Shown: positions 1-43,703 of the stretch, one piece after another
How the letters are laid out: every line of letters begins with the position of its first letter
How positions within the stretch are numbered: the first letter of the stretch is position 1
NCBI GenBank assembly: GCA_026396255.1
Contig: JAPLXD010000013.1
Coordinates: forward strand, 1-43,703
Reading direction: 5' to 3'
Length of the DNA stretch: 43,703 bases
Origin: Candidatus Moraniibacteriota bacterium
GTDB lineage: Bacteria > Patescibacteriota > Minisyncoccia > Moranbacterales > UBA11712
The notes under the pieces: model-generated
Database searches by the model: none
What the model saw: the letters and a program-made list of their open reading frames with translations, nothing else
Told to the model about the DNA's origin: nothing
Made by a program: the position numbers and the translations under genes

Positions 1-1
1 A

Positions 2-91
2 GCATATAAGATGATCGGAGAAGGAAAAATAACAGATGGACAAACATTAGCATCGCTTGCAATAGCAAGAAAGTATTTATTGAAAACTTGA
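2..91 (+). CDS. 3' end of a gene entering the window, probably a NUDIX hydrolase (ADP-ribose pyrophosphatase-like)
   Basis: Frame 2 reads AYKMIGEGKITDGQTLASLAIARKYLLKT*; the 'MI..G.I.D..T...L' tail resembles NudF-type C-termini. Confidence 0.5.
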   Translation, partial: AYKMIGEGKITDGQTLASLAIARKYLLKT

Positions 92-92
92 T

Positions 93-129
93 TAGGTTAT
101 GCGACACACGTAGTATGTCTTATAACCTA
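93..129. repeat. 37-bp imperfect palindrome
   Basis: TAGGTTATGCGACA-N9-TGTCTTATAACCTA, 12/14 complementary. Confidence 0.6.
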
Positions 130-222
130 CATTGTGCGACGCTGTATATCAACCCAGACTCCGCTTCCCTCCCAAAAATATTGGGAAAATAGAATATAAT
201 AAAAAGTACTTTTTTCCAAATC

Positions 223-254
223 AAAGACCCCCGCTCTATCTTGGCGGGGGCTTG
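223..254 (-). terminator. Probable intrinsic terminator downstream of iscU
   Basis: CCCCCGC-N9-GCGGGGG stem followed by T-rich sequence on the minus strand. Confidence 0.55.
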
Positions 255-286
255 TTTGTTTGTCTAGGTACGTATATATAGAAAAA

Positions 287-727
287 TTATTTTTTCTTTT
301 TTGTCTTTTTTGCCGCTTTTGCGGCCAACTCCCGCGCCTTGGTCTTCGATCCAGCTTTTGACCTATAATCCTCAATGGCTCGCTTCAAGGCGCCTTCGGC
401 GAGGTTTGAGCAATGCATCTTGGCGGGTGGAAGTCCTTCAAGCTCGTCAGCCACGTTCTGGCGCGAAATTTTGAAAGCGTCGTCCAAACTTTTTCCTTTG
501 GCCATTTCGGTGACCATGGACGATGTCGCGATCGCGGCGGCGCAACCCAAGGTTTCAAATTTGATGTCGGAAATAATTTCCTTGTTCTTGTTTTTTTTGA
601 CTTTGATATAGACCGTCATGATGTCGCCGCATTTGGGATTGCCGACCGTGCCGAAACCATCCGGATTTTTCATCGATCCCTGATTCTTCGGCTTCATGAA
701 GTATTGCATGACTTTTTTGGAATACAT
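287..727 (-). CDS. iscU: Fe-S cluster scaffold protein IscU/NifU-like
   Basis: MYSKKVMQYF start, NPKCGD, GCAAAIA and KMHCSNL (three conserved Cys); start moved to ATG 727 because the longer ORF runs through a repeat. Confidence 0.92.
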   Translation of the reverse strand: MYSKKVMQYFMKPKNQGSMKNPDGFGTVGNPKCGDIMTVYIKVKKNKNKEIISDIKFETLGCAAAIATSSMVTEMAKGKSLDDAFKISRQNVADELEGLPPAKMHCSNLAEGALKRAIEDYRSKAGSKTKARELAAKAAKKTKKKK

Positions 728-733
728 ATTTTG

Positions 734-814
734 GTATATAGTATTTAGTATCTGGTATTTAGTATATCGTCTCAAAAAAATAAAATACTAAATACAAAAT
801 ACAAGATACTAAAT
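734..814. repeat. Inverted pair of heptamer arrays (GTATYWN / NWRATAC)
   Basis: GTATATA GTATTTA GTATCTG GTATTTA GTAT (734-765) facing AAAATAC TAAATAC AAAATAC AAGATAC TAAAT (782-814). Confidence 0.8.
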
Positions 815-2011
815 TTATTTCCCTGCAATCTTGCGGAGTCTGTCGATTACTTTTTTCAGCGTATCGACAAAAAAATCAATTTCTTGTTTGGTCGTGTATT
901 TTCCCAATGTCACGCGAAGACTGCCGTGACTTTCTTCTTCTGAAATTCCAATGGCGGTCAAAACGTGGGATGGACGAAGGTCTCCGGATGAGCAGGCGCT
1001 GCCGGTCGAGACGGCGATCCCTTCCATATCCAGTCCCAGAAGCATCCCCTCGCCTTCCACGTCACGGAAAATAAAATTGGCGTTGTTGGGAATTCTTTTT
1101 ATCTTTGATCCGTTGATCTTCGCGCCCTTGATTTCTTTTGTCACGCGGACAAATATATGGTCGCGCAATTTTTCCACAATCTTATAATTCCGGGCTCTTT
1201 CCTGCTGGGCGATTTCAAGCGCGGCTCCGAAACCGACGATGCCCGGAACATTGAGTGTCCCGGCGCGCATGCCAGATTCGTGCCCTCCACCGTCCTGGAT
1301 TCTTTTGAGAGGCGTGCCTTTTCGGACAAAGAGAATCCCGACGCCTTTCGGTCCGTATATTTTGTGCGCCGAAGCAGTGAGAAGGTCGACTCCGAGGCTC
1401 TCGACTTTGCAGTCGATATAATTCACAGCCTGCACGGCGTCGGTGTGGAAAATAATTTTTGCTTCGCGGCCGATATTTTCTTTCGCAATCAATTTCCCGA
1501 TTTCTTTAATGGGTTGAATAGTGCCGATCTCGTTGTTGGCGTACATGATGGAAATCAAGGCTGTGTTTGGCTTGATATTCTTTTTGACTTCGTTCACGCT
1601 TACGAGCCCGTCTTTTCCGATCGAAATAAAAGTCACCTCGGCCATCCCCTGCTCTTCCAATTTTTTGCAGGAATTCAAAACGCAGGAATGTTCGAATTGC
1701 GTGGTGATGATGTGTGGCTTGATTTTCCTCTGGCTGAAATGTGAGACAATGGCTATCATCTCTCCCTTGGTCGCAAAATTATTGCTCTCCGTCGCGCCGG
1801 AAGTGAAAACAATCTCTCCGGCTTCGCAGCCGAAAAAATCCGCGGCCTGAACGCGCGCTTTTTCCACGGCTTCGCTCGCCTCTCTTCCGAAGGAATGCAT
1901 GGACGACGGATTGCCGAATTTTCCGGAAAAATAGGGTTTCATCACCTCAAAAACCCGCGGGTCGACGGGGGTGGTGGATGCATAATCAAGATATATTTTT
2001 CGTTTTGCCAT
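815..2011 (-). CDS. iscS: Cysteine desulfurase IscS/NifS
   Basis: IYLDYASTTP, HTDAVQA, SAHKIYGPKG (PLP lysine), STGSACSS (catalytic Cys); adjacent to iscU. Confidence 0.95.
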   Translation of the reverse strand: MAKRKIYLDYASTTPVDPRVFEVMKPYFSGKFGNPSSMHSFGREASEAVEKARVQAADFFGCEAGEIVFTSGATESNNFATKGEMIAIVSHFSQRKIKPHIITTQFEHSCVLNSCKKLEEQGMAEVTFISIGKDGLVSVNEVKKNIKPNTALISIMYANNEIGTIQPIKEIGKLIAKENIGREAKIIFHTDAVQAVNYIDCKVESLGVDLLTASAHKIYGPKGVGILFVRKGTPLKRIQDGGGHESGMRAGTLNVPGIVGFGAALEIAQQERARNYKIVEKLRDHIFVRVTKEIKGAKINGSKIKRIPNNANFIFRDVEGEGMLLGLDMEGIAVSTGSACSSGDLRPSHVLTAIGISEEESHGSLRVTLGKYTTKQEIDFFVDTLKKVIDRLRKIAGK

Positions 2012-2062
2012 ATGATATTATACTATCGCGATGAGGAGTTTCTTGCAAGAAACACATATTGA

Positions 2063-2683
2063 TCAAAATGGAACTTCGGCATCGCATCCGTCGTCGCAGT
2101 CGCAGCAGTCGTCGCCATCTTCACGAAATTTATCACCGAAATTGAAATCGAAATGTTCCAGATAGCGGGCGGGCATATTTTTGTATCTGGGAATCGTGAT
2201 CATTTTTTTGGCCTCTGTCGCCCATGCTTCTTTATAATCCATCTCATCTTTGATTTTTTGCAATTCATCCTTTTCCGCAAAATAAAAATCTTCCATCCAA
2301 TTGTGTTTCCATTCTTCTTGTTTGTTTTTGTGCGTGGCTAAAACCTTTTCGTGCACTTTTCCTTCCAGCGCGGATTTCTCCAAGTCTAACTTGATTTCCT
2401 CGACTTTCATCAACAGATCTTCAATGCGCCTTTCCCGCTCTCTGATCAGCTCACACAGCAGGAACTCTTGCTCTTCTTTTTCATTAGTCGGCTGATAATA
2501 GAACATCTCGCATTCTTCGAGTGCCATTTCGGCATAGGCATTTTTCTCGGGATCTTTTACAGTCTTGATGAATTTTTCGATCTTACCTATCGCCTCTTTT
2601 GTGCCGGCATGCGCCAGTTTTTGCAGTTCGGCGGGCGCAAATTCCGCCACCGACACTGCGCTTGTGTTTGATTTTTTTGACAT
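2063..2683 (-). CDS. Hypothetical helical/coiled-coil protein with acidic Cys-rich tail
   Basis: Long E/K-rich ORF; ATG 2683 avoids overlap with the upstream gene; ends DDCCDCDDGCDAEVPF. Confidence 0.7.
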   Translation of the reverse strand: MSKKSNTSAVSVAEFAPAELQKLAHAGTKEAIGKIEKFIKTVKDPEKNAYAEMALEECEMFYYQPTNEKEEQEFLLCELIRERERRIEDLLMKVEEIKLDLEKSALEGKVHEKVLATHKNKQEEWKHNWMEDFYFAEKDELQKIKDEMDYKEAWATEAKKMITIPRYKNMPARYLEHFDFNFGDKFREDGDDCCDCDDGCDAEVPF

Positions 2684-2723
2684 AGTTTTGAGTTTATTGA
2701 TTATTCCTTTAATGATACTTTTT

Positions 2724-3038
2724 TCAACCCCAAAAACATCCAAATTTGTCTTTTTCAATCATATTCAGTACATTTTTGAAAGATTTATATCCCCCGTAAA
2801 ATTCCCATTTCCCGGAAGCTCGCATCCAAAAGAGTTTCCACCTGCCGGAAATTTTAACAAAAGTCATTTTTGCTACCGAAAGTTTTGTCCACGGCTTCGC
2901 ACTGCCGTCCCAAGTCGGTCGGGTTTCGTACAAAATATAGCTATTCCCCGATTTTTCCGCGACATTTTGAATCTTGTCTGCCACGTGTTCCGGAACTTTG
3001 AATTTTTCTTCGATTTTTTGGATAGTAGGGTCGGTCAT
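2724..3038 (-). CDS. DUF3024-like protein
   Basis: YETRPTW, VAKMTFVK..GRWKLFWMRASGKWEFY and DKFGCFWG match the remembered DUF3024 pattern. Confidence 0.75.
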   Translation of the reverse strand: MTDPTIQKIEEKFKVPEHVADKIQNVAEKSGNSYILYETRPTWDGSAKPWTKLSVAKMTFVKISGRWKLFWMRASGKWEFYGGYKSFKNVLNMIEKDKFGCFWG

Positions 3039-3097
3039 ATTAGTTTATCAAAATTATTTTTCAACTTTATTTCCCAACACCCGATATTGAGAGGCGA

Positions 3098-4348
3098 TTA
3101 TTTGCTGGAAGCCCTTTTCGCGATGCCTGTCCATTCCGCGGACGGTGCTTGATAAAGAAAAGCCACTATCGCATCCCGTTTGTAGCCCCTTTTCTCCATA
3201 TCGTCGATTCCTTTAATCCATTTTTTTATGTCTTTTTTGAATCCATCATCCAAAGCATATTCAACTACTTGATTAATTTGTTCCGGATTATAACGCAGCG
3301 GATAATTGACAGACCATTTGTAGTTTTCTTTTATCGCTTTTTCAATTTGGCCAGCGAAGAGCGGAATATTCTTTTCAATATATTTTCTGAAATGAGGCAT
3401 ATAAAAACCTGACAACACTTTATAGAGTGATGCCGTAGAACAGCCTCCTTTATATTGAGCTATTGTTTCATCTCTCATCAACTTGTCTAATCCAAAATAT
3501 TCACGCGAGGCCTTTGCAGTAATTTTCATAAATTCAGTCAAATATTCTTTTGTATCCGGAGTTAACTTAGGTAAAAGTCTCAGACTATCAGAATATAGTC
3601 GAGTGGGTATAAAAAGTTTATTGAGCTGATGTTGTTCTTCATGGATCATTGTGCTCGTGTCATCTTCTTTGGAGCCAGTAAATTTTCCAATAGTGACCAA
3701 CTCATTCAACTCTGTATTTTTCATATTCGAAAAAGCCAACCCTTGGGTATTGCTATTTCCGGTTATGGTTGCTAAATCATCTTCTGTCAACATTTGAAAT
3801 CTGGAAATTGTTTGATGATGAAAAGCGCGTTCATAGTCAATTGGGTTGCAATAAAAATGCAGGGAGATGGGAGTTCGTAATACCTTAACTAATCCCTTGG
3901 GATTGAGCCCGAATACGACATGGAATAATTCTGCGTCATCGGGATATCTTAACCGATAGCTCTCAACTATTTTATGTCTTCTTTCATATTCGTTTGCAGC
4001 ATGTTCGAAATTTTCCAGTTGGTTTTCAGTGAGCCTGAAGCGCGGTGCCCCTTTCTGTACTAATGCGAAAAGATCTTTTCCCTGAATGTCGGGATTTTTG
4101 TGAATGGCATCGTTCATATCGATAATTGTCTTTGCAGTGCCCGCCTCTTGGTGAGTCAATTCCAGTTTGAATTCTTCCAACCATGTTTTTTTGAGTTCAA
4201 GCCTTTCATTCAGCGGCATGTCTTTTCGCTCTTTCAACGTCTCCTGAATTTTATGAAGCTCTTCCTTTGGATCAAAAGGAATGTAATCTTTCGCAGCATA
4301 TTCTTCTGACTCTGGCATTGCTATGGGTTCTTGCTCAAGTTTTTTCAT
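3098..4348 (-). CDS. Hypothetical protein with HExxH motif (possible zinc metallopeptidase)
   Basis: 416-aa ORF containing MIHEEQHQ and a downstream RDETIA; visibly AT-richer than its neighbours. Confidence 0.65.
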   Translation of the reverse strand: MKKLEQEPIAMPESEEYAAKDYIPFDPKEELHKIQETLKERKDMPLNERLELKKTWLEEFKLELTHQEAGTAKTIIDMNDAIHKNPDIQGKDLFALVQKGAPRFRLTENQLENFEHAANEYERRHKIVESYRLRYPDDAELFHVVFGLNPKGLVKVLRTPISLHFYCNPIDYERAFHHQTISRFQMLTEDDLATITGNSNTQGLAFSNMKNTELNELVTIGKFTGSKEDDTSTMIHEEQHQLNKLFIPTRLYSDSLRLLPKLTPDTKEYLTEFMKITAKASREYFGLDKLMRDETIAQYKGGCSTASLYKVLSGFYMPHFRKYIEKNIPLFAGQIEKAIKENYKWSVNYPLRYNPEQINQVVEYALDDGFKKDIKKWIKGIDDMEKRGYKRDAIVAFLYQAPSAEWTGIAKRASSK

Positions 4349-4410
4349 TGTATTTATAAATAGTCAGAATATATTAAAAAGAATCTTTATACAAGCCATA
4401 TTTGCAAAAG

Positions 4411-4419
4411 TTATCCACA
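4411..4419 (+). promoter_or_regulatory. Single consensus DnaA box
   Basis: Exact TTATCCACA in intergenic DNA; function unproven. Confidence 0.35.
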
Positions 4420-4474
4420 GTGTCGGTATATAATGCAATATTTCGCCATTATTTGCGTAATATTTGTTAGCCTA

Positions 4475-4503
4475 TTGACAAAACCTGATTTTGGGAGTAG
4501 TCT
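4475..4503 (+). promoter_or_regulatory. Sigma70-type promoter with no downstream sense ORF
   Basis: TTGACA (4475-4480), 17 bp spacer, TAGTCT (4498-4503). Confidence 0.65.
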
Positions 4504-4509
4504 GTAGGT

Positions 4510-4561
4510 GTAAGCTCTGGGCTTGCCCGATTTTGATCGATAACCGCCGCAAGGCGGTTTT
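4510..4561 (+). ncRNA. Putative ~50-nt structured small RNA convergent with the NYN gene
   Basis: Bounded by the promoter and an AACCGCC-GCAA-GGCGGTT-TT terminator; internal hairpins GTAAGCT/GGCTTGC and CGAT/ATCG. Confidence 0.5.
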
Positions 4562-4568
4562 CTGATTT

Positions 4569-5186
4569 TCAATGTCTGAAACCGTCGAATCTATCCATGC
4601 TTATTCTATATTCGAAATCTTCAGCAAACAAGATATCCCTTACAGCACCATCATTTTTGGCATCAAAAACTTCCCTCCCTATATGATTCCTTGCTCCAAA
4701 AACATAGCATTCTTTTCTGTATTCTTCGTACAAATATTTCATTGCGTACATCAAGTCGCCGTCCCCGGAGAACAAAATTATCGTGTCATAGTTGTCCCGT
4801 TCTTTAACCAGATCAATTGCCATCTCCACGTCCAGATCGCACTTTTTTTCAAATCCGTATTTATTATCCGCGCTGTGGATGTATTTTACCCTCTTGCTTA
4901 TCACTTCAAATCCGCCCATCTCCGCTTTTTCCAAAATCAAGCGCGACCATTCAATCAGGTGATTTGATTTTTCATTTTTTCCATAATCAGATCCATAATA
5001 AAATCTTCTTAAAAATCTTCTTCCTGTCGAAAAATTTTTGCAAAGCTTTGCGAGCTCTTTAATTCCAACTCTCCAATCAAGGCTATATTTCCACTTTTCG
5101 ACATTGCCATAGTCGACAATGATTATAACCCGATCCTGTTTTCCGGAAAATGATTCGATAAATAATTTTATTTCCTCCTTTGTCAT
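4569..5186 (-). CDS. NYN domain (LabA/DUF88, PIN-like) ribonuclease
   Basis: IIVDYGN, RFYYG, KKCDLDVEMAID and LFSGDGD acidic motifs. Confidence 0.88.
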   Translation of the reverse strand: MTKEEIKLFIESFSGKQDRVIIIVDYGNVEKWKYSLDWRVGIKELAKLCKNFSTGRRFLRRFYYGSDYGKNEKSNHLIEWSRLILEKAEMGGFEVISKRVKYIHSADNKYGFEKKCDLDVEMAIDLVKERDNYDTIILFSGDGDLMYAMKYLYEEYRKECYVFGARNHIGREVFDAKNDGAVRDILFAEDFEYRISMDRFDGFRH

Positions 5187-5314
5187 TTATTCCGCTTATT
5201 AGTTCTTTCTACTATTATCCTATCAAAAATACCCTTATTTTTCAAGTAAATAACCTCTCTTGCGAAATGTGCCGAAGAAAAGTAAGATTAAATAACCGGC
5301 GTAATAAAAATCTT

Positions 5315-6436
5315 ATGAACACTTCCTATTCAGCCCTGGACGAGTTTCGGACTTGTCCGCTGAAGTACAAATATTCCCAAATCGACCGGATCAGAACTCC
5401 CAAGTCCAAGGAGCAGTTTTTTGGGACGCTGGTCCACAACACTTTGAAACTGGTACATACACCGGGCATCCTTTCCCCTACTCCCGAACAGGCGCTGGAT
5501 TTTTTTTCCAAAAATTGGAACGCGGAAGTTTTCGCGGATGAATTCGAAGAGCGGGCGGCTTTTGCGCAGGGCGTCGGAATGATCCAGGACTATTATAAAA
5601 AAAATGATCCGGCGAAAATAAACATCGTCGATCTGGAATCGCGTTTTCAAATCGAAGTGGGAGCGGAGGACGACAAACATATCGTTTCAGGGATCATCGA
5701 CCGAATTGACAAAATTGAGGACGGGTACGAGATCATCGACTACAAAACCACCCGCAAATTGCCGTCGCAGGAAAAAGTGGACAATGATCTCCAGCTCTCA
5801 ATCTATCTGGCGGCCTTCTTGAAGCGCTATCCGAAAGAAATTGAAAATCTTGGGAAGCTAAAGGTTTCCCTTTATTATCTCAAGCATGGCGTAAAATTGA
5901 GTTCCCAGAGGACGCTGGAACAGGTCAAACAGAGCGAAGAGTTGATGATCGACCTGATCAAGCAAATCCAGGGGTCGAAATTTGAGCCGACGCTTTCCGG
6001 CCTTTGCGACTGGTGCGGCTATCAAAATATCTGTCCGATGTGGAAGCATAAATTCAAAAAGGAGGAGCAGGAAGATATCGATAGCGCCAAAATAATCGAA
6101 GAATATATCGCGCTCAAAGACGAGATCAAATCGAAATCCGACCGCATCGGCGAACTTCAGGAAAAGCTCGGCGAGTATATGGACAGAGAAAAAGTCGACC
6201 AGGTTTTTTCGGATCTGGGGCGCGTTTTGCGGACAATCAGAAAAACCTATAAATATGACAAAGATCAGCTTCGTTTGATTCTTGAGCCGCTCGACAAATG
6301 GGAAGCGGTTTTGAAGGTAGATGGGATCGCGCTCAAAAATATTCTCGGCGTCCTGCCTGCCGGTGCACGAAGAGAAGCTGAGAAAGCCAAAGTTGTCGAC
6401 AAAGAATCGAAAAGTTTCGTTGTCAAAAAGGGATGA
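5315..6436 (+). CDS. PD-(D/E)XK RecB-family/Cas4-like nuclease with Fe-S cysteines and C-terminal extension
   Basis: SYSALD.F.TCPLKY, GTLVH, GIIDRID, IIDYKT, QLSIY, CDWC..NICP; start at ATG 5315. Confidence 0.85.
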   Translation: MNTSYSALDEFRTCPLKYKYSQIDRIRTPKSKEQFFGTLVHNTLKLVHTPGILSPTPEQALDFFSKNWNAEVFADEFEERAAFAQGVGMIQDYYKKNDPAKINIVDLESRFQIEVGAEDDKHIVSGIIDRIDKIEDGYEIIDYKTTRKLPSQEKVDNDLQLSIYLAAFLKRYPKEIENLGKLKVSLYYLKHGVKLSSQRTLEQVKQSEELMIDLIKQIQGSKFEPTLSGLCDWCGYQNICPMWKHKFKKEEQEDIDSAKIIEEYIALKDEIKSKSDRIGELQEKLGEYMDREKVDQVFSDLGRVLRTIRKTYKYDKDQLRLILEPLDKWEAVLKVDGIALKNILGVLPAGARREAEKAKVVDKESKSFVVKKG

Positions 6437-6921
6437 GAAAGCGAATCAGAGATTATATAAAACAATTTTTTCTGATTGACGATACGCCCCACAAAGTCGC
6501 CGGCGGAGCGGCTCTGGGGGCTTTTCTGGGCATCACGCCCGGAGAAGGCGTGCTGTCAACACTTTTTTTGGCGTATATCTTCCGGCTGAATCGTCTCGCG
6601 GCGCTGGCCGGAGTGCTGGCGTTCAATATGTGGACAACGGTTTTGGCATTGCCTGTCGCGGCGGCTATCGGCGGATTGATCTTCCGGATCAACCCGCAAA
6701 GGCTTTCGAACGATTTCCATGAATCATTGAGTCTCGGAATCCAGTATTTGTTCAGCTGGAATGTTCTCCGCGAGACCGCTATTCCCCTTTTGGCAGGATT
6801 TATTGTCCTGGCCGGATCTATCGCAGCAGTTATTTATTTCGGACTTCTCTATCTCCTGATAAAAAGAAAAAAGCTCAAAGAAAAAGAGCATTTGTTGTCG
6901 AAAGACGGGATGAGATTGTAG
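6433..6921 (+). CDS. DUF2062-like membrane protein
   Basis: DTPHKVAGGAALGAFLGITP..G and RLNRLA; hydrophobic segments; ATGA overlap with the nuclease gene. Confidence 0.75.
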   Translation: MRKRIRDYIKQFFLIDDTPHKVAGGAALGAFLGITPGEGVLSTLFLAYIFRLNRLAALAGVLAFNMWTTVLALPVAAAIGGLIFRINPQRLSNDFHESLSLGIQYLFSWNVLRETAIPLLAGFIVLAGSIAAVIYFGLLYLLIKRKKLKEKEHLLSKDGMRL

Positions 6922-7371
6922 CTATTTGATGCAACACTTCGCGCCTTGGTATCCCCTCTGGATTGCCTCATCGGCTGATGCGAAGCAAATTTTGTTTTCC
7001 GGTTTTATTTTTTGGGCGAATTGGCAGGTCGGAAGATGATATTTGTTCGAGCTTTTACTCGCGACGAAGGCACATTTCTGGTTGTCGACCGTTGCAATAT
7101 TTTCAATCGAGGTCGGCTTGCTGTTGGCGGAAGAGTTGTTTAGGTTGTTTGTTTGAGCTTGAGTTGGGCAAGAGCTTGCGCTCGCAGCTTCGGTCGTTGC
7201 GGCTTTGTTCACGACCACTGGCTCTTGCTTGTTATTTTGTCCATGCAAATAACCGGCTTCGAAGGAAATGGCGGCAACAAGGACTATGCCGACTGCCAAA
7301 ATGATTTTTTGCTCATACTTAAGCCAAAATTTACCAGTTAGAGACTCTTTGAAACGGGATAAGATTGACAT
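6922..7371 (-). CDS. Membrane-anchored protein with C-terminal Ada-type metal-binding domain
   Basis: N-terminal TM helix, low-complexity linker, FVASKSSNKYHLPTC...FASADEAIQRGY...C. Confidence 0.75.
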   Translation of the reverse strand: MSILSRFKESLTGKFWLKYEQKIILAVGIVLVAAISFEAGYLHGQNNKQEPVVVNKAATTEAASASSCPTQAQTNNLNNSSANSKPTSIENIATVDNQKCAFVASKSSNKYHLPTCQFAQKIKPENKICFASADEAIQRGYQGAKCCIK

Positions 7372-7393
7372 TTTATAGCAAATAATCTATTAT
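7365..7393 (+). promoter_or_regulatory. Sigma70 promoter for rpmA
   Basis: TTGACA-17-TATTAT, 44 bp upstream of the ATG. Confidence 0.6.
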
Positions 7394-7436
7394 TCTATAG
7401 TAAATTAGTAAATTCTGAAACTTTTAAGTTAATTTT

Positions 7437-7709
7437 ATGGCACACAGAAAAGCAGGTGGCTCCACACAACTTGGCCGAGATTCCCAATCCAAACGCCTCG
7501 GTGTCAAAAAATACGGCGGCGAAAAAGTACAGGCCGGAAATATCATTGTTCGACAGCGCGGGACGAAATTCCGTCCGGGTGAGAACGTGAAGCGCGGCGG
7601 CGATGACACTCTTTTTGCGATGAAATCTGGAGCGGTCAAATTCGCTTCCAAAAAAATTGTTAAGTTTACCGGAAAATTGCAACGCGCGAAATTTGTAAGC
7701 GTGGAGTAA
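7437..7709 (+). CDS. rpmA: 50S ribosomal protein L27
   Basis: [32 protein letters not shown]. Confidence 0.98.
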
Positions 7710-7758
7710 AATATTAACAGTTTCTTAATATAATAATTCCGAGTAAGGAGGTAGATTC

Positions 7759-8106
7759 ATGGAGCCCGGGTTGTATGATATCAACGGTAAGTTGGCTAAT
7801 AACCACCATGACAGACTTGACTTATTAAATGCGGTTATTCATGGCTCTCTCATGAAATTTTCCGTGTCCTATCCCTATAAAAAGGGCGATCTCGGGAGGG
7901 ACCAGGGAGAGTTTGCGTTGCATCTTCACACGCTCTCCAAGAGAAATCCGGGGAATCTTAAACCCGATGGAGGGCGTTGCGTATACTGTCTGTTCTTTGA
8001 GGGCCATTTGGTCAAAGTAAAAGGGACGCTACTTCTGGGAGGGAAGCGGGAAATCACGATGTGTTTTTGTCACAGCACCCACGACGGGAAAATCCTGGTG
8101 AAGTAA
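7759..8106 (+). CDS. Hypothetical protein (orphan)
   Basis: Strong AAGGAGGT SD upstream of ATG; followed by a terminator. Confidence 0.55.
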   Translation: MEPGLYDINGKLANNHHDRLDLLNAVIHGSLMKFSVSYPYKKGDLGRDQGEFALHLHTLSKRNPGNLKPDGGRCVYCLFFEGHLVKVKGTLLLGGKREITMCFCHSTHDGKILVK

Positions 8107-8153
8107 AGAATTTAAACATCATCATCCTCAAATCTATTGGTTAAGAGGATACT

Positions 8154-8180
8154 AAACCCTGGTGGTTTCCACCAGGGTTT
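8154..8180. terminator. Bidirectional terminator between convergent genes
   Basis: AAACCCTGGTGG-TTT-CCACCAGGGTTT perfect 12-bp stem. Confidence 0.75.
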
Positions 8181-9805
8181 TATTTTATTGCACTCTTAAT
8201 AAACTCTTTGAAAAGTGGATGCGGATGAAGGGGTGAGGATTTGAATTCGGGGTGGAATTGGGTGCCGAGATGGAAGGGATGGGATTTTTTCGGCAGTTCG
8301 GCGATTTCCATCAGGCGGCCGTCGGGTGAGGTGCCGGAAAAAACGAGTCCCGCTTTTTCGAGCCGCGCGATATATTCCGGATTCACTTCCCAGCGATGGC
8401 GATGGCGTTCGGAGATGGACGGGGTTTTGTACGCGCCGAATGCGATAGTATTTTTCTTGAGTTTGGCGGGATAGGCTCCGAGCCGCATCGTCGCGCCATA
8501 GTTCTTGTCGGCGAGATTTTTTTTCTGCTCAGGCATAATGTCGATCACGGGATACTTGTTGTTGCGGTTTATCTCCGTGGTGTTCGCACCTTTCAATTTC
8601 AAAACATTCCGAGCATATTCAATGACGAGAAGCTGCATGCCGTAGCACAATCCGAAATACGGAATCTTGTTTTTGCGGCAAAACTCAATGGCTTTGAGCT
8701 TTCCTTCCACTCCCCGTTCTCCAAATCCGCCCGGCACAAGAATCCCCGCGTATTTTTTGAGCTCCCGGACTTTGGCCGGATTTTTTTCATATTCCTCGGC
8801 GTTCAGCCAGTCAATCTGGGGCTTTCGCTTGAAGGAATAGCAGGCGTGCTTCACGGCTTCGATGACGGAAATGTAGGCGTCAGACAAGACGAAATCACCC
8901 GTTCCGAAATATTTTCCCACAATGCCAATTTTGAGCGGTTTTTGGGAGTTTTTTATATTCTTCACCATGGCTTTCCATTTTATCAGATCCTTTTTTCTCG
9001 GCTTGAGTCCCAATTTTTCCATCAAGATTCCGCTCATATTGTCTTTTTCGAAGTTGACTGGCACTTCATAGACGGACTCGATATCCGGCGCGCTGATGAC
9101 GTCAATTTCGCGAAGATTGCAGTGGTCAGCCAACTTTTCTTTTCTTTTTTTGTCGAGAGCAATGGCGCTGCGGGCAATGATGATGTCCGGCTGGATCCCG
9201 GCGGCATTCAGAGACCGAACCGCATATTGGGTCGGCTTGGTTTTCATTTCTCCGACGGTCGAAGGGACGGGCAGAAAACTCACAAGGACGAAAAGAACAT
9301 CACCCTTGTTTTCAAGGCGCATCATCCGGCCGGCTTCCAAAAACAAGAGCCCTTGGTATTCGCCAAGCGTTCCGCCGATCTCCACAAGCATGATTTCGGC
9401 TTTCGCGCGTTTCTGGGCTTTTTTTATCCTCCGGATGATTTCCTTTGGGACATCCGGAACGACATCCACGCAGCGGCCGCCGTATCCCATGGCCCGTTCC
9501 CGGTCGATGATCGTCTTGTATACCATTCCGTTTGTCATATAGTTTTCCGCCGGCAAAGAAAAATTCATAAACCGTTCATAATTTCCCATATCCTGGTCCG
9601 TTTCCATCCCGCTATCCAAAACGAAAACCTCCCCGTGCTCGGTCGGATTCATTGTTCCCGCGTCAACGTTGAGATAGGGGTCGATTTTCATCGCCGAAAC
9701 GCGAAAACCCTTTGATTGGAGGATATTTCCAATCGAAGATGTGGCGATCCCTTTTCCGACGCCGCTCATCACTCCTCCTACGACGAAAATGTATTTTGGT
9801 TTCAT
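8180..9805 (-). CDS. pyrG: CTP synthase
   Basis: KYIFVVGGVMSGVGKG, KIDPYLNVDAGTM, KTKPTQ, GLCYGMQ, QFHPEF. Confidence 0.98.
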   Translation of the reverse strand: MKPKYIFVVGGVMSGVGKGIATSSIGNILQSKGFRVSAMKIDPYLNVDAGTMNPTEHGEVFVLDSGMETDQDMGNYERFMNFSLPAENYMTNGMVYKTIIDRERAMGYGGRCVDVVPDVPKEIIRRIKKAQKRAKAEIMLVEIGGTLGEYQGLLFLEAGRMMRLENKGDVLFVLVSFLPVPSTVGEMKTKPTQYAVRSLNAAGIQPDIIIARSAIALDKKRKEKLADHCNLREIDVISAPDIESVYEVPVNFEKDNMSGILMEKLGLKPRKKDLIKWKAMVKNIKNSQKPLKIGIVGKYFGTGDFVLSDAYISVIEAVKHACYSFKRKPQIDWLNAEEYEKNPAKVRELKKYAGILVPGGFGERGVEGKLKAIEFCRKNKIPYFGLCYGMQLLVIEYARNVLKLKGANTTEINRNNKYPVIDIMPEQKKNLADKNYGATMRLGAYPAKLKKNTIAFGAYKTPSISERHRHRWEVNPEYIARLEKAGLVFSGTSPDGRLMEIAELPKKSHPFHLGTQFHPEFKSSPLHPHPLFKEFIKSAIK

Positions 9806-9813
9806 GGATGCAG

Positions 9814-9889
9814 ACACGAATTCAACGAACGCGAGACGAATACAACTAAAATTTAGTTGTATTCGTGTTTATATTCGTTGTATTTGTGT
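9814..9889. repeat. Long ACGAAT-type inverted repeat in the pyrG leader
   Basis: Perfect 15-bp arms ACGAATACAACTAAA/TTTAGTTGTATTCGT (9836-9866) plus imperfect outer arms. Confidence 0.75.
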
Positions 9890-9954
9890 TTTTTAAAGAA
9901 AATAGAGGTGAAAAGATATCACCCCTATCCTTGAATTATTAAAAATCTGATACA

Positions 9955-10401
9955 CTAGACTTCTTCCGGTACCAGGATCACTTTGATATTGGCTTCCAGT
10001 CCGTGATCAAGCTCCAGTTTCACGTCATAGTCGCCGACCTCTTTGATCGGTTCTTCCAGTTTCACGTTTTTCGGATCAATTTTCAAACCTTCGTCCGCAA
10101 AAGTTTTGGCAATTGTTTTTTCATTGACTGATCCGAAAAGCGTCCCGTCTTTTTCCTTGACCTTGATAAATAGTTCTCTTCCGTCAAGCTGCTCGGCAAT
10201 TTTTTGGACCTCTGCCAGCTCAATCTGGTCTGACTTTGTCTTCTTTTCTTTTTTCAATTCGACTTCCTGAACGGCTTGTTCCGTCGCCGGTTTGACAAAA
10301 TTTTGCGGAATCAGAAAATTCCGGGCATAGCCTTCGGCTACCTCTTTGATTTCTCCCTCCCTGCCGAGTTTTTCGACATCCTTGAGCAAGACTACTTTCA
10401 T
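9955..10401 (-). CDS. rplI: 50S ribosomal protein L9
   Basis: [27 protein letters not shown]. Confidence 0.97.
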
Positions 10402-10440
10402 ATCCTAATTATAATTTAATATTATTTTTGTGTCTATCCC

Positions 10441-11697
10441 CTACTTTATTTCTCCCCGGACGACCTCAAGCGCCTTGTCCATTTGCGGGTCGCGGTTGTT
10501 GTTGTAATCAGCGTCAGTGAGGTCGACATCAATGGTGGGATCGATGCCTTTTTCCATTATATAATCGCCGTTTGGAGTGAGCCAGCGGGCAATGGTGACG
10601 CGCAAATTCGATCCCCCGGAAAGCTTTTCAAGTTCCTGGACTGATCCCTTTCCGAATGTTTTTTTGCCGATTAGGGAAGTCCCCAGATCATCCCGCAATG
10701 CGCCGCCGGTGATTTCCGAGGCACTGGCGCTCCCGCTGTTCACGAGAACGGTCACGGGTATGCCGTTCAAAATATCGCCTCCGCGGGCATCGTATTCCTT
10801 TTTGCCTCCTCCGCGTTCCTCTTCGGAAACAACCACTTTTCCGGCCGGAATGAATTTTGAGGACACTTCAACCGCTGCCTCCAAATATCCCCCGGGATTG
10901 TTGCGCAGATCAAGGATGATGCCCTTGGCTTTTTGCGATACGACTTGGCTGGCAATTTGGTTCATTCCTGAAATAGTATCATCTCCAAATTCCGAAATCT
11001 TGATAACAGCGATGTTGTTGTCCTTCCATTCCAAGGTGACGCTTTTCACATTGATCTGATCGCGGGTGATTTTTACTTCGACCGGATTATTGCTTTTGTC
11101 GTGCAGAATCGTGAGAGAAATGTCCGTTCCTTTCGGTCCGCGAATTGTGCTTACGGCTTCGTCGATGGTCATATCGGTCGTGAGCTTGTCGCCGACTTTC
11201 AATATTTTGTCGCCCGCTTTGAGTCCGGCTTTTTCGGCGGGTGAACCAGCGAGCGGGGAAATAACGGTCAGAATATCGTTTTTCATCCCGATTTCCACGC
11301 CGATTCCCTCGAATGTTCCTCCAAGCTGTTGAGAAAATTGCTGGCTTTCCGCGGGATCCATGAAACTCGAAAATGGGTCGCCGATTGATTTCACCATCCC
11401 GGAAATTGCGCCATAGATCATTTTTTGATGGTCAATCTTTGTCGTGTCGACATACTTGTCATTGAGCAGGTTCCAGGCTTCCCAGAAAAGGCTGAAATCG
11501 ACGTTTTGAGGCTGATCTTTGCCGCTTCCTTTCGCCAGCAGGCTTTCAATGGTGTTTGAGCTGGCAGATTTTGAAGATAAATGCTTGTCATAAAAAGTGC
11601 CCGCGAAGAAACTGACACACACAAGTATGACAATAGCAAACGTTTTGAAATAACTTCGGATTTTTTTTGGCTTTTGGCTGCTGGTCTCTGGTTCCAT
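10441..11697 (-). CDS. ctpA: S41 family carboxyl-terminal processing protease with PDZ domain
   Basis: GIGVEI, DLRNNPGG, SASASEI, TFGKGSVQ; start uncertain (ATG 11697 or TTG 11718). Confidence 0.92.
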   Translation of the reverse strand: MEPETSSQKPKKIRSYFKTFAIVILVCVSFFAGTFYDKHLSSKSASSNTIESLLAKGSGKDQPQNVDFSLFWEAWNLLNDKYVDTTKIDHQKMIYGAISGMVKSIGDPFSSFMDPAESQQFSQQLGGTFEGIGVEIGMKNDILTVISPLAGSPAEKAGLKAGDKILKVGDKLTTDMTIDEAVSTIRGPKGTDISLTILHDKSNNPVEVKITRDQINVKSVTLEWKDNNIAVIKISEFGDDTISGMNQIASQVVSQKAKGIILDLRNNPGGYLEAAVEVSSKFIPAGKVVVSEEERGGGKKEYDARGGDILNGIPVTVLVNSGSASASEITGGALRDDLGTSLIGKKTFGKGSVQELEKLSGGSNLRVTIARWLTPNGDYIMEKGIDPTIDVDLTDADYNNNRDPQMDKALEVVRGEIK

Positions 11698-11720
11698 ATT
11701 GATAGGCTTTAAGTTCAAAA

Positions 11721-12548
11721 TTAATTATTTTCGACATGCGGGTTTGGCTTTCCTCTATATTTCCAAAAATATTTCATTACACTCTGGATATGGTTTCTCG
11801 TTAGTCTATTGAATGCGGCTTTCAGGAGGCCTTGGCTGGCGGATCCCTTTCGATGATAGTGAAACATTTGCGCAAAAGGATAATACATAACCTTATACTT
11901 ATTTTCCCAAAACCGCCTGCACCAATCAACATCTTCAAAATACATAAAGAAAGTTCTGTCCATCAACCCAACTTTTCCAACAGCTTTTCTCGAAGTCATC
12001 ATTGCGGATCCCATAACCCAGTCCACGTCCATCGGCTTATCGTGATCTCTGCCTTTATACAAAAAATAATTTATTCTTTTTTGAGCAAATTTTAGTTTCC
12101 CTAAAAATGTTCTTCGATACAAAATTATCAACGGAGTATAAAATCTGAAGCAGGAAAATTGGAATTTGCCGTCAAAATTCAACAGCTTCGGACCAATGAT
12201 TCCAACCGTTGGGTTGTTTTTCAAATATTCAAGCAAAATATCCGCGGATTTGTTCTTTATTACGATATCATCGTTCAGAATAAGATAATAGCTCCCTTTT
12301 GCATGCTCAATTCCTTCGTTTACCAATCCCAAAAAACCGAGATTGTCCTTATGGGGAAAAAATCTAATCTCCGAAAAATCTTCGCGCATCATCATTTCCA
12401 AATCTTCCTCCGTGGAGCTGTCGAGGACTAAAATTTCATAATTGTCGCAAAGAACGTTTTTTTTGAGCGATTCGAGGCAAAGCCGCAGTACAGCCGGATT
12501 TTTGTAGCTGGTTATTATTATGGATAACTCCGGATTTCGGCTGTTCAT
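11721..12548 (-). CDS. GT2 glycosyltransferase (WbbL/rhamnosyltransferase-like)
   Basis: LSIIITSY, LILNDD, VDWVMGS, FFMYFEDVDWC. Confidence 0.9.
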   Translation of the reverse strand: MNSRNPELSIIITSYKNPAVLRLCLESLKKNVLCDNYEILVLDSSTEEDLEMMMREDFSEIRFFPHKDNLGFLGLVNEGIEHAKGSYYLILNDDIVIKNKSADILLEYLKNNPTVGIIGPKLLNFDGKFQFSCFRFYTPLIILYRRTFLGKLKFAQKRINYFLYKGRDHDKPMDVDWVMGSAMMTSRKAVGKVGLMDRTFFMYFEDVDWCRRFWENKYKVMYYPFAQMFHYHRKGSASQGLLKAAFNRLTRNHIQSVMKYFWKYRGKPNPHVENN

Positions 12549-12550
12549 TA

Positions 12551-13606
12551 TTATTGAAAAATATTTCGACAGGCTTCGCGGATCTTGTCATAGTTTCCGC
12601 CGGCGGGCAGCAATATATATGTTTTTCCGTCCGGCGTATCGGCTTTTGAGGCGTTAAGCAAACCTTCAGAAGACGTATCGAAAACTTTCTGTTTTATCTG
12701 GGGATCATGCAGATTGTTGGCCAAATCAAAAAACTTTTTCATTTCGGATGCGTCCATATCCGCCCGGACGTCATCTCCCAAGATATTCAAAATATTGTTC
12801 ACTTTTCCAAAGTCGGAAAGCGTTCCAATGCTCAGCATTTTGTCCTTGAGGGCGATCAAAACCTGTTGCTGGCGCTTAGCTCTTTCAAAATCGGACGAAG
12901 CGTAGCGTGCCCGGGTGAAGAAAAGCGCTTTTGATCCGTCAAGATGATTTTTTCCGGCCGGAAGGGAAAAATTGGCCGCTTCCTCGCCTTCAAACTGCTT
13001 CGGTTCGGAAAAAGGCTGGTCGAGATACACGTCTACGCCTCCCAGTTTGTCTATAAGCTCCGTAAAGCCCTTAAAATCAATTCTCACGACGTAGTGCATT
13101 TGAAGACCCGTCACATCGCTCACAACCTGCTTCATCATTTCCATACCTTTTCCGTCATCTTTTCCTTCGTATAGTGCATTGATGGCGTTTATTTTGCTTT
13201 GGCTGGAAGATCCCGGATCCTGGACATAGAGATCCCGAGGAACCGAAATGAGAGCCACCTTGTTTTCCTGCGGCCGGATAGCTGCCACCATGATCGAGTC
13301 AGCCAAAAGTCCTCCGCCCGGCATATTACTTCCGCGCATACCGAGGAGAAGGACGTTTATCTGTCCCTGGTTTTGTCCCTGCAGCTGGCCTGATGGGACG
13401 CCGGGGATGCTTTTCCAAAGGCTTGAAAAAAATCCATCTTTCGTTGAAATTTTGCTCAAAGTTGTTCCGGTCTTATACATTGCCCACCCGCCGGTTGCCG
13501 CTCCAAGAATCAAAATAACAAGCAAAACCTTAATCCAAATTTTCTGGTAGAATCTTTTTTTGCGGTTTGAACCGCTCGCTGATTTTGATCTTGAAAAAAT
13601 CCCCAT
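12551..13606 (-). CDS. LytR-CpsA-Psr (LCP) family glycopolymer transferase
   Basis: TM anchor, INVLLLG, ADSIMV, SVPRDLYV, KINA, RARY..SDFERAKRQQQV. Confidence 0.93.
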   Translation of the reverse strand: MGIFSRSKSASGSNRKKRFYQKIWIKVLLVILILGAATGGWAMYKTGTTLSKISTKDGFFSSLWKSIPGVPSGQLQGQNQGQINVLLLGMRGSNMPGGGLLADSIMVAAIRPQENKVALISVPRDLYVQDPGSSSQSKINAINALYEGKDDGKGMEMMKQVVSDVTGLQMHYVVRIDFKGFTELIDKLGGVDVYLDQPFSEPKQFEGEEAANFSLPAGKNHLDGSKALFFTRARYASSDFERAKRQQQVLIALKDKMLSIGTLSDFGKVNNILNILGDDVRADMDASEMKKFFDLANNLHDPQIKQKVFDTSSEGLLNASKADTPDGKTYILLPAGGNYDKIREACRNIFQ

Positions 13607-13691
13607 AAATATTGAATACAAACAAAAAGAGGCGGATTGAAATCCTCAATGAGTATAGTATACCATTTTCCGATTGGCAATACAAAAAAAT

Positions 13692-14855
13692 TCAGCTCGC
13701 AAGACTGGAGTAAATCTTCAATATTTTTTCCGCGTTTTTTTGCCAGGTGTAAGTTTTGGCGACTTCAGTCCCCTTTTTGATCAAATTCTTTCGCAGATTT
13801 TCGTCTGACAAAATTTCTTGGATTTTTCGGGCGAATTCTTCGGATTTTTTCGGATCGCAAAATAGCGCTGCGTCCTTGCCGATCTCGCGAAGAACCGGAA
13901 TGTCAGAGCAGACAACCGGCGTCTCGGCGGCCATGGCTTCGATGATTGGAATTCCAAAGCCTTCGTATAGTGATGGAAAAACAAAGCAGCTTGCCAGTTT
14001 GAACAAAGCCGGCTTGTCTTCCTCGTCGATCCAGCCGGGGAAAATAATTTTGTCTTCGAGATGAAATTTTTCAATTGCCTCGTCGATTTTCGGATCAAAA
14101 TTACGCGCCTTGCGGTTTCCGGCGAGAATAAGAGGAGTATCCAAATCTCTCATTGCCTCAATCAAAACAGGAATATTTTTTCTCGGCTGAAGCGTGCCTA
14201 TATATAGTATGTATTTTGTATCTGGTATTTTGTATCTGGTATTGATTTTTTTGATTTCATCAGTAGAATATTTTTTGTTAAATCGGCTAAAGTCTACTCC
14301 ATTGTACGCGCAAGCAACTTTTTCCGGAGGAATTTTGTAAAATTCAACGATATTTTTTTTCTCACTTTCTGAGACAGCGATAATCTTGTTTGCCCTGCGA
14401 ATACTTCTCGGAATCAAATTTCTCAAAAAAAACAAATCGGATTTCCGGATATATTCAGGAAAATAATTGAAAGAAATATCGTGGATGGTCAAAACCAGTT
14501 TGATTTCCGCCTCTCCGGCGGATCGCCGATGAGGCGATTTCGGCAGCCAAAACGGCGCGATGTATTGCGTATGAAAAACATCAACGGTATTTTTTTTGAG
14601 ATAATGCGGGAGTGCCCACAAATTCCACCAAAAACGGTTGGGGCAGTTGATAAAAATAACTTTGAAATTGTCGGCTAGTTTCAATTTATCAATTTCGGTT
14701 TTTAGCTCTTGATTCTTTTGGGGGTCTCGGTCGGTGAAGAGAAAATATTCATTTTTGCTATCCATTTCCGCCAAGTTTTTCACCAAATTGAAAAACACCG
14801 CTTCATCGCCGGTTCTTTTTTTGCCGATCATTCGGATATCAATGCCGATTTTCAT
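13692..14855 (-). CDS. GT4 glycosyltransferase
   Basis: MKIGIDIR start, TIHD, GTLQPRKN, PSLYEGFGIPIIEAMA; carries two repeat-derived inserts. Confidence 0.92.
   Translation of the reverse strand: MKIGIDIRMIGKKRTGDEAVFFNLVKNLAEMDSKNEYFLFTDRDPQKNQELKTEIDKLKLADNFKVIFINCPNRFWWNLWALPHYLKKNTVDVFHTQYIAPFWLPKSPHRRSAGEAEIKLVLTIHDISFNYFPEYIRKSDLFFLRNLIPRSIRRANKIIAVSESEKKNIVEFYKIPPEKVACAYNGVDFSRFNKKYSTDEIKKINTRYKIPDTKYILYIGTLQPRKNIPVLIEAMRDLDTPLILAGNRKARNFDPKIDEAIEKFHLEDKIIFPGWIDEEDKPALFKLASCFVFPSLYEGFGIPIIEAMAAETPVVCSDIPVLREIGKDAALFCDPKKSEEFARKIQEILSDENLRKNLIKKGTEVAKTYTWQKNAEKILKIYSSLAS
14211..14243. repeat. Heptamer array inside the GT4 coding sequence
   Basis: GTATTTT GTATCTG GTATTTT GTATCTG GTATT; same unit as 734-814. 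Confidence 0.75.
14506..14537. repeat. 32-nt double-hairpin element inside the GT4 coding sequence
   Basis: TCCGCC-N5-GGCGGA TCGCC-N5-GGCGA; same architecture as 36605-36636. Confidence 0.8.
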
Positions 14856-14875
14856 AGTTTTTTCGCTCGCTTTCT

Positions 14876-16489
14876 TTATTGCTTTATATAAATAAAACTT
14901 ACAAGTATTCCTATTCCCAGCCAAAGCAGTCCCATCAGGAGTCCGGCGTTGAACAAATTTGGAATTATCAGCGCGAATATTCCAAGTGTCAGAAATATGT
15001 TGAGCGATTTTTCGAGATCGTCTCCCGCGACCGGGCAGCCGAAAAATTTGTTCAGTGGGCAGATCGGAGAAATTCTTCGGAAAGCATAAACAAATAAATA
15101 ACCGAAAATAACCACAAACGCAATCAATCCCAAAATCCCGCAACTCGCCCAGATTTGGAGAAAGATATTGCTTTCATTGAGTCCCGCTCCTCGCTCATCG
15201 GAGCCGAGCGACTGGGTGATTGTTCCAAATCCCACGCCGAGAAGCGGATGTTCGCGAATGATCTCAAAACTTTTTTTGTAGATTTGGCTGCGAGTCATCA
15301 CATTCGGATCTTTGCGGAAAATTTCAGTGACAACTTTTCCTTGCGATTTATACAACTCAATTTCTTCGAGGTTGATGAACTTGCAACTGTAGCTTGCCAA
15401 TTCGTCGGTGCTGGCGATTGTTGGCGGAATGTTCGAACTGCTGTCGCAGGCAACGGTGATCTTTTGCTCGTTGGTTGCGGCGGATCGAGCGCGGTCAAAT
15501 ATGTCGAATTTGGAAAGTTTTCCAAAATGAATCGCGGCGAGAGAGATCAAGGAAAGTAAAATAATTATCGTCAAATTATAGGCAAATTTTCGGAGCGTAA
15601 AGCTTGTTCTGATTTCGCTTTTTCTGTACAAACTGAAAACGAGCCAGAAGAAAATGACTGCGGCGGCGCCAATCCAGGCGGAACGGGAAAGCGTGAGGGT
15701 TAGCAAGGTTAAATTGAGAAATATCATTATATATAAGGCATATTTGGCTATTGTGGTCTTCGCTTTGGATAATGTCATCAAAAAGAGAATAGCCAGCGCG
15801 AAACACAAAAAAATTCCCAGCCAATCGGCTTCGGTGAAAGTGGAATTGGGACGGCCGAACATCACTTCAAGTGAACGCGCGCCGAATTTGTCGGCGAAGA
15901 CCTGCCAAAATCCATAGAATATCACGACCAAATTTGAGCCAATGAAAAAATACGCGGCCTCAATGAAATCTTTTCTATCACGCAAAAAATTGCGAGCGAT
16001 ATAATAAAGGACAGCAAAAGAAAATAAAATTAAATCAATTTTCAGGCTGATATTTTTATTTGGGGAATTTACGAGAGACAAAAAACTCAACGGCACGAGT
16101 AAAAAAATGAGCCAATCAAGCCAAGTTGGTTTCAGAAACTGGAAATTCAATCTTTTGACAAACCAAAGGATGATAACGGCGATGGCGAGAATCGCACCCG
16201 CAAACTGATACGGCCGCAATTGGATCGGCAAAAATCCCGAAGCGAAAATCACATTCTCGAGCGGCACGAGCGAAACGAAAAGCAAAAATATCCATCGCGG
16301 GCGGTACAACGCGACCAGAAGTGTGAGAATTGAAATGAAAACAAAATCCCCTGTTCCGAGAGGCAGCTTGCTCTTGTTTTGCAAAACAATCAGCGCCAAT
16401 CCCAGCAGCACGCTGAAAATCCAGAGGATGGAAACCTCCTTCTTGAGGATATTTTTTATATTTTCGAAAAAGTTTTCAAAACTATCCAT
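14876..16489 (-). CDS. O-antigen ligase/polymerase (Wzy_C/WaaL-like) membrane protein
   Basis: Many TM helices, RPNSTF.E, TLSRSAWIG, R.QIY, HPLLGVGFG, SNIFLQIW. Confidence 0.85.
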   Translation of the reverse strand: MDSFENFFENIKNILKKEVSILWIFSVLLGLALIVLQNKSKLPLGTGDFVFISILTLLVALYRPRWIFLLFVSLVPLENVIFASGFLPIQLRPYQFAGAILAIAVIILWFVKRLNFQFLKPTWLDWLIFLLVPLSFLSLVNSPNKNISLKIDLILFSFAVLYYIARNFLRDRKDFIEAAYFFIGSNLVVIFYGFWQVFADKFGARSLEVMFGRPNSTFTEADWLGIFLCFALAILFLMTLSKAKTTIAKYALYIMIFLNLTLLTLTLSRSAWIGAAAVIFFWLVFSLYRKSEIRTSFTLRKFAYNLTIIILLSLISLAAIHFGKLSKFDIFDRARSAATNEQKITVACDSSSNIPPTIASTDELASYSCKFINLEEIELYKSQGKVVTEIFRKDPNVMTRSQIYKKSFEIIREHPLLGVGFGTITQSLGSDERGAGLNESNIFLQIWASCGILGLIAFVVIFGYLFVYAFRRISPICPLNKFFGCPVAGDDLEKSLNIFLTLGIFALIIPNLFNAGLLMGLLWLGIGILVSFIYIKQ

Positions 16490-17000
16490 GGTTTCTGAAA
16501 ATTTCAATTGTCCTTTTTATTTCCTCATCAATGCCTTTTATGCAGTTATAATTTGCAAGCTCTTTCTCATTCACCCAGGCGAAATCTGAGAAATCATGAG
16601 GATTGGGCGTGACATCTCCGCTTTTGTACTTCGCCGCGAATTTGACGAGGATTACCGGGATTCCGTCGGGGCGGACGAAAGCGACGCTGTTGATATAGCA
16701 TAACTTATTTTCAATCTCGATTCCCGCTTCCTCCCGGGTTTCCCTCGCCACCAAATCTTCGACGGCGTTTTCAAAATCGATCACGTCGCCGTTCATCCGG
16801 GTCGGATGCGCGAGATCCATATCCTTCCATTCCAATTTCCCGCCGGGCATGGCGTATTTCCCTGGGTGGACTTTTTCCCGTTCGCTGCGCTTCAAGATCA
16901 AACATCTTCCGTCAGATTCGCGATAGACAACCACATTGGCAACAAAATAAAATAGTTTGTCTTTTTTCGCGTTGTCGATTGAAATTTCAGGCGCCGGCAT
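16482..17000 (-). CDS. NUDIX hydrolase
   Basis: LILKRS, PGGKLE...RETREEAGI Nudix box with an insertion. Confidence 0.85.
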   Translation of the reverse strand: MPAPEISIDNAKKDKLFYFVANVVVYRESDGRCLILKRSEREKVHPGKYAMPGGKLEWKDMDLAHPTRMNGDVIDFENAVEDLVARETREEAGIEIENKLCYINSVAFVRPDGIPVILVKFAAKYKSGDVTPNPHDFSDFAWVNEKELANYNCIKGIDEEIKRTIEIFRNHG

Positions 17001-17001
17001 A

Positions 17002-18129
17002 TTATTTTTCAAAAAATTTTTCCACAAAACTTTTCCAACTGAATTTTTTGGCGCGTCCAACTCCCTTTTCGGCGAGTCGCAGACGCAATTTGTTGTTTCG
17101 CAAAACTTTTCCCATCACTCGGGCCATTTCGTCTGTGTCGTGCGGATTGAAATACAAGACCGCGTCGCCGCCGACCTCAGGCAGTGAGGAATTCTTGGAG
17201 ATGGCGGTTGGCGCGCCGCTGGCCATGGCTTCGAGTGGCATCAGGCCGAATCCTTCATATAGTGACGGCAAGACAAATAGTTCGCAATTTCGATACAGAG
17301 CCGGCAAATCTTTTTGCTTCACAAATCCGATCAGGCTCACTTTGTCAGCTATCCCCAATTTTTCTGCTTCTTTCTTTGCATCTGTGAACAATTTGCTGAA
17401 TTGAGATTTGGCTTCTCCTCCAAGCACCAACTTGATGTCGGAAACTTCATAGTTTTCCAAAAGCCTTGCAAATGCTTCCAAAAGTCCTGGAACATTTTTT
17501 CGAAAATCAAATCCGCCTATATAGAAAACATAGCGGCCGAAAATGCCATATTTTTCAATAATCTGGTTGTCTTTTTCGCTGGATGATTTTTCAAAAAATT
17601 CTTCCCCAATGCTTGGATAAGCCGTTTTTATTTTGCCGAGCGGGATATCCAGGAACTTGTGGATATCTTTTTTTGACCACTCGGAAACAGTGATGATTTC
17701 ATCCGCGTGTTGGATGGCTTTTTGCGTCAGGAAAAAATAGAATTTTTTTCGTGAATTGTCGAGATAGTCCGGGAATATTTTCGGAATCAGGTCATGGACA
17801 AGCATCTTATGCCGGATATTTTTCGGCAAGAAGGTCGGACATTGGTAGAGAGAAATGAGCATATCGCACTGATCCCGTTTGACATATTTGGGCAAAAGGA
17901 ATTTTTCCCACCAGATTTTTCTGATCAGGTCATCGCGTTTCCAGACTGGCAGAAATATCCGCTTGTGGAAATTTTTTGGCAGTTTGAAATCAATAGCATC
18001 CTCCAAATAAAAAAAGTATTCATTTTGGTCAGAATGATTTTTGACTATTTCAGAGATGAATCCCCTTGTCACTTGGCCGATCCCGGTGTCAGGTTTTCGC
18101 AAAAAAGAAGCATTTATCCCAATTCGCAT
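17002..18129 (-). CDS. GT4 glycosyltransferase
   Basis: MRIGINA, VHDLIP, GGFDFRKN, PSLYEGFGLMPLEAMA. Confidence 0.92.
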   Translation of the reverse strand: MRIGINASFLRKPDTGIGQVTRGFISEIVKNHSDQNEYFFYLEDAIDFKLPKNFHKRIFLPVWKRDDLIRKIWWEKFLLPKYVKRDQCDMLISLYQCPTFLPKNIRHKMLVHDLIPKIFPDYLDNSRKKFYFFLTQKAIQHADEIITVSEWSKKDIHKFLDIPLGKIKTAYPSIGEEFFEKSSSEKDNQIIEKYGIFGRYVFYIGGFDFRKNVPGLLEAFARLLENYEVSDIKLVLGGEAKSQFSKLFTDAKKEAEKLGIADKVSLIGFVKQKDLPALYRNCELFVLPSLYEGFGLMPLEAMASGAPTAISKNSSLPEVGGDAVLYFNPHDTDEMARVMGKVLRNNKLRLRLAEKGVGRAKKFSWKSFVEKFFEK

Positions 18130-18218
18130 ATTTGAATTCTACAACAAATGTTTGATTAAAACAAATTATTTTGCTAGTATATATCCAGTGTTTAAGCCTA
18201 AATAATATAGCCAATTTT

Positions 18219-19172
18219 ATGCGTCTAATCGTCAATATTCCAGCCTGGAACGAAGAAAAAACAATTGCCGGAGTGATCCACAAAATCCCCCGCCAAATTC
18301 ATGGAATCGATGAAGTGAAGATCCAGGTCATTGATGATGGCTCGTCCGACAAGACGGTCGAAGTCGCCAAAGCGGCCGGGGCGGATTTCGTCTTGAGTCA
18401 TCCGCGCAATATGGGTATCGGAGCGGCTTTCAAAACGGCCGTTGAATCGGCTCTTGAAAATGGGGCGGATATCATGGTGAATATTGATGCCGATGGCCAA
18501 TTTCCGCCAAGCGATATTCCCAAATTCACGGAACTAATAGTTAATCACAAGGCGGATATGGTGGTAGCCTCTCGCTTTGGGATCAAATCGGCCAAGAATA
18601 TGCCCTGGATAAAAAGTTTTCTCAATCGCTTCGCAGCCAATATTATTGGAAAATTTTTGCGCTATCCGATTGATGACCTCACTTGCGGCTTTCGGGCGCT
18701 TTCCCGCGAAACGATGCTGAGGCTCAATATGGCTTATCGCTTCACCTATACGCAGGAAACTATCATTGATGCTATTTCAAAAAACCTGGTTGTGAAATGG
18801 ATTCCGGTGGAGGTCCATTATTTTGACGGTCGCGAATCAAAAGTGGTGAAAAGCGTCGGAAAATTTGTCTATCAATCGTTTTTGATCATCATTCGCACTG
18901 TCCGCGACGCGCGCCCGATGGTGTTTTTCGGGATTCCGGGGGTCACACTCATCACGACGGCGGCAGCGATCGGAATCGCGTTTCTGGGATACTACTTTTC
19001 CCATTTCAAAGTTACTCCTTTCCGAACTTGGCTTTCACTGGCCGGAATCCTGTTTCTTGTTGGTCTCCAACTTCTCGTGTTCGCGCTCATCGCCGATATG
19101 ATCCGCAACAATCGGAAACTCACCGAGGAGCAGATGTATTTTTTGAAAAAGGAGAAATACAATAAAAAATGA
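18219..19172 (+). CDS. GT2 DPM1-like polyprenol-phosphate glycosyltransferase with two C-terminal TM helices
   Basis: IPAWNEE, DDGSSD, IDADGQF, DLTCGFRA. Confidence 0.9.
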   Translation: MRLIVNIPAWNEEKTIAGVIHKIPRQIHGIDEVKIQVIDDGSSDKTVEVAKAAGADFVLSHPRNMGIGAAFKTAVESALENGADIMVNIDADGQFPPSDIPKFTELIVNHKADMVVASRFGIKSAKNMPWIKSFLNRFAANIIGKFLRYPIDDLTCGFRALSRETMLRLNMAYRFTYTQETIIDAISKNLVVKWIPVEVHYFDGRESKVVKSVGKFVYQSFLIIIRTVRDARPMVFFGIPGVTLITTAAAIGIAFLGYYFSHFKVTPFRTWLSLAGILFLVGLQLLVFALIADMIRNNRKLTEEQMYFLKKEKYNKK

Positions 19173-20284
19173 AAATTCTTTTTATTTCCCGTGCATACCC
19201 ACCTATTTTTGGCGGGATCGAAAATCAGAATTATGGGATTGGCCAATCTTTGTCGGAAATTACGTCTATAAGAATTATTGCCAATGAATCAGGTAAAAAA
19301 AATCTGCCATTTTTTTTGCCTTGGGTGACGCTGAAATCTCTTTTTATTGTTCCGAGATACGATACAATTCTTCTCGGTGATGGAGTTCTTGCTCCACTCG
19401 GCGCATTTTGGAAAATATTTTATCCGAAAAAGAAATATATTTCTATTGTACATGGACTCGATATCACATTTGCACATAAAAAATCAATTTTGGGGAAAAT
19501 TTACAGAGCAGTCAATATTCCAGCGTTGAAGAAAATGGATAAATTGATAATGGTCGGAAACGAAACAATTACTGAAGCAGAAAAGATTGGGATTTTGAAA
19601 GAAAAGTGTGTTTTTATTCCGAATGGATATTATCCAGATGAGATATGCAAAAAATGCACCAGAAGCGATGCAGAAAAATTACTGGAAATGGACTTGGGCG
19701 GCAAGAAATTTATTTTCCGAGGAGGAAGATTTACAAAACACAAGGGTGTGGAGTGGTTCATCCGTAATGTGATGCTAAATTTGCCGGAAAATTATATTTT
19801 TGTTGCCGCTGGAGGAGGTATTGCGAGCAAAACTGCGGGTGATGAGAATTATTATCCAAAATGTAAGCAAGCGGTTGAGGATTTGAAAATGGAAAATAGG
19901 GTGAAACTATTGCTCAATCTCAAGAGATCAGACATAAAAACTCTTTTTAATGTTTGCGACCTGTATATTTCACCGAACATAAAAGTTCCCCGATCAATGG
20001 AAGGTTTTGGTATTACAGCAATTGAGGCCGCTGCTTGTTCAAGGGTTGTTCTAGTGTCAGATATTGAAGGTCTTAAGGACGCAATCAAGGACGGCGATAA
20101 TGGCTTTTTGGTCGAGAGCGGAGATGTGGAGGCGTGGACGAAAAAGATCAACGAACTGTTGGCTGACGACGAATTCCGAAAAAAATTTGGAGAAAAAGCA
20201 AGAGAGTACACAATTGAAAATTATAGTTGGGAGAAAATTGCCAAGAGATATCTGGAGGAAATGGAGAAAGTTGCGAAAAAATAG
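19169..20284 (+). CDS. GT4 glycosyltransferase
   Basis: YPPIFGGIE, VHGLD, GRF.KHKG, EGFGITAIEAAA. Confidence 0.9.
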   Translation: MKILFISRAYPPIFGGIENQNYGIGQSLSEITSIRIIANESGKKNLPFFLPWVTLKSLFIVPRYDTILLGDGVLAPLGAFWKIFYPKKKYISIVHGLDITFAHKKSILGKIYRAVNIPALKKMDKLIMVGNETITEAEKIGILKEKCVFIPNGYYPDEICKKCTRSDAEKLLEMDLGGKKFIFRGGRFTKHKGVEWFIRNVMLNLPENYIFVAAGGGIASKTAGDENYYPKCKQAVEDLKMENRVKLLLNLKRSDIKTLFNVCDLYISPNIKVPRSMEGFGITAIEAAACSRVVLVSDIEGLKDAIKDGDNGFLVESGDVEAWTKKINELLADDEFRKKFGEKAREYTIENYSWEKIAKRYLEEMEKVAKK

Positions 20285-20292
20285 AAATTTAT

Positions 20293-22164
20293 ATGGTTAT
20301 TGGTCTTCTAAAACTCATCCTCACCATCCCCTTTGTCCTCATCTTGCCGGGCGTGCTTTTTCAGTGGGCGATTTTCGGTTGGAAATCCGCCTTTGGCGGA
20401 AGAAAAATATCTTTTTTCGAAAAAGCGGTTTTGGCTGTGCCTTTCAGCTTGATCATAGTCGACCTGATTGTGCTGCTTCTCAACAAATTGAATATTCTCC
20501 TCAAAGGGCCGGTGCTGGTCGGAGCGATTCTGATATTTTGTCTCGTATGTTTTGCCGCATATCAGCTCAGATTTGGGAAGAAAAAAAGCAAAAAAGAAGA
20601 GGAGAGCGAACCTGACAAAACATTTGATTTTTCCACCTGGCAGGCAGTTTTTATCCTGCTGGCGCTTGTCCTCGCGATTTTCATCCGGACGGCCTATCTC
20701 TCTGACACGATCATCCCTTCAGCAACCGATTTGGGCCACCATATGTATTGGGTCCAAACGATCATCAACACGGGGCATCTCCCCAACTACGGTATGCCGG
20801 ATTTCATCATCGGAGAGCATATGGTTTTTGCCGCGGTAAATTTGATCAGCGGGATTGGAGTGATGACTGCCATGCCCGTTCTTCTCCTGCTTTTTTTCAA
20901 CATCGTCGGTATTTTCACAATCGCGATCCTGCTTGGTCGGGTCTTTGAGAGCAAAAAAATTGTGGCTATCTCATTTTTCGTGGCCGGGTCTTTGTATGCA
21001 ATCAATCCTCCGCAAGGCCGGTATGTGAGCGGCGGGGTGGTGGGAAATGTGATGGGAGACATGCTTATTCCGGTTGCAATGTATTTTTTCTATCGCGCCC
21101 TCAAGGAAAAGGATCAGATCTTTGTCGGATTGTTCATTTTTTCTTTCGCTGGTCTCTTGTATACGCATCATTTGAGCGCGTTCGTCCTGATTTTCTCAAT
21201 TGCGGCGGTTGTGATTTTGTATTTGATCCTGAATTTCAAAAACATTTTCAAAATCATCGGCGAGTGGCTAAGATTATTCTTAAAACCCTTTCCCCTTGCG
21301 CTTATATTTATTTTTGCACTGTATTTTCTGGTAATCTTCACTCCTTCGTACTTCAATCCTGCCGCTGTCGGTCAAGCAACGGGCGAGCCAACCAAGAACA
21401 CGCGGATCGGATTCAGTATCGTCCAAATTGATTCAGGCGTTGGCAGCGCGTTGCTCGTTCTGGGAGCTGCAGGGTTTCTTCTGTCACTGTTTGCTCTCAA
21501 GCGAAAAGAACTGAAGTATGCGTTCGCGTTCGGTTGGTTTTTGGTTTTATTCGTGATGACTTGGAAGCCGGGATTGCTCTATGTCAATATTCCGAGCGAC
21601 CGGGTGAGCAATTATTTGTTCCTGCCTTTGGTGCTCCTCTCCTCTTATGCACTCGTCCGGTATTTTGAGGTTTTCACCTCGGACACTTCCCGTTTTTTTT
21701 CGACTGTTTTTCTGTTCACGCTTCTGTTTTTCGTCATTACGAATGGTCTTTCGGACAGTGCGGATGTTTTCAAAGCCAAAAATCAATTCCAGGGGATTAT
21801 GGAGACTTTTCACTCGGCCGCCTATTTGGCCGCAACCGTGGATACAAACAAGGATATTATTTTGAAAGATCACGTGAACATATATGGCGATTCCTGGTAC
21901 AAATTGTTTTTTATGAAAGACTACAAGTATCCCCTCTCCCGCGGGGTGCTCATGCGCTACGCGGATCCGACAAAACCGCGCGAAACCTGCACGCGGGATA
22001 TGATCTCGAACGCGGAAAGCGATGCGGGAAAAGCTTGTTTTGCCGACACGGGGGTCAACTATGTCGCCGTGAACGCCCAAATCGAAGGCAATAGTTTTGA
22101 GAAATATCCGGACTTTTCAAAAGTTTATGGCTCGGATGGAATTTCGATTTTTAGAAAAGACTAA
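20293..22164 (+). CDS. Polytopic membrane protein, probable GT-C-fold glycosyltransferase with DUF1616-like N-terminus
   Basis: More than 12 predicted hydrophobic segments, early loop SATDLGHH, THHLS, soluble C-terminal domain; family assignment is inference. Confidence 0.6.
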   Translation: MVIGLLKLILTIPFVLILPGVLFQWAIFGWKSAFGGRKISFFEKAVLAVPFSLIIVDLIVLLLNKLNILLKGPVLVGAILIFCLVCFAAYQLRFGKKKSKKEEESEPDKTFDFSTWQAVFILLALVLAIFIRTAYLSDTIIPSATDLGHHMYWVQTIINTGHLPNYGMPDFIIGEHMVFAAVNLISGIGVMTAMPVLLLLFFNIVGIFTIAILLGRVFESKKIVAISFFVAGSLYAINPPQGRYVSGGVVGNVMGDMLIPVAMYFFYRALKEKDQIFVGLFIFSFAGLLYTHHLSAFVLIFSIAAVVILYLILNFKNIFKIIGEWLRLFLKPFPLALIFIFALYFLVIFTPSYFNPAAVGQATGEPTKNTRIGFSIVQIDSGVGSALLVLGAAGFLLSLFALKRKELKYAFAFGWFLVLFVMTWKPGLLYVNIPSDRVSNYLFLPLVLLSSYALVRYFEVFTSDTSRFFSTVFLFTLLFFVITNGLSDSADVFKAKNQFQGIMETFHSAAYLAATVDTNKDIILKDHVNIYGDSWYKLFFMKDYKYPLSRGVLMRYADPTKPRETCTRDMISNAESDAGKACFADTGVNYVAVNAQIEGNSFEKYPDFSKVYGSDGISIFRKD

Positions 22165-22167
22165 ACT

Positions 22168-22533
22168 ATGTCATCCAAAATAATCATCATCGCCGTCGCC
22201 ATTCTTCTCATCATCAGCTTCTCGGTGCTTTTTGTGATTGAAACCAAAAATCACAACTATGATTACAACAAAACCTGGAGCGTGGCGTATTTTGAAAATC
22301 CGCGGGACAACTCACTCGATTTCGCAATCGAAAATCACGAGGGTGTGGCGGCGGAATATGGCTACAAGATTTTTGTGGGCGACGACAAAGTGATTGATGA
22401 GAAAGTTGAAATCAATGCCGGCGCCAAACAACAAATCTCGCCGGTGATCCCGAGCGAGCGCTTGAGCGGCAACAAAGTTTTGATCGAAGTAAACTATAAA
22501 AGTAAGGATTATAAGATATATAAGAGTTTATAA
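22168..22533 (+). CDS. Membrane-anchored beta-rich hypothetical protein (DUF1616 C-terminal-like)
   Basis: N-terminal TM helix, F.IENHEG...Y motif; tight operon spacing. Confidence 0.65.
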   Translation: MSSKIIIIAVAILLIISFSVLFVIETKNHNYDYNKTWSVAYFENPRDNSLDFAIENHEGVAAEYGYKIFVGDDKVIDEKVEINAGAKQQISPVIPSERLSGNKVLIEVNYKSKDYKIYKSL

Positions 22534-23784
22534 ATGAAACGCATTTTATTGCTTACCCGGCCGATTTGCCCGCCATGGGATGAGGGGTCGAAAAATTTCG
22601 CTTACACCCTCGCCAAATACGCGGGTGATGTTGAGGTCCATCTTTTGACATATCCGGGGTGTGGAGCCTCAGATACTGCCTGGATTTTCAATCTTCAAAA
22701 TGTCGTCTGCCACGACATTTATACCTCATCAAAATGGGATTGGTCGCAAAAGATCCGGGCCTATATTTTTTTGGCCAAAGAATTTTTTTTGAAAGGCGGA
22801 AGGAAATACGACATTTTGCATTCTTTTTTCACTCCGACAAGGCTGAACTCTTTCGCGCTGAAGCTGTGTTTGAGAAACACAAAAACAAAAACCATCCAAA
22901 CACTGGCGACATTGCGGGATGATTTGTACGGCGCGGAAAGATTGAAAAAAATCATTCACGCGGATTTCGTCATCACCTATTCTGACTATGCGAAGGAAAA
23001 ACTGGAGAAAATTGGATTTCGGAAGATAAAAAGAATTTATCCGGGAATCGATATAAAAAAATACTCTCCTACTCCGAAAGACAGGGCATACTTGAAAAGA
23101 TATGAAACGGGCGAAGATGATTTTGTGATCAATTATACCGGTGAATATGTGCGGCTTGGAGACATGGATGATATCGTCAATGCATTTATAGATTTAACTC
23201 GTTTTGCCATCCCGGGCTTGATCCGGGATCCAGAAAATAAATTTGGCGCAGAGAAACTGGATTCCCGCTGGAGTTTATCCCGCACCGGGATGCGGGGCGG
23301 GAATGACAAGAACAGGAAATTTAAATTACATTTAGCGGTGCGGGTGAAAAATGAAAAAGATGCGCAAAAAAAGCGAGAAATTATTGCGAAACTGAAAAAA
23401 GAAGGCGTTTTAGACAGAGTAGCCTTTATTGACGATTGCAGTTATGTGATGGAAGACGTATTCAATCTTTGCGATATCTCCATTTTTCCGGCGCGGACGA
23501 TGGCCGGGAAGTTTGATATTCCTCTGGCCGTCATTGAAGCGATGGCTTGCGGCAAGCCCGTGATCGCGTCCAATCTCGAAAGGCTCAAATATTTCCTAAA
23601 CAACGAAAACAGCATCTTGGTTCCGCCCGGAAACCGCGAAGCCCTCAAAGAAAATATTTTGTATTTGTATAATAATCCCGAGAAAAGAAACGATCTGGCG
23701 CGGCGTGGCATTGATTTTGTCCGCGCGAATTTCGATATAGCGAAAATAGTGAAAGAGTATGAAGAGGTGTATGCAAAATTATGA
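22534..23784 (+). CDS. GT4 glycosyltransferase with palindrome-derived insertion
   Basis: PPWDEG, IYPGID, KFDIPLAVIEAMACGKPVI. Confidence 0.88.
   Translation: MKRILLLTRPICPPWDEGSKNFAYTLAKYAGDVEVHLLTYPGCGASDTAWIFNLQNVVCHDIYTSSKWDWSQKIRAYIFLAKEFFLKGGRKYDILHSFFTPTRLNSFALKLCLRNTKTKTIQTLATLRDDLYGAERLKKIIHADFVITYSDYAKEKLEKIGFRKIKRIYPGIDIKKYSPTPKDRAYLKRYETGEDDFVINYTGEYVRLGDMDDIVNAFIDLTRFAIPGLIRDPENKFGAEKLDSRWSLSRTGMRGGNDKNRKFKLHLAVRVKNEKDAQKKREIIAKLKKEGVLDRVAFIDDCSYVMEDVFNLCDISIFPARTMAGKFDIPLAVIEAMACGKPVIASNLERLKYFLNNENSILVPPGNREALKENILYLYNNPEKRNDLARRGIDFVRANFDIAKIVKEYEEVYAKL
23204..23309. mobile_element. RPE/REP-like palindromic element inserted in frame
   Basis: TTGCCATCCCGGGCTTGATCCGGGATCCA...CTGGATTCCCGC...GCGGGAATGACAA; encodes AIPGLIRDP...LDSR...GND. 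Confidence 0.75.
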
Positions 23785-25274
23785 ACATTGAATCCCTATC
23801 CGCCCACAAAAAGAAATTCCAGACGGACAAAATGAAAGTTCCGGCGATTTTTTTCATGAGCGAAGAATTGCTTCCGCAGGATGAAACATATAGAAAATTG
23901 GAAGACGTGGCGTCCAATCCGGACATTCTTTTTCACAATTTGGCGGCTATGCCCGACGTCTGCTCAAAACCCGGCCGGAAAAACGCGTCCGGAACGGTGG
24001 TTGCTTCCGAGGGTTTTATTCTTCCCCAGGTCAACGATTCCGACCCCAACTGCGGTATGCGCCTTTTGAAGACGAATCTCACAGAAGAGAATTTTTCGCT
24101 TGTTGAAATTGATAAACTTTTTCAAAAATTGGTGCAAACGGTTCCCACCAAAAAATTTGTCGGTACAAAGGTTCCTTTCAACGTCGTCGTCGACATATGC
24201 CGGAAAGGAACACGAGCCATTGTTGATCATCTGGGGATCAAAACCAAAAACGAATTGGAAAATACCCAAAACGGCGGAAATTTTTTTGAGCATGAAGTGA
24301 CGCGGCAGGATATTTTCGATGTTGTTCCAAAGTTTTATCTGTTTTTTGCCAAATACCGTCTGGGCATCATTGGCGCGGCCGGAAACCATTTTCTGGATCT
24401 AATGAAAGTGACTGATCTTGTCGACCCCCAAGTGGCTGAAATTTTCGGATTGAAGAAAGGACAATATCTCTTTATGATCCATACCGGCTCTGGTATCTTG
24501 GGACAATACACGATGTACACCCACACCGCCAAAAAACGGGAGCATTTGTCCCAATCGCTAATGGTGAGTTTGGGAAAATTGACATTTGGCTCAAGAAAAA
24601 AAGATGTTTATCGGGAAATGCAAAAGAAAATAAGAAACCATATGCAGGGCGACGAGTCCCTTCTCAAATATGATGCCAATGGTCCGGACGGCGAAATGTA
24701 TATGAATGCCCGGGCTGCCGCTTCCAATTTTGGAACCGCCAATAGGGCGGTGATCACTCACAATATTTCCGAGACGATCAAAAAGTTGTTTGACCGTGAT
24801 CCGGAGATGGATTTGATTTATGATATGCCCCATATTTCCATATCCAAAGAAAATCATTTTGGGCGCGATGTTTTTGTCCATCGCAGCAATGCTTCGCGCG
24901 CCTTTGGACCGGCAAAAATGACTGATCATCCGGTTTACAAAAAAACCGGAGAACCGGTATTTATCCCCTCTTCCATGTCGACGGATGCGTATATTGGCGT
25001 GGGAACGGACAAAAATGAGGACAGTTTCTTTTCCGCTCCGCACGGCACCGGAAAGGGCAAGAACGAAAAAGAAAAATCCATCACCAGCAAAAATGAATTA
25101 TTCGCCAAGATGGAAAATAAGGGCGTGCGGCTTTATAACGCCAAGTCATCGATAGTTGTCAACCAAGATTCTGCCCGCTACAAGGACATTGACAAGGTCA
25201 TGGCTGGTGTCGAAACCAACGGCATCGCCCATGTGGTGGCCAAAATGAAACCAGTGGCGGTTTTAATGTACTAG
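23781..25274 (+). CDS. rtcB: Divergent RtcB-family ligase/guanylyltransferase
   Basis: AMPD, DPNCGMR, GNHF, IHTGS, YDMPH, VHR, IPSSM, SAPHGTG and YKD in canonical RtcB order. Confidence 0.85.
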   Translation: MNIESLSAHKKKFQTDKMKVPAIFFMSEELLPQDETYRKLEDVASNPDILFHNLAAMPDVCSKPGRKNASGTVVASEGFILPQVNDSDPNCGMRLLKTNLTEENFSLVEIDKLFQKLVQTVPTKKFVGTKVPFNVVVDICRKGTRAIVDHLGIKTKNELENTQNGGNFFEHEVTRQDIFDVVPKFYLFFAKYRLGIIGAAGNHFLDLMKVTDLVDPQVAEIFGLKKGQYLFMIHTGSGILGQYTMYTHTAKKREHLSQSLMVSLGKLTFGSRKKDVYREMQKKIRNHMQGDESLLKYDANGPDGEMYMNARAAASNFGTANRAVITHNISETIKKLFDRDPEMDLIYDMPHISISKENHFGRDVFVHRSNASRAFGPAKMTDHPVYKKTGEPVFIPSSMSTDAYIGVGTDKNEDSFFSAPHGTGKGKNEKEKSITSKNELFAKMENKGVRLYNAKSSIVVNQDSARYKDIDKVMAGVETNGIAHVVAKMKPVAVLMY

Positions 25275-25283
25275 TTTTGTAAA

Positions 25284-25880
25284 GTGAAACTAATCACCCT
25301 CTCCGGACTCGACGGTTCGGGAAAATCGACACAAATTGAACTTCTAAAGAATTATCTCAAGTCTCGAGATAAGACTTTTTTCTATTTCCACGCGGTGGAT
25401 TTTTCCATTGGAAATAAGATATTAACGCGAGGAAAAAATCCCCCTCAATCCCCCTTTTTTAAAGGGGGAGGTTTCAGTGGCGTCATAAAAGCCAGCTGGT
25501 TTCAGATTCAATTGCGGAAAATTGCCTTAGGCATTGATATCTGTAGATTTGGAAAATTACTTAAGAAAACAAAAGTCGACTATATAATTTCTGATAGATA
25601 TTTTTATGATAGTGTAGTGAATATAGATTTTCTGTTGGGAAACAATACCAAATTATTTTTTGAAAAATATATTCCCAAACCGGACTTTGCTTTCTATATC
25701 AATGTAAATCCGGAAATAATCATGAGGCGTGAGCGTAAACCGGATCAGGGAATGGAATACTTGGTGGCAAAAGAAAGGATATTTAAAGAAAAAATAAAAG
25801 ATTGGAATATGATTGTGCTTGATGGCGAAAAAAATAAAGACGAGATATTCAATGAACTAAAATCAAAAATCAATGTCTAA
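25284..25880 (+). CDS. Thymidylate-kinase-like P-loop kinase
   Basis: LITLSGLDGSGKSTQ, SDRYFYD, PKPD; lacks the usual TREPG segment, so substrate is uncertain. Confidence 0.8.
   Translation: MKLITLSGLDGSGKSTQIELLKNYLKSRDKTFFYFHAVDFSIGNKILTRGKNPPQSPFFKGGGFSGVIKASWFQIQLRKIALGIDICRFGKLLKKTKVDYIISDRYFYDSVVNIDFLLGNNTKLFFEKYIPKPDFAFYINVNPEIIMRRERKPDQGMEYLVAKERIFKEKIKDWNMIVLDGEKNKDEIFNELKSKINV
25437..25470. repeat. CCCCC..GGGGG hairpin element inserted in frame in the kinase gene
   Basis: AATCCCCCTCAATCCCCCTTTTTTAAAGGGGGAG, encoding NPPQSPFFKGG. Confidence 0.7.
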
Positions 25881-27369
25881 ATTTCTTGTAAAATCATTTT
25901 TCTGGGTCACTCTTTCGGAGGTGATTTATAATCTCTCGGCTTATGTCATTCATTCCGGCATGGGTCGGATTTTGGGACCGGCGGAATACGGACGCTACGG
26001 TATTGTTGTCACGCTCACAACGATGATCGTGGTTTTGATTGGCCAAGGCGTGCCGACAGCAATGGCGAAATATCTCGGAGAAATATATGACACGAAACCG
26101 GGACTGGTTCCGATCATCAAAAAGCAAACCGTGAAAATTCAGTTTGTTTTGATCGGTGCCGTGACAGTCATTTTCTTCTTCCTCGCTCCGGTGATTTCTC
26201 TCATCCTCCACGACAAGACGCTCACTCCTCTTTTCCAGATTTCAACGCTCGTGATCCCGGCCTTTGCTCTCGCTTCTTTCTATTTCTACTATTACACCGG
26301 TCTTCACGAATTCAAAACCCAGGCTTGGCTCAAAACTTCGCGGGCTTTTTTCCGGATACTTTTCATCCTGGGGCTGGCTTTGCTCTTGAGATCATATGGT
26401 TACGCGCTTCAGGGCGCGCTGGTTGGGTATATCTTGGCTCCCCTCTCCATTTTCTTCGAAGCCAATCTGCTGGACAAATTCAAAAAAGTGAAAGCCGAAG
26501 GGTTTTTCGACTGGCGAAAACTTTTGCACTATGCCTGGCCGATGACGCTTTTTCTCATCGCCTATGAATTTTTGATCACGATCGATCTCTATCTCGTGAA
26601 AGGAATTTTGAGGGACGACACTCTGACGGGGCTATACAACGGCGCCATCACTGTCGGTCGCATCCCGTATTTTTTGTTCTATGCTCTAACTATCATCATC
26701 CTCCCCGCCGTTTCAAAATCAACCTCAAGCAACAACCATGCTGAGACCAAGAAATTGATTGGGCAATCTTTGCGGCTGATGGTGATGTTTCTTCTGCCGA
26801 TTGCAATTTTGATGGCTGTCTATTCCCAGCCGATTTTGCAAATATTCTATGGCAAGAAATTCCTGGGTGCGGCCGGCCCGATGTCAATTTTGATGAGCGG
26901 GGTGACATTTCTCACGATCTTCTATGTCATGGCCTTTGCCTTGAACGGCGCGGGGAAAGTGAAAGCTCCGATGTATATTTCATTCGCTGGACTCGCAACA
27001 AACATCGTCTTGAGTTATTTTTTCATTCACCAATACGGCCTTTCCGGCGCAGCCGTGGCTACTTCAATCACTTCTTTTGTCGCGATGGTGCTGGTTCTTG
27101 CCTATTCTTATAATTTCTTCGGCTATTTGTTTAAGCTTTCCAGTTTTTTGAAGATCATTATTGCTTCGGCCATCATGTATTTTTCTTCGACATTTTTTCC
27201 CGGCGGGCATTATGCTTTCATCTTCTGGTCAGCGATATTATTCGCGATCTATATTGCGATCCTTTTCGCTTTCCGCGAATTCGGTTCGTCTGACCTTGAA
27301 CTCGTGAAACAGCTATTGCAAAAGAAAAAAATAAAAACCGCCGCCGACGTGGAAGAAGAGGCTTTATAG
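25873..27369 (+). CDS. Wzx/MOP-family oligosaccharide flippase
   Basis: RILGPAEYGRY, ID.YLVK, GLYN.A, LPAVS, YGLSGAAVAT; ~14 hydrophobic segments. Confidence 0.9.
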   Translation: MSKFLVKSFFWVTLSEVIYNLSAYVIHSGMGRILGPAEYGRYGIVVTLTTMIVVLIGQGVPTAMAKYLGEIYDTKPGLVPIIKKQTVKIQFVLIGAVTVIFFFLAPVISLILHDKTLTPLFQISTLVIPAFALASFYFYYYTGLHEFKTQAWLKTSRAFFRILFILGLALLLRSYGYALQGALVGYILAPLSIFFEANLLDKFKKVKAEGFFDWRKLLHYAWPMTLFLIAYEFLITIDLYLVKGILRDDTLTGLYNGAITVGRIPYFLFYALTIIILPAVSKSTSSNNHAETKKLIGQSLRLMVMFLLPIAILMAVYSQPILQIFYGKKFLGAAGPMSILMSGVTFLTIFYVMAFALNGAGKVKAPMYISFAGLATNIVLSYFFIHQYGLSGAAVATSITSFVAMVLVLAYSYNFFGYLFKLSSFLKIIIASAIMYFSSTFFPGGHYAFIFWSAILFAIYIAILFAFREFGSSDLELVKQLLQKKKIKTAADVEEEAL

Positions 27370-27401
27370 AAATAAAAAGCTCCCCCAAGGAGGAGCTGTG
27401 T

Positions 27402-27479
27402 GCAGGAGCAGGGTTGTACCCTGGTCCTTTTTTTCATTTTCTCGCCAACATGCGGAGCAAGGTACAACCTTGCTCCTGC
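27402..27479. repeat. 78-nt REP-doublet/MITE-like element, copy 1
   Basis: GCAGGAGCAGGGTTGTACCCTG...GGAGCAAGGTACAACCTTGCTCCTGC; inverted homolog at 35463-35541. Confidence 0.85.
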
Positions 27480-27504
27480 TGGAGTCTAGATTAAACATCG
27501 CGCT

Positions 27505-27960
27505 TTATTTCTGCCAAGCTCGTTTATTAAAGTTCGATGGAAAGTTCCAATAGGGACTGAGATACATTCGATCTTTATCGAATGCAGCGATCGATATTCT
27601 TGCGACGAAGGCGACAAGTAGAGATAAGAAGATTAGTTTAAACGCTTCGTCAGTATCGCCGATTCTAAATCGGTAGGCCGTTAGAAATTCAATCCAGGGT
27701 GCAACAAGAAATGAGATTAGAGTTAAATAATAAGCGGTTCCCGTGCAATGGTCATATGTAATGCCTATTGCAAATATGGCCATTATGTAGCCCAATAGCA
27801 GGATCCACCCACCCATCCCTTTCCATCCAGGATGTGCAATTGCATACAAAGCTGCTTCTTCCGAAAGTATCCATGGTAAATAGATTAAAGCAGCGCCGAT
27901 CGAGAGATAGATCAAAACTTCCATTGCTATCCAGGAAATTCGTTTAAATTTTTCCATCAC
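27505..27960 (-). CDS. Hypothetical four-TM membrane protein
   Basis: GGGAGG SD before GTG start; hydrophobic helices; AT-rich codons. Confidence 0.65.
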   Translation of the reverse strand: MMEKFKRISWIAMEVLIYLSIGAALIYLPWILSEEAALYAIAHPGWKGMGGWILLLGYIMAIFAIGITYDHCTGTAYYLTLISFLVAPWIEFLTAYRFRIGDTDEAFKLIFLSLLVAFVARISIAAFDKDRMYLSPYWNFPSNFNKRAWQK

Positions 27961-28014
27961 TTTGCCTCCCTTTAGATGGCAGCTTTTTTAGCTGAAAAGT
28001 GCTATTTCTTTTAG

Positions 28015-28047
28015 TTGTTATATAGCATTCTTATAACAAAGCGTCAA
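28015..28047 (-). promoter_or_regulatory. Promoter with overlapping palindrome
   Basis: TTGACG-17-TATATA on the minus strand; TTGTTATA-N9-TATAACAA (28015-28039) overlaps the -10. Confidence 0.45.
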
Positions 28048-28052
28048 TCTAT

Positions 28053-28889
28053 TTATTTCTCTGCTAGTTTCACCGTGTTCCAAAGCAGCATCGCAATTGT
28101 CATCGGTCCCACTCCTCCGGGAACGGGGGTGATGAAAGAAGCCTTTTTCGAAACTGATTTGAAATCTACATCGCCGAAAACCTTTTTGTTTTCGCCGCGG
28201 TTCACGCCCACGTCAATGACGACCACCCCCTTTTGCACCATATCCGCTGTGATCAGATTCATTTTTCCCGCTGCCACGACGAGAATATCCGCTTTTTGAG
28301 TATAGCTTTTCAGATTTTTGGTATGCCGGTGGCAAATCGTGACGGTTGCGTTGCGGTTCAAAAGCATTTGCGCTATCGGTTTTCCGACGATATTCGAACG
28401 GCCGATAATCACGGCATTTTTGCCTTCGATCTTCACTTTATATTCTTCAAGCAATCTGATGATCCCGAGCGGAGTGGCCGGCGCGACGACGGAATATTTT
28501 TCCCCTTCCTGCGTGAATCTTCCGAAATTCAGCGGATGGAGGCAATCGGCATCTTTTCGCGGGTCGATCGCTTCGATGACCTTGTCCTTGTCAATATGCT
28601 TTGGGAGCGGCAGCTGGACCATGATCGCGGAAATATTCCGGCTCTTATTGAGACTGCCGATGAGGTCGAGGATCTTTTTCTCGGAAGTTTTTTCGGGAAA
28701 AGTGAATATTTGCGAACCGATCCCCGCTTTTTCGCAGAGAATTTTTTTCCGGCCGACATAGATTTTTGACGCCGGGTTATTCCCGACCAAAACCATTGCC
28801 AAAACAGGTCTCTTTTTCATAGTAGCCACTTGTCTACTCAAGATGCGGATGTACTTATCTGCCAATTTCTTGCCGTTGAGTATTTTCAT
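28053..28889 (-). CDS. folD: Methylenetetrahydrofolate dehydrogenase/cyclohydrolase
   Basis: VQLPLP, KDADCLHP, IGRSNIVGKP, TPVPGGVGPMT. Confidence 0.97.
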   Translation of the reverse strand: MKILNGKKLADKYIRILSRQVATMKKRPVLAMVLVGNNPASKIYVGRKKILCEKAGIGSQIFTFPEKTSEKKILDLIGSLNKSRNISAIMVQLPLPKHIDKDKVIEAIDPRKDADCLHPLNFGRFTQEGEKYSVVAPATPLGIIRLLEEYKVKIEGKNAVIIGRSNIVGKPIAQMLLNRNATVTICHRHTKNLKSYTQKADILVVAAGKMNLITADMVQKGVVVIDVGVNRGENKKVFGDVDFKSVSKKASFITPVPGGVGPMTIAMLLWNTVKLAEK

Positions 28890-30217
28890 TATTTCATATC
28901 CTTATACAATGGAAATTTCGCGCAGAGTTTTTTCACTTCGCTTTTTATTTTTTTCAATTCATTGTTGCCAGCGACAAACTTTCGAAATTTGATAAACGTC
29001 GGCTTGATTTTGGATTTGTCAGACGGAAATTGAAAATCCTTGATCTCTTCCATCACTTGCGCGATCCAATCGGCCAATTTATCCATTTCTTTTTCCTTCA
29101 TTCCGCGGACAGTGATGAAAGGTGTTCCCAGGCGCACTCCGCTGGGATAGAAGGGCGAAGACGGATCTTTTGGAATCGTATTTTTGTTGAGGGTGATTCC
29201 GGCGGCGTCAAGCGCGTCCTGCAAAAAAACTCCCCGGCCTTTGCCGCACTTAATGAGGATCATATGGTTGTCCGTGCCATCGGTCACGATTTTCACTCCG
29301 CGGACCATCAGGGATTTGGCAAGGGCTTTCGCGTTTTTCACGACCTGGCGGCCATATGTTTTGAAAGACGGTTTCATCGCTTCGCCGAGAGCGACGGCAA
29401 TCGCCGCCGTTTGATGGTCGTGCGGTCCGCCTTGGAGGCGCGGGAAGATCGCTTGGTCGATCTTTTTGGCCAACTCCGGATCTTTTTTCAGTCCTTTATA
29501 CGTCACCATGATTATTCCTCCCCGCGGTCCGCGCAATGTTTTGTGGGTCGTCGTCGTAATAATATGCGCGAACTTCGCCGGGCTTTTGTGCGCGCCGGAG
29601 ATAACCAATCCCGCGATGTGGGCGATGTCGGCCGCAAGATAGGCTCCAACTTTGTCCGCGATCTTGGCCATTTTCTCAAAAGGAAATTCGCGGACATAGG
29701 CGGTGGCTCCGACCCAAATCAATTTCGGCTTGTGCTTTTTTGCCAGCCGTTCAATTTCTTCAAGATCGAGATAGCCGTCTTCCTTCACGTGATAGCCGAT
29801 AGTTTTGTAGAATATGCTTGTCGCACTGGCTTTCCAACCGTGGGTCAAATGTCCCCCATCCGGCAGGTTTTGTCCCAGCACAACGTCGCCAGGAGCGCAT
29901 ACGGCCACATAGACGGCCAGATTGGCCGGACTGCCTGAATATGGCTGAACATTGGCATGAGGCACCCCAAAGAGCTTTTTGGCCCGCTCCTGGGCGATTT
30001 CCTCAATAGTATCGATGTTTTCCTGCCCGCCGTAGTATCTTTTCCCAGGATAACCCTCGCTATATTTGTTGGTCAAAACCGATCCCAAAGCCTCTATCAC
30101 GGCTGCCGATGCCGCTATTTCCGAGGGGATCAATTCCAAGCCCTCTTCCTGCCTTTTTGTTTCGGCCAAAATGGCTTTGTAGATTGCCGGGTCTTGTTTT
30201 TTCAGATGTTCGTACAT
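28889..30217 (-). CDS. glyA: Serine hydroxymethyltransferase
   Basis: NKYSEGYPGKRYYGG, GGHLTHG, TTTHKTLRGPRGG. Confidence 0.98.
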   Translation of the reverse strand: MYEHLKKQDPAIYKAILAETKRQEEGLELIPSEIAASAAVIEALGSVLTNKYSEGYPGKRYYGGQENIDTIEEIAQERAKKLFGVPHANVQPYSGSPANLAVYVAVCAPGDVVLGQNLPDGGHLTHGWKASATSIFYKTIGYHVKEDGYLDLEEIERLAKKHKPKLIWVGATAYVREFPFEKMAKIADKVGAYLAADIAHIAGLVISGAHKSPAKFAHIITTTTHKTLRGPRGGIIMVTYKGLKKDPELAKKIDQAIFPRLQGGPHDHQTAAIAVALGEAMKPSFKTYGRQVVKNAKALAKSLMVRGVKIVTDGTDNHMILIKCGKGRGVFLQDALDAAGITLNKNTIPKDPSSPFYPSGVRLGTPFITVRGMKEKEMDKLADWIAQVMEEIKDFQFPSDKSKIKPTFIKFRKFVAGNNELKKIKSEVKKLCAKFPLYKDMK

Positions 30218-30346
30218 AACTGTATTTTCTTTATATTTAACATTTTTTATGTTAAAATCTTATCAGAAAATATTGATGCGTGCAACATTATCTAATCGTA
30301 ATTGATTCGTAATTTTTACCCGCCTAGGGCGGGCGTAGAGATTTTC

Positions 30347-31144
30347 ATGATTCGTTTCTCTGCTATTACTCCCCATCCAACTGTAATTATCCCATCCATC
30401 GGGAAAAGCAATTTAAACTTGGTGCGCAAAACCGCCAACGCGATGAAACAGATCGGGGAAAAATTTCGGGCGGTGAAAGCGGATACGATCGTTCTGATTT
30501 CTCCGCACGGGCCGGTGCAGTATGACAAATTCATGATCAACTATTCCCCGACCCCTCGGGGAGACCTGGGTTCGTTTGGGGATCAACGAAGGTTTGTTTT
30601 TGAAAACAACCGGGAACTGGTCGACGAGATTATGAAACTTGCCCGGGAGTCGCGCTTGCCGGTCGGCCTGGTGCGAGAACTTGAACTTGACCGGGGAGCG
30701 CTGGTGCCGCTTCACTATCTTGTGAGTGAAAAGGACACGGCCTACAATCCAAAATTGGTCCATATGTCTTTTTCTATGCTGCCGCTTGAATACCATTTTA
30801 ATTTCGGCCGGGTGTTGGGAAAAGTTTTGCAAGAATCGCCGAAAGTGATTTCGCTCATCGCGAGCAGCGATTTGTCTCATCGTGTGTCTCCCGGATCACC
30901 AGCCGGCTACTCTCCGCAAGGGAGGATTTTTGACAAAAAATTGGTTGATTTTTTGAAACGGAAAAATATCAAGGGAATTTTGGAAATCGAACCGGAATTG
31001 ATTGAAGAAGCCGGCGAATGCGGCTTGCGGTCGATTGTGATGATGCTCGGCGCGATTTCCAATCTGCGTTGGGATATCCGGGCGATGAGCTATGAAGCGC
31101 CGCTCGGAGTGGGATATCTCGCAGCGAATATCAATATCAAATGA
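30347..31144 (+). CDS. AmmeMemoRadiSam protein B / LigB-MEMO-like protein
   Basis: TPHP, ISPH, LDRGALVPL, ASSDLSH, AGECG, SYEAPLGVGY. Confidence 0.82.
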   Translation: MIRFSAITPHPTVIIPSIGKSNLNLVRKTANAMKQIGEKFRAVKADTIVLISPHGPVQYDKFMINYSPTPRGDLGSFGDQRRFVFENNRELVDEIMKLARESRLPVGLVRELELDRGALVPLHYLVSEKDTAYNPKLVHMSFSMLPLEYHFNFGRVLGKVLQESPKVISLIASSDLSHRVSPGSPAGYSPQGRIFDKKLVDFLKRKNIKGILEIEPELIEEAGECGLRSIVMMLGAISNLRWDIRAMSYEAPLGVGYLAANINIK

Positions 31145-33096
31145 AAAAATATATCATCCAAGTGGCTCCTCTCGTTCCCCTTCCGGTTCTGCGCACGCAG
31201 GCTTTTTCATATTGGCACGGTGAACCCTTGCCGGTCGGAACATTGGTTTCGATCCCTTTTTACTTCCGGGAGATTGAAGGGATCGTGGTTAAAGTCCGAG
31301 AGGATATTTCATCGAAGAGTTCTTTTAAGTTGAAAAATATCAGAGTCGTCAGAGAGAAAAAATTTTTGAGTGAAAACCAGGTTGAGCTGGCGCGAAGAAT
31401 CGCCGAATACTATTTTTCTCCGCTTGGGTCAGTTCTCAAGCTGATGGTTCCGAAAATTGTAAAAAAACAAGCGAAAGACAAAAAAGTAGCAAAAAAAGCG
31501 ATAAAAACGGGAAAAATAGGCGAGATTGCCTTGAAAATGCTGAAAAGCGACAAGGCAAAATTTTTCCTGGCCGGAAACGCCAAGCAAAGGGAAAAAACAA
31601 ACATCGATTTGATCCGGTCTTATCTCAAGAAAAACAAGCAGTGCCTTGTTCTCGCGCCGGAGATATTTTTTTCGCAAAGCATCTTTGACAAATTGAGCGC
31701 AGAATTTTCCGAAGAAATCGCGCTCGTTCATAGCAAGATAACAAAAGGGCAATACTGCGAATTTTGGAAAAAAATCAAAGGCGGCCAAATCAAAATAGTG
31801 ATCGCCTCAAAAATGGGAATATTTTTGCCGTTTGCGGATCTGGGTCTGGTCATTGTTCAGGAAGGCCAGGATCCGTCTTTCAAGCAGTGGAAAGCGATGC
31901 CCCGCTACAACGGCGCGCGCGGAGCGGAATTTTTGGCGCAAATTTCAGGCGCAAAATTGGTTTTGGAAAGTTTTGCGCCGTCGGTGGAAAACTTGTATCA
32001 ATCGAAAAGAGGTGATTTAGATATTATTGAGACGAAATGGAGATCGGATCTCCATGATGGAGATCCGATCTCCAGGCTTCCAAAATTGGAAGTTGTTGCG
32101 CTGGAAGGAGAAAAGAAAAACGCTGATTTCCCTATCTCCAAAGAACTGTACAGTCGGTTGGCTGAAATCGTGAACAGCAAAAAACAGGCCGTTGTCTTCA
32201 TGAACCGGCGCGGATTTTCCACTCGCACGATTTGCGAGAATTGCAAGAAACCGCTGAAGTGTCCGAAATGCGATTTGGCGCTTGTGTTTTCCGATGAACA
32301 CAGCGAGTATCATTGTTTGCACTGCACCTTCAAGATGGATCTTTTGAGCTCCTGTCCGACGTGCGGCGGATTTCAATTCACGCATCGCGGAATCGGGACG
32401 CAGACGGTCGAGAAAAAAATCAAAAGGCTTTTTCCGTCGGCGCGAGTCGTCCGGCTGGATGCAGATGTGATGAAAAGCCAGGCGAAATACAAAACTATTC
32501 TGAAAGATTTTTTGGCGGGTGGAATCGATATTCTTGTCGGGACGCAGTCGGCGATCAAAGGAATATATTCGGAGAACATCAAACTGGCCGCTTCGATCTC
32601 CGGAAAAGACTTCGCGGACGAGATAAATTTCAATTCAAGGGCTCTCGCGCTTTCCCGGGTTTTCAATATGGCGAATTTGATCAACGAGGACGGAGTTCTG
32701 CTGGTCCAATCTTTCTTCGGCGGCAGTTCCCTTTTCGATTTTTTGGAGAAGAAGGAATTGAAAAAATATTTCGCGCAAGAGCTCGCGATGCGGAAAAGAT
32801 TGGGCTATCCCCCGTTTCGAAAACTTGTAAAACTTTCTTTTCGCGACAAATCTGAAAAAAAGGCCGCAAGCGAAACAAGAAAAGCATTTGACTTGCTGCG
32901 TACGACAGGCAATAATATGGTTGAAATCATCGGGCCTTACATTTCGTTTTCTGGACAAAAAAAAGGCATATACACGCGAAATATTCTCATAAAGTGCGAT
33001 CCGGAAAAAAATATCAGTGACCTGCCGATCCGTGCCGTCATCGGAGGGCTCAGCAAGGGTTGGAGCGTGGATGTGGATCCGATTTCAATAATGTAA
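31141..33096 (+). CDS. priA: Primosomal protein N' (PriA) with degenerate helicase motifs
   Basis: N-terminal 3'-binding-like domain, LAPEI, NRRGF, four CxxC pairs, GTQ, YPPF, VDVDP. Confidence 0.88.
   Translation: MKKYIIQVAPLVPLPVLRTQAFSYWHGEPLPVGTLVSIPFYFREIEGIVVKVREDISSKSSFKLKNIRVVREKKFLSENQVELARRIAEYYFSPLGSVLKLMVPKIVKKQAKDKKVAKKAIKTGKIGEIALKMLKSDKAKFFLAGNAKQREKTNIDLIRSYLKKNKQCLVLAPEIFFSQSIFDKLSAEFSEEIALVHSKITKGQYCEFWKKIKGGQIKIVIASKMGIFLPFADLGLVIVQEGQDPSFKQWKAMPRYNGARGAEFLAQISGAKLVLESFAPSVENLYQSKRGDLDIIETKWRSDLHDGDPISRLPKLEVVALEGEKKNADFPISKELYSRLAEIVNSKKQAVVFMNRRGFSTRTICENCKKPLKCPKCDLALVFSDEHSEYHCLHCTFKMDLLSSCPTCGGFQFTHRGIGTQTVEKKIKRLFPSARVVRLDADVMKSQAKYKTILKDFLAGGIDILVGTQSAIKGIYSENIKLAASISGKDFADEINFNSRALALSRVFNMANLINEDGVLLVQSFFGGSSLFDFLEKKELKKYFAQELAMRKRLGYPPFRKLVKLSFRDKSEKKAASETRKAFDLLRTTGNNMVEIIGPYISFSGQKKGIYTRNILIKCDPEKNISDLPIRAVIGGLSKGWSVDVDPISIM
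32038..32074. repeat. Tandem 17-bp palindromes inserted in frame in priA
   Basis: TGGAGATCGGATCTCCA-TGA-TGGAGATCCGATCTCCA. Confidence 0.8.
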
Positions 33097-33100
33097 AAGT

Positions 33101-33575
33101 ATGCTTAAAATAATCAAATCTTAAAATAATCAAATATCCAAACGATTTCTTGCGAAAAAAAACGCGGGAAGTCAAAGTTGAAGAATTGAAAGGTCCGAAA
33201 ATCCAGCGGCTTATTTTGGATATGGCCAAAACGATGGAAGTCGAGAAGGGAGTTGGCCTGGCCGCGCCGCAAGTCGGATCGGATCTTCGCATTTGTACTA
33301 TTGCGGCCGACGATGAAGTGTATGTTTTAATCAATCCGAAAATAAAATCATCTTCGCGAAAAAAAGATATTTTCGAGGAAGGCTGCTTGAGTTTTCCGGG
33401 AAAATTTTTTCCGGTCGAGCGTCCGATTAATGTGAAAGTCCAAGCGCGGGACAGAGGGGGGAAAAAAGTGAAGATCAAAGCGGACGGTCTCTTCGCGCGG
33501 GTGCTTCAGCACGAAATCGACCATCTGGATGGGATACTAGTGATCGACCGGGCGGTGAAAGGGAAATTAGGATAA
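33101..33575 (+). CDS. def: Peptide deformylase, 5' end frameshifted by a 16-bp tandem duplication
   Basis: GVGLAAPQ, EGCLS, QHEIDHLDG intact; removing one CTTAAAATAATCAAAT copy restores MLKIIKYPNDFLRKK. Confidence 0.9.
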
Positions 33576-33585
33576 TTTGGCGAAT

Positions 33586-34542
33586 ATGGGAAATCAGGGA
33601 ACAAAAATTATTTTTTTTGGCACGCCGGAGTTTGCGGCGGTTATTTTGAGGTCGCTTATTGATCACGAATACAATATCGCGGCGGTTTTTACTCAGCCGG
33701 ACAAAAAAGTCGGCCGAAAACAAGAAGTTTTTTTCTCGCCAGTTAAAGAGTTGGCGGCTGAAAATAAAATAAAAATATTCCAGCCACAAGACTTGCGTGA
33801 AAACGGATTAAGCGAAGCGATAAAAGGAATAAAGCCGGATCTTTTTGCTGTCGCGGCATACGGGAAAATTTTGCCGAAAGATATCTTGGAAATTCCGAAA
33901 TACGGGGCGGTGAATATCCATGCCTCTCTTCTCCCGAAATATCGGGGCGCGTCGCCTGTTCAATGTGCAATCCTCGCGGGAGAAAAAGAAACGGGCATCA
34001 CGTTGATGAAAATGAACGAAAAAATGGACGAGGGCGATATTCTGCTCCAGGAAAAAATAAAAATAGACGGAAAAGATACGACAGATGTATTGATGAAAAA
34101 ATTGGCCGAGCTGGGGGCAAAAATGACTGCGGACTTCATTCCGGACTGGGTCAACGAGAAAATTGATTCGTTCCCGCAAGATCATAGCAAAGCCACATAT
34201 TGCAAGCCGGTGAAAAAAGAAGACGGAAAAATCGATTGGAATGAAACGGCCGATGATATTTTCCGCCAGTGGCGGGCATACCAGCCTTGGCCGGGAATAT
34301 TTTCAGATTTGAAGATAAAGAACCGATCAAAAAGATTAAAGCTGCTCGGGATTGGGATCGTTGCCGACATGGAGGCTGGCGAAAAACCCGGAAAAATCGT
34401 AAAATACAACCGGGGAATTGCCGTCCAAGCAAAAAAGGGGTTGATAGCTTTGAAAAAAATACAGCTTGAAGGAAAGAAAGAAATGGATGTTAATGATTTT
34501 GTGAGGGGCAATGAAGAATTTATTGGGAGTATATTAGAATAA
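33586..34542 (+). CDS. fmt: Methionyl-tRNA formyltransferase
   Basis: IIFFGTPEFA, TQPD, NIHASLLPKYRGASP, MDEGD. Confidence 0.97.
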   Translation: MGNQGTKIIFFGTPEFAAVILRSLIDHEYNIAAVFTQPDKKVGRKQEVFFSPVKELAAENKIKIFQPQDLRENGLSEAIKGIKPDLFAVAAYGKILPKDILEIPKYGAVNIHASLLPKYRGASPVQCAILAGEKETGITLMKMNEKMDEGDILLQEKIKIDGKDTTDVLMKKLAELGAKMTADFIPDWVNEKIDSFPQDHSKATYCKPVKKEDGKIDWNETADDIFRQWRAYQPWPGIFSDLKIKNRSKRLKLLGIGIVADMEAGEKPGKIVKYNRGIAVQAKKGLIALKKIQLEGKKEMDVNDFVRGNEEFIGSILE

Positions 34543-34546
34543 GCCT

Positions 34547-34612
34547 TGTCATTGCAAGCGCAGCGAAGTAATCTCGGGATTGCCGCAGTCGCTACGCTCC
34601 TTCGCAATGACA
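34547..34612. repeat. RPE-like intergenic palindrome with GTCAT/ATGAC ends
   Basis: TGTCATTGCAAGCGCAGCGAAGTAATC...GATTGCCG...TTCGCAATGACA. Confidence 0.7.
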
Positions 34613-34621
34613 GCAAGAAAA

Positions 34622-35452
34622 ATGCAAAACGAAAAAAATCAACACAAAGTATTTGTTTTCGGTTTTTTGCTGATCGCGCTGGTGGTTCTTGGTTTTCTCT
34701 TGAAACCGGTGGTGATGAACTGGAAAAACGGACAAAAAAATCAAGACGAGCAGAAGGCCAACGCCGAGATTTTGAAAGCGCCGTCGGTAATGCCGGACGA
34801 TCTTTTTCAATTAATCCAGAACAAATCAAAAATTTTTCTGGTGGACATCAGCGCGCCGGATGACTTCAGGAAGGGACATATTGCGCTGGCGGTGAACGCG
34901 CCGGTGGAAAAACTGGACAATAATTTTCTGGCGAGCCTCGGTGCGGAAAAGACCGCCAGTATTTTCATCATGAACCAAGGAAGCGATCTGGCGGGATTGG
35001 CAACCGTTGTCAATAAAATTGTCGCCGATGGCTTTGTCAACACCAAATATTTGCGGGGAGGAATTTCCGGCTGGATTGAAAAGGGATTGCCGCTGGTTTC
35101 TTTGGGGGGATCCGAAGAAGACAACGCCAAAGTGAAAAAAATCACGATCGACGAGATCAAAAATGACGCCGGGAGCAATCCCGACCTTCTCCAATTCCTG
35201 GATGTGCGCGGCAAAGATGATTTTGCGAAAGAGCATATTGTCGGCGCGATAAATATTCCCCTGACTGAGCTTGAGACCGGAAAGACCGAAATTCCGGCCG
35301 TGAAGAAAACAATTGTCTATGGCGCAAGCGAGAGCGAAAGCTTTCAGGCAGCCGTGGCTTTATTTGATCTGAATTTCTTCAATGTCTGGCAGATGGACGG
35401 CGGAATCAACGAATGGAAAGCGGCGGGAGGAAACGTGAAAAGCGGAAATTAA
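34622..35452 (+). CDS. Membrane-anchored tandem rhodanese-like protein without catalytic Cys
   Basis: LVDI....F..GHI..A.N and LDVR...F..EHI.GAINIP, GG..W twice; no Cys in the protein. Confidence 0.82.
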   Translation: MQNEKNQHKVFVFGFLLIALVVLGFLLKPVVMNWKNGQKNQDEQKANAEILKAPSVMPDDLFQLIQNKSKIFLVDISAPDDFRKGHIALAVNAPVEKLDNNFLASLGAEKTASIFIMNQGSDLAGLATVVNKIVADGFVNTKYLRGGISGWIEKGLPLVSLGGSEEDNAKVKKITIDEIKNDAGSNPDLLQFLDVRGKDDFAKEHIVGAINIPLTELETGKTEIPAVKKTIVYGASESESFQAAVALFDLNFFNVWQMDGGINEWKAAGGNVKSGN

Positions 35453-35462
35453 GTTTGAAGCG

Positions 35463-35541
35463 GCAGGAGCAAGGTTGCACCTTGCTCCAAATGTTGGCGA
35501 ATTTCAAAAATAAAAGGAGCAGGGTTCAACCCTGCTCCTGC
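35463..35541. repeat. 79-nt REP-doublet/MITE-like element, copy 2
   Basis: GCAGGAGCAAGGTTGCACCTTGCTCC...GGAGCAGGGTTCAACCCTGCTCCTGC. Confidence 0.85.
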
Positions 35542-35557
35542 TTTTTAGACGACAAAT

Positions 35558-35830
35558 TTATTTCACAATTGCCAGAATATCCTCATTCTTCACCAGTAAA
35601 TATTCTTTTTCTCCGACCTTGATTTCATTTCCCGAATATTTGGAATAGATCACTTTTTGTCCAGCCTTGACTTTGATTTTTTTGTCCCCGCCGATTGCGA
35701 TGACCAGCCCTTCTTGCGGTTTTTCTCCATTTGAATCAGGGAGAACGATGCCGGAAGCGGTTTTTGTGTCGGATTTAGCCGGTTCGATGAGGACGTTTTC
35801 GCCGAGAGGCTGGATGTTTATTTTGGACAT
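35558..35830 (-). CDS. groES: Co-chaperonin GroES
   Basis: IQPLGENVLI, TASGIVLPD, EKPQEG, KYSGNEIK, EDILAIV. Confidence 0.96.
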   Translation of the reverse strand: MSKINIQPLGENVLIEPAKSDTKTASGIVLPDSNGEKPQEGLVIAIGGDKKIKVKAGQKVIYSKYSGNEIKVGEKEYLLVKNEDILAIVK

Positions 35831-35879
35831 ATGCGTTTTTTGGTTTAGTGATTATTGATCTTGCTCTCAGATATATATC

Positions 35880-36248
35880 CTAGCCTTTTGAAGTCTCTTC
35901 GTCAAGATCGGATTTTTCTTCTTCTTTTCTCTCTTTCTCTTCTTTCGCTTCTGTTTTTTCCTCTGCTTTTTCTTCCCCTTTTATATCCAAAACTATTTTT
36001 TCCGGTTCTGGTATCTCCTGTTCTTCAATTGGTTGCGGCGCTTCTTCCTCTTCTGTTTTTTTGGAAAAGGCAAAAATATAAATTATCTCAAGAATCCCAA
36101 GTGTATTGACGATGAGCAAAACAACAAACCAGGCGACGCTCCGGTTCCTGGCCGCGCGCCAAAGCGCCACGCCTTTCCAAGGAATGGTCCAAATGGCGGC
36201 GAGGATAAGAATCCAGGTGTGAGTTGCGAGAAATTGTGCGAAATTCAT
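35880..36248 (-). CDS. DUF5652-like membrane protein with acidic tail
   Basis: WTIPWKGVALWRAARN..WFVVLLIVNTLGILEIIYIF; start moved to 36248 because the longer ORF overlaps the tRNA. Confidence 0.8.
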   Translation of the reverse strand: MNFAQFLATHTWILILAAIWTIPWKGVALWRAARNRSVAWFVVLLIVNTLGILEIIYIFAFSKKTEEEEAPQPIEEQEIPEPEKIVLDIKGEEKAEEKTEAKEEKERKEEEKSDLDEETSKG

Positions 36249-36268
36249 AGGTTTTTTTGAAAAATTAG

Positions 36269-36339
36269 CTGGGGTGCTAGGATTCGAACCTAGGGTCATG
36301 GGACCAGAACCCATTGCCTTACCACTTGGCTACACCCCA
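36269..36339 (-). tRNA. tRNA-Gln (CTG)
   Basis: TGGGGTG/CACCCCA acceptor stem, ATGGG-TTCTGGT-CCCAT anticodon arm, GGTTCGAATCC T arm; CCA not encoded. Confidence 0.95.
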
Positions 36340-36594
36340 ATATTAAAATAATTTCTCAGTTTTCCGCGCAATATTTCTCTTCCATATCCGGTTTTATAGA
36401 ATATTTCTTGTTCGGCGGCATCTTTTTTGGTCGAGTATGCTTCATAATATATCAAATCAAACGGCGCATTTTTGCCTGTATAGTGGCTGCCCTTCTTTTC
36501 GTTGTGCTCTTTAAATCGTCGACGCAGGTCATTTGTTGAGCCGGTATATAATCTTTTGTTTTTTTTGACTCTTTAGAATATAAACGTAGAACAT
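36330..36594 (-). pseudogene. Small GIY-YIG nuclease gene frameshifted at an A8 run
   Basis: MFYVYILKSQK, then with one fewer A: NKRLYTGSTNDLRRRFKEHN...LIYYEAY...EIFYKTGYGRE; stop codon lies inside the tRNA 5' end. Confidence 0.85.
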
Positions 36595-36599
36595 TGTAT

Positions 36600-36659
36600 A
36601 TTGCCCCGCCTTTTCGGCGGGTCGCCGTAAAGGCGACTTACCACTTGGCTACACCCCAA
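36600..36659 (-). pseudogene. Duplicated 5' fragment of tRNA-Gln interrupted by a 32-nt double hairpin
   Basis: TGGGGTGTAGCCAAGTGGTAAG [TCGCCTTTACGGCGACCCGCCGAAAAGGCGGG] GCAAT. Confidence 0.85.
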
Positions 36660-36715
36660 TTTTAGTATATTTTTGTCTTCGTGCGACCAAGGACGACACC
36701 CCAATAACACCCTCG

Positions 36716-36744
36716 ATTCTATAATATTTTACGAAAAATATCAA
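36716..36744 (-). promoter_or_regulatory. Promoter for the tRNA-Gln locus
   Basis: TTGATA-17-TAGAAT. Confidence 0.55.
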
Positions 36745-36774
36745 GTAAAAAAGCCTTGAAGTCGGCTTGCTATG

Positions 36775-36803
36775 AAATCCCCCTTCAGAAAAGGGGGAGT
36801 TTT
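36775..36803 (-). terminator. Probable terminator after ftsX
   Basis: TCCCCCTT-N5-AAGGGGGA stem immediately after the stop codon. Confidence 0.55.
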
Positions 36804-37715
36804 TTATACTTTCAAGTATCTTCGGATGGCGATGAGGCTGCTGATGGTTCCAAGGGCGACACCGGTGAAGAGTTGGATGAGAAAAATCAGCCAAAGGTTA
36901 TGCATGAAATTGGCTTGCACCTCTTGCACGGAAACGGCGCCGGAAAGATAGGGCGCGACGAATTTGATAAGCGGAAAAAGGAAAAGCATAACAACGACGG
37001 CCGAGATTGTGCCATAGATGATGCCCTCGAAGATGAAAGGCATCCGGATATAGGGATTTGAGGCGCCGACCAGGCGCATAATTTCAATTTCCTGCCGATG
37101 GGCGTATATCGTGATGCGGATGGCATTGAAAGTGATGAGTACGGCGATGAGGGAGAAAAGGGTGGCGAGCATTGCGCCGACATTCCGGGTGGTTGAGAGG
37201 ACGTTATTGAGCCGTTCGATCACAATCTTGTTTTTGGCGTAGTTGATCCGGTTTATATAATCTTTGTAGGCGGAATTTTGGACTGCGGTCGCAATGGTGT
37301 CATATTGGTCCGGGGTGACAGCTTTGATGTTGACCGAAGCGTTCAAGGGATTGTCGCCGATGGCGTCGATCGACTGCATGATGGTCGGGTTGTCCGCATT
37401 TTTGGCTTTGAATTCGTCAAGTGCCCTGTTTTTCGAGACATAGTCGGCTGATTTCACTTCTTTATACTGCAAAACAGTTGACCGGAACTCCATAATTTTC
37501 GATTCTTCCGTGTCGCTTTTGAAATAGACGCTGATATCCACTTTGTCCTGGACGGATCGGATGACAAGATTCGCCGCGATCGAGAGGACGATCAACGTGC
37601 TGATAATGAGAAGCGTGAGGGAAATGATGCTGATCACGGCAAAACTGAGCCAGCCGTTGCGGCGGAAATGCTGGAATCCTGACTTGAATGTTCGCGATAA
37701 TGTGAGTAGCAACAT
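36804..37715 (-). CDS. ftsX: Cell division permease-like protein FtsX
   Basis: HFRRNGWLS, NPL.AS, RQEIEIMRLVGAS..IRMPFIFEG; coupled to ftsE. Confidence 0.93.
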   Translation of the reverse strand: MLLLTLSRTFKSGFQHFRRNGWLSFAVISIISLTLLIISTLIVLSIAANLVIRSVQDKVDISVYFKSDTEESKIMEFRSTVLQYKEVKSADYVSKNRALDEFKAKNADNPTIMQSIDAIGDNPLNASVNIKAVTPDQYDTIATAVQNSAYKDYINRINYAKNKIVIERLNNVLSTTRNVGAMLATLFSLIAVLITFNAIRITIYAHRQEIEIMRLVGASNPYIRMPFIFEGIIYGTISAVVVMLFLFPLIKFVAPYLSGAVSVQEVQANFMHNLWLIFLIQLFTGVALGTISSLIAIRRYLKV

Positions 37716-37733
37716 TGTTTTGCGTTTGCGAAA

Positions 37734-38420
37734 TTAGATCGCGTAGCGGCCCTTGCTGTGGTCGCGGATTATTTTTCCCTGGTCGAGCGTGATGACCCTC
37801 TTTTTGACACGGTTGACGATATCCTTGTTGTGAGTGGCCAGAAGAATAGTTGTTCCCAATTTGTTGATCTTGAGAAGCAATTGGATGATTCCCCAGCTGC
37901 TGATCGGGTCGAGATTTCCCGTCGGTTCGTCGGCGATGATGAGCGGCGGCCGGTGTACCAGGGCTCTCGCGATGGCGACTCTTTGTTGCTCTCCTCCGGA
38001 TATTTCGCGGGGATAACTGTCTAATTTGTGGGCGAGGCCGACAATTTCCAGAATCTGCGGAACCAGTTCATTGATTTCTTTGTCGCTATGGTCGGAAACT
38101 TCCAAGGCGAAGGCCACGTTTTCAAAAAGGGTTTTTCGGGGAAGCAATTTGAAATCCTGAAAAACCGTTCCGATCCGGCGGCGATAAAAGGGCAGCTGCT
38201 TGGGAGTGAGATTGGAGATATCTTCTCCGTTGAAAAAAATTTCTCCCGAGGTCGGTTTTTCTTCGGCATAAAGAAGCTTGAGAAGGGTCGATTTTCCCGC
38301 TCCGCTGTGACCGACAAGGGAAACAAACTCTTCTTTTTCAATGACAAAACTGATCTCATCGAGAGCGATGGTGTTGATCCCTCCGGTATATATTTTTTTG
38401 ACGTTGCGGAATTCAATCAT
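37734..38420 (-). CDS. ftsE: Cell division ATP-binding protein FtsE
   Basis: [34 protein letters not shown]; start MIEFRNV. Confidence 0.95.
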
Positions 38421-38421
38421 T

Positions 38422-39505
38422 TTATTTTGATTTGAGATATGTTTCGATAAACTCTTCCAAATTTCCATCCAGCACTTCTTCGGGGTTTTTGGATTCAAAT
38501 TTTGTCCGGTGGTCTTTGACGAGCTTGTAGGGATGCAGGACATACGACCGGATCTGACTTCCCCACTGCACTTCGGTGTGCCCTCCTTTGATTTTCTTCT
38601 TTTCTTTTTCCTTGTTTTCGAGATAACGTTGATGAAGTTTGGCTTTCAGGATTTTCATCGACTGCTCCTTGTTTTGGAGCTGGCTGCGTTCGTTTTGGGA
38701 GCTGGCGACGATTCCCGTCGGAATATGCGTGATGCGAACGGCACTGTCGGTTTTGTTCACGGACTGGCCGCCGGCACCGCCTGATCGAAACGTATCAATC
38801 CTCAAATCGCCCGGGTCAATCTCAACTTCTTTTATTCTATCAATTTCCGGCAAAACTTCAACCAGGGAAAAAGATGTTTGCCTCAGATTTTTGGCATTGA
38901 AGGGAGAAAGGCGCACCAAGCGATGCACGCCCGCTTCCGCCCGCAGGTATCCGTAGGCCAGCTTCCCAATCACCTCAATCGTCGCGCTTTTGATCCCGGC
39001 TTCTTGTCCGCGCGATTCGGAAATTATTTTTGCTTTCCAGTTTTTTCTTTCGGCAAAGCGGAGATACATTTTGAGCAGCATTTCGGCCCAATCTTGCGCG
39101 TCGGTGCCTCCGGTTCCGCTGTGGATCGACAAAATGGCATTGCTTTGGTCATATTCGCCCCGGAAAAGGGTTTCAAATTCGATATCTTCGATATTCTTCT
39201 CGATCTTTTCGGCTTGTTTTTCAATTTCTTTCTTCATTCCCTCATCCTCCGCTGCCAAATCAGCCATTTCATTCAAATTGTCGATTTCCGTTTCAGACTC
39301 GCTCAATTTTTTGATCTCATCTCGCAAGATTTCAAGTTCTTGCATCGTTTTTTGCGCCAATTCCTGGTTTTGCCAAAAATCTTCACTGCTTGATATCTTT
39401 TCCAGTTCGTCAATTCTCTTTTTCTTTGAAGGAAAGTCAAAGACAGTCGCTTACGGAAGCGATTCTTTGGCGGAGATCTTCAATTTTCGCGATGATTTTC
39501 TGCAT
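38422..39505 (-). CDS. prfB: Peptide chain release factor 2 with programmed +1 frameshift
   Basis: 22-codon first ORF ending CTT-TGA-C (39442-39436); SPF and GGQ motifs in the +1 frame. Confidence 0.96.
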
Positions 39506-39535
39506 TGATGAAATTATACCACAACAAACCAAACA

Positions 39536-39564
39536 TTGCCATAATTTGAAAAGTTGCTTATAAT
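39536..39564 (+). promoter_or_regulatory. Promoter for the tRNA-Gly/tRNA-Thr unit
   Basis: TTGCCA-17-TATAAT. Confidence 0.65.
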
Positions 39565-39576
39565 TCCTTTGTATTT

Positions 39577-39647
39577 GCGGGTGTAGTATAGTGGTAATAC
39601 GCGACCTTCCCAAGGTTGAGTCGGGAGTTCGATTCTCCTCGCCCGCT
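39577..39647 (+). tRNA. tRNA-Gly (CCC)
   Basis: GCGGGTG/CGCCCGC acceptor stem, CGACC-TTCCCAA-GGTTG anticodon arm, GTTCGATT T loop. Confidence 0.93.
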
Positions 39648-39658
39648 ATGAATTGAAT

Positions 39659-39696
39659 GCCGATGTAGCTTCCGCCATAGGCGGACAGGCAGTTGG
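39659..39696 (+). pseudogene. 5' relic of a second tRNA (Thr-like) with hairpin insert
   Basis: GCCGATGTAGCT [TCCGCCATAGGCGGACAGG] CAGTTGG. Confidence 0.7.
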
Positions 39697-39714
39697 CAAA
39701 GTGATAAATAAAAT

Positions 39715-39790
39715 GCCATCTTAGCTCAGCTGGTAGAGCAATGCTTTCGTAAAGCAGAGGTCCCGAGTTCGAATCTCGGAGATGGCTCCA
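39715..39790 (+). tRNA. tRNA-Thr (CGT)
   Basis: GCCATCT/AGATGGC acceptor stem, TTCGTAA anticodon loop, GTTCGAATC, encoded CCA. Confidence 0.95.
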
Positions 39791-39807
39791 AAAATTTTAG
39801 GTTTTGA

Positions 39808-39869
39808 GTCCGCGGTTTTTACCCGCCCGAAGCGTAAGCGGAGGAGGGCGATCCCGCGCATCGGCTCCA
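39808..39869 (+). pseudogene. 3' relic of the second tRNA with an insert in the T loop
   Basis: GTCCGCGGTT [31 nt] CGATCCCGCGCATCGGCTCCA; CATCGGC pairs with GCCGATG at 39659. Confidence 0.75.
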
Positions 39870-39871
39870 AA

Positions 39872-39899
39872 ATAAAAACCCCAATTGCGGGGTTTTTAT
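39872..39899. terminator. Bidirectional terminator
   Basis: ATAAAAACCCC-AATTGC-GGGGTTTTTAT. Confidence 0.8.
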
Positions 39900-39919
39900 G
39901 ATATTTAAAATAAAGTTTT

Positions 39920-40966
39920 TTAGAAAACTGACGGGTCCCCTTCCGAATTGGCGGGAAGGCTTTGCTCGAAAGTTTTCATGGCGGAATCGCGGAATTCCAC
40001 TTGGCCGGTGCTTGGATTCCATTGATAGTCCTTGAGAAAAACCGTCACAGAATAATTTTTCATTTGGCTGGAGAGCCAGTCGGAATAGGTCGGAATTTTG
40101 ACAAAAATCTGAGCCAGATGCACCATATCCTCACTGTTTTCGGTTTTTTTCTCGAGAAGCTTCAAAACATGAAAACCAAGCGGACTTTGGACGGGTTCGC
40201 TGATATCCCCAACTTTCATTGAAAAGGCCTTGTCCGCCACTTGTTGGATCAACTGGTCTTTTGTCGACCAACCGAGGTCTCCGCCGTTTGCGGCGCTTTG
40301 TCCATCCGAATTTTCTTTTGCAACTTTCGCAAAATCCTCTTTTTTGCTTGTCACGCGGTCGTATAATGATTTGATTTTTGTTTGCTCGGTGCTTGTGTCC
40401 AAGCTGCTTGTGTATATTTCAGCCAGCTTTGTGGAATATATTTCCGGCTTCACCACTTTTTGCTCAAAATCATTAAGCGTCCAGCCATAGAGGCGCGCCA
40501 AATCACTCATCAAATTGTCTTTGTTTCCAAATTGCTGGATATTGCTTTCCAGTTCCGAGGCAACGGCACTGTCTGCCAAATTGATTCCCCGCGCCTTAGC
40601 CAGACTTTCGATCACTTTGTTTTCGATCAGCTTGTTGATGATTCCTTTTTCTTTCACTTGCAGTCTCTTTTTGCCCTGGTCGGTGGAAAAATCAACCCGC
40701 ATGCCGATTTTTTCAAAATCCTGCGATTCATAGAATTTTCGGATAGCGGCGTCATCGGCCTTTATCTCGTTCACGGGAATGGTCCCGGCTCCGCGGACAT
40801 AGACGGCCGGAAAGGGAATGGCTTTCGTTGCGGCAACAAAAAATCGGTTGCTCCAATTGAATTTGTATATTCCGAGAACCAAAACCAGTAAAAAGAGAAA
40901 GATCACCGCGGTGCAGGCTCCAACAATCAACCAAATTTTGTGTTTTTTCAATTTTTCTTTTGACAT
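39920..40966 (-). CDS. SurA/PrsA-like parvulin peptidyl-prolyl isomerase
   Basis: TM anchor, DFAKVAKENSD..SAANGGDLGW, SEPVQSPLGFHVLK. Confidence 0.88.
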   Translation of the reverse strand: MSKEKLKKHKIWLIVGACTAVIFLFLLVLVLGIYKFNWSNRFFVAATKAIPFPAVYVRGAGTIPVNEIKADDAAIRKFYESQDFEKIGMRVDFSTDQGKKRLQVKEKGIINKLIENKVIESLAKARGINLADSAVASELESNIQQFGNKDNLMSDLARLYGWTLNDFEQKVVKPEIYSTKLAEIYTSSLDTSTEQTKIKSLYDRVTSKKEDFAKVAKENSDGQSAANGGDLGWSTKDQLIQQVADKAFSMKVGDISEPVQSPLGFHVLKLLEKKTENSEDMVHLAQIFVKIPTYSDWLSSQMKNYSVTVFLKDYQWNPSTGQVEFRDSAMKTFEQSLPANSEGDPSVF

Positions 40967-40972
40967 GATATT

Positions 40973-41079
40973 TTGGACATCCGATGTCCAAGCATTTAGG
41001 ACTTTGTGGACAGTCGGTTATTTATTGATAAATTATCTTCGAGAAAAAATTTTATAAATCAAGGACATCGGATGTCCTT
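40973..41079. repeat. Pair of 19-bp palindromes bracketing the intergenic region
   Basis: TTGGACATCCGATGTCCAA (40973-40991) and AAGGACATCGGATGTCCTT (41061-41079). Confidence 0.8.
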
Positions 41080-41494
41080 ATGTTGCGAAAAAATATTTCC
41101 ACCATTTTTGCCAGTTCGGAGAGTTGTCTTCGGGCGGAGCTTGAGGATTGGCAGCGACATTTTGCGGTTGACTGCTCGGCTCGACAACGTCTTTTCGCAG
41201 AACAATCATTTTTTCATCGCTTTTTTGGAGATTGAGTTTTTCGCGGGCTTGCTTTTCCTGAAAATCAGTTGAGGCAAGATAGCTGATCAAATTTTGCATA
41301 TCCCCATTTTGCTGCCCCATCTGACTGATCTGCGATTGAAGCCCTTCGATTTCTTTTTGGATTTGCCGCTTGCGATAGACTTCTTTTCCGAGGGATATTC
41401 CAATCAGAACCAAGACGGCCAAACCGGCGAGAAAAAACATTCCCGAAAAAATCTTGGCAGAGGTGTTTGTTTTTTCGCGATTTTTTCTTTTCAT
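41078..41494 (-). CDS. Septum formation initiator (DivIC/FtsB-like)
   Basis: TM helix, coiled coil, EKQAREKLNL.K.DE, NWQKWWKYFF tail. Confidence 0.85.
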   Translation of the reverse strand: MKRKNREKTNTSAKIFSGMFFLAGLAVLVLIGISLGKEVYRKRQIQKEIEGLQSQISQMGQQNGDMQNLISYLASTDFQEKQAREKLNLQKSDEKMIVLRKDVVEPSSQPQNVAANPQAPPEDNSPNWQKWWKYFFAT

Positions 41495-41577
41495 CCCTCA
41501 CCAATTCTACGACGCATTATTTAATAAGTTATATTTAATTTTGATATTGTTTAATCTGGGAATTGGTGAGGGATGAA
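41490..41577. mobile_element. 88-bp MITE-like element with 18-bp perfect terminal inverted repeats
   Basis: TTCATCCCTCACCAATTC...GAATTGGTGAGGGATGAA around an AT-rich core. Confidence 0.65.
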
Positions 41578-41579
41578 CT

Positions 41580-41687
41580 CTAGAATCTCATTAGCGGAGC
41601 AATTGTAAAGGCCACCATCGAAAGAACAGCCAGAATGGTGATGATAAGCCAAACTATTCTGATTTTTTTCTTGTGTCGGGATTTCAT
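41580..41687 (-). CDS. 35-aa small membrane protein not in the ORF track
   Basis: MKSRHKKKIRIVWLIITILAVLSMVAFTIAPLMRF*, starting 18 bp after the lepA stop. Confidence 0.65.
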   Translation of the reverse strand: MKSRHKKKIRIVWLIITILAVLSMVAFTIAPLMRF

Positions 41688-41705
41688 AGTGTCTATATTA
41701 TACCA

Positions 41706-43559
41706 CTATTTCCGCAAAACCGCCAAAAAAGCCGAACTGGGGATTTCGACCCGCCCGATATTGGTCATTTTTTTCTTTCCTTTTTTCTGTTTTTCAAGCA
41801 GTTTTCGCTTGCGGGTGATATCTCCGCCATAGAGTTTCGCCGTCACATCTTTTCGGAAGGCTTTGACACTTTCGCGGGCCAGAATCTTCGCTCCGACGGC
41901 CGCTTGCAGAGCAATCACAAAGTTTTGCCGAGGGATGACGTCCTTCAATTTTTCAACCGTCGCTTTGCCCTCGGAAAAGGCTTTTTCTTCGGGGACTATT
42001 CTCGAAAAGGCGTCGATCTTGTCTCCGGCGACCAAAATATCCAGCTTCACGAGCTTGTTCGGCCGGTTGCCGATGATTTCGTAGTTCATCGAGGCGTAGC
42101 CGCTCGAAGCGCTTTTCAATTTGTCATGGAGATCGATGATGACATCCGTGAGGGGCGCTTCAAAGGTCAGGATCAGTCTTTCGGCGTCGATATATTCGGT
42201 ATTCTTGTATTCTGCGCGGGTGCTCCGCATGAGATCCATGATTGAGCCGAGATATTTCGAGGGGGAAATCAAATCCAGCTTCACATAGGGCTCCTCAATT
42301 GATTCAATGACAGACAGATCAGGCATTTCGAGAGGTGAATATATTTTGGTTTTTTCTTTTTTGCCTTTCGTACTCACTTGGTAGACGACACTTGGAGTTG
42401 TGATCACGGGATCAATTTCAAATTCCCGCTTGAGTCTTTCCTGGATGATTTCCATATGCAAAAGCCCCAAGAAGCCGCAGCGGAATCCCCGTCCCAACGC
42501 CAGATTGGCTTCCGGCTCAAAAGAGAAAGCGGCATCATTGAGTTTTAATTTCCCCAACGCGTCGCGCATGAAGTTGTAATCATCCCCTTCTTTCGGATAG
42601 AGACTAGCATAGACAACCGGCATAATTTCTTTGTATCCGGGGAGCGCTTGAATTTTTTCCTTGTTTTTTTCCAAGACGATTGTATCGCCGACGCGACAGT
42701 CTTCGACGGTTTTGAATCCGGTCGCGATATATCCGATATCTCCTGCGGACAATCCCGGCGTTTTTTCCAAGTTTGGCTTTAAATGACCAACTTCTATGAC
42801 AATACTTCCTTGCTTGGTGGCCATGGTCAATATTTTTTCTTCCGCTTTCACTGCCCCATCGACGATTCTGACATAGGCCAAAACGCCTTTATATGTATCG
42901 TATTTTGAATCAAAAATAAGCGCGCGCAGCGATTTTTCTTGTTCGCCTCTTGGGTGCGGAATTTTTTCAACGATCTTTTGAAGAATATTTTCAACTCCCT
43001 CACCCGTTTTTCCACTGGCTTCCAAAATATCCTCTTCATGACAGCCAAGGAGATGGACGATTTCTTTTTTTGATTTTTCCACTTCGGCGTTCGGCAAATC
43101 AATCTTATTCACCACGGGAATGATTTCCAGTCCTTGTTCAACGGCATGATAGAGATTGGCAACGGTCTGTGCTTGCACACCCTTTGATGCGTCCACGAGC
43201 AAAACCGCCCCTTCCACTGCGGCGAGAGACCGCGAAACTTCATACTGAAAGTCAACGTGACCGGGCGTGTCGATCAGATTCAGTATAAAAGCTTGGCTTT
43301 GAGGAATTCCGAGAGCTCTGCTCGAGGAAGGGAAAAGCCGAGCTTTGGCGATGTCAGGAAGCTTATACAACATCCTGACAGGTTGTAATTTTATGGTAAT
43401 GCCCCTTTCTCGTTCGAGGTCCATCGTGTCCAGCAGCTGTTCTTTCATTTTTCTGTCCTCGACCGTATGCGTGATTTCAAGCATCCGATCGGCTAAGGTC
43501 GATTTTCCATGATCTATATGGGCTATAATTACAAAATTTCTAACGTTTTCTTTATTCAT
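41706..43559 (-). CDS. lepA: Elongation factor 4 (LepA)
   Basis: RNF.IIAHIDHGKSTLADR, ERERGITIK, DTPGHVDF, NKIDL, GFRCGFLGLLH, YGGDITRKRKLLEKQK. Confidence 0.98.
   Translation of the reverse strand: MNKENVRNFVIIAHIDHGKSTLADRMLEITHTVEDRKMKEQLLDTMDLERERGITIKLQPVRMLYKLPDIAKARLFPSSSRALGIPQSQAFILNLIDTPGHVDFQYEVSRSLAAVEGAVLLVDASKGVQAQTVANLYHAVEQGLEIIPVVNKIDLPNAEVEKSKKEIVHLLGCHEEDILEASGKTGEGVENILQKIVEKIPHPRGEQEKSLRALIFDSKYDTYKGVLAYVRIVDGAVKAEEKILTMATKQGSIVIEVGHLKPNLEKTPGLSAGDIGYIATGFKTVEDCRVGDTIVLEKNKEKIQALPGYKEIMPVVYASLYPKEGDDYNFMRDALGKLKLNDAAFSFEPEANLALGRGFRCGFLGLLHMEIIQERLKREFEIDPVITTPSVVYQVSTKGKKEKTKIYSPLEMPDLSVIESIEEPYVKLDLISPSKYLGSIMDLMRSTRAEYKNTEYIDAERLILTFEAPLTDVIIDLHDKLKSASSGYASMNYEIIGNRPNKLVKLDILVAGDKIDAFSRIVPEEKAFSEGKATVEKLKDVIPRQNFVIALQAAVGAKILARESVKAFRKDVTAKLYGGDITRKRKLLEKQKKGKKKMTNIGRVEIPSSAFLAVLRK
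43288..43346. repeat. Palindromic element inserted in frame in the lepA G domain
   Basis: AAAGCTTGGCTTT...TTCCGAGAGCTCTGCTCGAGGAA...AAAGCCGAGCTTT. Confidence 0.75.
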
Positions 43560-43569
43560 ACTCTTTAAC

Positions 43570-43646
43570 CGCGCTCTAAATCCCCGAGCGTAAGCTCGTG
43601 GGATGGATGCGCTCCCCAAATCCTTTTCGTCGTGCTAACCTTGGGG
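43570..43646. repeat. Structured palindromic leader upstream of lepA
   Basis: ATCCCCGAGC-GTAA-GCTCGTGGGAT hairpin plus CCCCAA/TTGGGG stem. Confidence 0.5.
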
Positions 43647-43703
43647 TATGAATAAATATTTGCACGATTCCCATTGCGTATACTGTTGCGATTATCATAT
43701 AGT

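Follow-up and report, generated by a model that had tools for sequence, protein, structure and literature searches.

The small RNA gene and the NYN gene at the locus

The locus described here lies in the window, that is, the whole 43,703-nt stretch of DNA that was analysed, which belongs to a genome of 0.93 Mb in 61 contigs. At this locus a gene for a nuclease of the NYN family and the gene of a predicted small RNA run towards each other and meet at their 3΄ ends, and the coordinates of these genes, their parts and their neighbours are collected in Table 1. The NYN protein scores 54.4 bits against the Pfam NYN domain (PF01936; cut-off 24.2, E 2.6e-14), which is its only Pfam match, and PADLOC matches it, weakly, to NYN and HEC-09. 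The AlphaFold2 model of the protein has a pLDDT of 89, and its only clear fold match is 2qip (E 3.2e-8; E 5.5e-5 by sequence), a LabA-like protein of unknown function. The residues D25, D117, D119, E121, D142 and D144 are invariant in 23 NYN orthologues. The window protein has its domain, its acidic residues and its fold in common with the LabA-like NYN proteins (PF01936, COG1432, 2qip) and, judged by its sequence, it is a LabA-like nuclease with an intact acidic active site and a predicted activity.

Table 1. Features of the locus and its surroundings in the window (R1 is the covariance model described in the text)
Feature	Position	Strand	Remarks
DUF3024 protein	2724-3038	-	matches PADLOC candidate PDC-S43, E 4e-25
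416-aa protein, no family	3098-4348	-	window neighbour
DnaA-box 9-mer TTATCCACA	4411-4419		56 nt upstream of the -35 of the window
Small-RNA -35, TTGACA	4475-4480	+	position kept in 75/79 loci; TTGACA in 42 of these
Small-RNA -10, TAGTCT (TAnnnT)	4498-4503	+	weak alone; 3/6 matches to TATAAT
Predicted small RNA, ~58 nt	4510-4568	+	R1, 78.1 bits
5΄ hairpin 1, GUAAGC-UCUGG-GCUUGC, 6 pairs	4510-4526	+	5/6 pairs doubly changed; predicted independently by RNAalifold
Unpaired segment AUUUUGAUC	4530-4538	+	DNA reads ATTTTGATC; at least 95% conserved over 61 distinct sequences
3΄ terminator hairpin, GCAA loop	4539-4562	+	terminator scan lists a GC-rich hairpin at 4542-4559
LabA-like NYN nuclease gene, 205 aa	4569-5186 (stop 4569-4571; 4572-5186 without stop)	-	Pfam NYN
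Promoter-like site for NYN, TTGAAA-17-TAGGAT with TG	5217-5245	-	consensus match only
Cas4-like PD-(D/E)XK nuclease	5315-6436	+	also a weak Mu Gam-like TOTE-domain match

The promoter of the small RNA was read from the sequence as two hexamers separated by a 17-nt spacer, and six bases lie between the -10 hexamer and hairpin 1. The start of the RNA was placed by its distance from this promoter and its end by the U-rich tail. The stretch of 66 nt folds, as a single sequence, at -26.8 kcal/mol (z = -3.9), and 0 of 200 shuffles did as well. The 3΄ hairpin may extend to 4535-4567 through four outer pairs (GAUC/GAUU). We discarded that pairing: the outer four pairs are invariant or mismatched and never compensated, and RNAalifold does not predict them, so AUUUUGAUC is read as single-stranded. 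After the terminator hairpin, the tail TTCTGATTTT runs into the NYN stop codon. The initial annotation had described a near-consensus promoter driving an RNA of about 50 nt, free of ORFs, that ends at a terminator some 8 bp from the NYN stop. The -35 hexamer, the terminator and the lack of a + strand ORF within the RNA (by the ORF list) agree with that description; the -10 hexamer departs from consensus and the promoter is missing from the list of the consensus promoter scanner, the RNA is longer than proposed, and the gap disappears, as the U-rich tail touches the stop codon.

The site of the small RNA contains neither a tRNA nor a tmRNA nor any tandem repeat, and no tandem or flanking repeats (mobile-element ends) were found around the module. 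None of the sequencing runs listed as containing the locus is an RNA run, and three metatranscriptome runs, including one whose sample bears the DNA, gave 0 contigs over 4000-5600, a result that is uninformative either way. A second contig, from the DNA run X2, spans the small RNA (window 4487-4559) with 7 differences, among them G4525A, which converts a U.G pair of hairpin 1 to U-A; since this contig differs from the window, a related organism in the X2 sample carries a variant of the RNA.

Linkage of the RNA to one NYN subfamily and conservation of its fold

Among 60 relatives of the window's genome, an orthologue of the NYN gene is present only in G023 (78% identity) and G007 (73%), and a distant NYN paralogue of about 170 aa occurs in nearly all of them. 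In both G023 and G007 a promoter-hairpin-linker-terminator unit abuts the NYN stop, and the flanking genes differ. In a protein-first scan, limited to one genome per species, 26 loci were obtained, of which L061 ends inside NYN and was not judged; the RNA unit adjoins the NYN orthologue in 25 of the 25 judgeable loci. The covariance model R1, built from a structure-blind MAFFT alignment of 21 orthologue loci, matches all 28 orthologue sources (the window, L007, L008 and L036-L060) with 44-83 bits, and at E <= 0.01 it matches 0 of 27 paralogous NYN loci. It also matches 78 of 80 metagenome loci found via the protein, which are 78 of 78 evaluable ones: in the two misses (L193 and L227) the sequence stops at the NYN end or no more than about 30 nt from it, and L247 is cut within the RNA. 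The subfamily of the window is thus the only group of LabA-like NYN proteins observed here with the RNA, and the ~170-aa paralogue goes without it.

The same association was seen in searches that started from the RNA. Of 150 genomes sampled across the phylum, 4 carry both the RNA and the NYN orthologue and the other 146 carry neither; in a class sample of 150, the RNA occurs in 2, each with an adjacent convergent NYN gene; and in an order sample of 150, it occurs in 4, two with NYN (G007 and G023) and two without (G052 and G214), these three samples overlapping in a few genomes and relatives not being independent. The order sample also holds G296, which carries an NYN gene cut by the contig end after 69 residues. 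Altogether, the two genes lie side by side in 8 of the 10 RNA-first matches and in all protein-first loci. The orphan RNAs of G052 and G214 retain promoter and fold, and tblastn detected no remnant of NYN; similarly, in L060 the NYN gene is broken (a stop after 80 codons and the remainder in pieces), and the RNA and its promoter are intact. No NYN orthologue lacking the RNA was found among the evaluable loci. The RNA is the single model match in each locus, except for a degenerate second copy in L234/L236. As judged from these sequences, the partnership of RNA and NYN is very likely real, and the two very likely form a two-part RNA-protein module; in this respect the initial annotation, which had proposed a small RNA dedicated to the NYN gene, is borne out.

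The fold of the RNA is conserved by compensatory change. In the MAFFT alignment the two-hairpin structure has 92.9% of its cells paired and 12 of its 20 pairs doubly changed, a level of pairing that was reached by 0 of 500 shuffles, and slid controls gave 30-54%. In the metagenome set, which adds 61 further distinct rows, 96.2% of the cells pair and 15 of the 20 pairs are doubly changed (131 cells), although these rows were aligned by R1 and therefore lean towards the model structure. The 15 pairs that RNAalifold predicts make up hairpin 1 and the inner part of the 3΄ hairpin, and compensatory changes occur in 11 of them. The functional strand is the one convergent with NYN, since G.U cells far outnumber A.C cells (131 versus 8) and the share of paired cells falls from 96.2% to 86.1% when the other strand is read. 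In alignments A1 and A2, AUUUUGAUC is nearly invariant, and the loops and the promoter spacer vary freely; within the small RNA only the loops vary, and these alignments contain no variable guide-like segment.

The promoter is conserved as well. In 75 of 79 non-redundant loci the model start is preceded, at a distance of 2-7 nt, by a -35/-10 pair with a 16-18 nt spacer, and a pair of the same spacing was found in 7 of 391 displaced control windows. This fixed distance makes the small-RNA promoter of the window credible in spite of its -10 hexamer, and in L007 and L059 the promoter is a perfect TTGACA-17-TATAAT. The initial annotation had proposed to look downstream of NYN homologues for a conserved promoter, an RNA motif and covariation, and to scan Rfam: the first three are present in the loci above, and no Rfam family matches the RNA of the window or of 12 related loci. 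The RNA is uncatalogued in Rfam 15.

The module is widely but thinly spread. The 23 aligned NYN proteins are 62-81% identical to that of the window and come from distant lineages, labelled Saccharibacteria, Uhrbacteria, Komeilibacteria, WWE3 and others; the window's relatives in public records bear the names Moranbacteria and other Patescibacteria. This patchiness, together with the degree of identity, points to horizontal spread or to an unusually strong constraint on the sequence.

Orientation, neighbouring genes and DnaA boxes

In every locus except L046 the RNA is convergent with NYN, and in 63 of 77 loci its modelled 3΄ end falls between -3 and +2 nt from the NYN stop. Because of this convergence, and with the sole exception of L046, the 3΄ hairpin of the RNA is the complement of the region where the NYN mRNA probably ends. 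Loci of the GAUCAAAA class have UUUU after the hairpin on the NYN strand too, so that the hairpin could terminate transcription both ways. In L046 both genes point the same way: an RNA scoring 82.8 bits precedes an intact NYN gene by about 60 nt, which gives the order promoter-RNA-terminator-enzyme.

A survey of nearest neighbours covered 128 ORFs of 83 non-redundant loci, and its figures are raw counts. Most neighbours are ordinary housekeeping genes. The commonest is HsdM (10 of 128 by N6_Mtase, 9 with HsdM_N), followed by HsdR domains (4-5), RadC (4), HsdS (2) and Fic (2), and the remainder are varied. In L238, L191, L047, L234, L254, L239 and L038 the NYN-RNA pair sits between the hsd genes of a type I restriction-modification (R-M) system, the order being hsdR, NYN, RNA, hsdM in L238 and hsdM, NYN, RNA, hsdS in L191 and L047; pairs inside hsd operons follow the strand of the operon, with a gap of 0-10 nt to the upstream hsd gene. 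The neighbours in the window (Table 1) may form a small defence-type neighbourhood of their own. Searches of the viral contigs of IMG/VR and of GenBank phages yielded no relative of the NYN protein, and so give the module no direct tie to phages. A scan of viral contigs with the pattern TTACCNNATTTTGATC returned 118 stretches and was too unspecific; we regard these as chance matches, since the best R1 score was 25 bits (100 of the 118 scanned).

A further feature upstream of the RNA is the DnaA box. Among the 78 loci with enough upstream sequence, 26 have a perfect DnaA box (TTATCCACA or TGTGGATAA, in either orientation) upstream of the RNA, mostly at positions -43 to -52 relative to the model start, just before the -35, and about 11 other perfect boxes occur across all 384 kb of these loci. 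The box of the window is farther from the -35 than in most relatives. The near-matches TGTGGACAA and TTATCCCCA are found in further loci, and L046 has two perfect boxes and one near-match inside 45 nt. On the side of the nuclease gene, L036, L037, L039 and L042 carry TGATA-N3-5-TATCA inverted repeats about 30-60 nt upstream of the NYN start; in several loci of the Moranbacteria type these overlap the likely NYN -10 and could be an operator.

How the RNA may act, and its relation to known systems

We propose that the RNA targets the NYN protein and does so in trans. A protein target is favoured by four points: RNA and NYN stay linked in either orientation, the invariant 9-mer is single-stranded, the RNA shows no pairing with the NYN start, and RNAs occur alone whereas no NYN gene was seen to. 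With regard to the third point, the pairing energy between the RNA and the NYN start region is -13.0 kcal/mol for cognate pairs, -12.2 for non-cognate pairs and -12.5 after shuffling, that is, without signal. The last point has to be read with care, since the asymmetry is partly forced by an RNA terminator that doubles as the terminator of NYN, and since a cofactor that NYN requires would produce it just as well as the antidote of a toxin. The action that we hold most probable, at somewhat less than an even chance, is that the RNA binds and restrains the nuclease in a type III-like manner. The invariant AUUUUGAUC and the two hairpins would bind NYN and hold it inactive; the supply of RNA would fall upon the shut-off of transcription by a phage or, where the promoter has a DnaA box, upon a shift in DnaA status; decay of the short RNA would free NYN; and the freed nuclease would cut cellular and/or invader RNA, with growth arrest or aborted infection as the outcome. 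On this analysis, a toxin-antitoxin (TA) or defence system is a plausible description of the module, and its patchy spread, differing flanks and insertion in hsd operons suggest a selfish or defence-like ecology. We are more hesitant about the wider possibility, less likely than not, of a new RNA-protein class of TA or abortive-infection systems, in which NYN would be held by a single 58-nt RNA with AUUUUGAUC as pseudo-substrate and with a DnaA-wired promoter, in many lineages. In that case RNA degradation in these ultra-small bacteria would be coupled to the replication status or to phage takeover.

The convergent arrangement invites an explanation in cis: the two genes would share a bidirectional terminator hairpin, their 3΄ ends would be complementary over about 25-35 nt, and pairing or collision of convergent polymerases would lower the stability or the output of the NYN mRNA. 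The tail-to-tail orientation in all loci but L046, the position of the 3΄ end at the NYN stop in 63 of 77 loci and the GAUCAAAA-class hairpin with UUUU on the NYN strand are what this explanation predicts; however, L046 retains both parts with no overlap, the orphan RNAs retain promoter and fold with no NYN gene, and neither the invariant unpaired 9-mer nor the covarying 5΄ hairpin, which lies beyond the overlap, would be required. Moreover, the small loops would probably make hairpin-hairpin pairing slow, and the cognate energies given above show no signal of pairing at the NYN start. We therefore consider a mechanism in cis unlikely. The initial annotation had held simple antisense control to be unlikely on the grounds that the RNA does not overlap the NYN gene; the co-directional L046 and the absent NYN-start pairing lend some support to its judgement, and the terminator hairpins, which would probably overlap in the other loci and so leave room for an antisense component, do not. 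We also discarded the likeness of the linker to NYN codons 8-15 as a site of pairing: the mRNA is U-rich there, as is the RNA, so the two cannot pair.

The remaining explanations concern what else the RNA could be if it does act in trans. NYN may depend on it for activity, with the RNA serving as cofactor, scaffold or fixed guide; in one variant, the invariant AUUUUGAUC could pick out targets that are complementary to it or resemble it. That every evaluable NYN locus has the RNA, and that its single-stranded segment is invariant, would fit such a ribonucleoprotein, as would the structured RNAs linked to PhoH2, another PIN-like nuclease, in the available part of a preprint (10.64898/2026.10.21.760802). 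Against this, the RNA has no variable guide-like segment, the orphan RNAs persist with no NYN to serve, and CCNATTTTGATC recurs only once in the window's own genome, isolated on a different contig in surroundings that do not match; for us an effector of this kind is quite improbable. Still less probable, in our judgement, is an independent regulatory role for the RNA, controlled by DnaA in many lineages, with NYN joined to it as a dedicated processing or turnover enzyme or as a gene that merely shares its terminator. In favour of this are the orphan RNAs with intact promoters and the perfect DnaA boxes, which closely precede the -35 in 26 of 78 loci and number about 11 elsewhere in the 384 kb, but the adjacency of the two genes in 8 of 10 RNA-first matches and in all protein-first loci is not accounted for, and a conserved target was not found. 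A mimicry of 16S rRNA was considered and rejected, as the universally conserved 16S 5΄ end (GAGUUUGAUCCUGG) shares with AUUUUGAUC only UUUGAUC, which is too short; the comparison used three NYN-bearing genomes (L269, L270 and L271), the window's own genome having no assembled 16S.

If the RNA restrains the nuclease, the nearest parallel would be the type III TA systems, which the initial annotation had named as its model. As far as the portions of the sources at hand describe them, these systems (ToxIN, CptIN and TenpIN, and also AvcID and the AbiF type) likewise lock a small non-coding RNA to the gene of an enzyme and, like the module, they do so with no protein antitoxin and are patchy, apparently horizontal and found in defence-type neighbourhoods. 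In ToxIN, CptIN and TenpIN the toxin is an endoribonuclease of the ToxN/AbiQ type, which is bound and blocked by the RNA and also processes it, and the antitoxin consists of tandem repeats upstream of the toxin gene on the same strand, followed by a terminator, whereas the protein of the module has the NYN (PIN-like) fold and its RNA is single-copy, has its own promoter and is convergent except in L046, the only locus that matches the promoter-RNA-terminator-enzyme order. With neither a ToxN/AbiQ fold nor a repeat array, the module lacks defining features of the families that the initial annotation named.

Other pairs of RNA and protein genes are similar in part. In Bacillus subtilis, txpA/RatA and bsrG/SR4 are convergent type I pairs whose RNA overlaps the 3΄ end of the toxin mRNA. 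They are tail to tail like the module, but their toxin is a small membrane peptide, whereas the module encodes a predicted soluble NYN nuclease of 205 aa, and in the module the overlap is limited to the terminator and absent in L046. PrrC is an anticodon nuclease whose gene is embedded in a type I R-M operon and which is held in check by the R-M proteins. As with PrrC, in L238, L191 and L047 the gene of a predicted latent RNase lies between hsd genes on the same strand; in contrast, PrrC is restrained by the R-M proteins and not by an RNA, and only a minority of the module loci are in R-M operons. The closest in form are the DUF3800-I to XI, drum and skipping-rope RNAs which, in the part of Weinberg et al. 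2017 (PMC5737381) available, are described as short, conserved, structured, ended by a terminator and compellingly associated with one protein family encoded close by in either orientation, with unknown function. The module has the covariation, the 3΄ terminator and the link to one family that mark these RNAs, and L046 represents the other orientation. The module differs from them in its partner, which is NYN and not DUF3800, in its fold, and in having no matching Rfam model.

No LabA-like NYN protein is known to us as a toxin or as the target of an inhibitory RNA. Our full-text searches of the literature found no NYN protein with a dedicated small RNA, and the preprint 10.64898/2026.09.15.751765 contains nothing on NYN-linked small RNAs; together with its absence from Rfam 15, this agrees with the initial annotation, to which the pairing appeared undescribed. 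The LabA-like NYN proteins are one of the largest nuclease families with no known job, and functional studies of the bacterial members are lacking, according to the accessible sections of Matelska 2017 (PMC5499597). The RNA partner is a first concrete handle on one NYN subfamily, as it offers a candidate ligand and a likely recognition sequence. If the RNA restrains the enzyme, RNA antitoxins would reach beyond the ToxN fold and repeat arrays, and Patescibacteria, whose regulatory RNAs and defences are barely charted, would gain a widespread module. Its DnaA boxes would make it a rare example of a small RNA linked to the initiator of replication. Were the RNA a cofactor, the module would be a new small ribonucleoprotein nuclease.

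The surroundings of some RNA copies deserve mention. In L234/L236, the degenerate copy (3668-3728, - strand; 38 bits) lacks AUUUUGAUC and lies about 500 nt past the first, and in L234 a DUF3800-V RNA (RF02964, 67.5 bits; 3464-3578, - strand) is found beside it. Similarly, in L277 the orphan RNA of G052 is directly downstream of a DUF3800-II RNA (RF02961, 51.6 bits), the two at 1501-1561 and 1633-1699, both on the - strand; the DUF3800-II RNA has its own promoter and terminator, so that two protein-linked small-RNA genes stand here in tandem with neither of their proteins. In L274, the orphan RNA of G214 (1501-1561, - strand; 83 bits), which has a promoter and a DnaA box, is flanked on either side by a Bro-N gene, as is typical of mobile elements.

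What the first reader, a model, noticed from the sequence alone, without database searches (positions are those of the whole stretch)
22534..27369. Divergent RtcB ligase and Tmk-like kinase embedded in a glycan operon: candidate GTP-dependent phosphodiester chemistry on sugars
Seen: GT4-rtcB-kinase-flippase are overlapped or 9 bp apart in one operon with GT2, GT4 and a GT-C-like gene; no rtcA, rtcR, archease or Ro in the window. RtcB keeps the metal-ligand motifs (DxxCG, NH, HTGS, YDxxH) and the guanylylated His (SAPHG), but other conserved positions differ: HN to HI, HRKGA to HRSNA, HGAGR to HGTGK, EEAP to NQDS, terminal KG to MY. The kinase has a P-loop and DRY but no TREPG. Known: RtcB activates a terminal phosphate as a GMP anhydride and joins it to a hydroxyl. 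Inference: the kinase phosphorylates a sugar or polyol and the RtcB paralog guanylylates it or forms a phosphodiester in a surface glycan; joining of nucleic acid to glycan is a more speculative option.
Basis: partly seen in the sequence, partly recalled or inferred. Interest (0 to 1): 0.85.

Follow-up and report, generated by a model that had tools for sequence, protein, structure and literature searches.

The report
RtcB-like enzyme inside glycan operon
A divergent relative of the RNA ligase RtcB, with a thymidylate-kinase-like gene and a glycosyltransferase, forms a conserved unit inside a cell-surface sugar-polymer operon of Moranbacteria, which suggests (but does not prove) that RtcB chemistry is used there on something other than RNA.

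Summary
GT4c (22534-23784), a divergent RtcB ("RtcB-X", 23781-25274), a Tmk-like kinase ("TmkL", 25284-25880) and a Wzx-type flippase (25873-27369) overlap or lie 9 bp apart. They end an eight-gene + strand string that starts at 18171.

The linkage is not unique to this genome. In 80 Moranbacteria loci, GT4c lies upstream in 66 of 66 assessable, TmkL downstream in 69 of 75, and the flippase in 59 of 65.

Two genomes lack exactly GT4c+RtcB-X+TmkL and keep the rest of the operon.

RtcB-X keeps the metal ligands and the nucleotidylated His. Clade-wide it has lost the 5'-OH-strand clamps, the guanine contacts and the gamma-phosphate contact.

As an internal control, canonical RtcBs of the same class sit beside archease (8 of 11 loci). 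RtcB-X sits beside GT4c or, in one sister family, CofD. A third RtcB type sits beside a CDP-alcohol phosphotransferase (15 of 17 genomes).

Best reading (about 0.5): RtcB-X activates a non-RNA phosphomonoester as an NMP anhydride for envelope glycan synthesis. GTP use and the kinase's substrate are open; TmkL is the only Tmk-family gene in this genus. Nothing is shown biochemically.

The parts
18171..19172 (+). GT2, polyprenyl-phosphate sugar synthase-like (AglJ/PpgS-like); first gene of the conserved string
   Evidence: PF00535 81 bits. Best NCBIfam matches are AglJ and PpgS, both below cut-off. Syntenic in relatives.
19169..20284 (+). GT4b glycosyltransferase
   Evidence: PF00534 114 bits. 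Syntenic.
20227..22164 (+). DUF6541 polytopic membrane protein, GT-C-like (start codon uncertain)
   Evidence: PF20176 41.5 bits. Found upstream of RtcB-X in 47 of 53 loci with at least 5.5 kb of flank.
22168..22533 (+). orf121: small protein with one N-terminal hydrophobic helix, no family match
   Evidence: Translation. No Pfam or NCBIfam hit. Conserved between DUF6541 and GT4c in many relatives.
22534..23784 (+). GT4c glycosyltransferase; overlaps the RtcB-X start by 4 bp; part of the three-gene module
   Evidence: PF00534 59.6 bits and PF13439. Upstream of RtcB-X on the same strand in 66 of 66 assessable loci. Missing together with RtcB-X and TmkL in G039 and G059.
23781..25274 (+). RtcB-X: divergent RtcB-family nucleotidyl-His enzyme, subtype A
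   Evidence: PF01139 255.5 bits. PDB phmmer to P. horikoshii RtcB, E 8e-52. Active-site table. Tree.
25284..25880 (+). TmkL: thymidylate-kinase-fold P-loop kinase with a remodelled acceptor site and a disordered insert (residues 55-66)
   Evidence: PF02223 47.2 bits; TIGR00041 47.9 bits, below its cut-off of 83.25. AF2 model pLDDT 90.3. Foldseek top hits are Tmk structures. Conservation.
25873..27369 (+). Wzx-type (MOP family) polysaccharide flippase; last gene of the string
   Evidence: PF01943 77.6, PF13440 70, PF03023 54.9 bits. A separate MurJ match of 327 bits lies on contig C59.
27409..27423 (+). terminator-like hairpin plus T-run just after the flippase stop (weak)
   Evidence: The count of such sites in the region is not above shuffles (14 against 11.9).
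11721..18129 (-). Divergently oriented wall-glycopolymer genes: GT2, LytR-CpsA-Psr, GT4, Wzy_C, NUDIX, GT4a (context)
   Evidence: Pfam.

Best explanation
RtcB-X is a lineage-specific RtcB-family enzyme. It is found in Moranbacteria and two sister families of the same class. It appears to have been recruited from RNA ligation to the cytoplasmic steps of a cell-surface glycopolymer pathway. With GT4c and TmkL it forms a dispensable three-gene module inside the operon GT2-GT4b-DUF6541-orf121-GT4c-RtcB-X-TmkL-Wzx.

Proposed mechanism (inferred, not shown):
1. His421 of RtcB-X, the counterpart of P. horikoshii His404, is nucleotidylated by an NTP whose base may not be guanine.
2. The NMP is passed to a phosphomonoester of a non-RNA substrate: a sugar phosphate, an alcohol phosphate or a lipid-linked glycan phosphate. 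This gives X-pp-N.
3. A hydroxyl then attacks X-pp-N. This happens either on RtcB-X itself, giving a phosphodiester, or on the adjacent nucleotide-donor-using transferase GT4c.
4. The finished lipid-linked unit is flipped by the Wzx-like protein.

TmkL would either supply the phosphorylated intermediate or recycle the released NMP.
For: (1) Conserved linkage.
- In 29 loci of the order with 1.5-kb flanks, GT4c was found in 28, TmkL in 25 and the flippase in 24.
- In 13 longer loci covering 11 families, GT4c-RtcB-X was found in 13 of 13, while the outer flanks differ.
- In 80 named loci, GT4c was found in 66 of 66, TmkL in 69 of 75, the flippase in 59 of 65 and DUF6541 in 47 of 53 assessable.

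(2) Block loss. G039 reads GT2-GT4b-DUF6541-orf121-Flip. G059 reads GT2-GT4b-DUF6541-[448 bp]-Flip. These are two different families. Both genomes are 99-100% complete and have no RtcB hit.

(3) Active site, 44 of 44 RtcB-X unless stated otherwise.
- Kept: C98, H203, H234, H329, H404.
- Changed: R238 to G; R190 to a hydrophobic residue; H242 to Q (43); E206 to D (43); K480 to M (41); N330 to I/V/L/G; D95 to A in 22.
- All 11 canonical RtcBs of the class keep every one of these residues.
- Roles of the residues: R238, R190 and H242 contact the 5'-OH strand (PMC8051266, passages read). K480 and E206 read guanine, and N330 contacts the gamma-phosphate (PMC9745838, passages read).

(4) Internal control. 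Canonical RtcBs of the class lie next to archease in 8 of 11 loci. The own genome has no archease and no RtcA.

(5) Other non-canonical contexts.
- In family f55, RtcB-X lies directly downstream of a CofD-family gene in 3 of 3 loci.
- A third RtcB type lies in a string with a CDP-alcohol phosphotransferase in 15 of 17 genomes, flanked by GT4, GT2 and PMT_2 genes.
- No CdsA-family match over cut-off was found in 0 of 34 genomes.

(6) The only tRNA intron verified in the genome is a group I intron, so no protein ligase is needed for it.

(7) RtcB-X alleles are swapped within genera. Identity is 54-56% against 87%, while neighbouring genes are 66-89% identical. An AU test rejects monophyly of the genus, p = 8e-110.
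Against: - There is no biochemical or expression evidence. Everything is comparative.
- All catalytic residues needed for RNA ligation are kept in the window's protein, so RNA ligation is not excluded.
- RtcB-X is not less basic than canonical RtcB: median pI 9.05 against 8.75.
- RtcB-X gains an invariant Arg at the Q194 position and a conserved K/R-rich loop. It could therefore still hold a polyanion.
- The Moranbacteria loci are kin and largely one evolutionary event. Independent events are few: three contexts and two deletions.
- TmkL evidence that points to nucleotide metabolism instead:
  - It is the only Tmk-family hit in 10 genomes, and 9 of these keep ThyA.
  - One locus has a dCMP-deaminase-like gene between RtcB-X and TmkL.
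  - The f55 TmkL-like gene lies between NifU and RNase III/RuvC.
- In f70, TmkL-Flip lies away from RtcB-X.
- 6 of 75 loci lack TmkL downstream.
- The GT4 genes next to the third RtcB type are not clear orthologues of GT4c.
- The own genome has three ordinary NTP_transferase genes, so it does not lack NDP-sugar synthesis.
Confidence: 0.5

Rival explanations
1. RtcB-X is still an RNA (or DNA) 3'-P/5'-OH ligase. It would be a lineage-specific repair or processing enzyme whose gene merely rides in a very stable operon. The substitutions would reflect a different RNA substrate or a missing archease partner.
For: - All metal ligands, N202 and the His nucleophile are kept in the window's protein.
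- It is the only RtcB in 50 of the 58 genomes of the order that have one.
- It is highly conserved, 73-77% identical across families. That is more than any neighbouring gene.
- It has a basic pI and a new invariant Arg at the Q194 position.
- A lack of R238 is not proof of a non-RNA substrate.
Against: - It is missing together with GT4c and TmkL in two genomes that have no other RtcB, so it is dispensable and tied to the module.
- Canonical RtcBs in the same class, and in 8 genomes of the same order, keep the archease context and all RNA and guanine contacts.
- Three different non-canonical contexts are all envelope genes.
- No RtcA or archease is present.
- The verified tRNA intron is self-splicing.
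Confidence: 0.3
2. TmkL is simply this lineage's dTMP kinase or a broad NMP kinase. It would sit in the operon by chance, or to feed or recycle nucleotides for sugar activation. On this reading the kinase says nothing about RtcB-X chemistry. This reading can hold together with either reading of RtcB-X.
For: - It is the only PF02223 match in G000-G004, G007, G021, G036, G042 and G050. Nine of these ten keep ThyA.
- It has the Tmk fold.
- The P-loop, DR(Y), R78 and the lid Arg are kept.
- A dCMP-deaminase-like gene lies beside it in one locus.
- FolD and SHMT lie downstream in the window.
- In f55 it has a housekeeping context.
Against: - Most relatives have a second, better-scoring Tmk (65-163 bits). 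By my reading, this one lies beside ThyA or ThyX in at least 13 genomes. TmkL lies beside RtcB-X or the flippase instead.
- TmkL lacks the 'EP..G' stretch, the stacking Phe and the 'S..AY' stretch of the canonical copies.
- TIGR00041 scores 47.9 bits, below its cut-off of 83.25.
- G039 and G059 keep ThyA with no Tmk-family hit at all. A missing hit therefore does not show which enzyme makes dTDP.
- TmkL is missing in a block with GT4c and RtcB-X.
Confidence: 0.3
3. RtcB-X nucleotidylates or ligates another kind of target: a protein side chain, a nucleotide, or a nucleic acid joined to glycan. Alternatively it is a non-catalytic scaffold of the glycan machinery.
For: Only the general facts that the acceptor site is remodelled and that a conserved insertion of about 24 residues sits next to it.
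Against: - Complete conservation of the catalytic residues argues against a scaffold.
- No partner suggests a protein or nucleic-acid target.
- The neighbours are transferases that use nucleotide-diphospho donors.
Confidence: 0.07

Closest known systems
Canonical RtcB 3'-phosphate/5'-OH RNA ligase (P. horikoshii, E. coli, human RTCB), usually with archease
   Same: Same Pfam family and fold-level similarity: 255 bits, and E 8e-52 to PDB 1uc2/4dwq. Same Cys/His/Asp metal site, N202 and the nucleotidylated His.
   Different: - The 5'-OH-strand clamps R238, R190 and H242 are lost.
- The guanine readers E206 and K480 and the gamma-phosphate contact N330 are lost.
- D95 is lost in half of the clade.
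- There is a conserved insertion of about 24 residues after the HTGS motif, and a 2-residue insertion with a K/R-rich loop after the PD motif.
- There is no archease; the context is a glycan operon.
Kinase, then nucleotidylyltransferase, then phosphotransferase routes that build phosphodiesters in envelopes and cofactors: LicA/LicC/LicD for phosphocholine, TagD/TagF for glycerol phosphate, CofC/CofD via the GMP-activated lactyl diphosphate, CdsA plus CDP-alcohol phosphotransferases (all recalled from general knowledge)
   Same: The chemistry is the same as RtcB steps 2-3. A phosphomonoester is activated as an NMP anhydride and then attacked by a hydroxyl with release of NMP. The gene logic also fits: a kinase-like gene, an activating enzyme and a transferase side by side. 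Non-canonical RtcBs sit next to CofD-family and CDP-alcohol phosphotransferase genes.
   Different: No sequence relation exists between RtcB and the known nucleotidylyltransferases. RtcB uses a covalent His-NMP intermediate. The substrates here are unknown. This is a 'works like' comparison, not family membership.
Thymidylate kinase (Tmk)
   Same: Fold (TM 0.64-0.73 to Tmk structures), P-loop, DR(Y) and lid Arg.
   Different: The acceptor-site motifs are replaced by TmkL-specific invariant residues H36, D85, D109 and N113. There is an extra disordered insert. It lies beside RtcB-X or Wzx rather than ThyA/ThyX. It scores below the TIGR00041 cut-off.
Wzx/Wzy-dependent wall-glycopolymer clusters with GtrB-like GT2 plus GT-C decoration
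   Same: GT2 (polyprenyl-P sugar synthase-like), a GT-C-like membrane protein, several GT4s, a Wzx-like flippase, Wzy_C and LCP genes all lie within 16 kb.
   Different: To my knowledge and in my searches, no described cluster of this kind contains an RtcB-family gene.

Membership tests
RtcB family (PF01139) | Profile match over the curated cut-off and similarity to solved RtcB structures | tested here: met
   255.5 bits against a cut-off of 27. E 8e-52 to P. horikoshii RtcB over two stretches.
RtcB family (PF01139) | Binuclear metal site (Cys98, His234, His329; Asp95, His203) and the nucleotidylated His404 | tested here: met
   All are present in the window's protein. In the clade, D95 is Ala in 22 of 44.
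RtcB RNA ligase (function) | Guanine-specific contacts (Glu206, Lys480) and the GTP gamma-phosphate contact (Asn330) | tested here: not met
   They are Asp, Met and Ile in the window's protein. Clade-wide: 43, 41 and 44 of 44 changed. Roles from PMC9745838.
RtcB RNA ligase (function) | 5'-OH strand contacts Arg238, Arg190, His242 | tested here: not met
   They are Gly, Phe and Gln. Roles from PMC8051266. A new Arg sits at the Gln194 position.
RtcB RNA ligase (function) | RNA-repair or splicing gene context (archease, RtcA) | tested here: not met
   Neither is found in the genome. Canonical copies in the class have archease in 8 of 11 loci.
RtcB RNA ligase (function) | 3'-P/5'-OH RNA sealing activity | not testable with these tools
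   Needs an enzyme assay.
Thymidylate kinase (PF02223 / TIGR00041) | Profile match over the curated cut-offs | tested here: inconclusive
   Pfam 47.2 bits against 27, met but in two stretches. NCBIfam equivalog 47.9 bits against 83.25, not met.
Thymidylate kinase (PF02223 / TIGR00041) | Tmk fold with P-loop, DR(Y/H/F) and lid Arg | tested here: met
Thymidylate kinase (PF02223 / TIGR00041) | dTMP-site motifs seen in the canonical copies of the same order ('EP..G', stacking Phe, 'S..AY') | tested here: not met
   Alignment of 43 TmkL with 6 canonical Tmk.
Thymidylate kinase (PF02223 / TIGR00041) | dTMP kinase activity | not testable with these tools
   Indirect only: it is the sole Tmk-family gene in genus g1, where ThyA is present.
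Wzx / MOP-family flippase | Polysacc_synt / MurJ / MatE profile matches; distinct from the genome's MurJ | tested here: met
   MurJ proper lies on C59 at 327 bits.
Kinase-nucleotidylyltransferase-phosphotransferase pathways (Lic, Tag, CofC/CofD, CdsA) | Homology of the activating enzyme to known nucleotidylyltransferases | tested here: not met
   RtcB-X matches only RtcB models. The resemblance is of chemistry and gene order only.

The most novel reading that the evidence does not exclude
A whole branch of the RtcB family in Paceibacteria-class CPR bacteria no longer acts on RNA. The branch comprises RtcB-X of Moranbacteria and its sister families, and the third type that comes as an active/His-less pair. 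These enzymes would use the His-NMP/two-metal chemistry to nucleotidylate phosphomonoesters of envelope precursors: sugar or alcohol phosphates, lipid-linked glycans, possibly phosphatidic acid. They would then either form the phosphodiester themselves or hand the X-pp-N donor to the adjacent transferase (GT4, CofD-like, CDP-alcohol phosphotransferase). In genomes with no recognisable CdsA they would stand in for enzymes of the CdsA, LicC, TagD or CofC type.
Probability: 0.4. Interest if true: 0.9.

Novelty: new variant of a known kind. Interest (0 to 1): 0.8.

Why it matters
RtcB is known only as a nucleic-acid end-joining enzyme. If this clade activates sugar, alcohol or lipid phosphates, that would be a new biochemical role for the family. 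It would also be a new route to phosphodiester-containing surface polymers or lipids.

It could further explain how genome-reduced CPR bacteria build envelopes without some standard activating enzymes. No CdsA-family gene was found in the 34 genomes searched.

The case is directly testable. There is a natural internal control: the archease-linked canonical paralogue in the same order. There are also natural module-less relatives for comparison.

Tried and rejected
- **tRNA-splicing ligase idea.** ARAGORN with intron search gave two intron-bearing tRNAs in the genome. The tRNA-Phe intron is a group I intron: Rfam RF00028, 78 bits. The 'tRNA-Thr intron' got no Rfam support. This was rejected as a reason for RtcB-X.
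- **RtcB-X fills in for missing NDP-sugar synthesis.** Three NTP_transferase genes are present, so this was rejected as a necessity.
- **The operon flippase is the housekeeping MurJ.** A 327-bit MurJ lies elsewhere. Rejected.
- **CofD partner in the own genome.** None was found.
- **Bulk charge as a sign of lost RNA binding.** RtcB-X is not less basic. This counts against my reading and is reported as such.
- **Orthology of GT4c with the GT4 genes next to the third RtcB type.** Not seen.
- **Complex prediction of RtcB-X with TmkL, with alignments A2 and A1.** The result was 'no answer', score 0.00. It is evidence neither way.
- **The look-up of sequencing runs (kind rna).** No RNA holder was listed.
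- **Promoter and terminator scan.** Counts were not above shuffles.
- **L164.** It seemed to hold two GT4c-RtcB-X copies. The two RtcB matches have identical scores, so I take this for an assembly repeat.
- **AF2 and Foldseek of TmkL.** They gave only Tmk structures and no hint of a substrate.
- **Literature.** Searches (listings only read) found nothing on RtcB in glycan or lipid operons or in Patescibacteria. Subscription journals and supplementary files were not visible.
- **Not tried.**
  - No structure model of RtcB-X was made. The tool returns no coordinates, so a view of the groove was not possible.
  - rRNA insertions were not examined.
  - RtcR and Ro were not searched.

Full report
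**What is in the window.**
- The window is contig C15 of a 0.93-Mb genome in 61 contigs, 96% complete.
- Between 18171 and 27369 eight + strand ORFs follow each other with overlaps or gaps of at most 9 bp:
  - GT2 (AglJ/PpgS-like);
  - GT4b;
  - a DUF6541 membrane protein;
  - orf121, with one N-terminal hydrophobic helix;
  - GT4c;
  - an RtcB homologue;
  - a thymidylate-kinase-like protein;
  - a Polysacc_synt/MurJ/MatE flippase.
- Upstream, on the other strand, lie GT2, LytR-CpsA-Psr, GT4, Wzy_C, NUDIX and GT4a. Downstream lie FolD and SHMT.
- The genome has one RtcB, one Thymidylate_kin match, no archease and no RtcA. It has a separate 327-bit MurJ, so the operon's flippase is Wzx-like.

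**The linkage is not unique to this genome.**
- The protein, here called RtcB-X, was found in 58 of 61 genomes of the same order. The three without a match are G024, G039 and G059.
- In 29 loci with 1.5-kb flanks, tblastn found GT4c upstream in 28, TmkL downstream in 25 and the flippase in 24. The one locus without GT4c is cut short.
- In 13 longer loci from 11 families of the order, GT4c-RtcB-X was found in 13 of 13 and the whole eight-gene string in most. The outer flanks (FolD, SHMT, PriA, CTP synthase, L9) vary.
- A scan of genome contigs found 268 stretches that encode a relative. Most of the best 80 come from records titled Candidatus Moranbacteria/Moraniibacteriota, about 49 by my count. 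The rest carry broader or odd labels.
- In these 80 loci:
  - GT4c lies upstream on the same strand in 66 of 66 loci with enough flank (62 within 1.5 kb).
  - TmkL lies downstream in 69 of 75 (63 within 2.5 kb).
  - The flippase lies downstream in 59 of 65.
  - DUF6541 lies upstream in 47 of 53.
  - In four of the six loci without DUF6541, PriA precedes GT4c-RtcB-X-TmkL-Flip. That four-gene block therefore also travels on its own.
- These loci overlap with the genomes and are kin, so the counts describe one lineage, not many independent events.

**Distribution.**
- In 201 genomes sampled from the class, matches of RtcB-X grade (42% identity or more) occur only in three places. These are the own order and two other families: f55 (G103, G190, G253) and f70 (G135, G163, G233).
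- 46 further genomes have only weaker matches (38% identity or less), and 141 have none.
- In 401 genomes sampled from the phylum, nothing outside the order reached E 1e-60.
- TmkL at E 1e-14 or better has the same distribution: own order 7 of 7, f70 4 genomes, f55 3 genomes.

**A natural deletion.**
- G039 (family f4, 99% complete) reads GT2-GT4b-DUF6541-orf121-Flip.
- G059 (family f2, 100% complete) reads GT2-GT4b-DUF6541-[448 bp]-Flip.
- Exactly GT4c, RtcB-X and TmkL are missing, in two families whose other members carry them. Three of the four genomes of G059's genus have RtcB-X.
- Neither genome has another RtcB.
- The three genes thus behave as one dispensable unit.

**Active site.** I aligned 65 distinct homologues: 44 RtcB-X, 11 canonical RtcBs of the class, and 10 of a third type. 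P. horikoshii numbering was mapped by hand.

| Group | Residues |
|---|---|
| RtcB-X, kept | C98, H203, H234, H329, H404, R350, R355 (44 of 44); N202 (43 of 44) |
| RtcB-X, changed | R238 to G (44); R190 to hydrophobic (44); H242 to Q (43); Q194 to R (44); E206 to D (43); N330 to I/V/L/G (44); K351 to S/N (44); K480 to M (41); E445 to Q (44) |
| RtcB-X, D95 | Asp in 22 and Ala in 22 |
| Canonical (11 of 11) | All the P. horikoshii residues are kept |

- The window's subtype keeps D95 but has Cys, Ser, Thr or Met in place of H67.
- Roles of the residues, from passages I read:
  - R238, R190, Q194 and H242 hold the 5'-OH strand, and N202 anchors the nucleophile (PMC8051266).
  - K480 and E206 read guanine, N330 binds the gamma-phosphate, and Mn2 (D95, C98, H203) binds the gamma-phosphate (PMC9745838).
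- RtcB-X also has a conserved insertion of about 24 residues right after the HTGS motif, and a two-residue insertion with a K/R-rich loop after the PD motif. Both are shared with the third type.
- So the catalytic core is intact, while the acceptor site and the nucleotide pocket are remodelled under strong purifying selection. Identity is 73-77% across families, higher than for any neighbouring gene.

**Internal control and two further contexts.**
- Canonical RtcBs. This set includes the second copies present in 8 genomes of the same order.
  - They lie next to archease in 8 of 11 loci.
  - One of the other three starts at a contig end.
  - Other neighbours are a PD-(D/E)XK nuclease, DUF763 and a radical-SAM/GNAT gene.
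- Family f55.
  - RtcB-X lies directly downstream of a CofD-family gene in 3 of 3 loci.
- Family f70.
  - The string GT2-GT4b-DUF6541-orf121-GT4c-RtcB-X is kept.
  - Sometimes a hydrolase or racemase gene sits before RtcB-X.
  - TmkL-Flip lies elsewhere as a pair in 4 of 4 genomes.
- The third RtcB type.
  - It has S at D95, G at R238 and H at K351, and keeps E206, N330 and K480.
  - It occurs in 17 of 401 genomes of the class. In 13 of these it comes with a paralogue, usually adjacent. In the four paralogues I aligned, Pro replaces H404.
  - In 14 of 18 loci a CDP-alcohol phosphotransferase gene follows on the same strand. In a 15th genome it does so on a second contig.
  - GT4 (or GT2) lies on the other side, and PMT_2, methyltransferase and polysaccharide-deacetylase genes lie nearby.
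  - That phosphotransferase is the only PF01066 match in 15 of the 16 such genomes that have one.
  - No CdsA-family match over cut-off was found in any of the 34 genomes searched, while the control rang in 13 of 14 reference genomes.
- So within one class:
  - the canonical form has the RNA-type partner;
  - both non-canonical forms have partners that use nucleotide-diphospho-X donors in envelope synthesis.

**Allele swapping.**
- Within genus g1, neighbouring genes are 66-89% identical to the window's. RtcB-X is 87% identical in G004 but 54-56% in G001, G002 and G003.
- In the tree, the order's RtcB-X falls into three starred clades, and family f1 appears in all three. A branch of 2.07 plus 2.07 substitutions per site separates RtcB-X from the canonical form.
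- An AU test rejects monophyly of genus g1, p = 8e-110. I named the group after seeing the identities.
- No genome has two RtcB-X copies.
- Replacement of alleles in place is common for surface-polymer genes. I note it as compatible with the main reading, not as proof.

**The kinase.**
- TmkL has a confident Tmk fold: pLDDT 90.3, and its top Foldseek hits are Tmk structures with TM 0.64-0.73.
- It keeps the P-loop, R78, D104-R105 and the lid Arg.
- It replaces the acceptor-site stretches of the canonical copies with its own invariant residues H36, D85, D109 and N113.
- Most relatives have a second, better-scoring Tmk. By my reading, it lies beside ThyA or ThyX in at least 13 genomes.
- However, ten genomes have only TmkL: G000-G004, G007, G021, G036, G042 and G050. 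Nine of them keep ThyA.
- G039 and G059 keep ThyA with no Tmk-family hit at all.
- One locus has a dCMP-deaminase-like gene between RtcB-X and TmkL.
- The f55 homologue sits between NifU and RNase III/RuvC.
- TmkL may therefore be, or double as, an NMP kinase. Its role in the module is the weakest part of the story.

**Verdict.**
I put it at about 0.5.
- My refinements:
  - the nucleotide may not be GTP;
  - RtcB-X may only make the activated X-pp-N donor for the adjacent transferase;
  - the kinase may act on a phosphate acceptor or recycle NMP.
- An RNA-ligase role (about 0.3) is not excluded, for three reasons: the core is intact, the protein is basic, and a new Arg replaces Q194.

Noticed in passing
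L055, L057, L058, L060, L061, L228-L238 (e.g. L058 3201-8771): A third RtcB type in other families of the class. It usually comes as a tandem pair in which the second copy has Pro in place of the nucleotidylated His. It sits in a conserved string: GT4 | RtcB - RtcB' - (TPR) - CDP-alcohol phosphotransferase. These genomes show no CdsA-family gene.
   Followed up: partly
G000 contig C61, locus L080 608-966 (outside the window): The genome's only tRNA-Phe(GAA) gene carries a 284-nt group I intron in the anticodon loop (Rfam RF00028, 78 bits). tRNA-Asn was not found by ARAGORN.
   Followed up: partly
L035 10643-11650, L036 240-1277, L039 3770-4777: In family f55 a CofD/YvcK-family gene lies directly upstream of RtcB-X in 3 of 3 loci. 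The window's own genome has no CofD-family gene.
   Followed up: partly
window 19169-20284 (GT4b) compared with L073 and L074: GT4b is only 57% identical between same-genus genomes, whereas its neighbours are 74-89% identical. It looks like a second gene in the operon with swapped or fast-evolving alleles. GT4c (65-74%) and TmkL (60-73%) are also below the local norm.
   Followed up: no
relatives, e.g. G022:C27 41445-44024, G028:C16 20275-22214, G053:C1 118554-120537: The better-scoring Tmk of the order lies next to ThyA or ThyX. It was not found in genus g1 and several other genomes that keep ThyA. In G012 its match contains two stop codons.
   Followed up: partly
window 11721-18129 (- strand): A divergent wall-glycopolymer gene set (GT2, LytR-CpsA-Psr, GT4, Wzy_C, NUDIX, GT4a) faces the operon. 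The Wzy_C ORF (14876-16507) and the GT4 ORF (13692-15143) overlap by 268 bp as called, so one start is probably wrong.
   Followed up: no
L119, L121, L147, L150, L156, L160, L161, L164, L177, L184, L187, L195: Loci with the full Moranbacteria-type string come from public records titled as Bathyarchaeia, Bdellovibrionales, Pseudobdellovibrionaceae or Micavibrio. These are probably mislabelled bins.
   Followed up: no
L164 167-3783: Two RtcB-X matches with identical scores lie 2.1 kb apart. This is most likely an assembly repeat, not a true duplication.
   Followed up: partly
L042 7458-8852; L043 8401-8874: Genes inserted on the opposite strand between RtcB-X and TmkL: a Wzy_C-family gene in one family, and a dCMP/cytidine-deaminase-like gene in another.
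   Followed up: no
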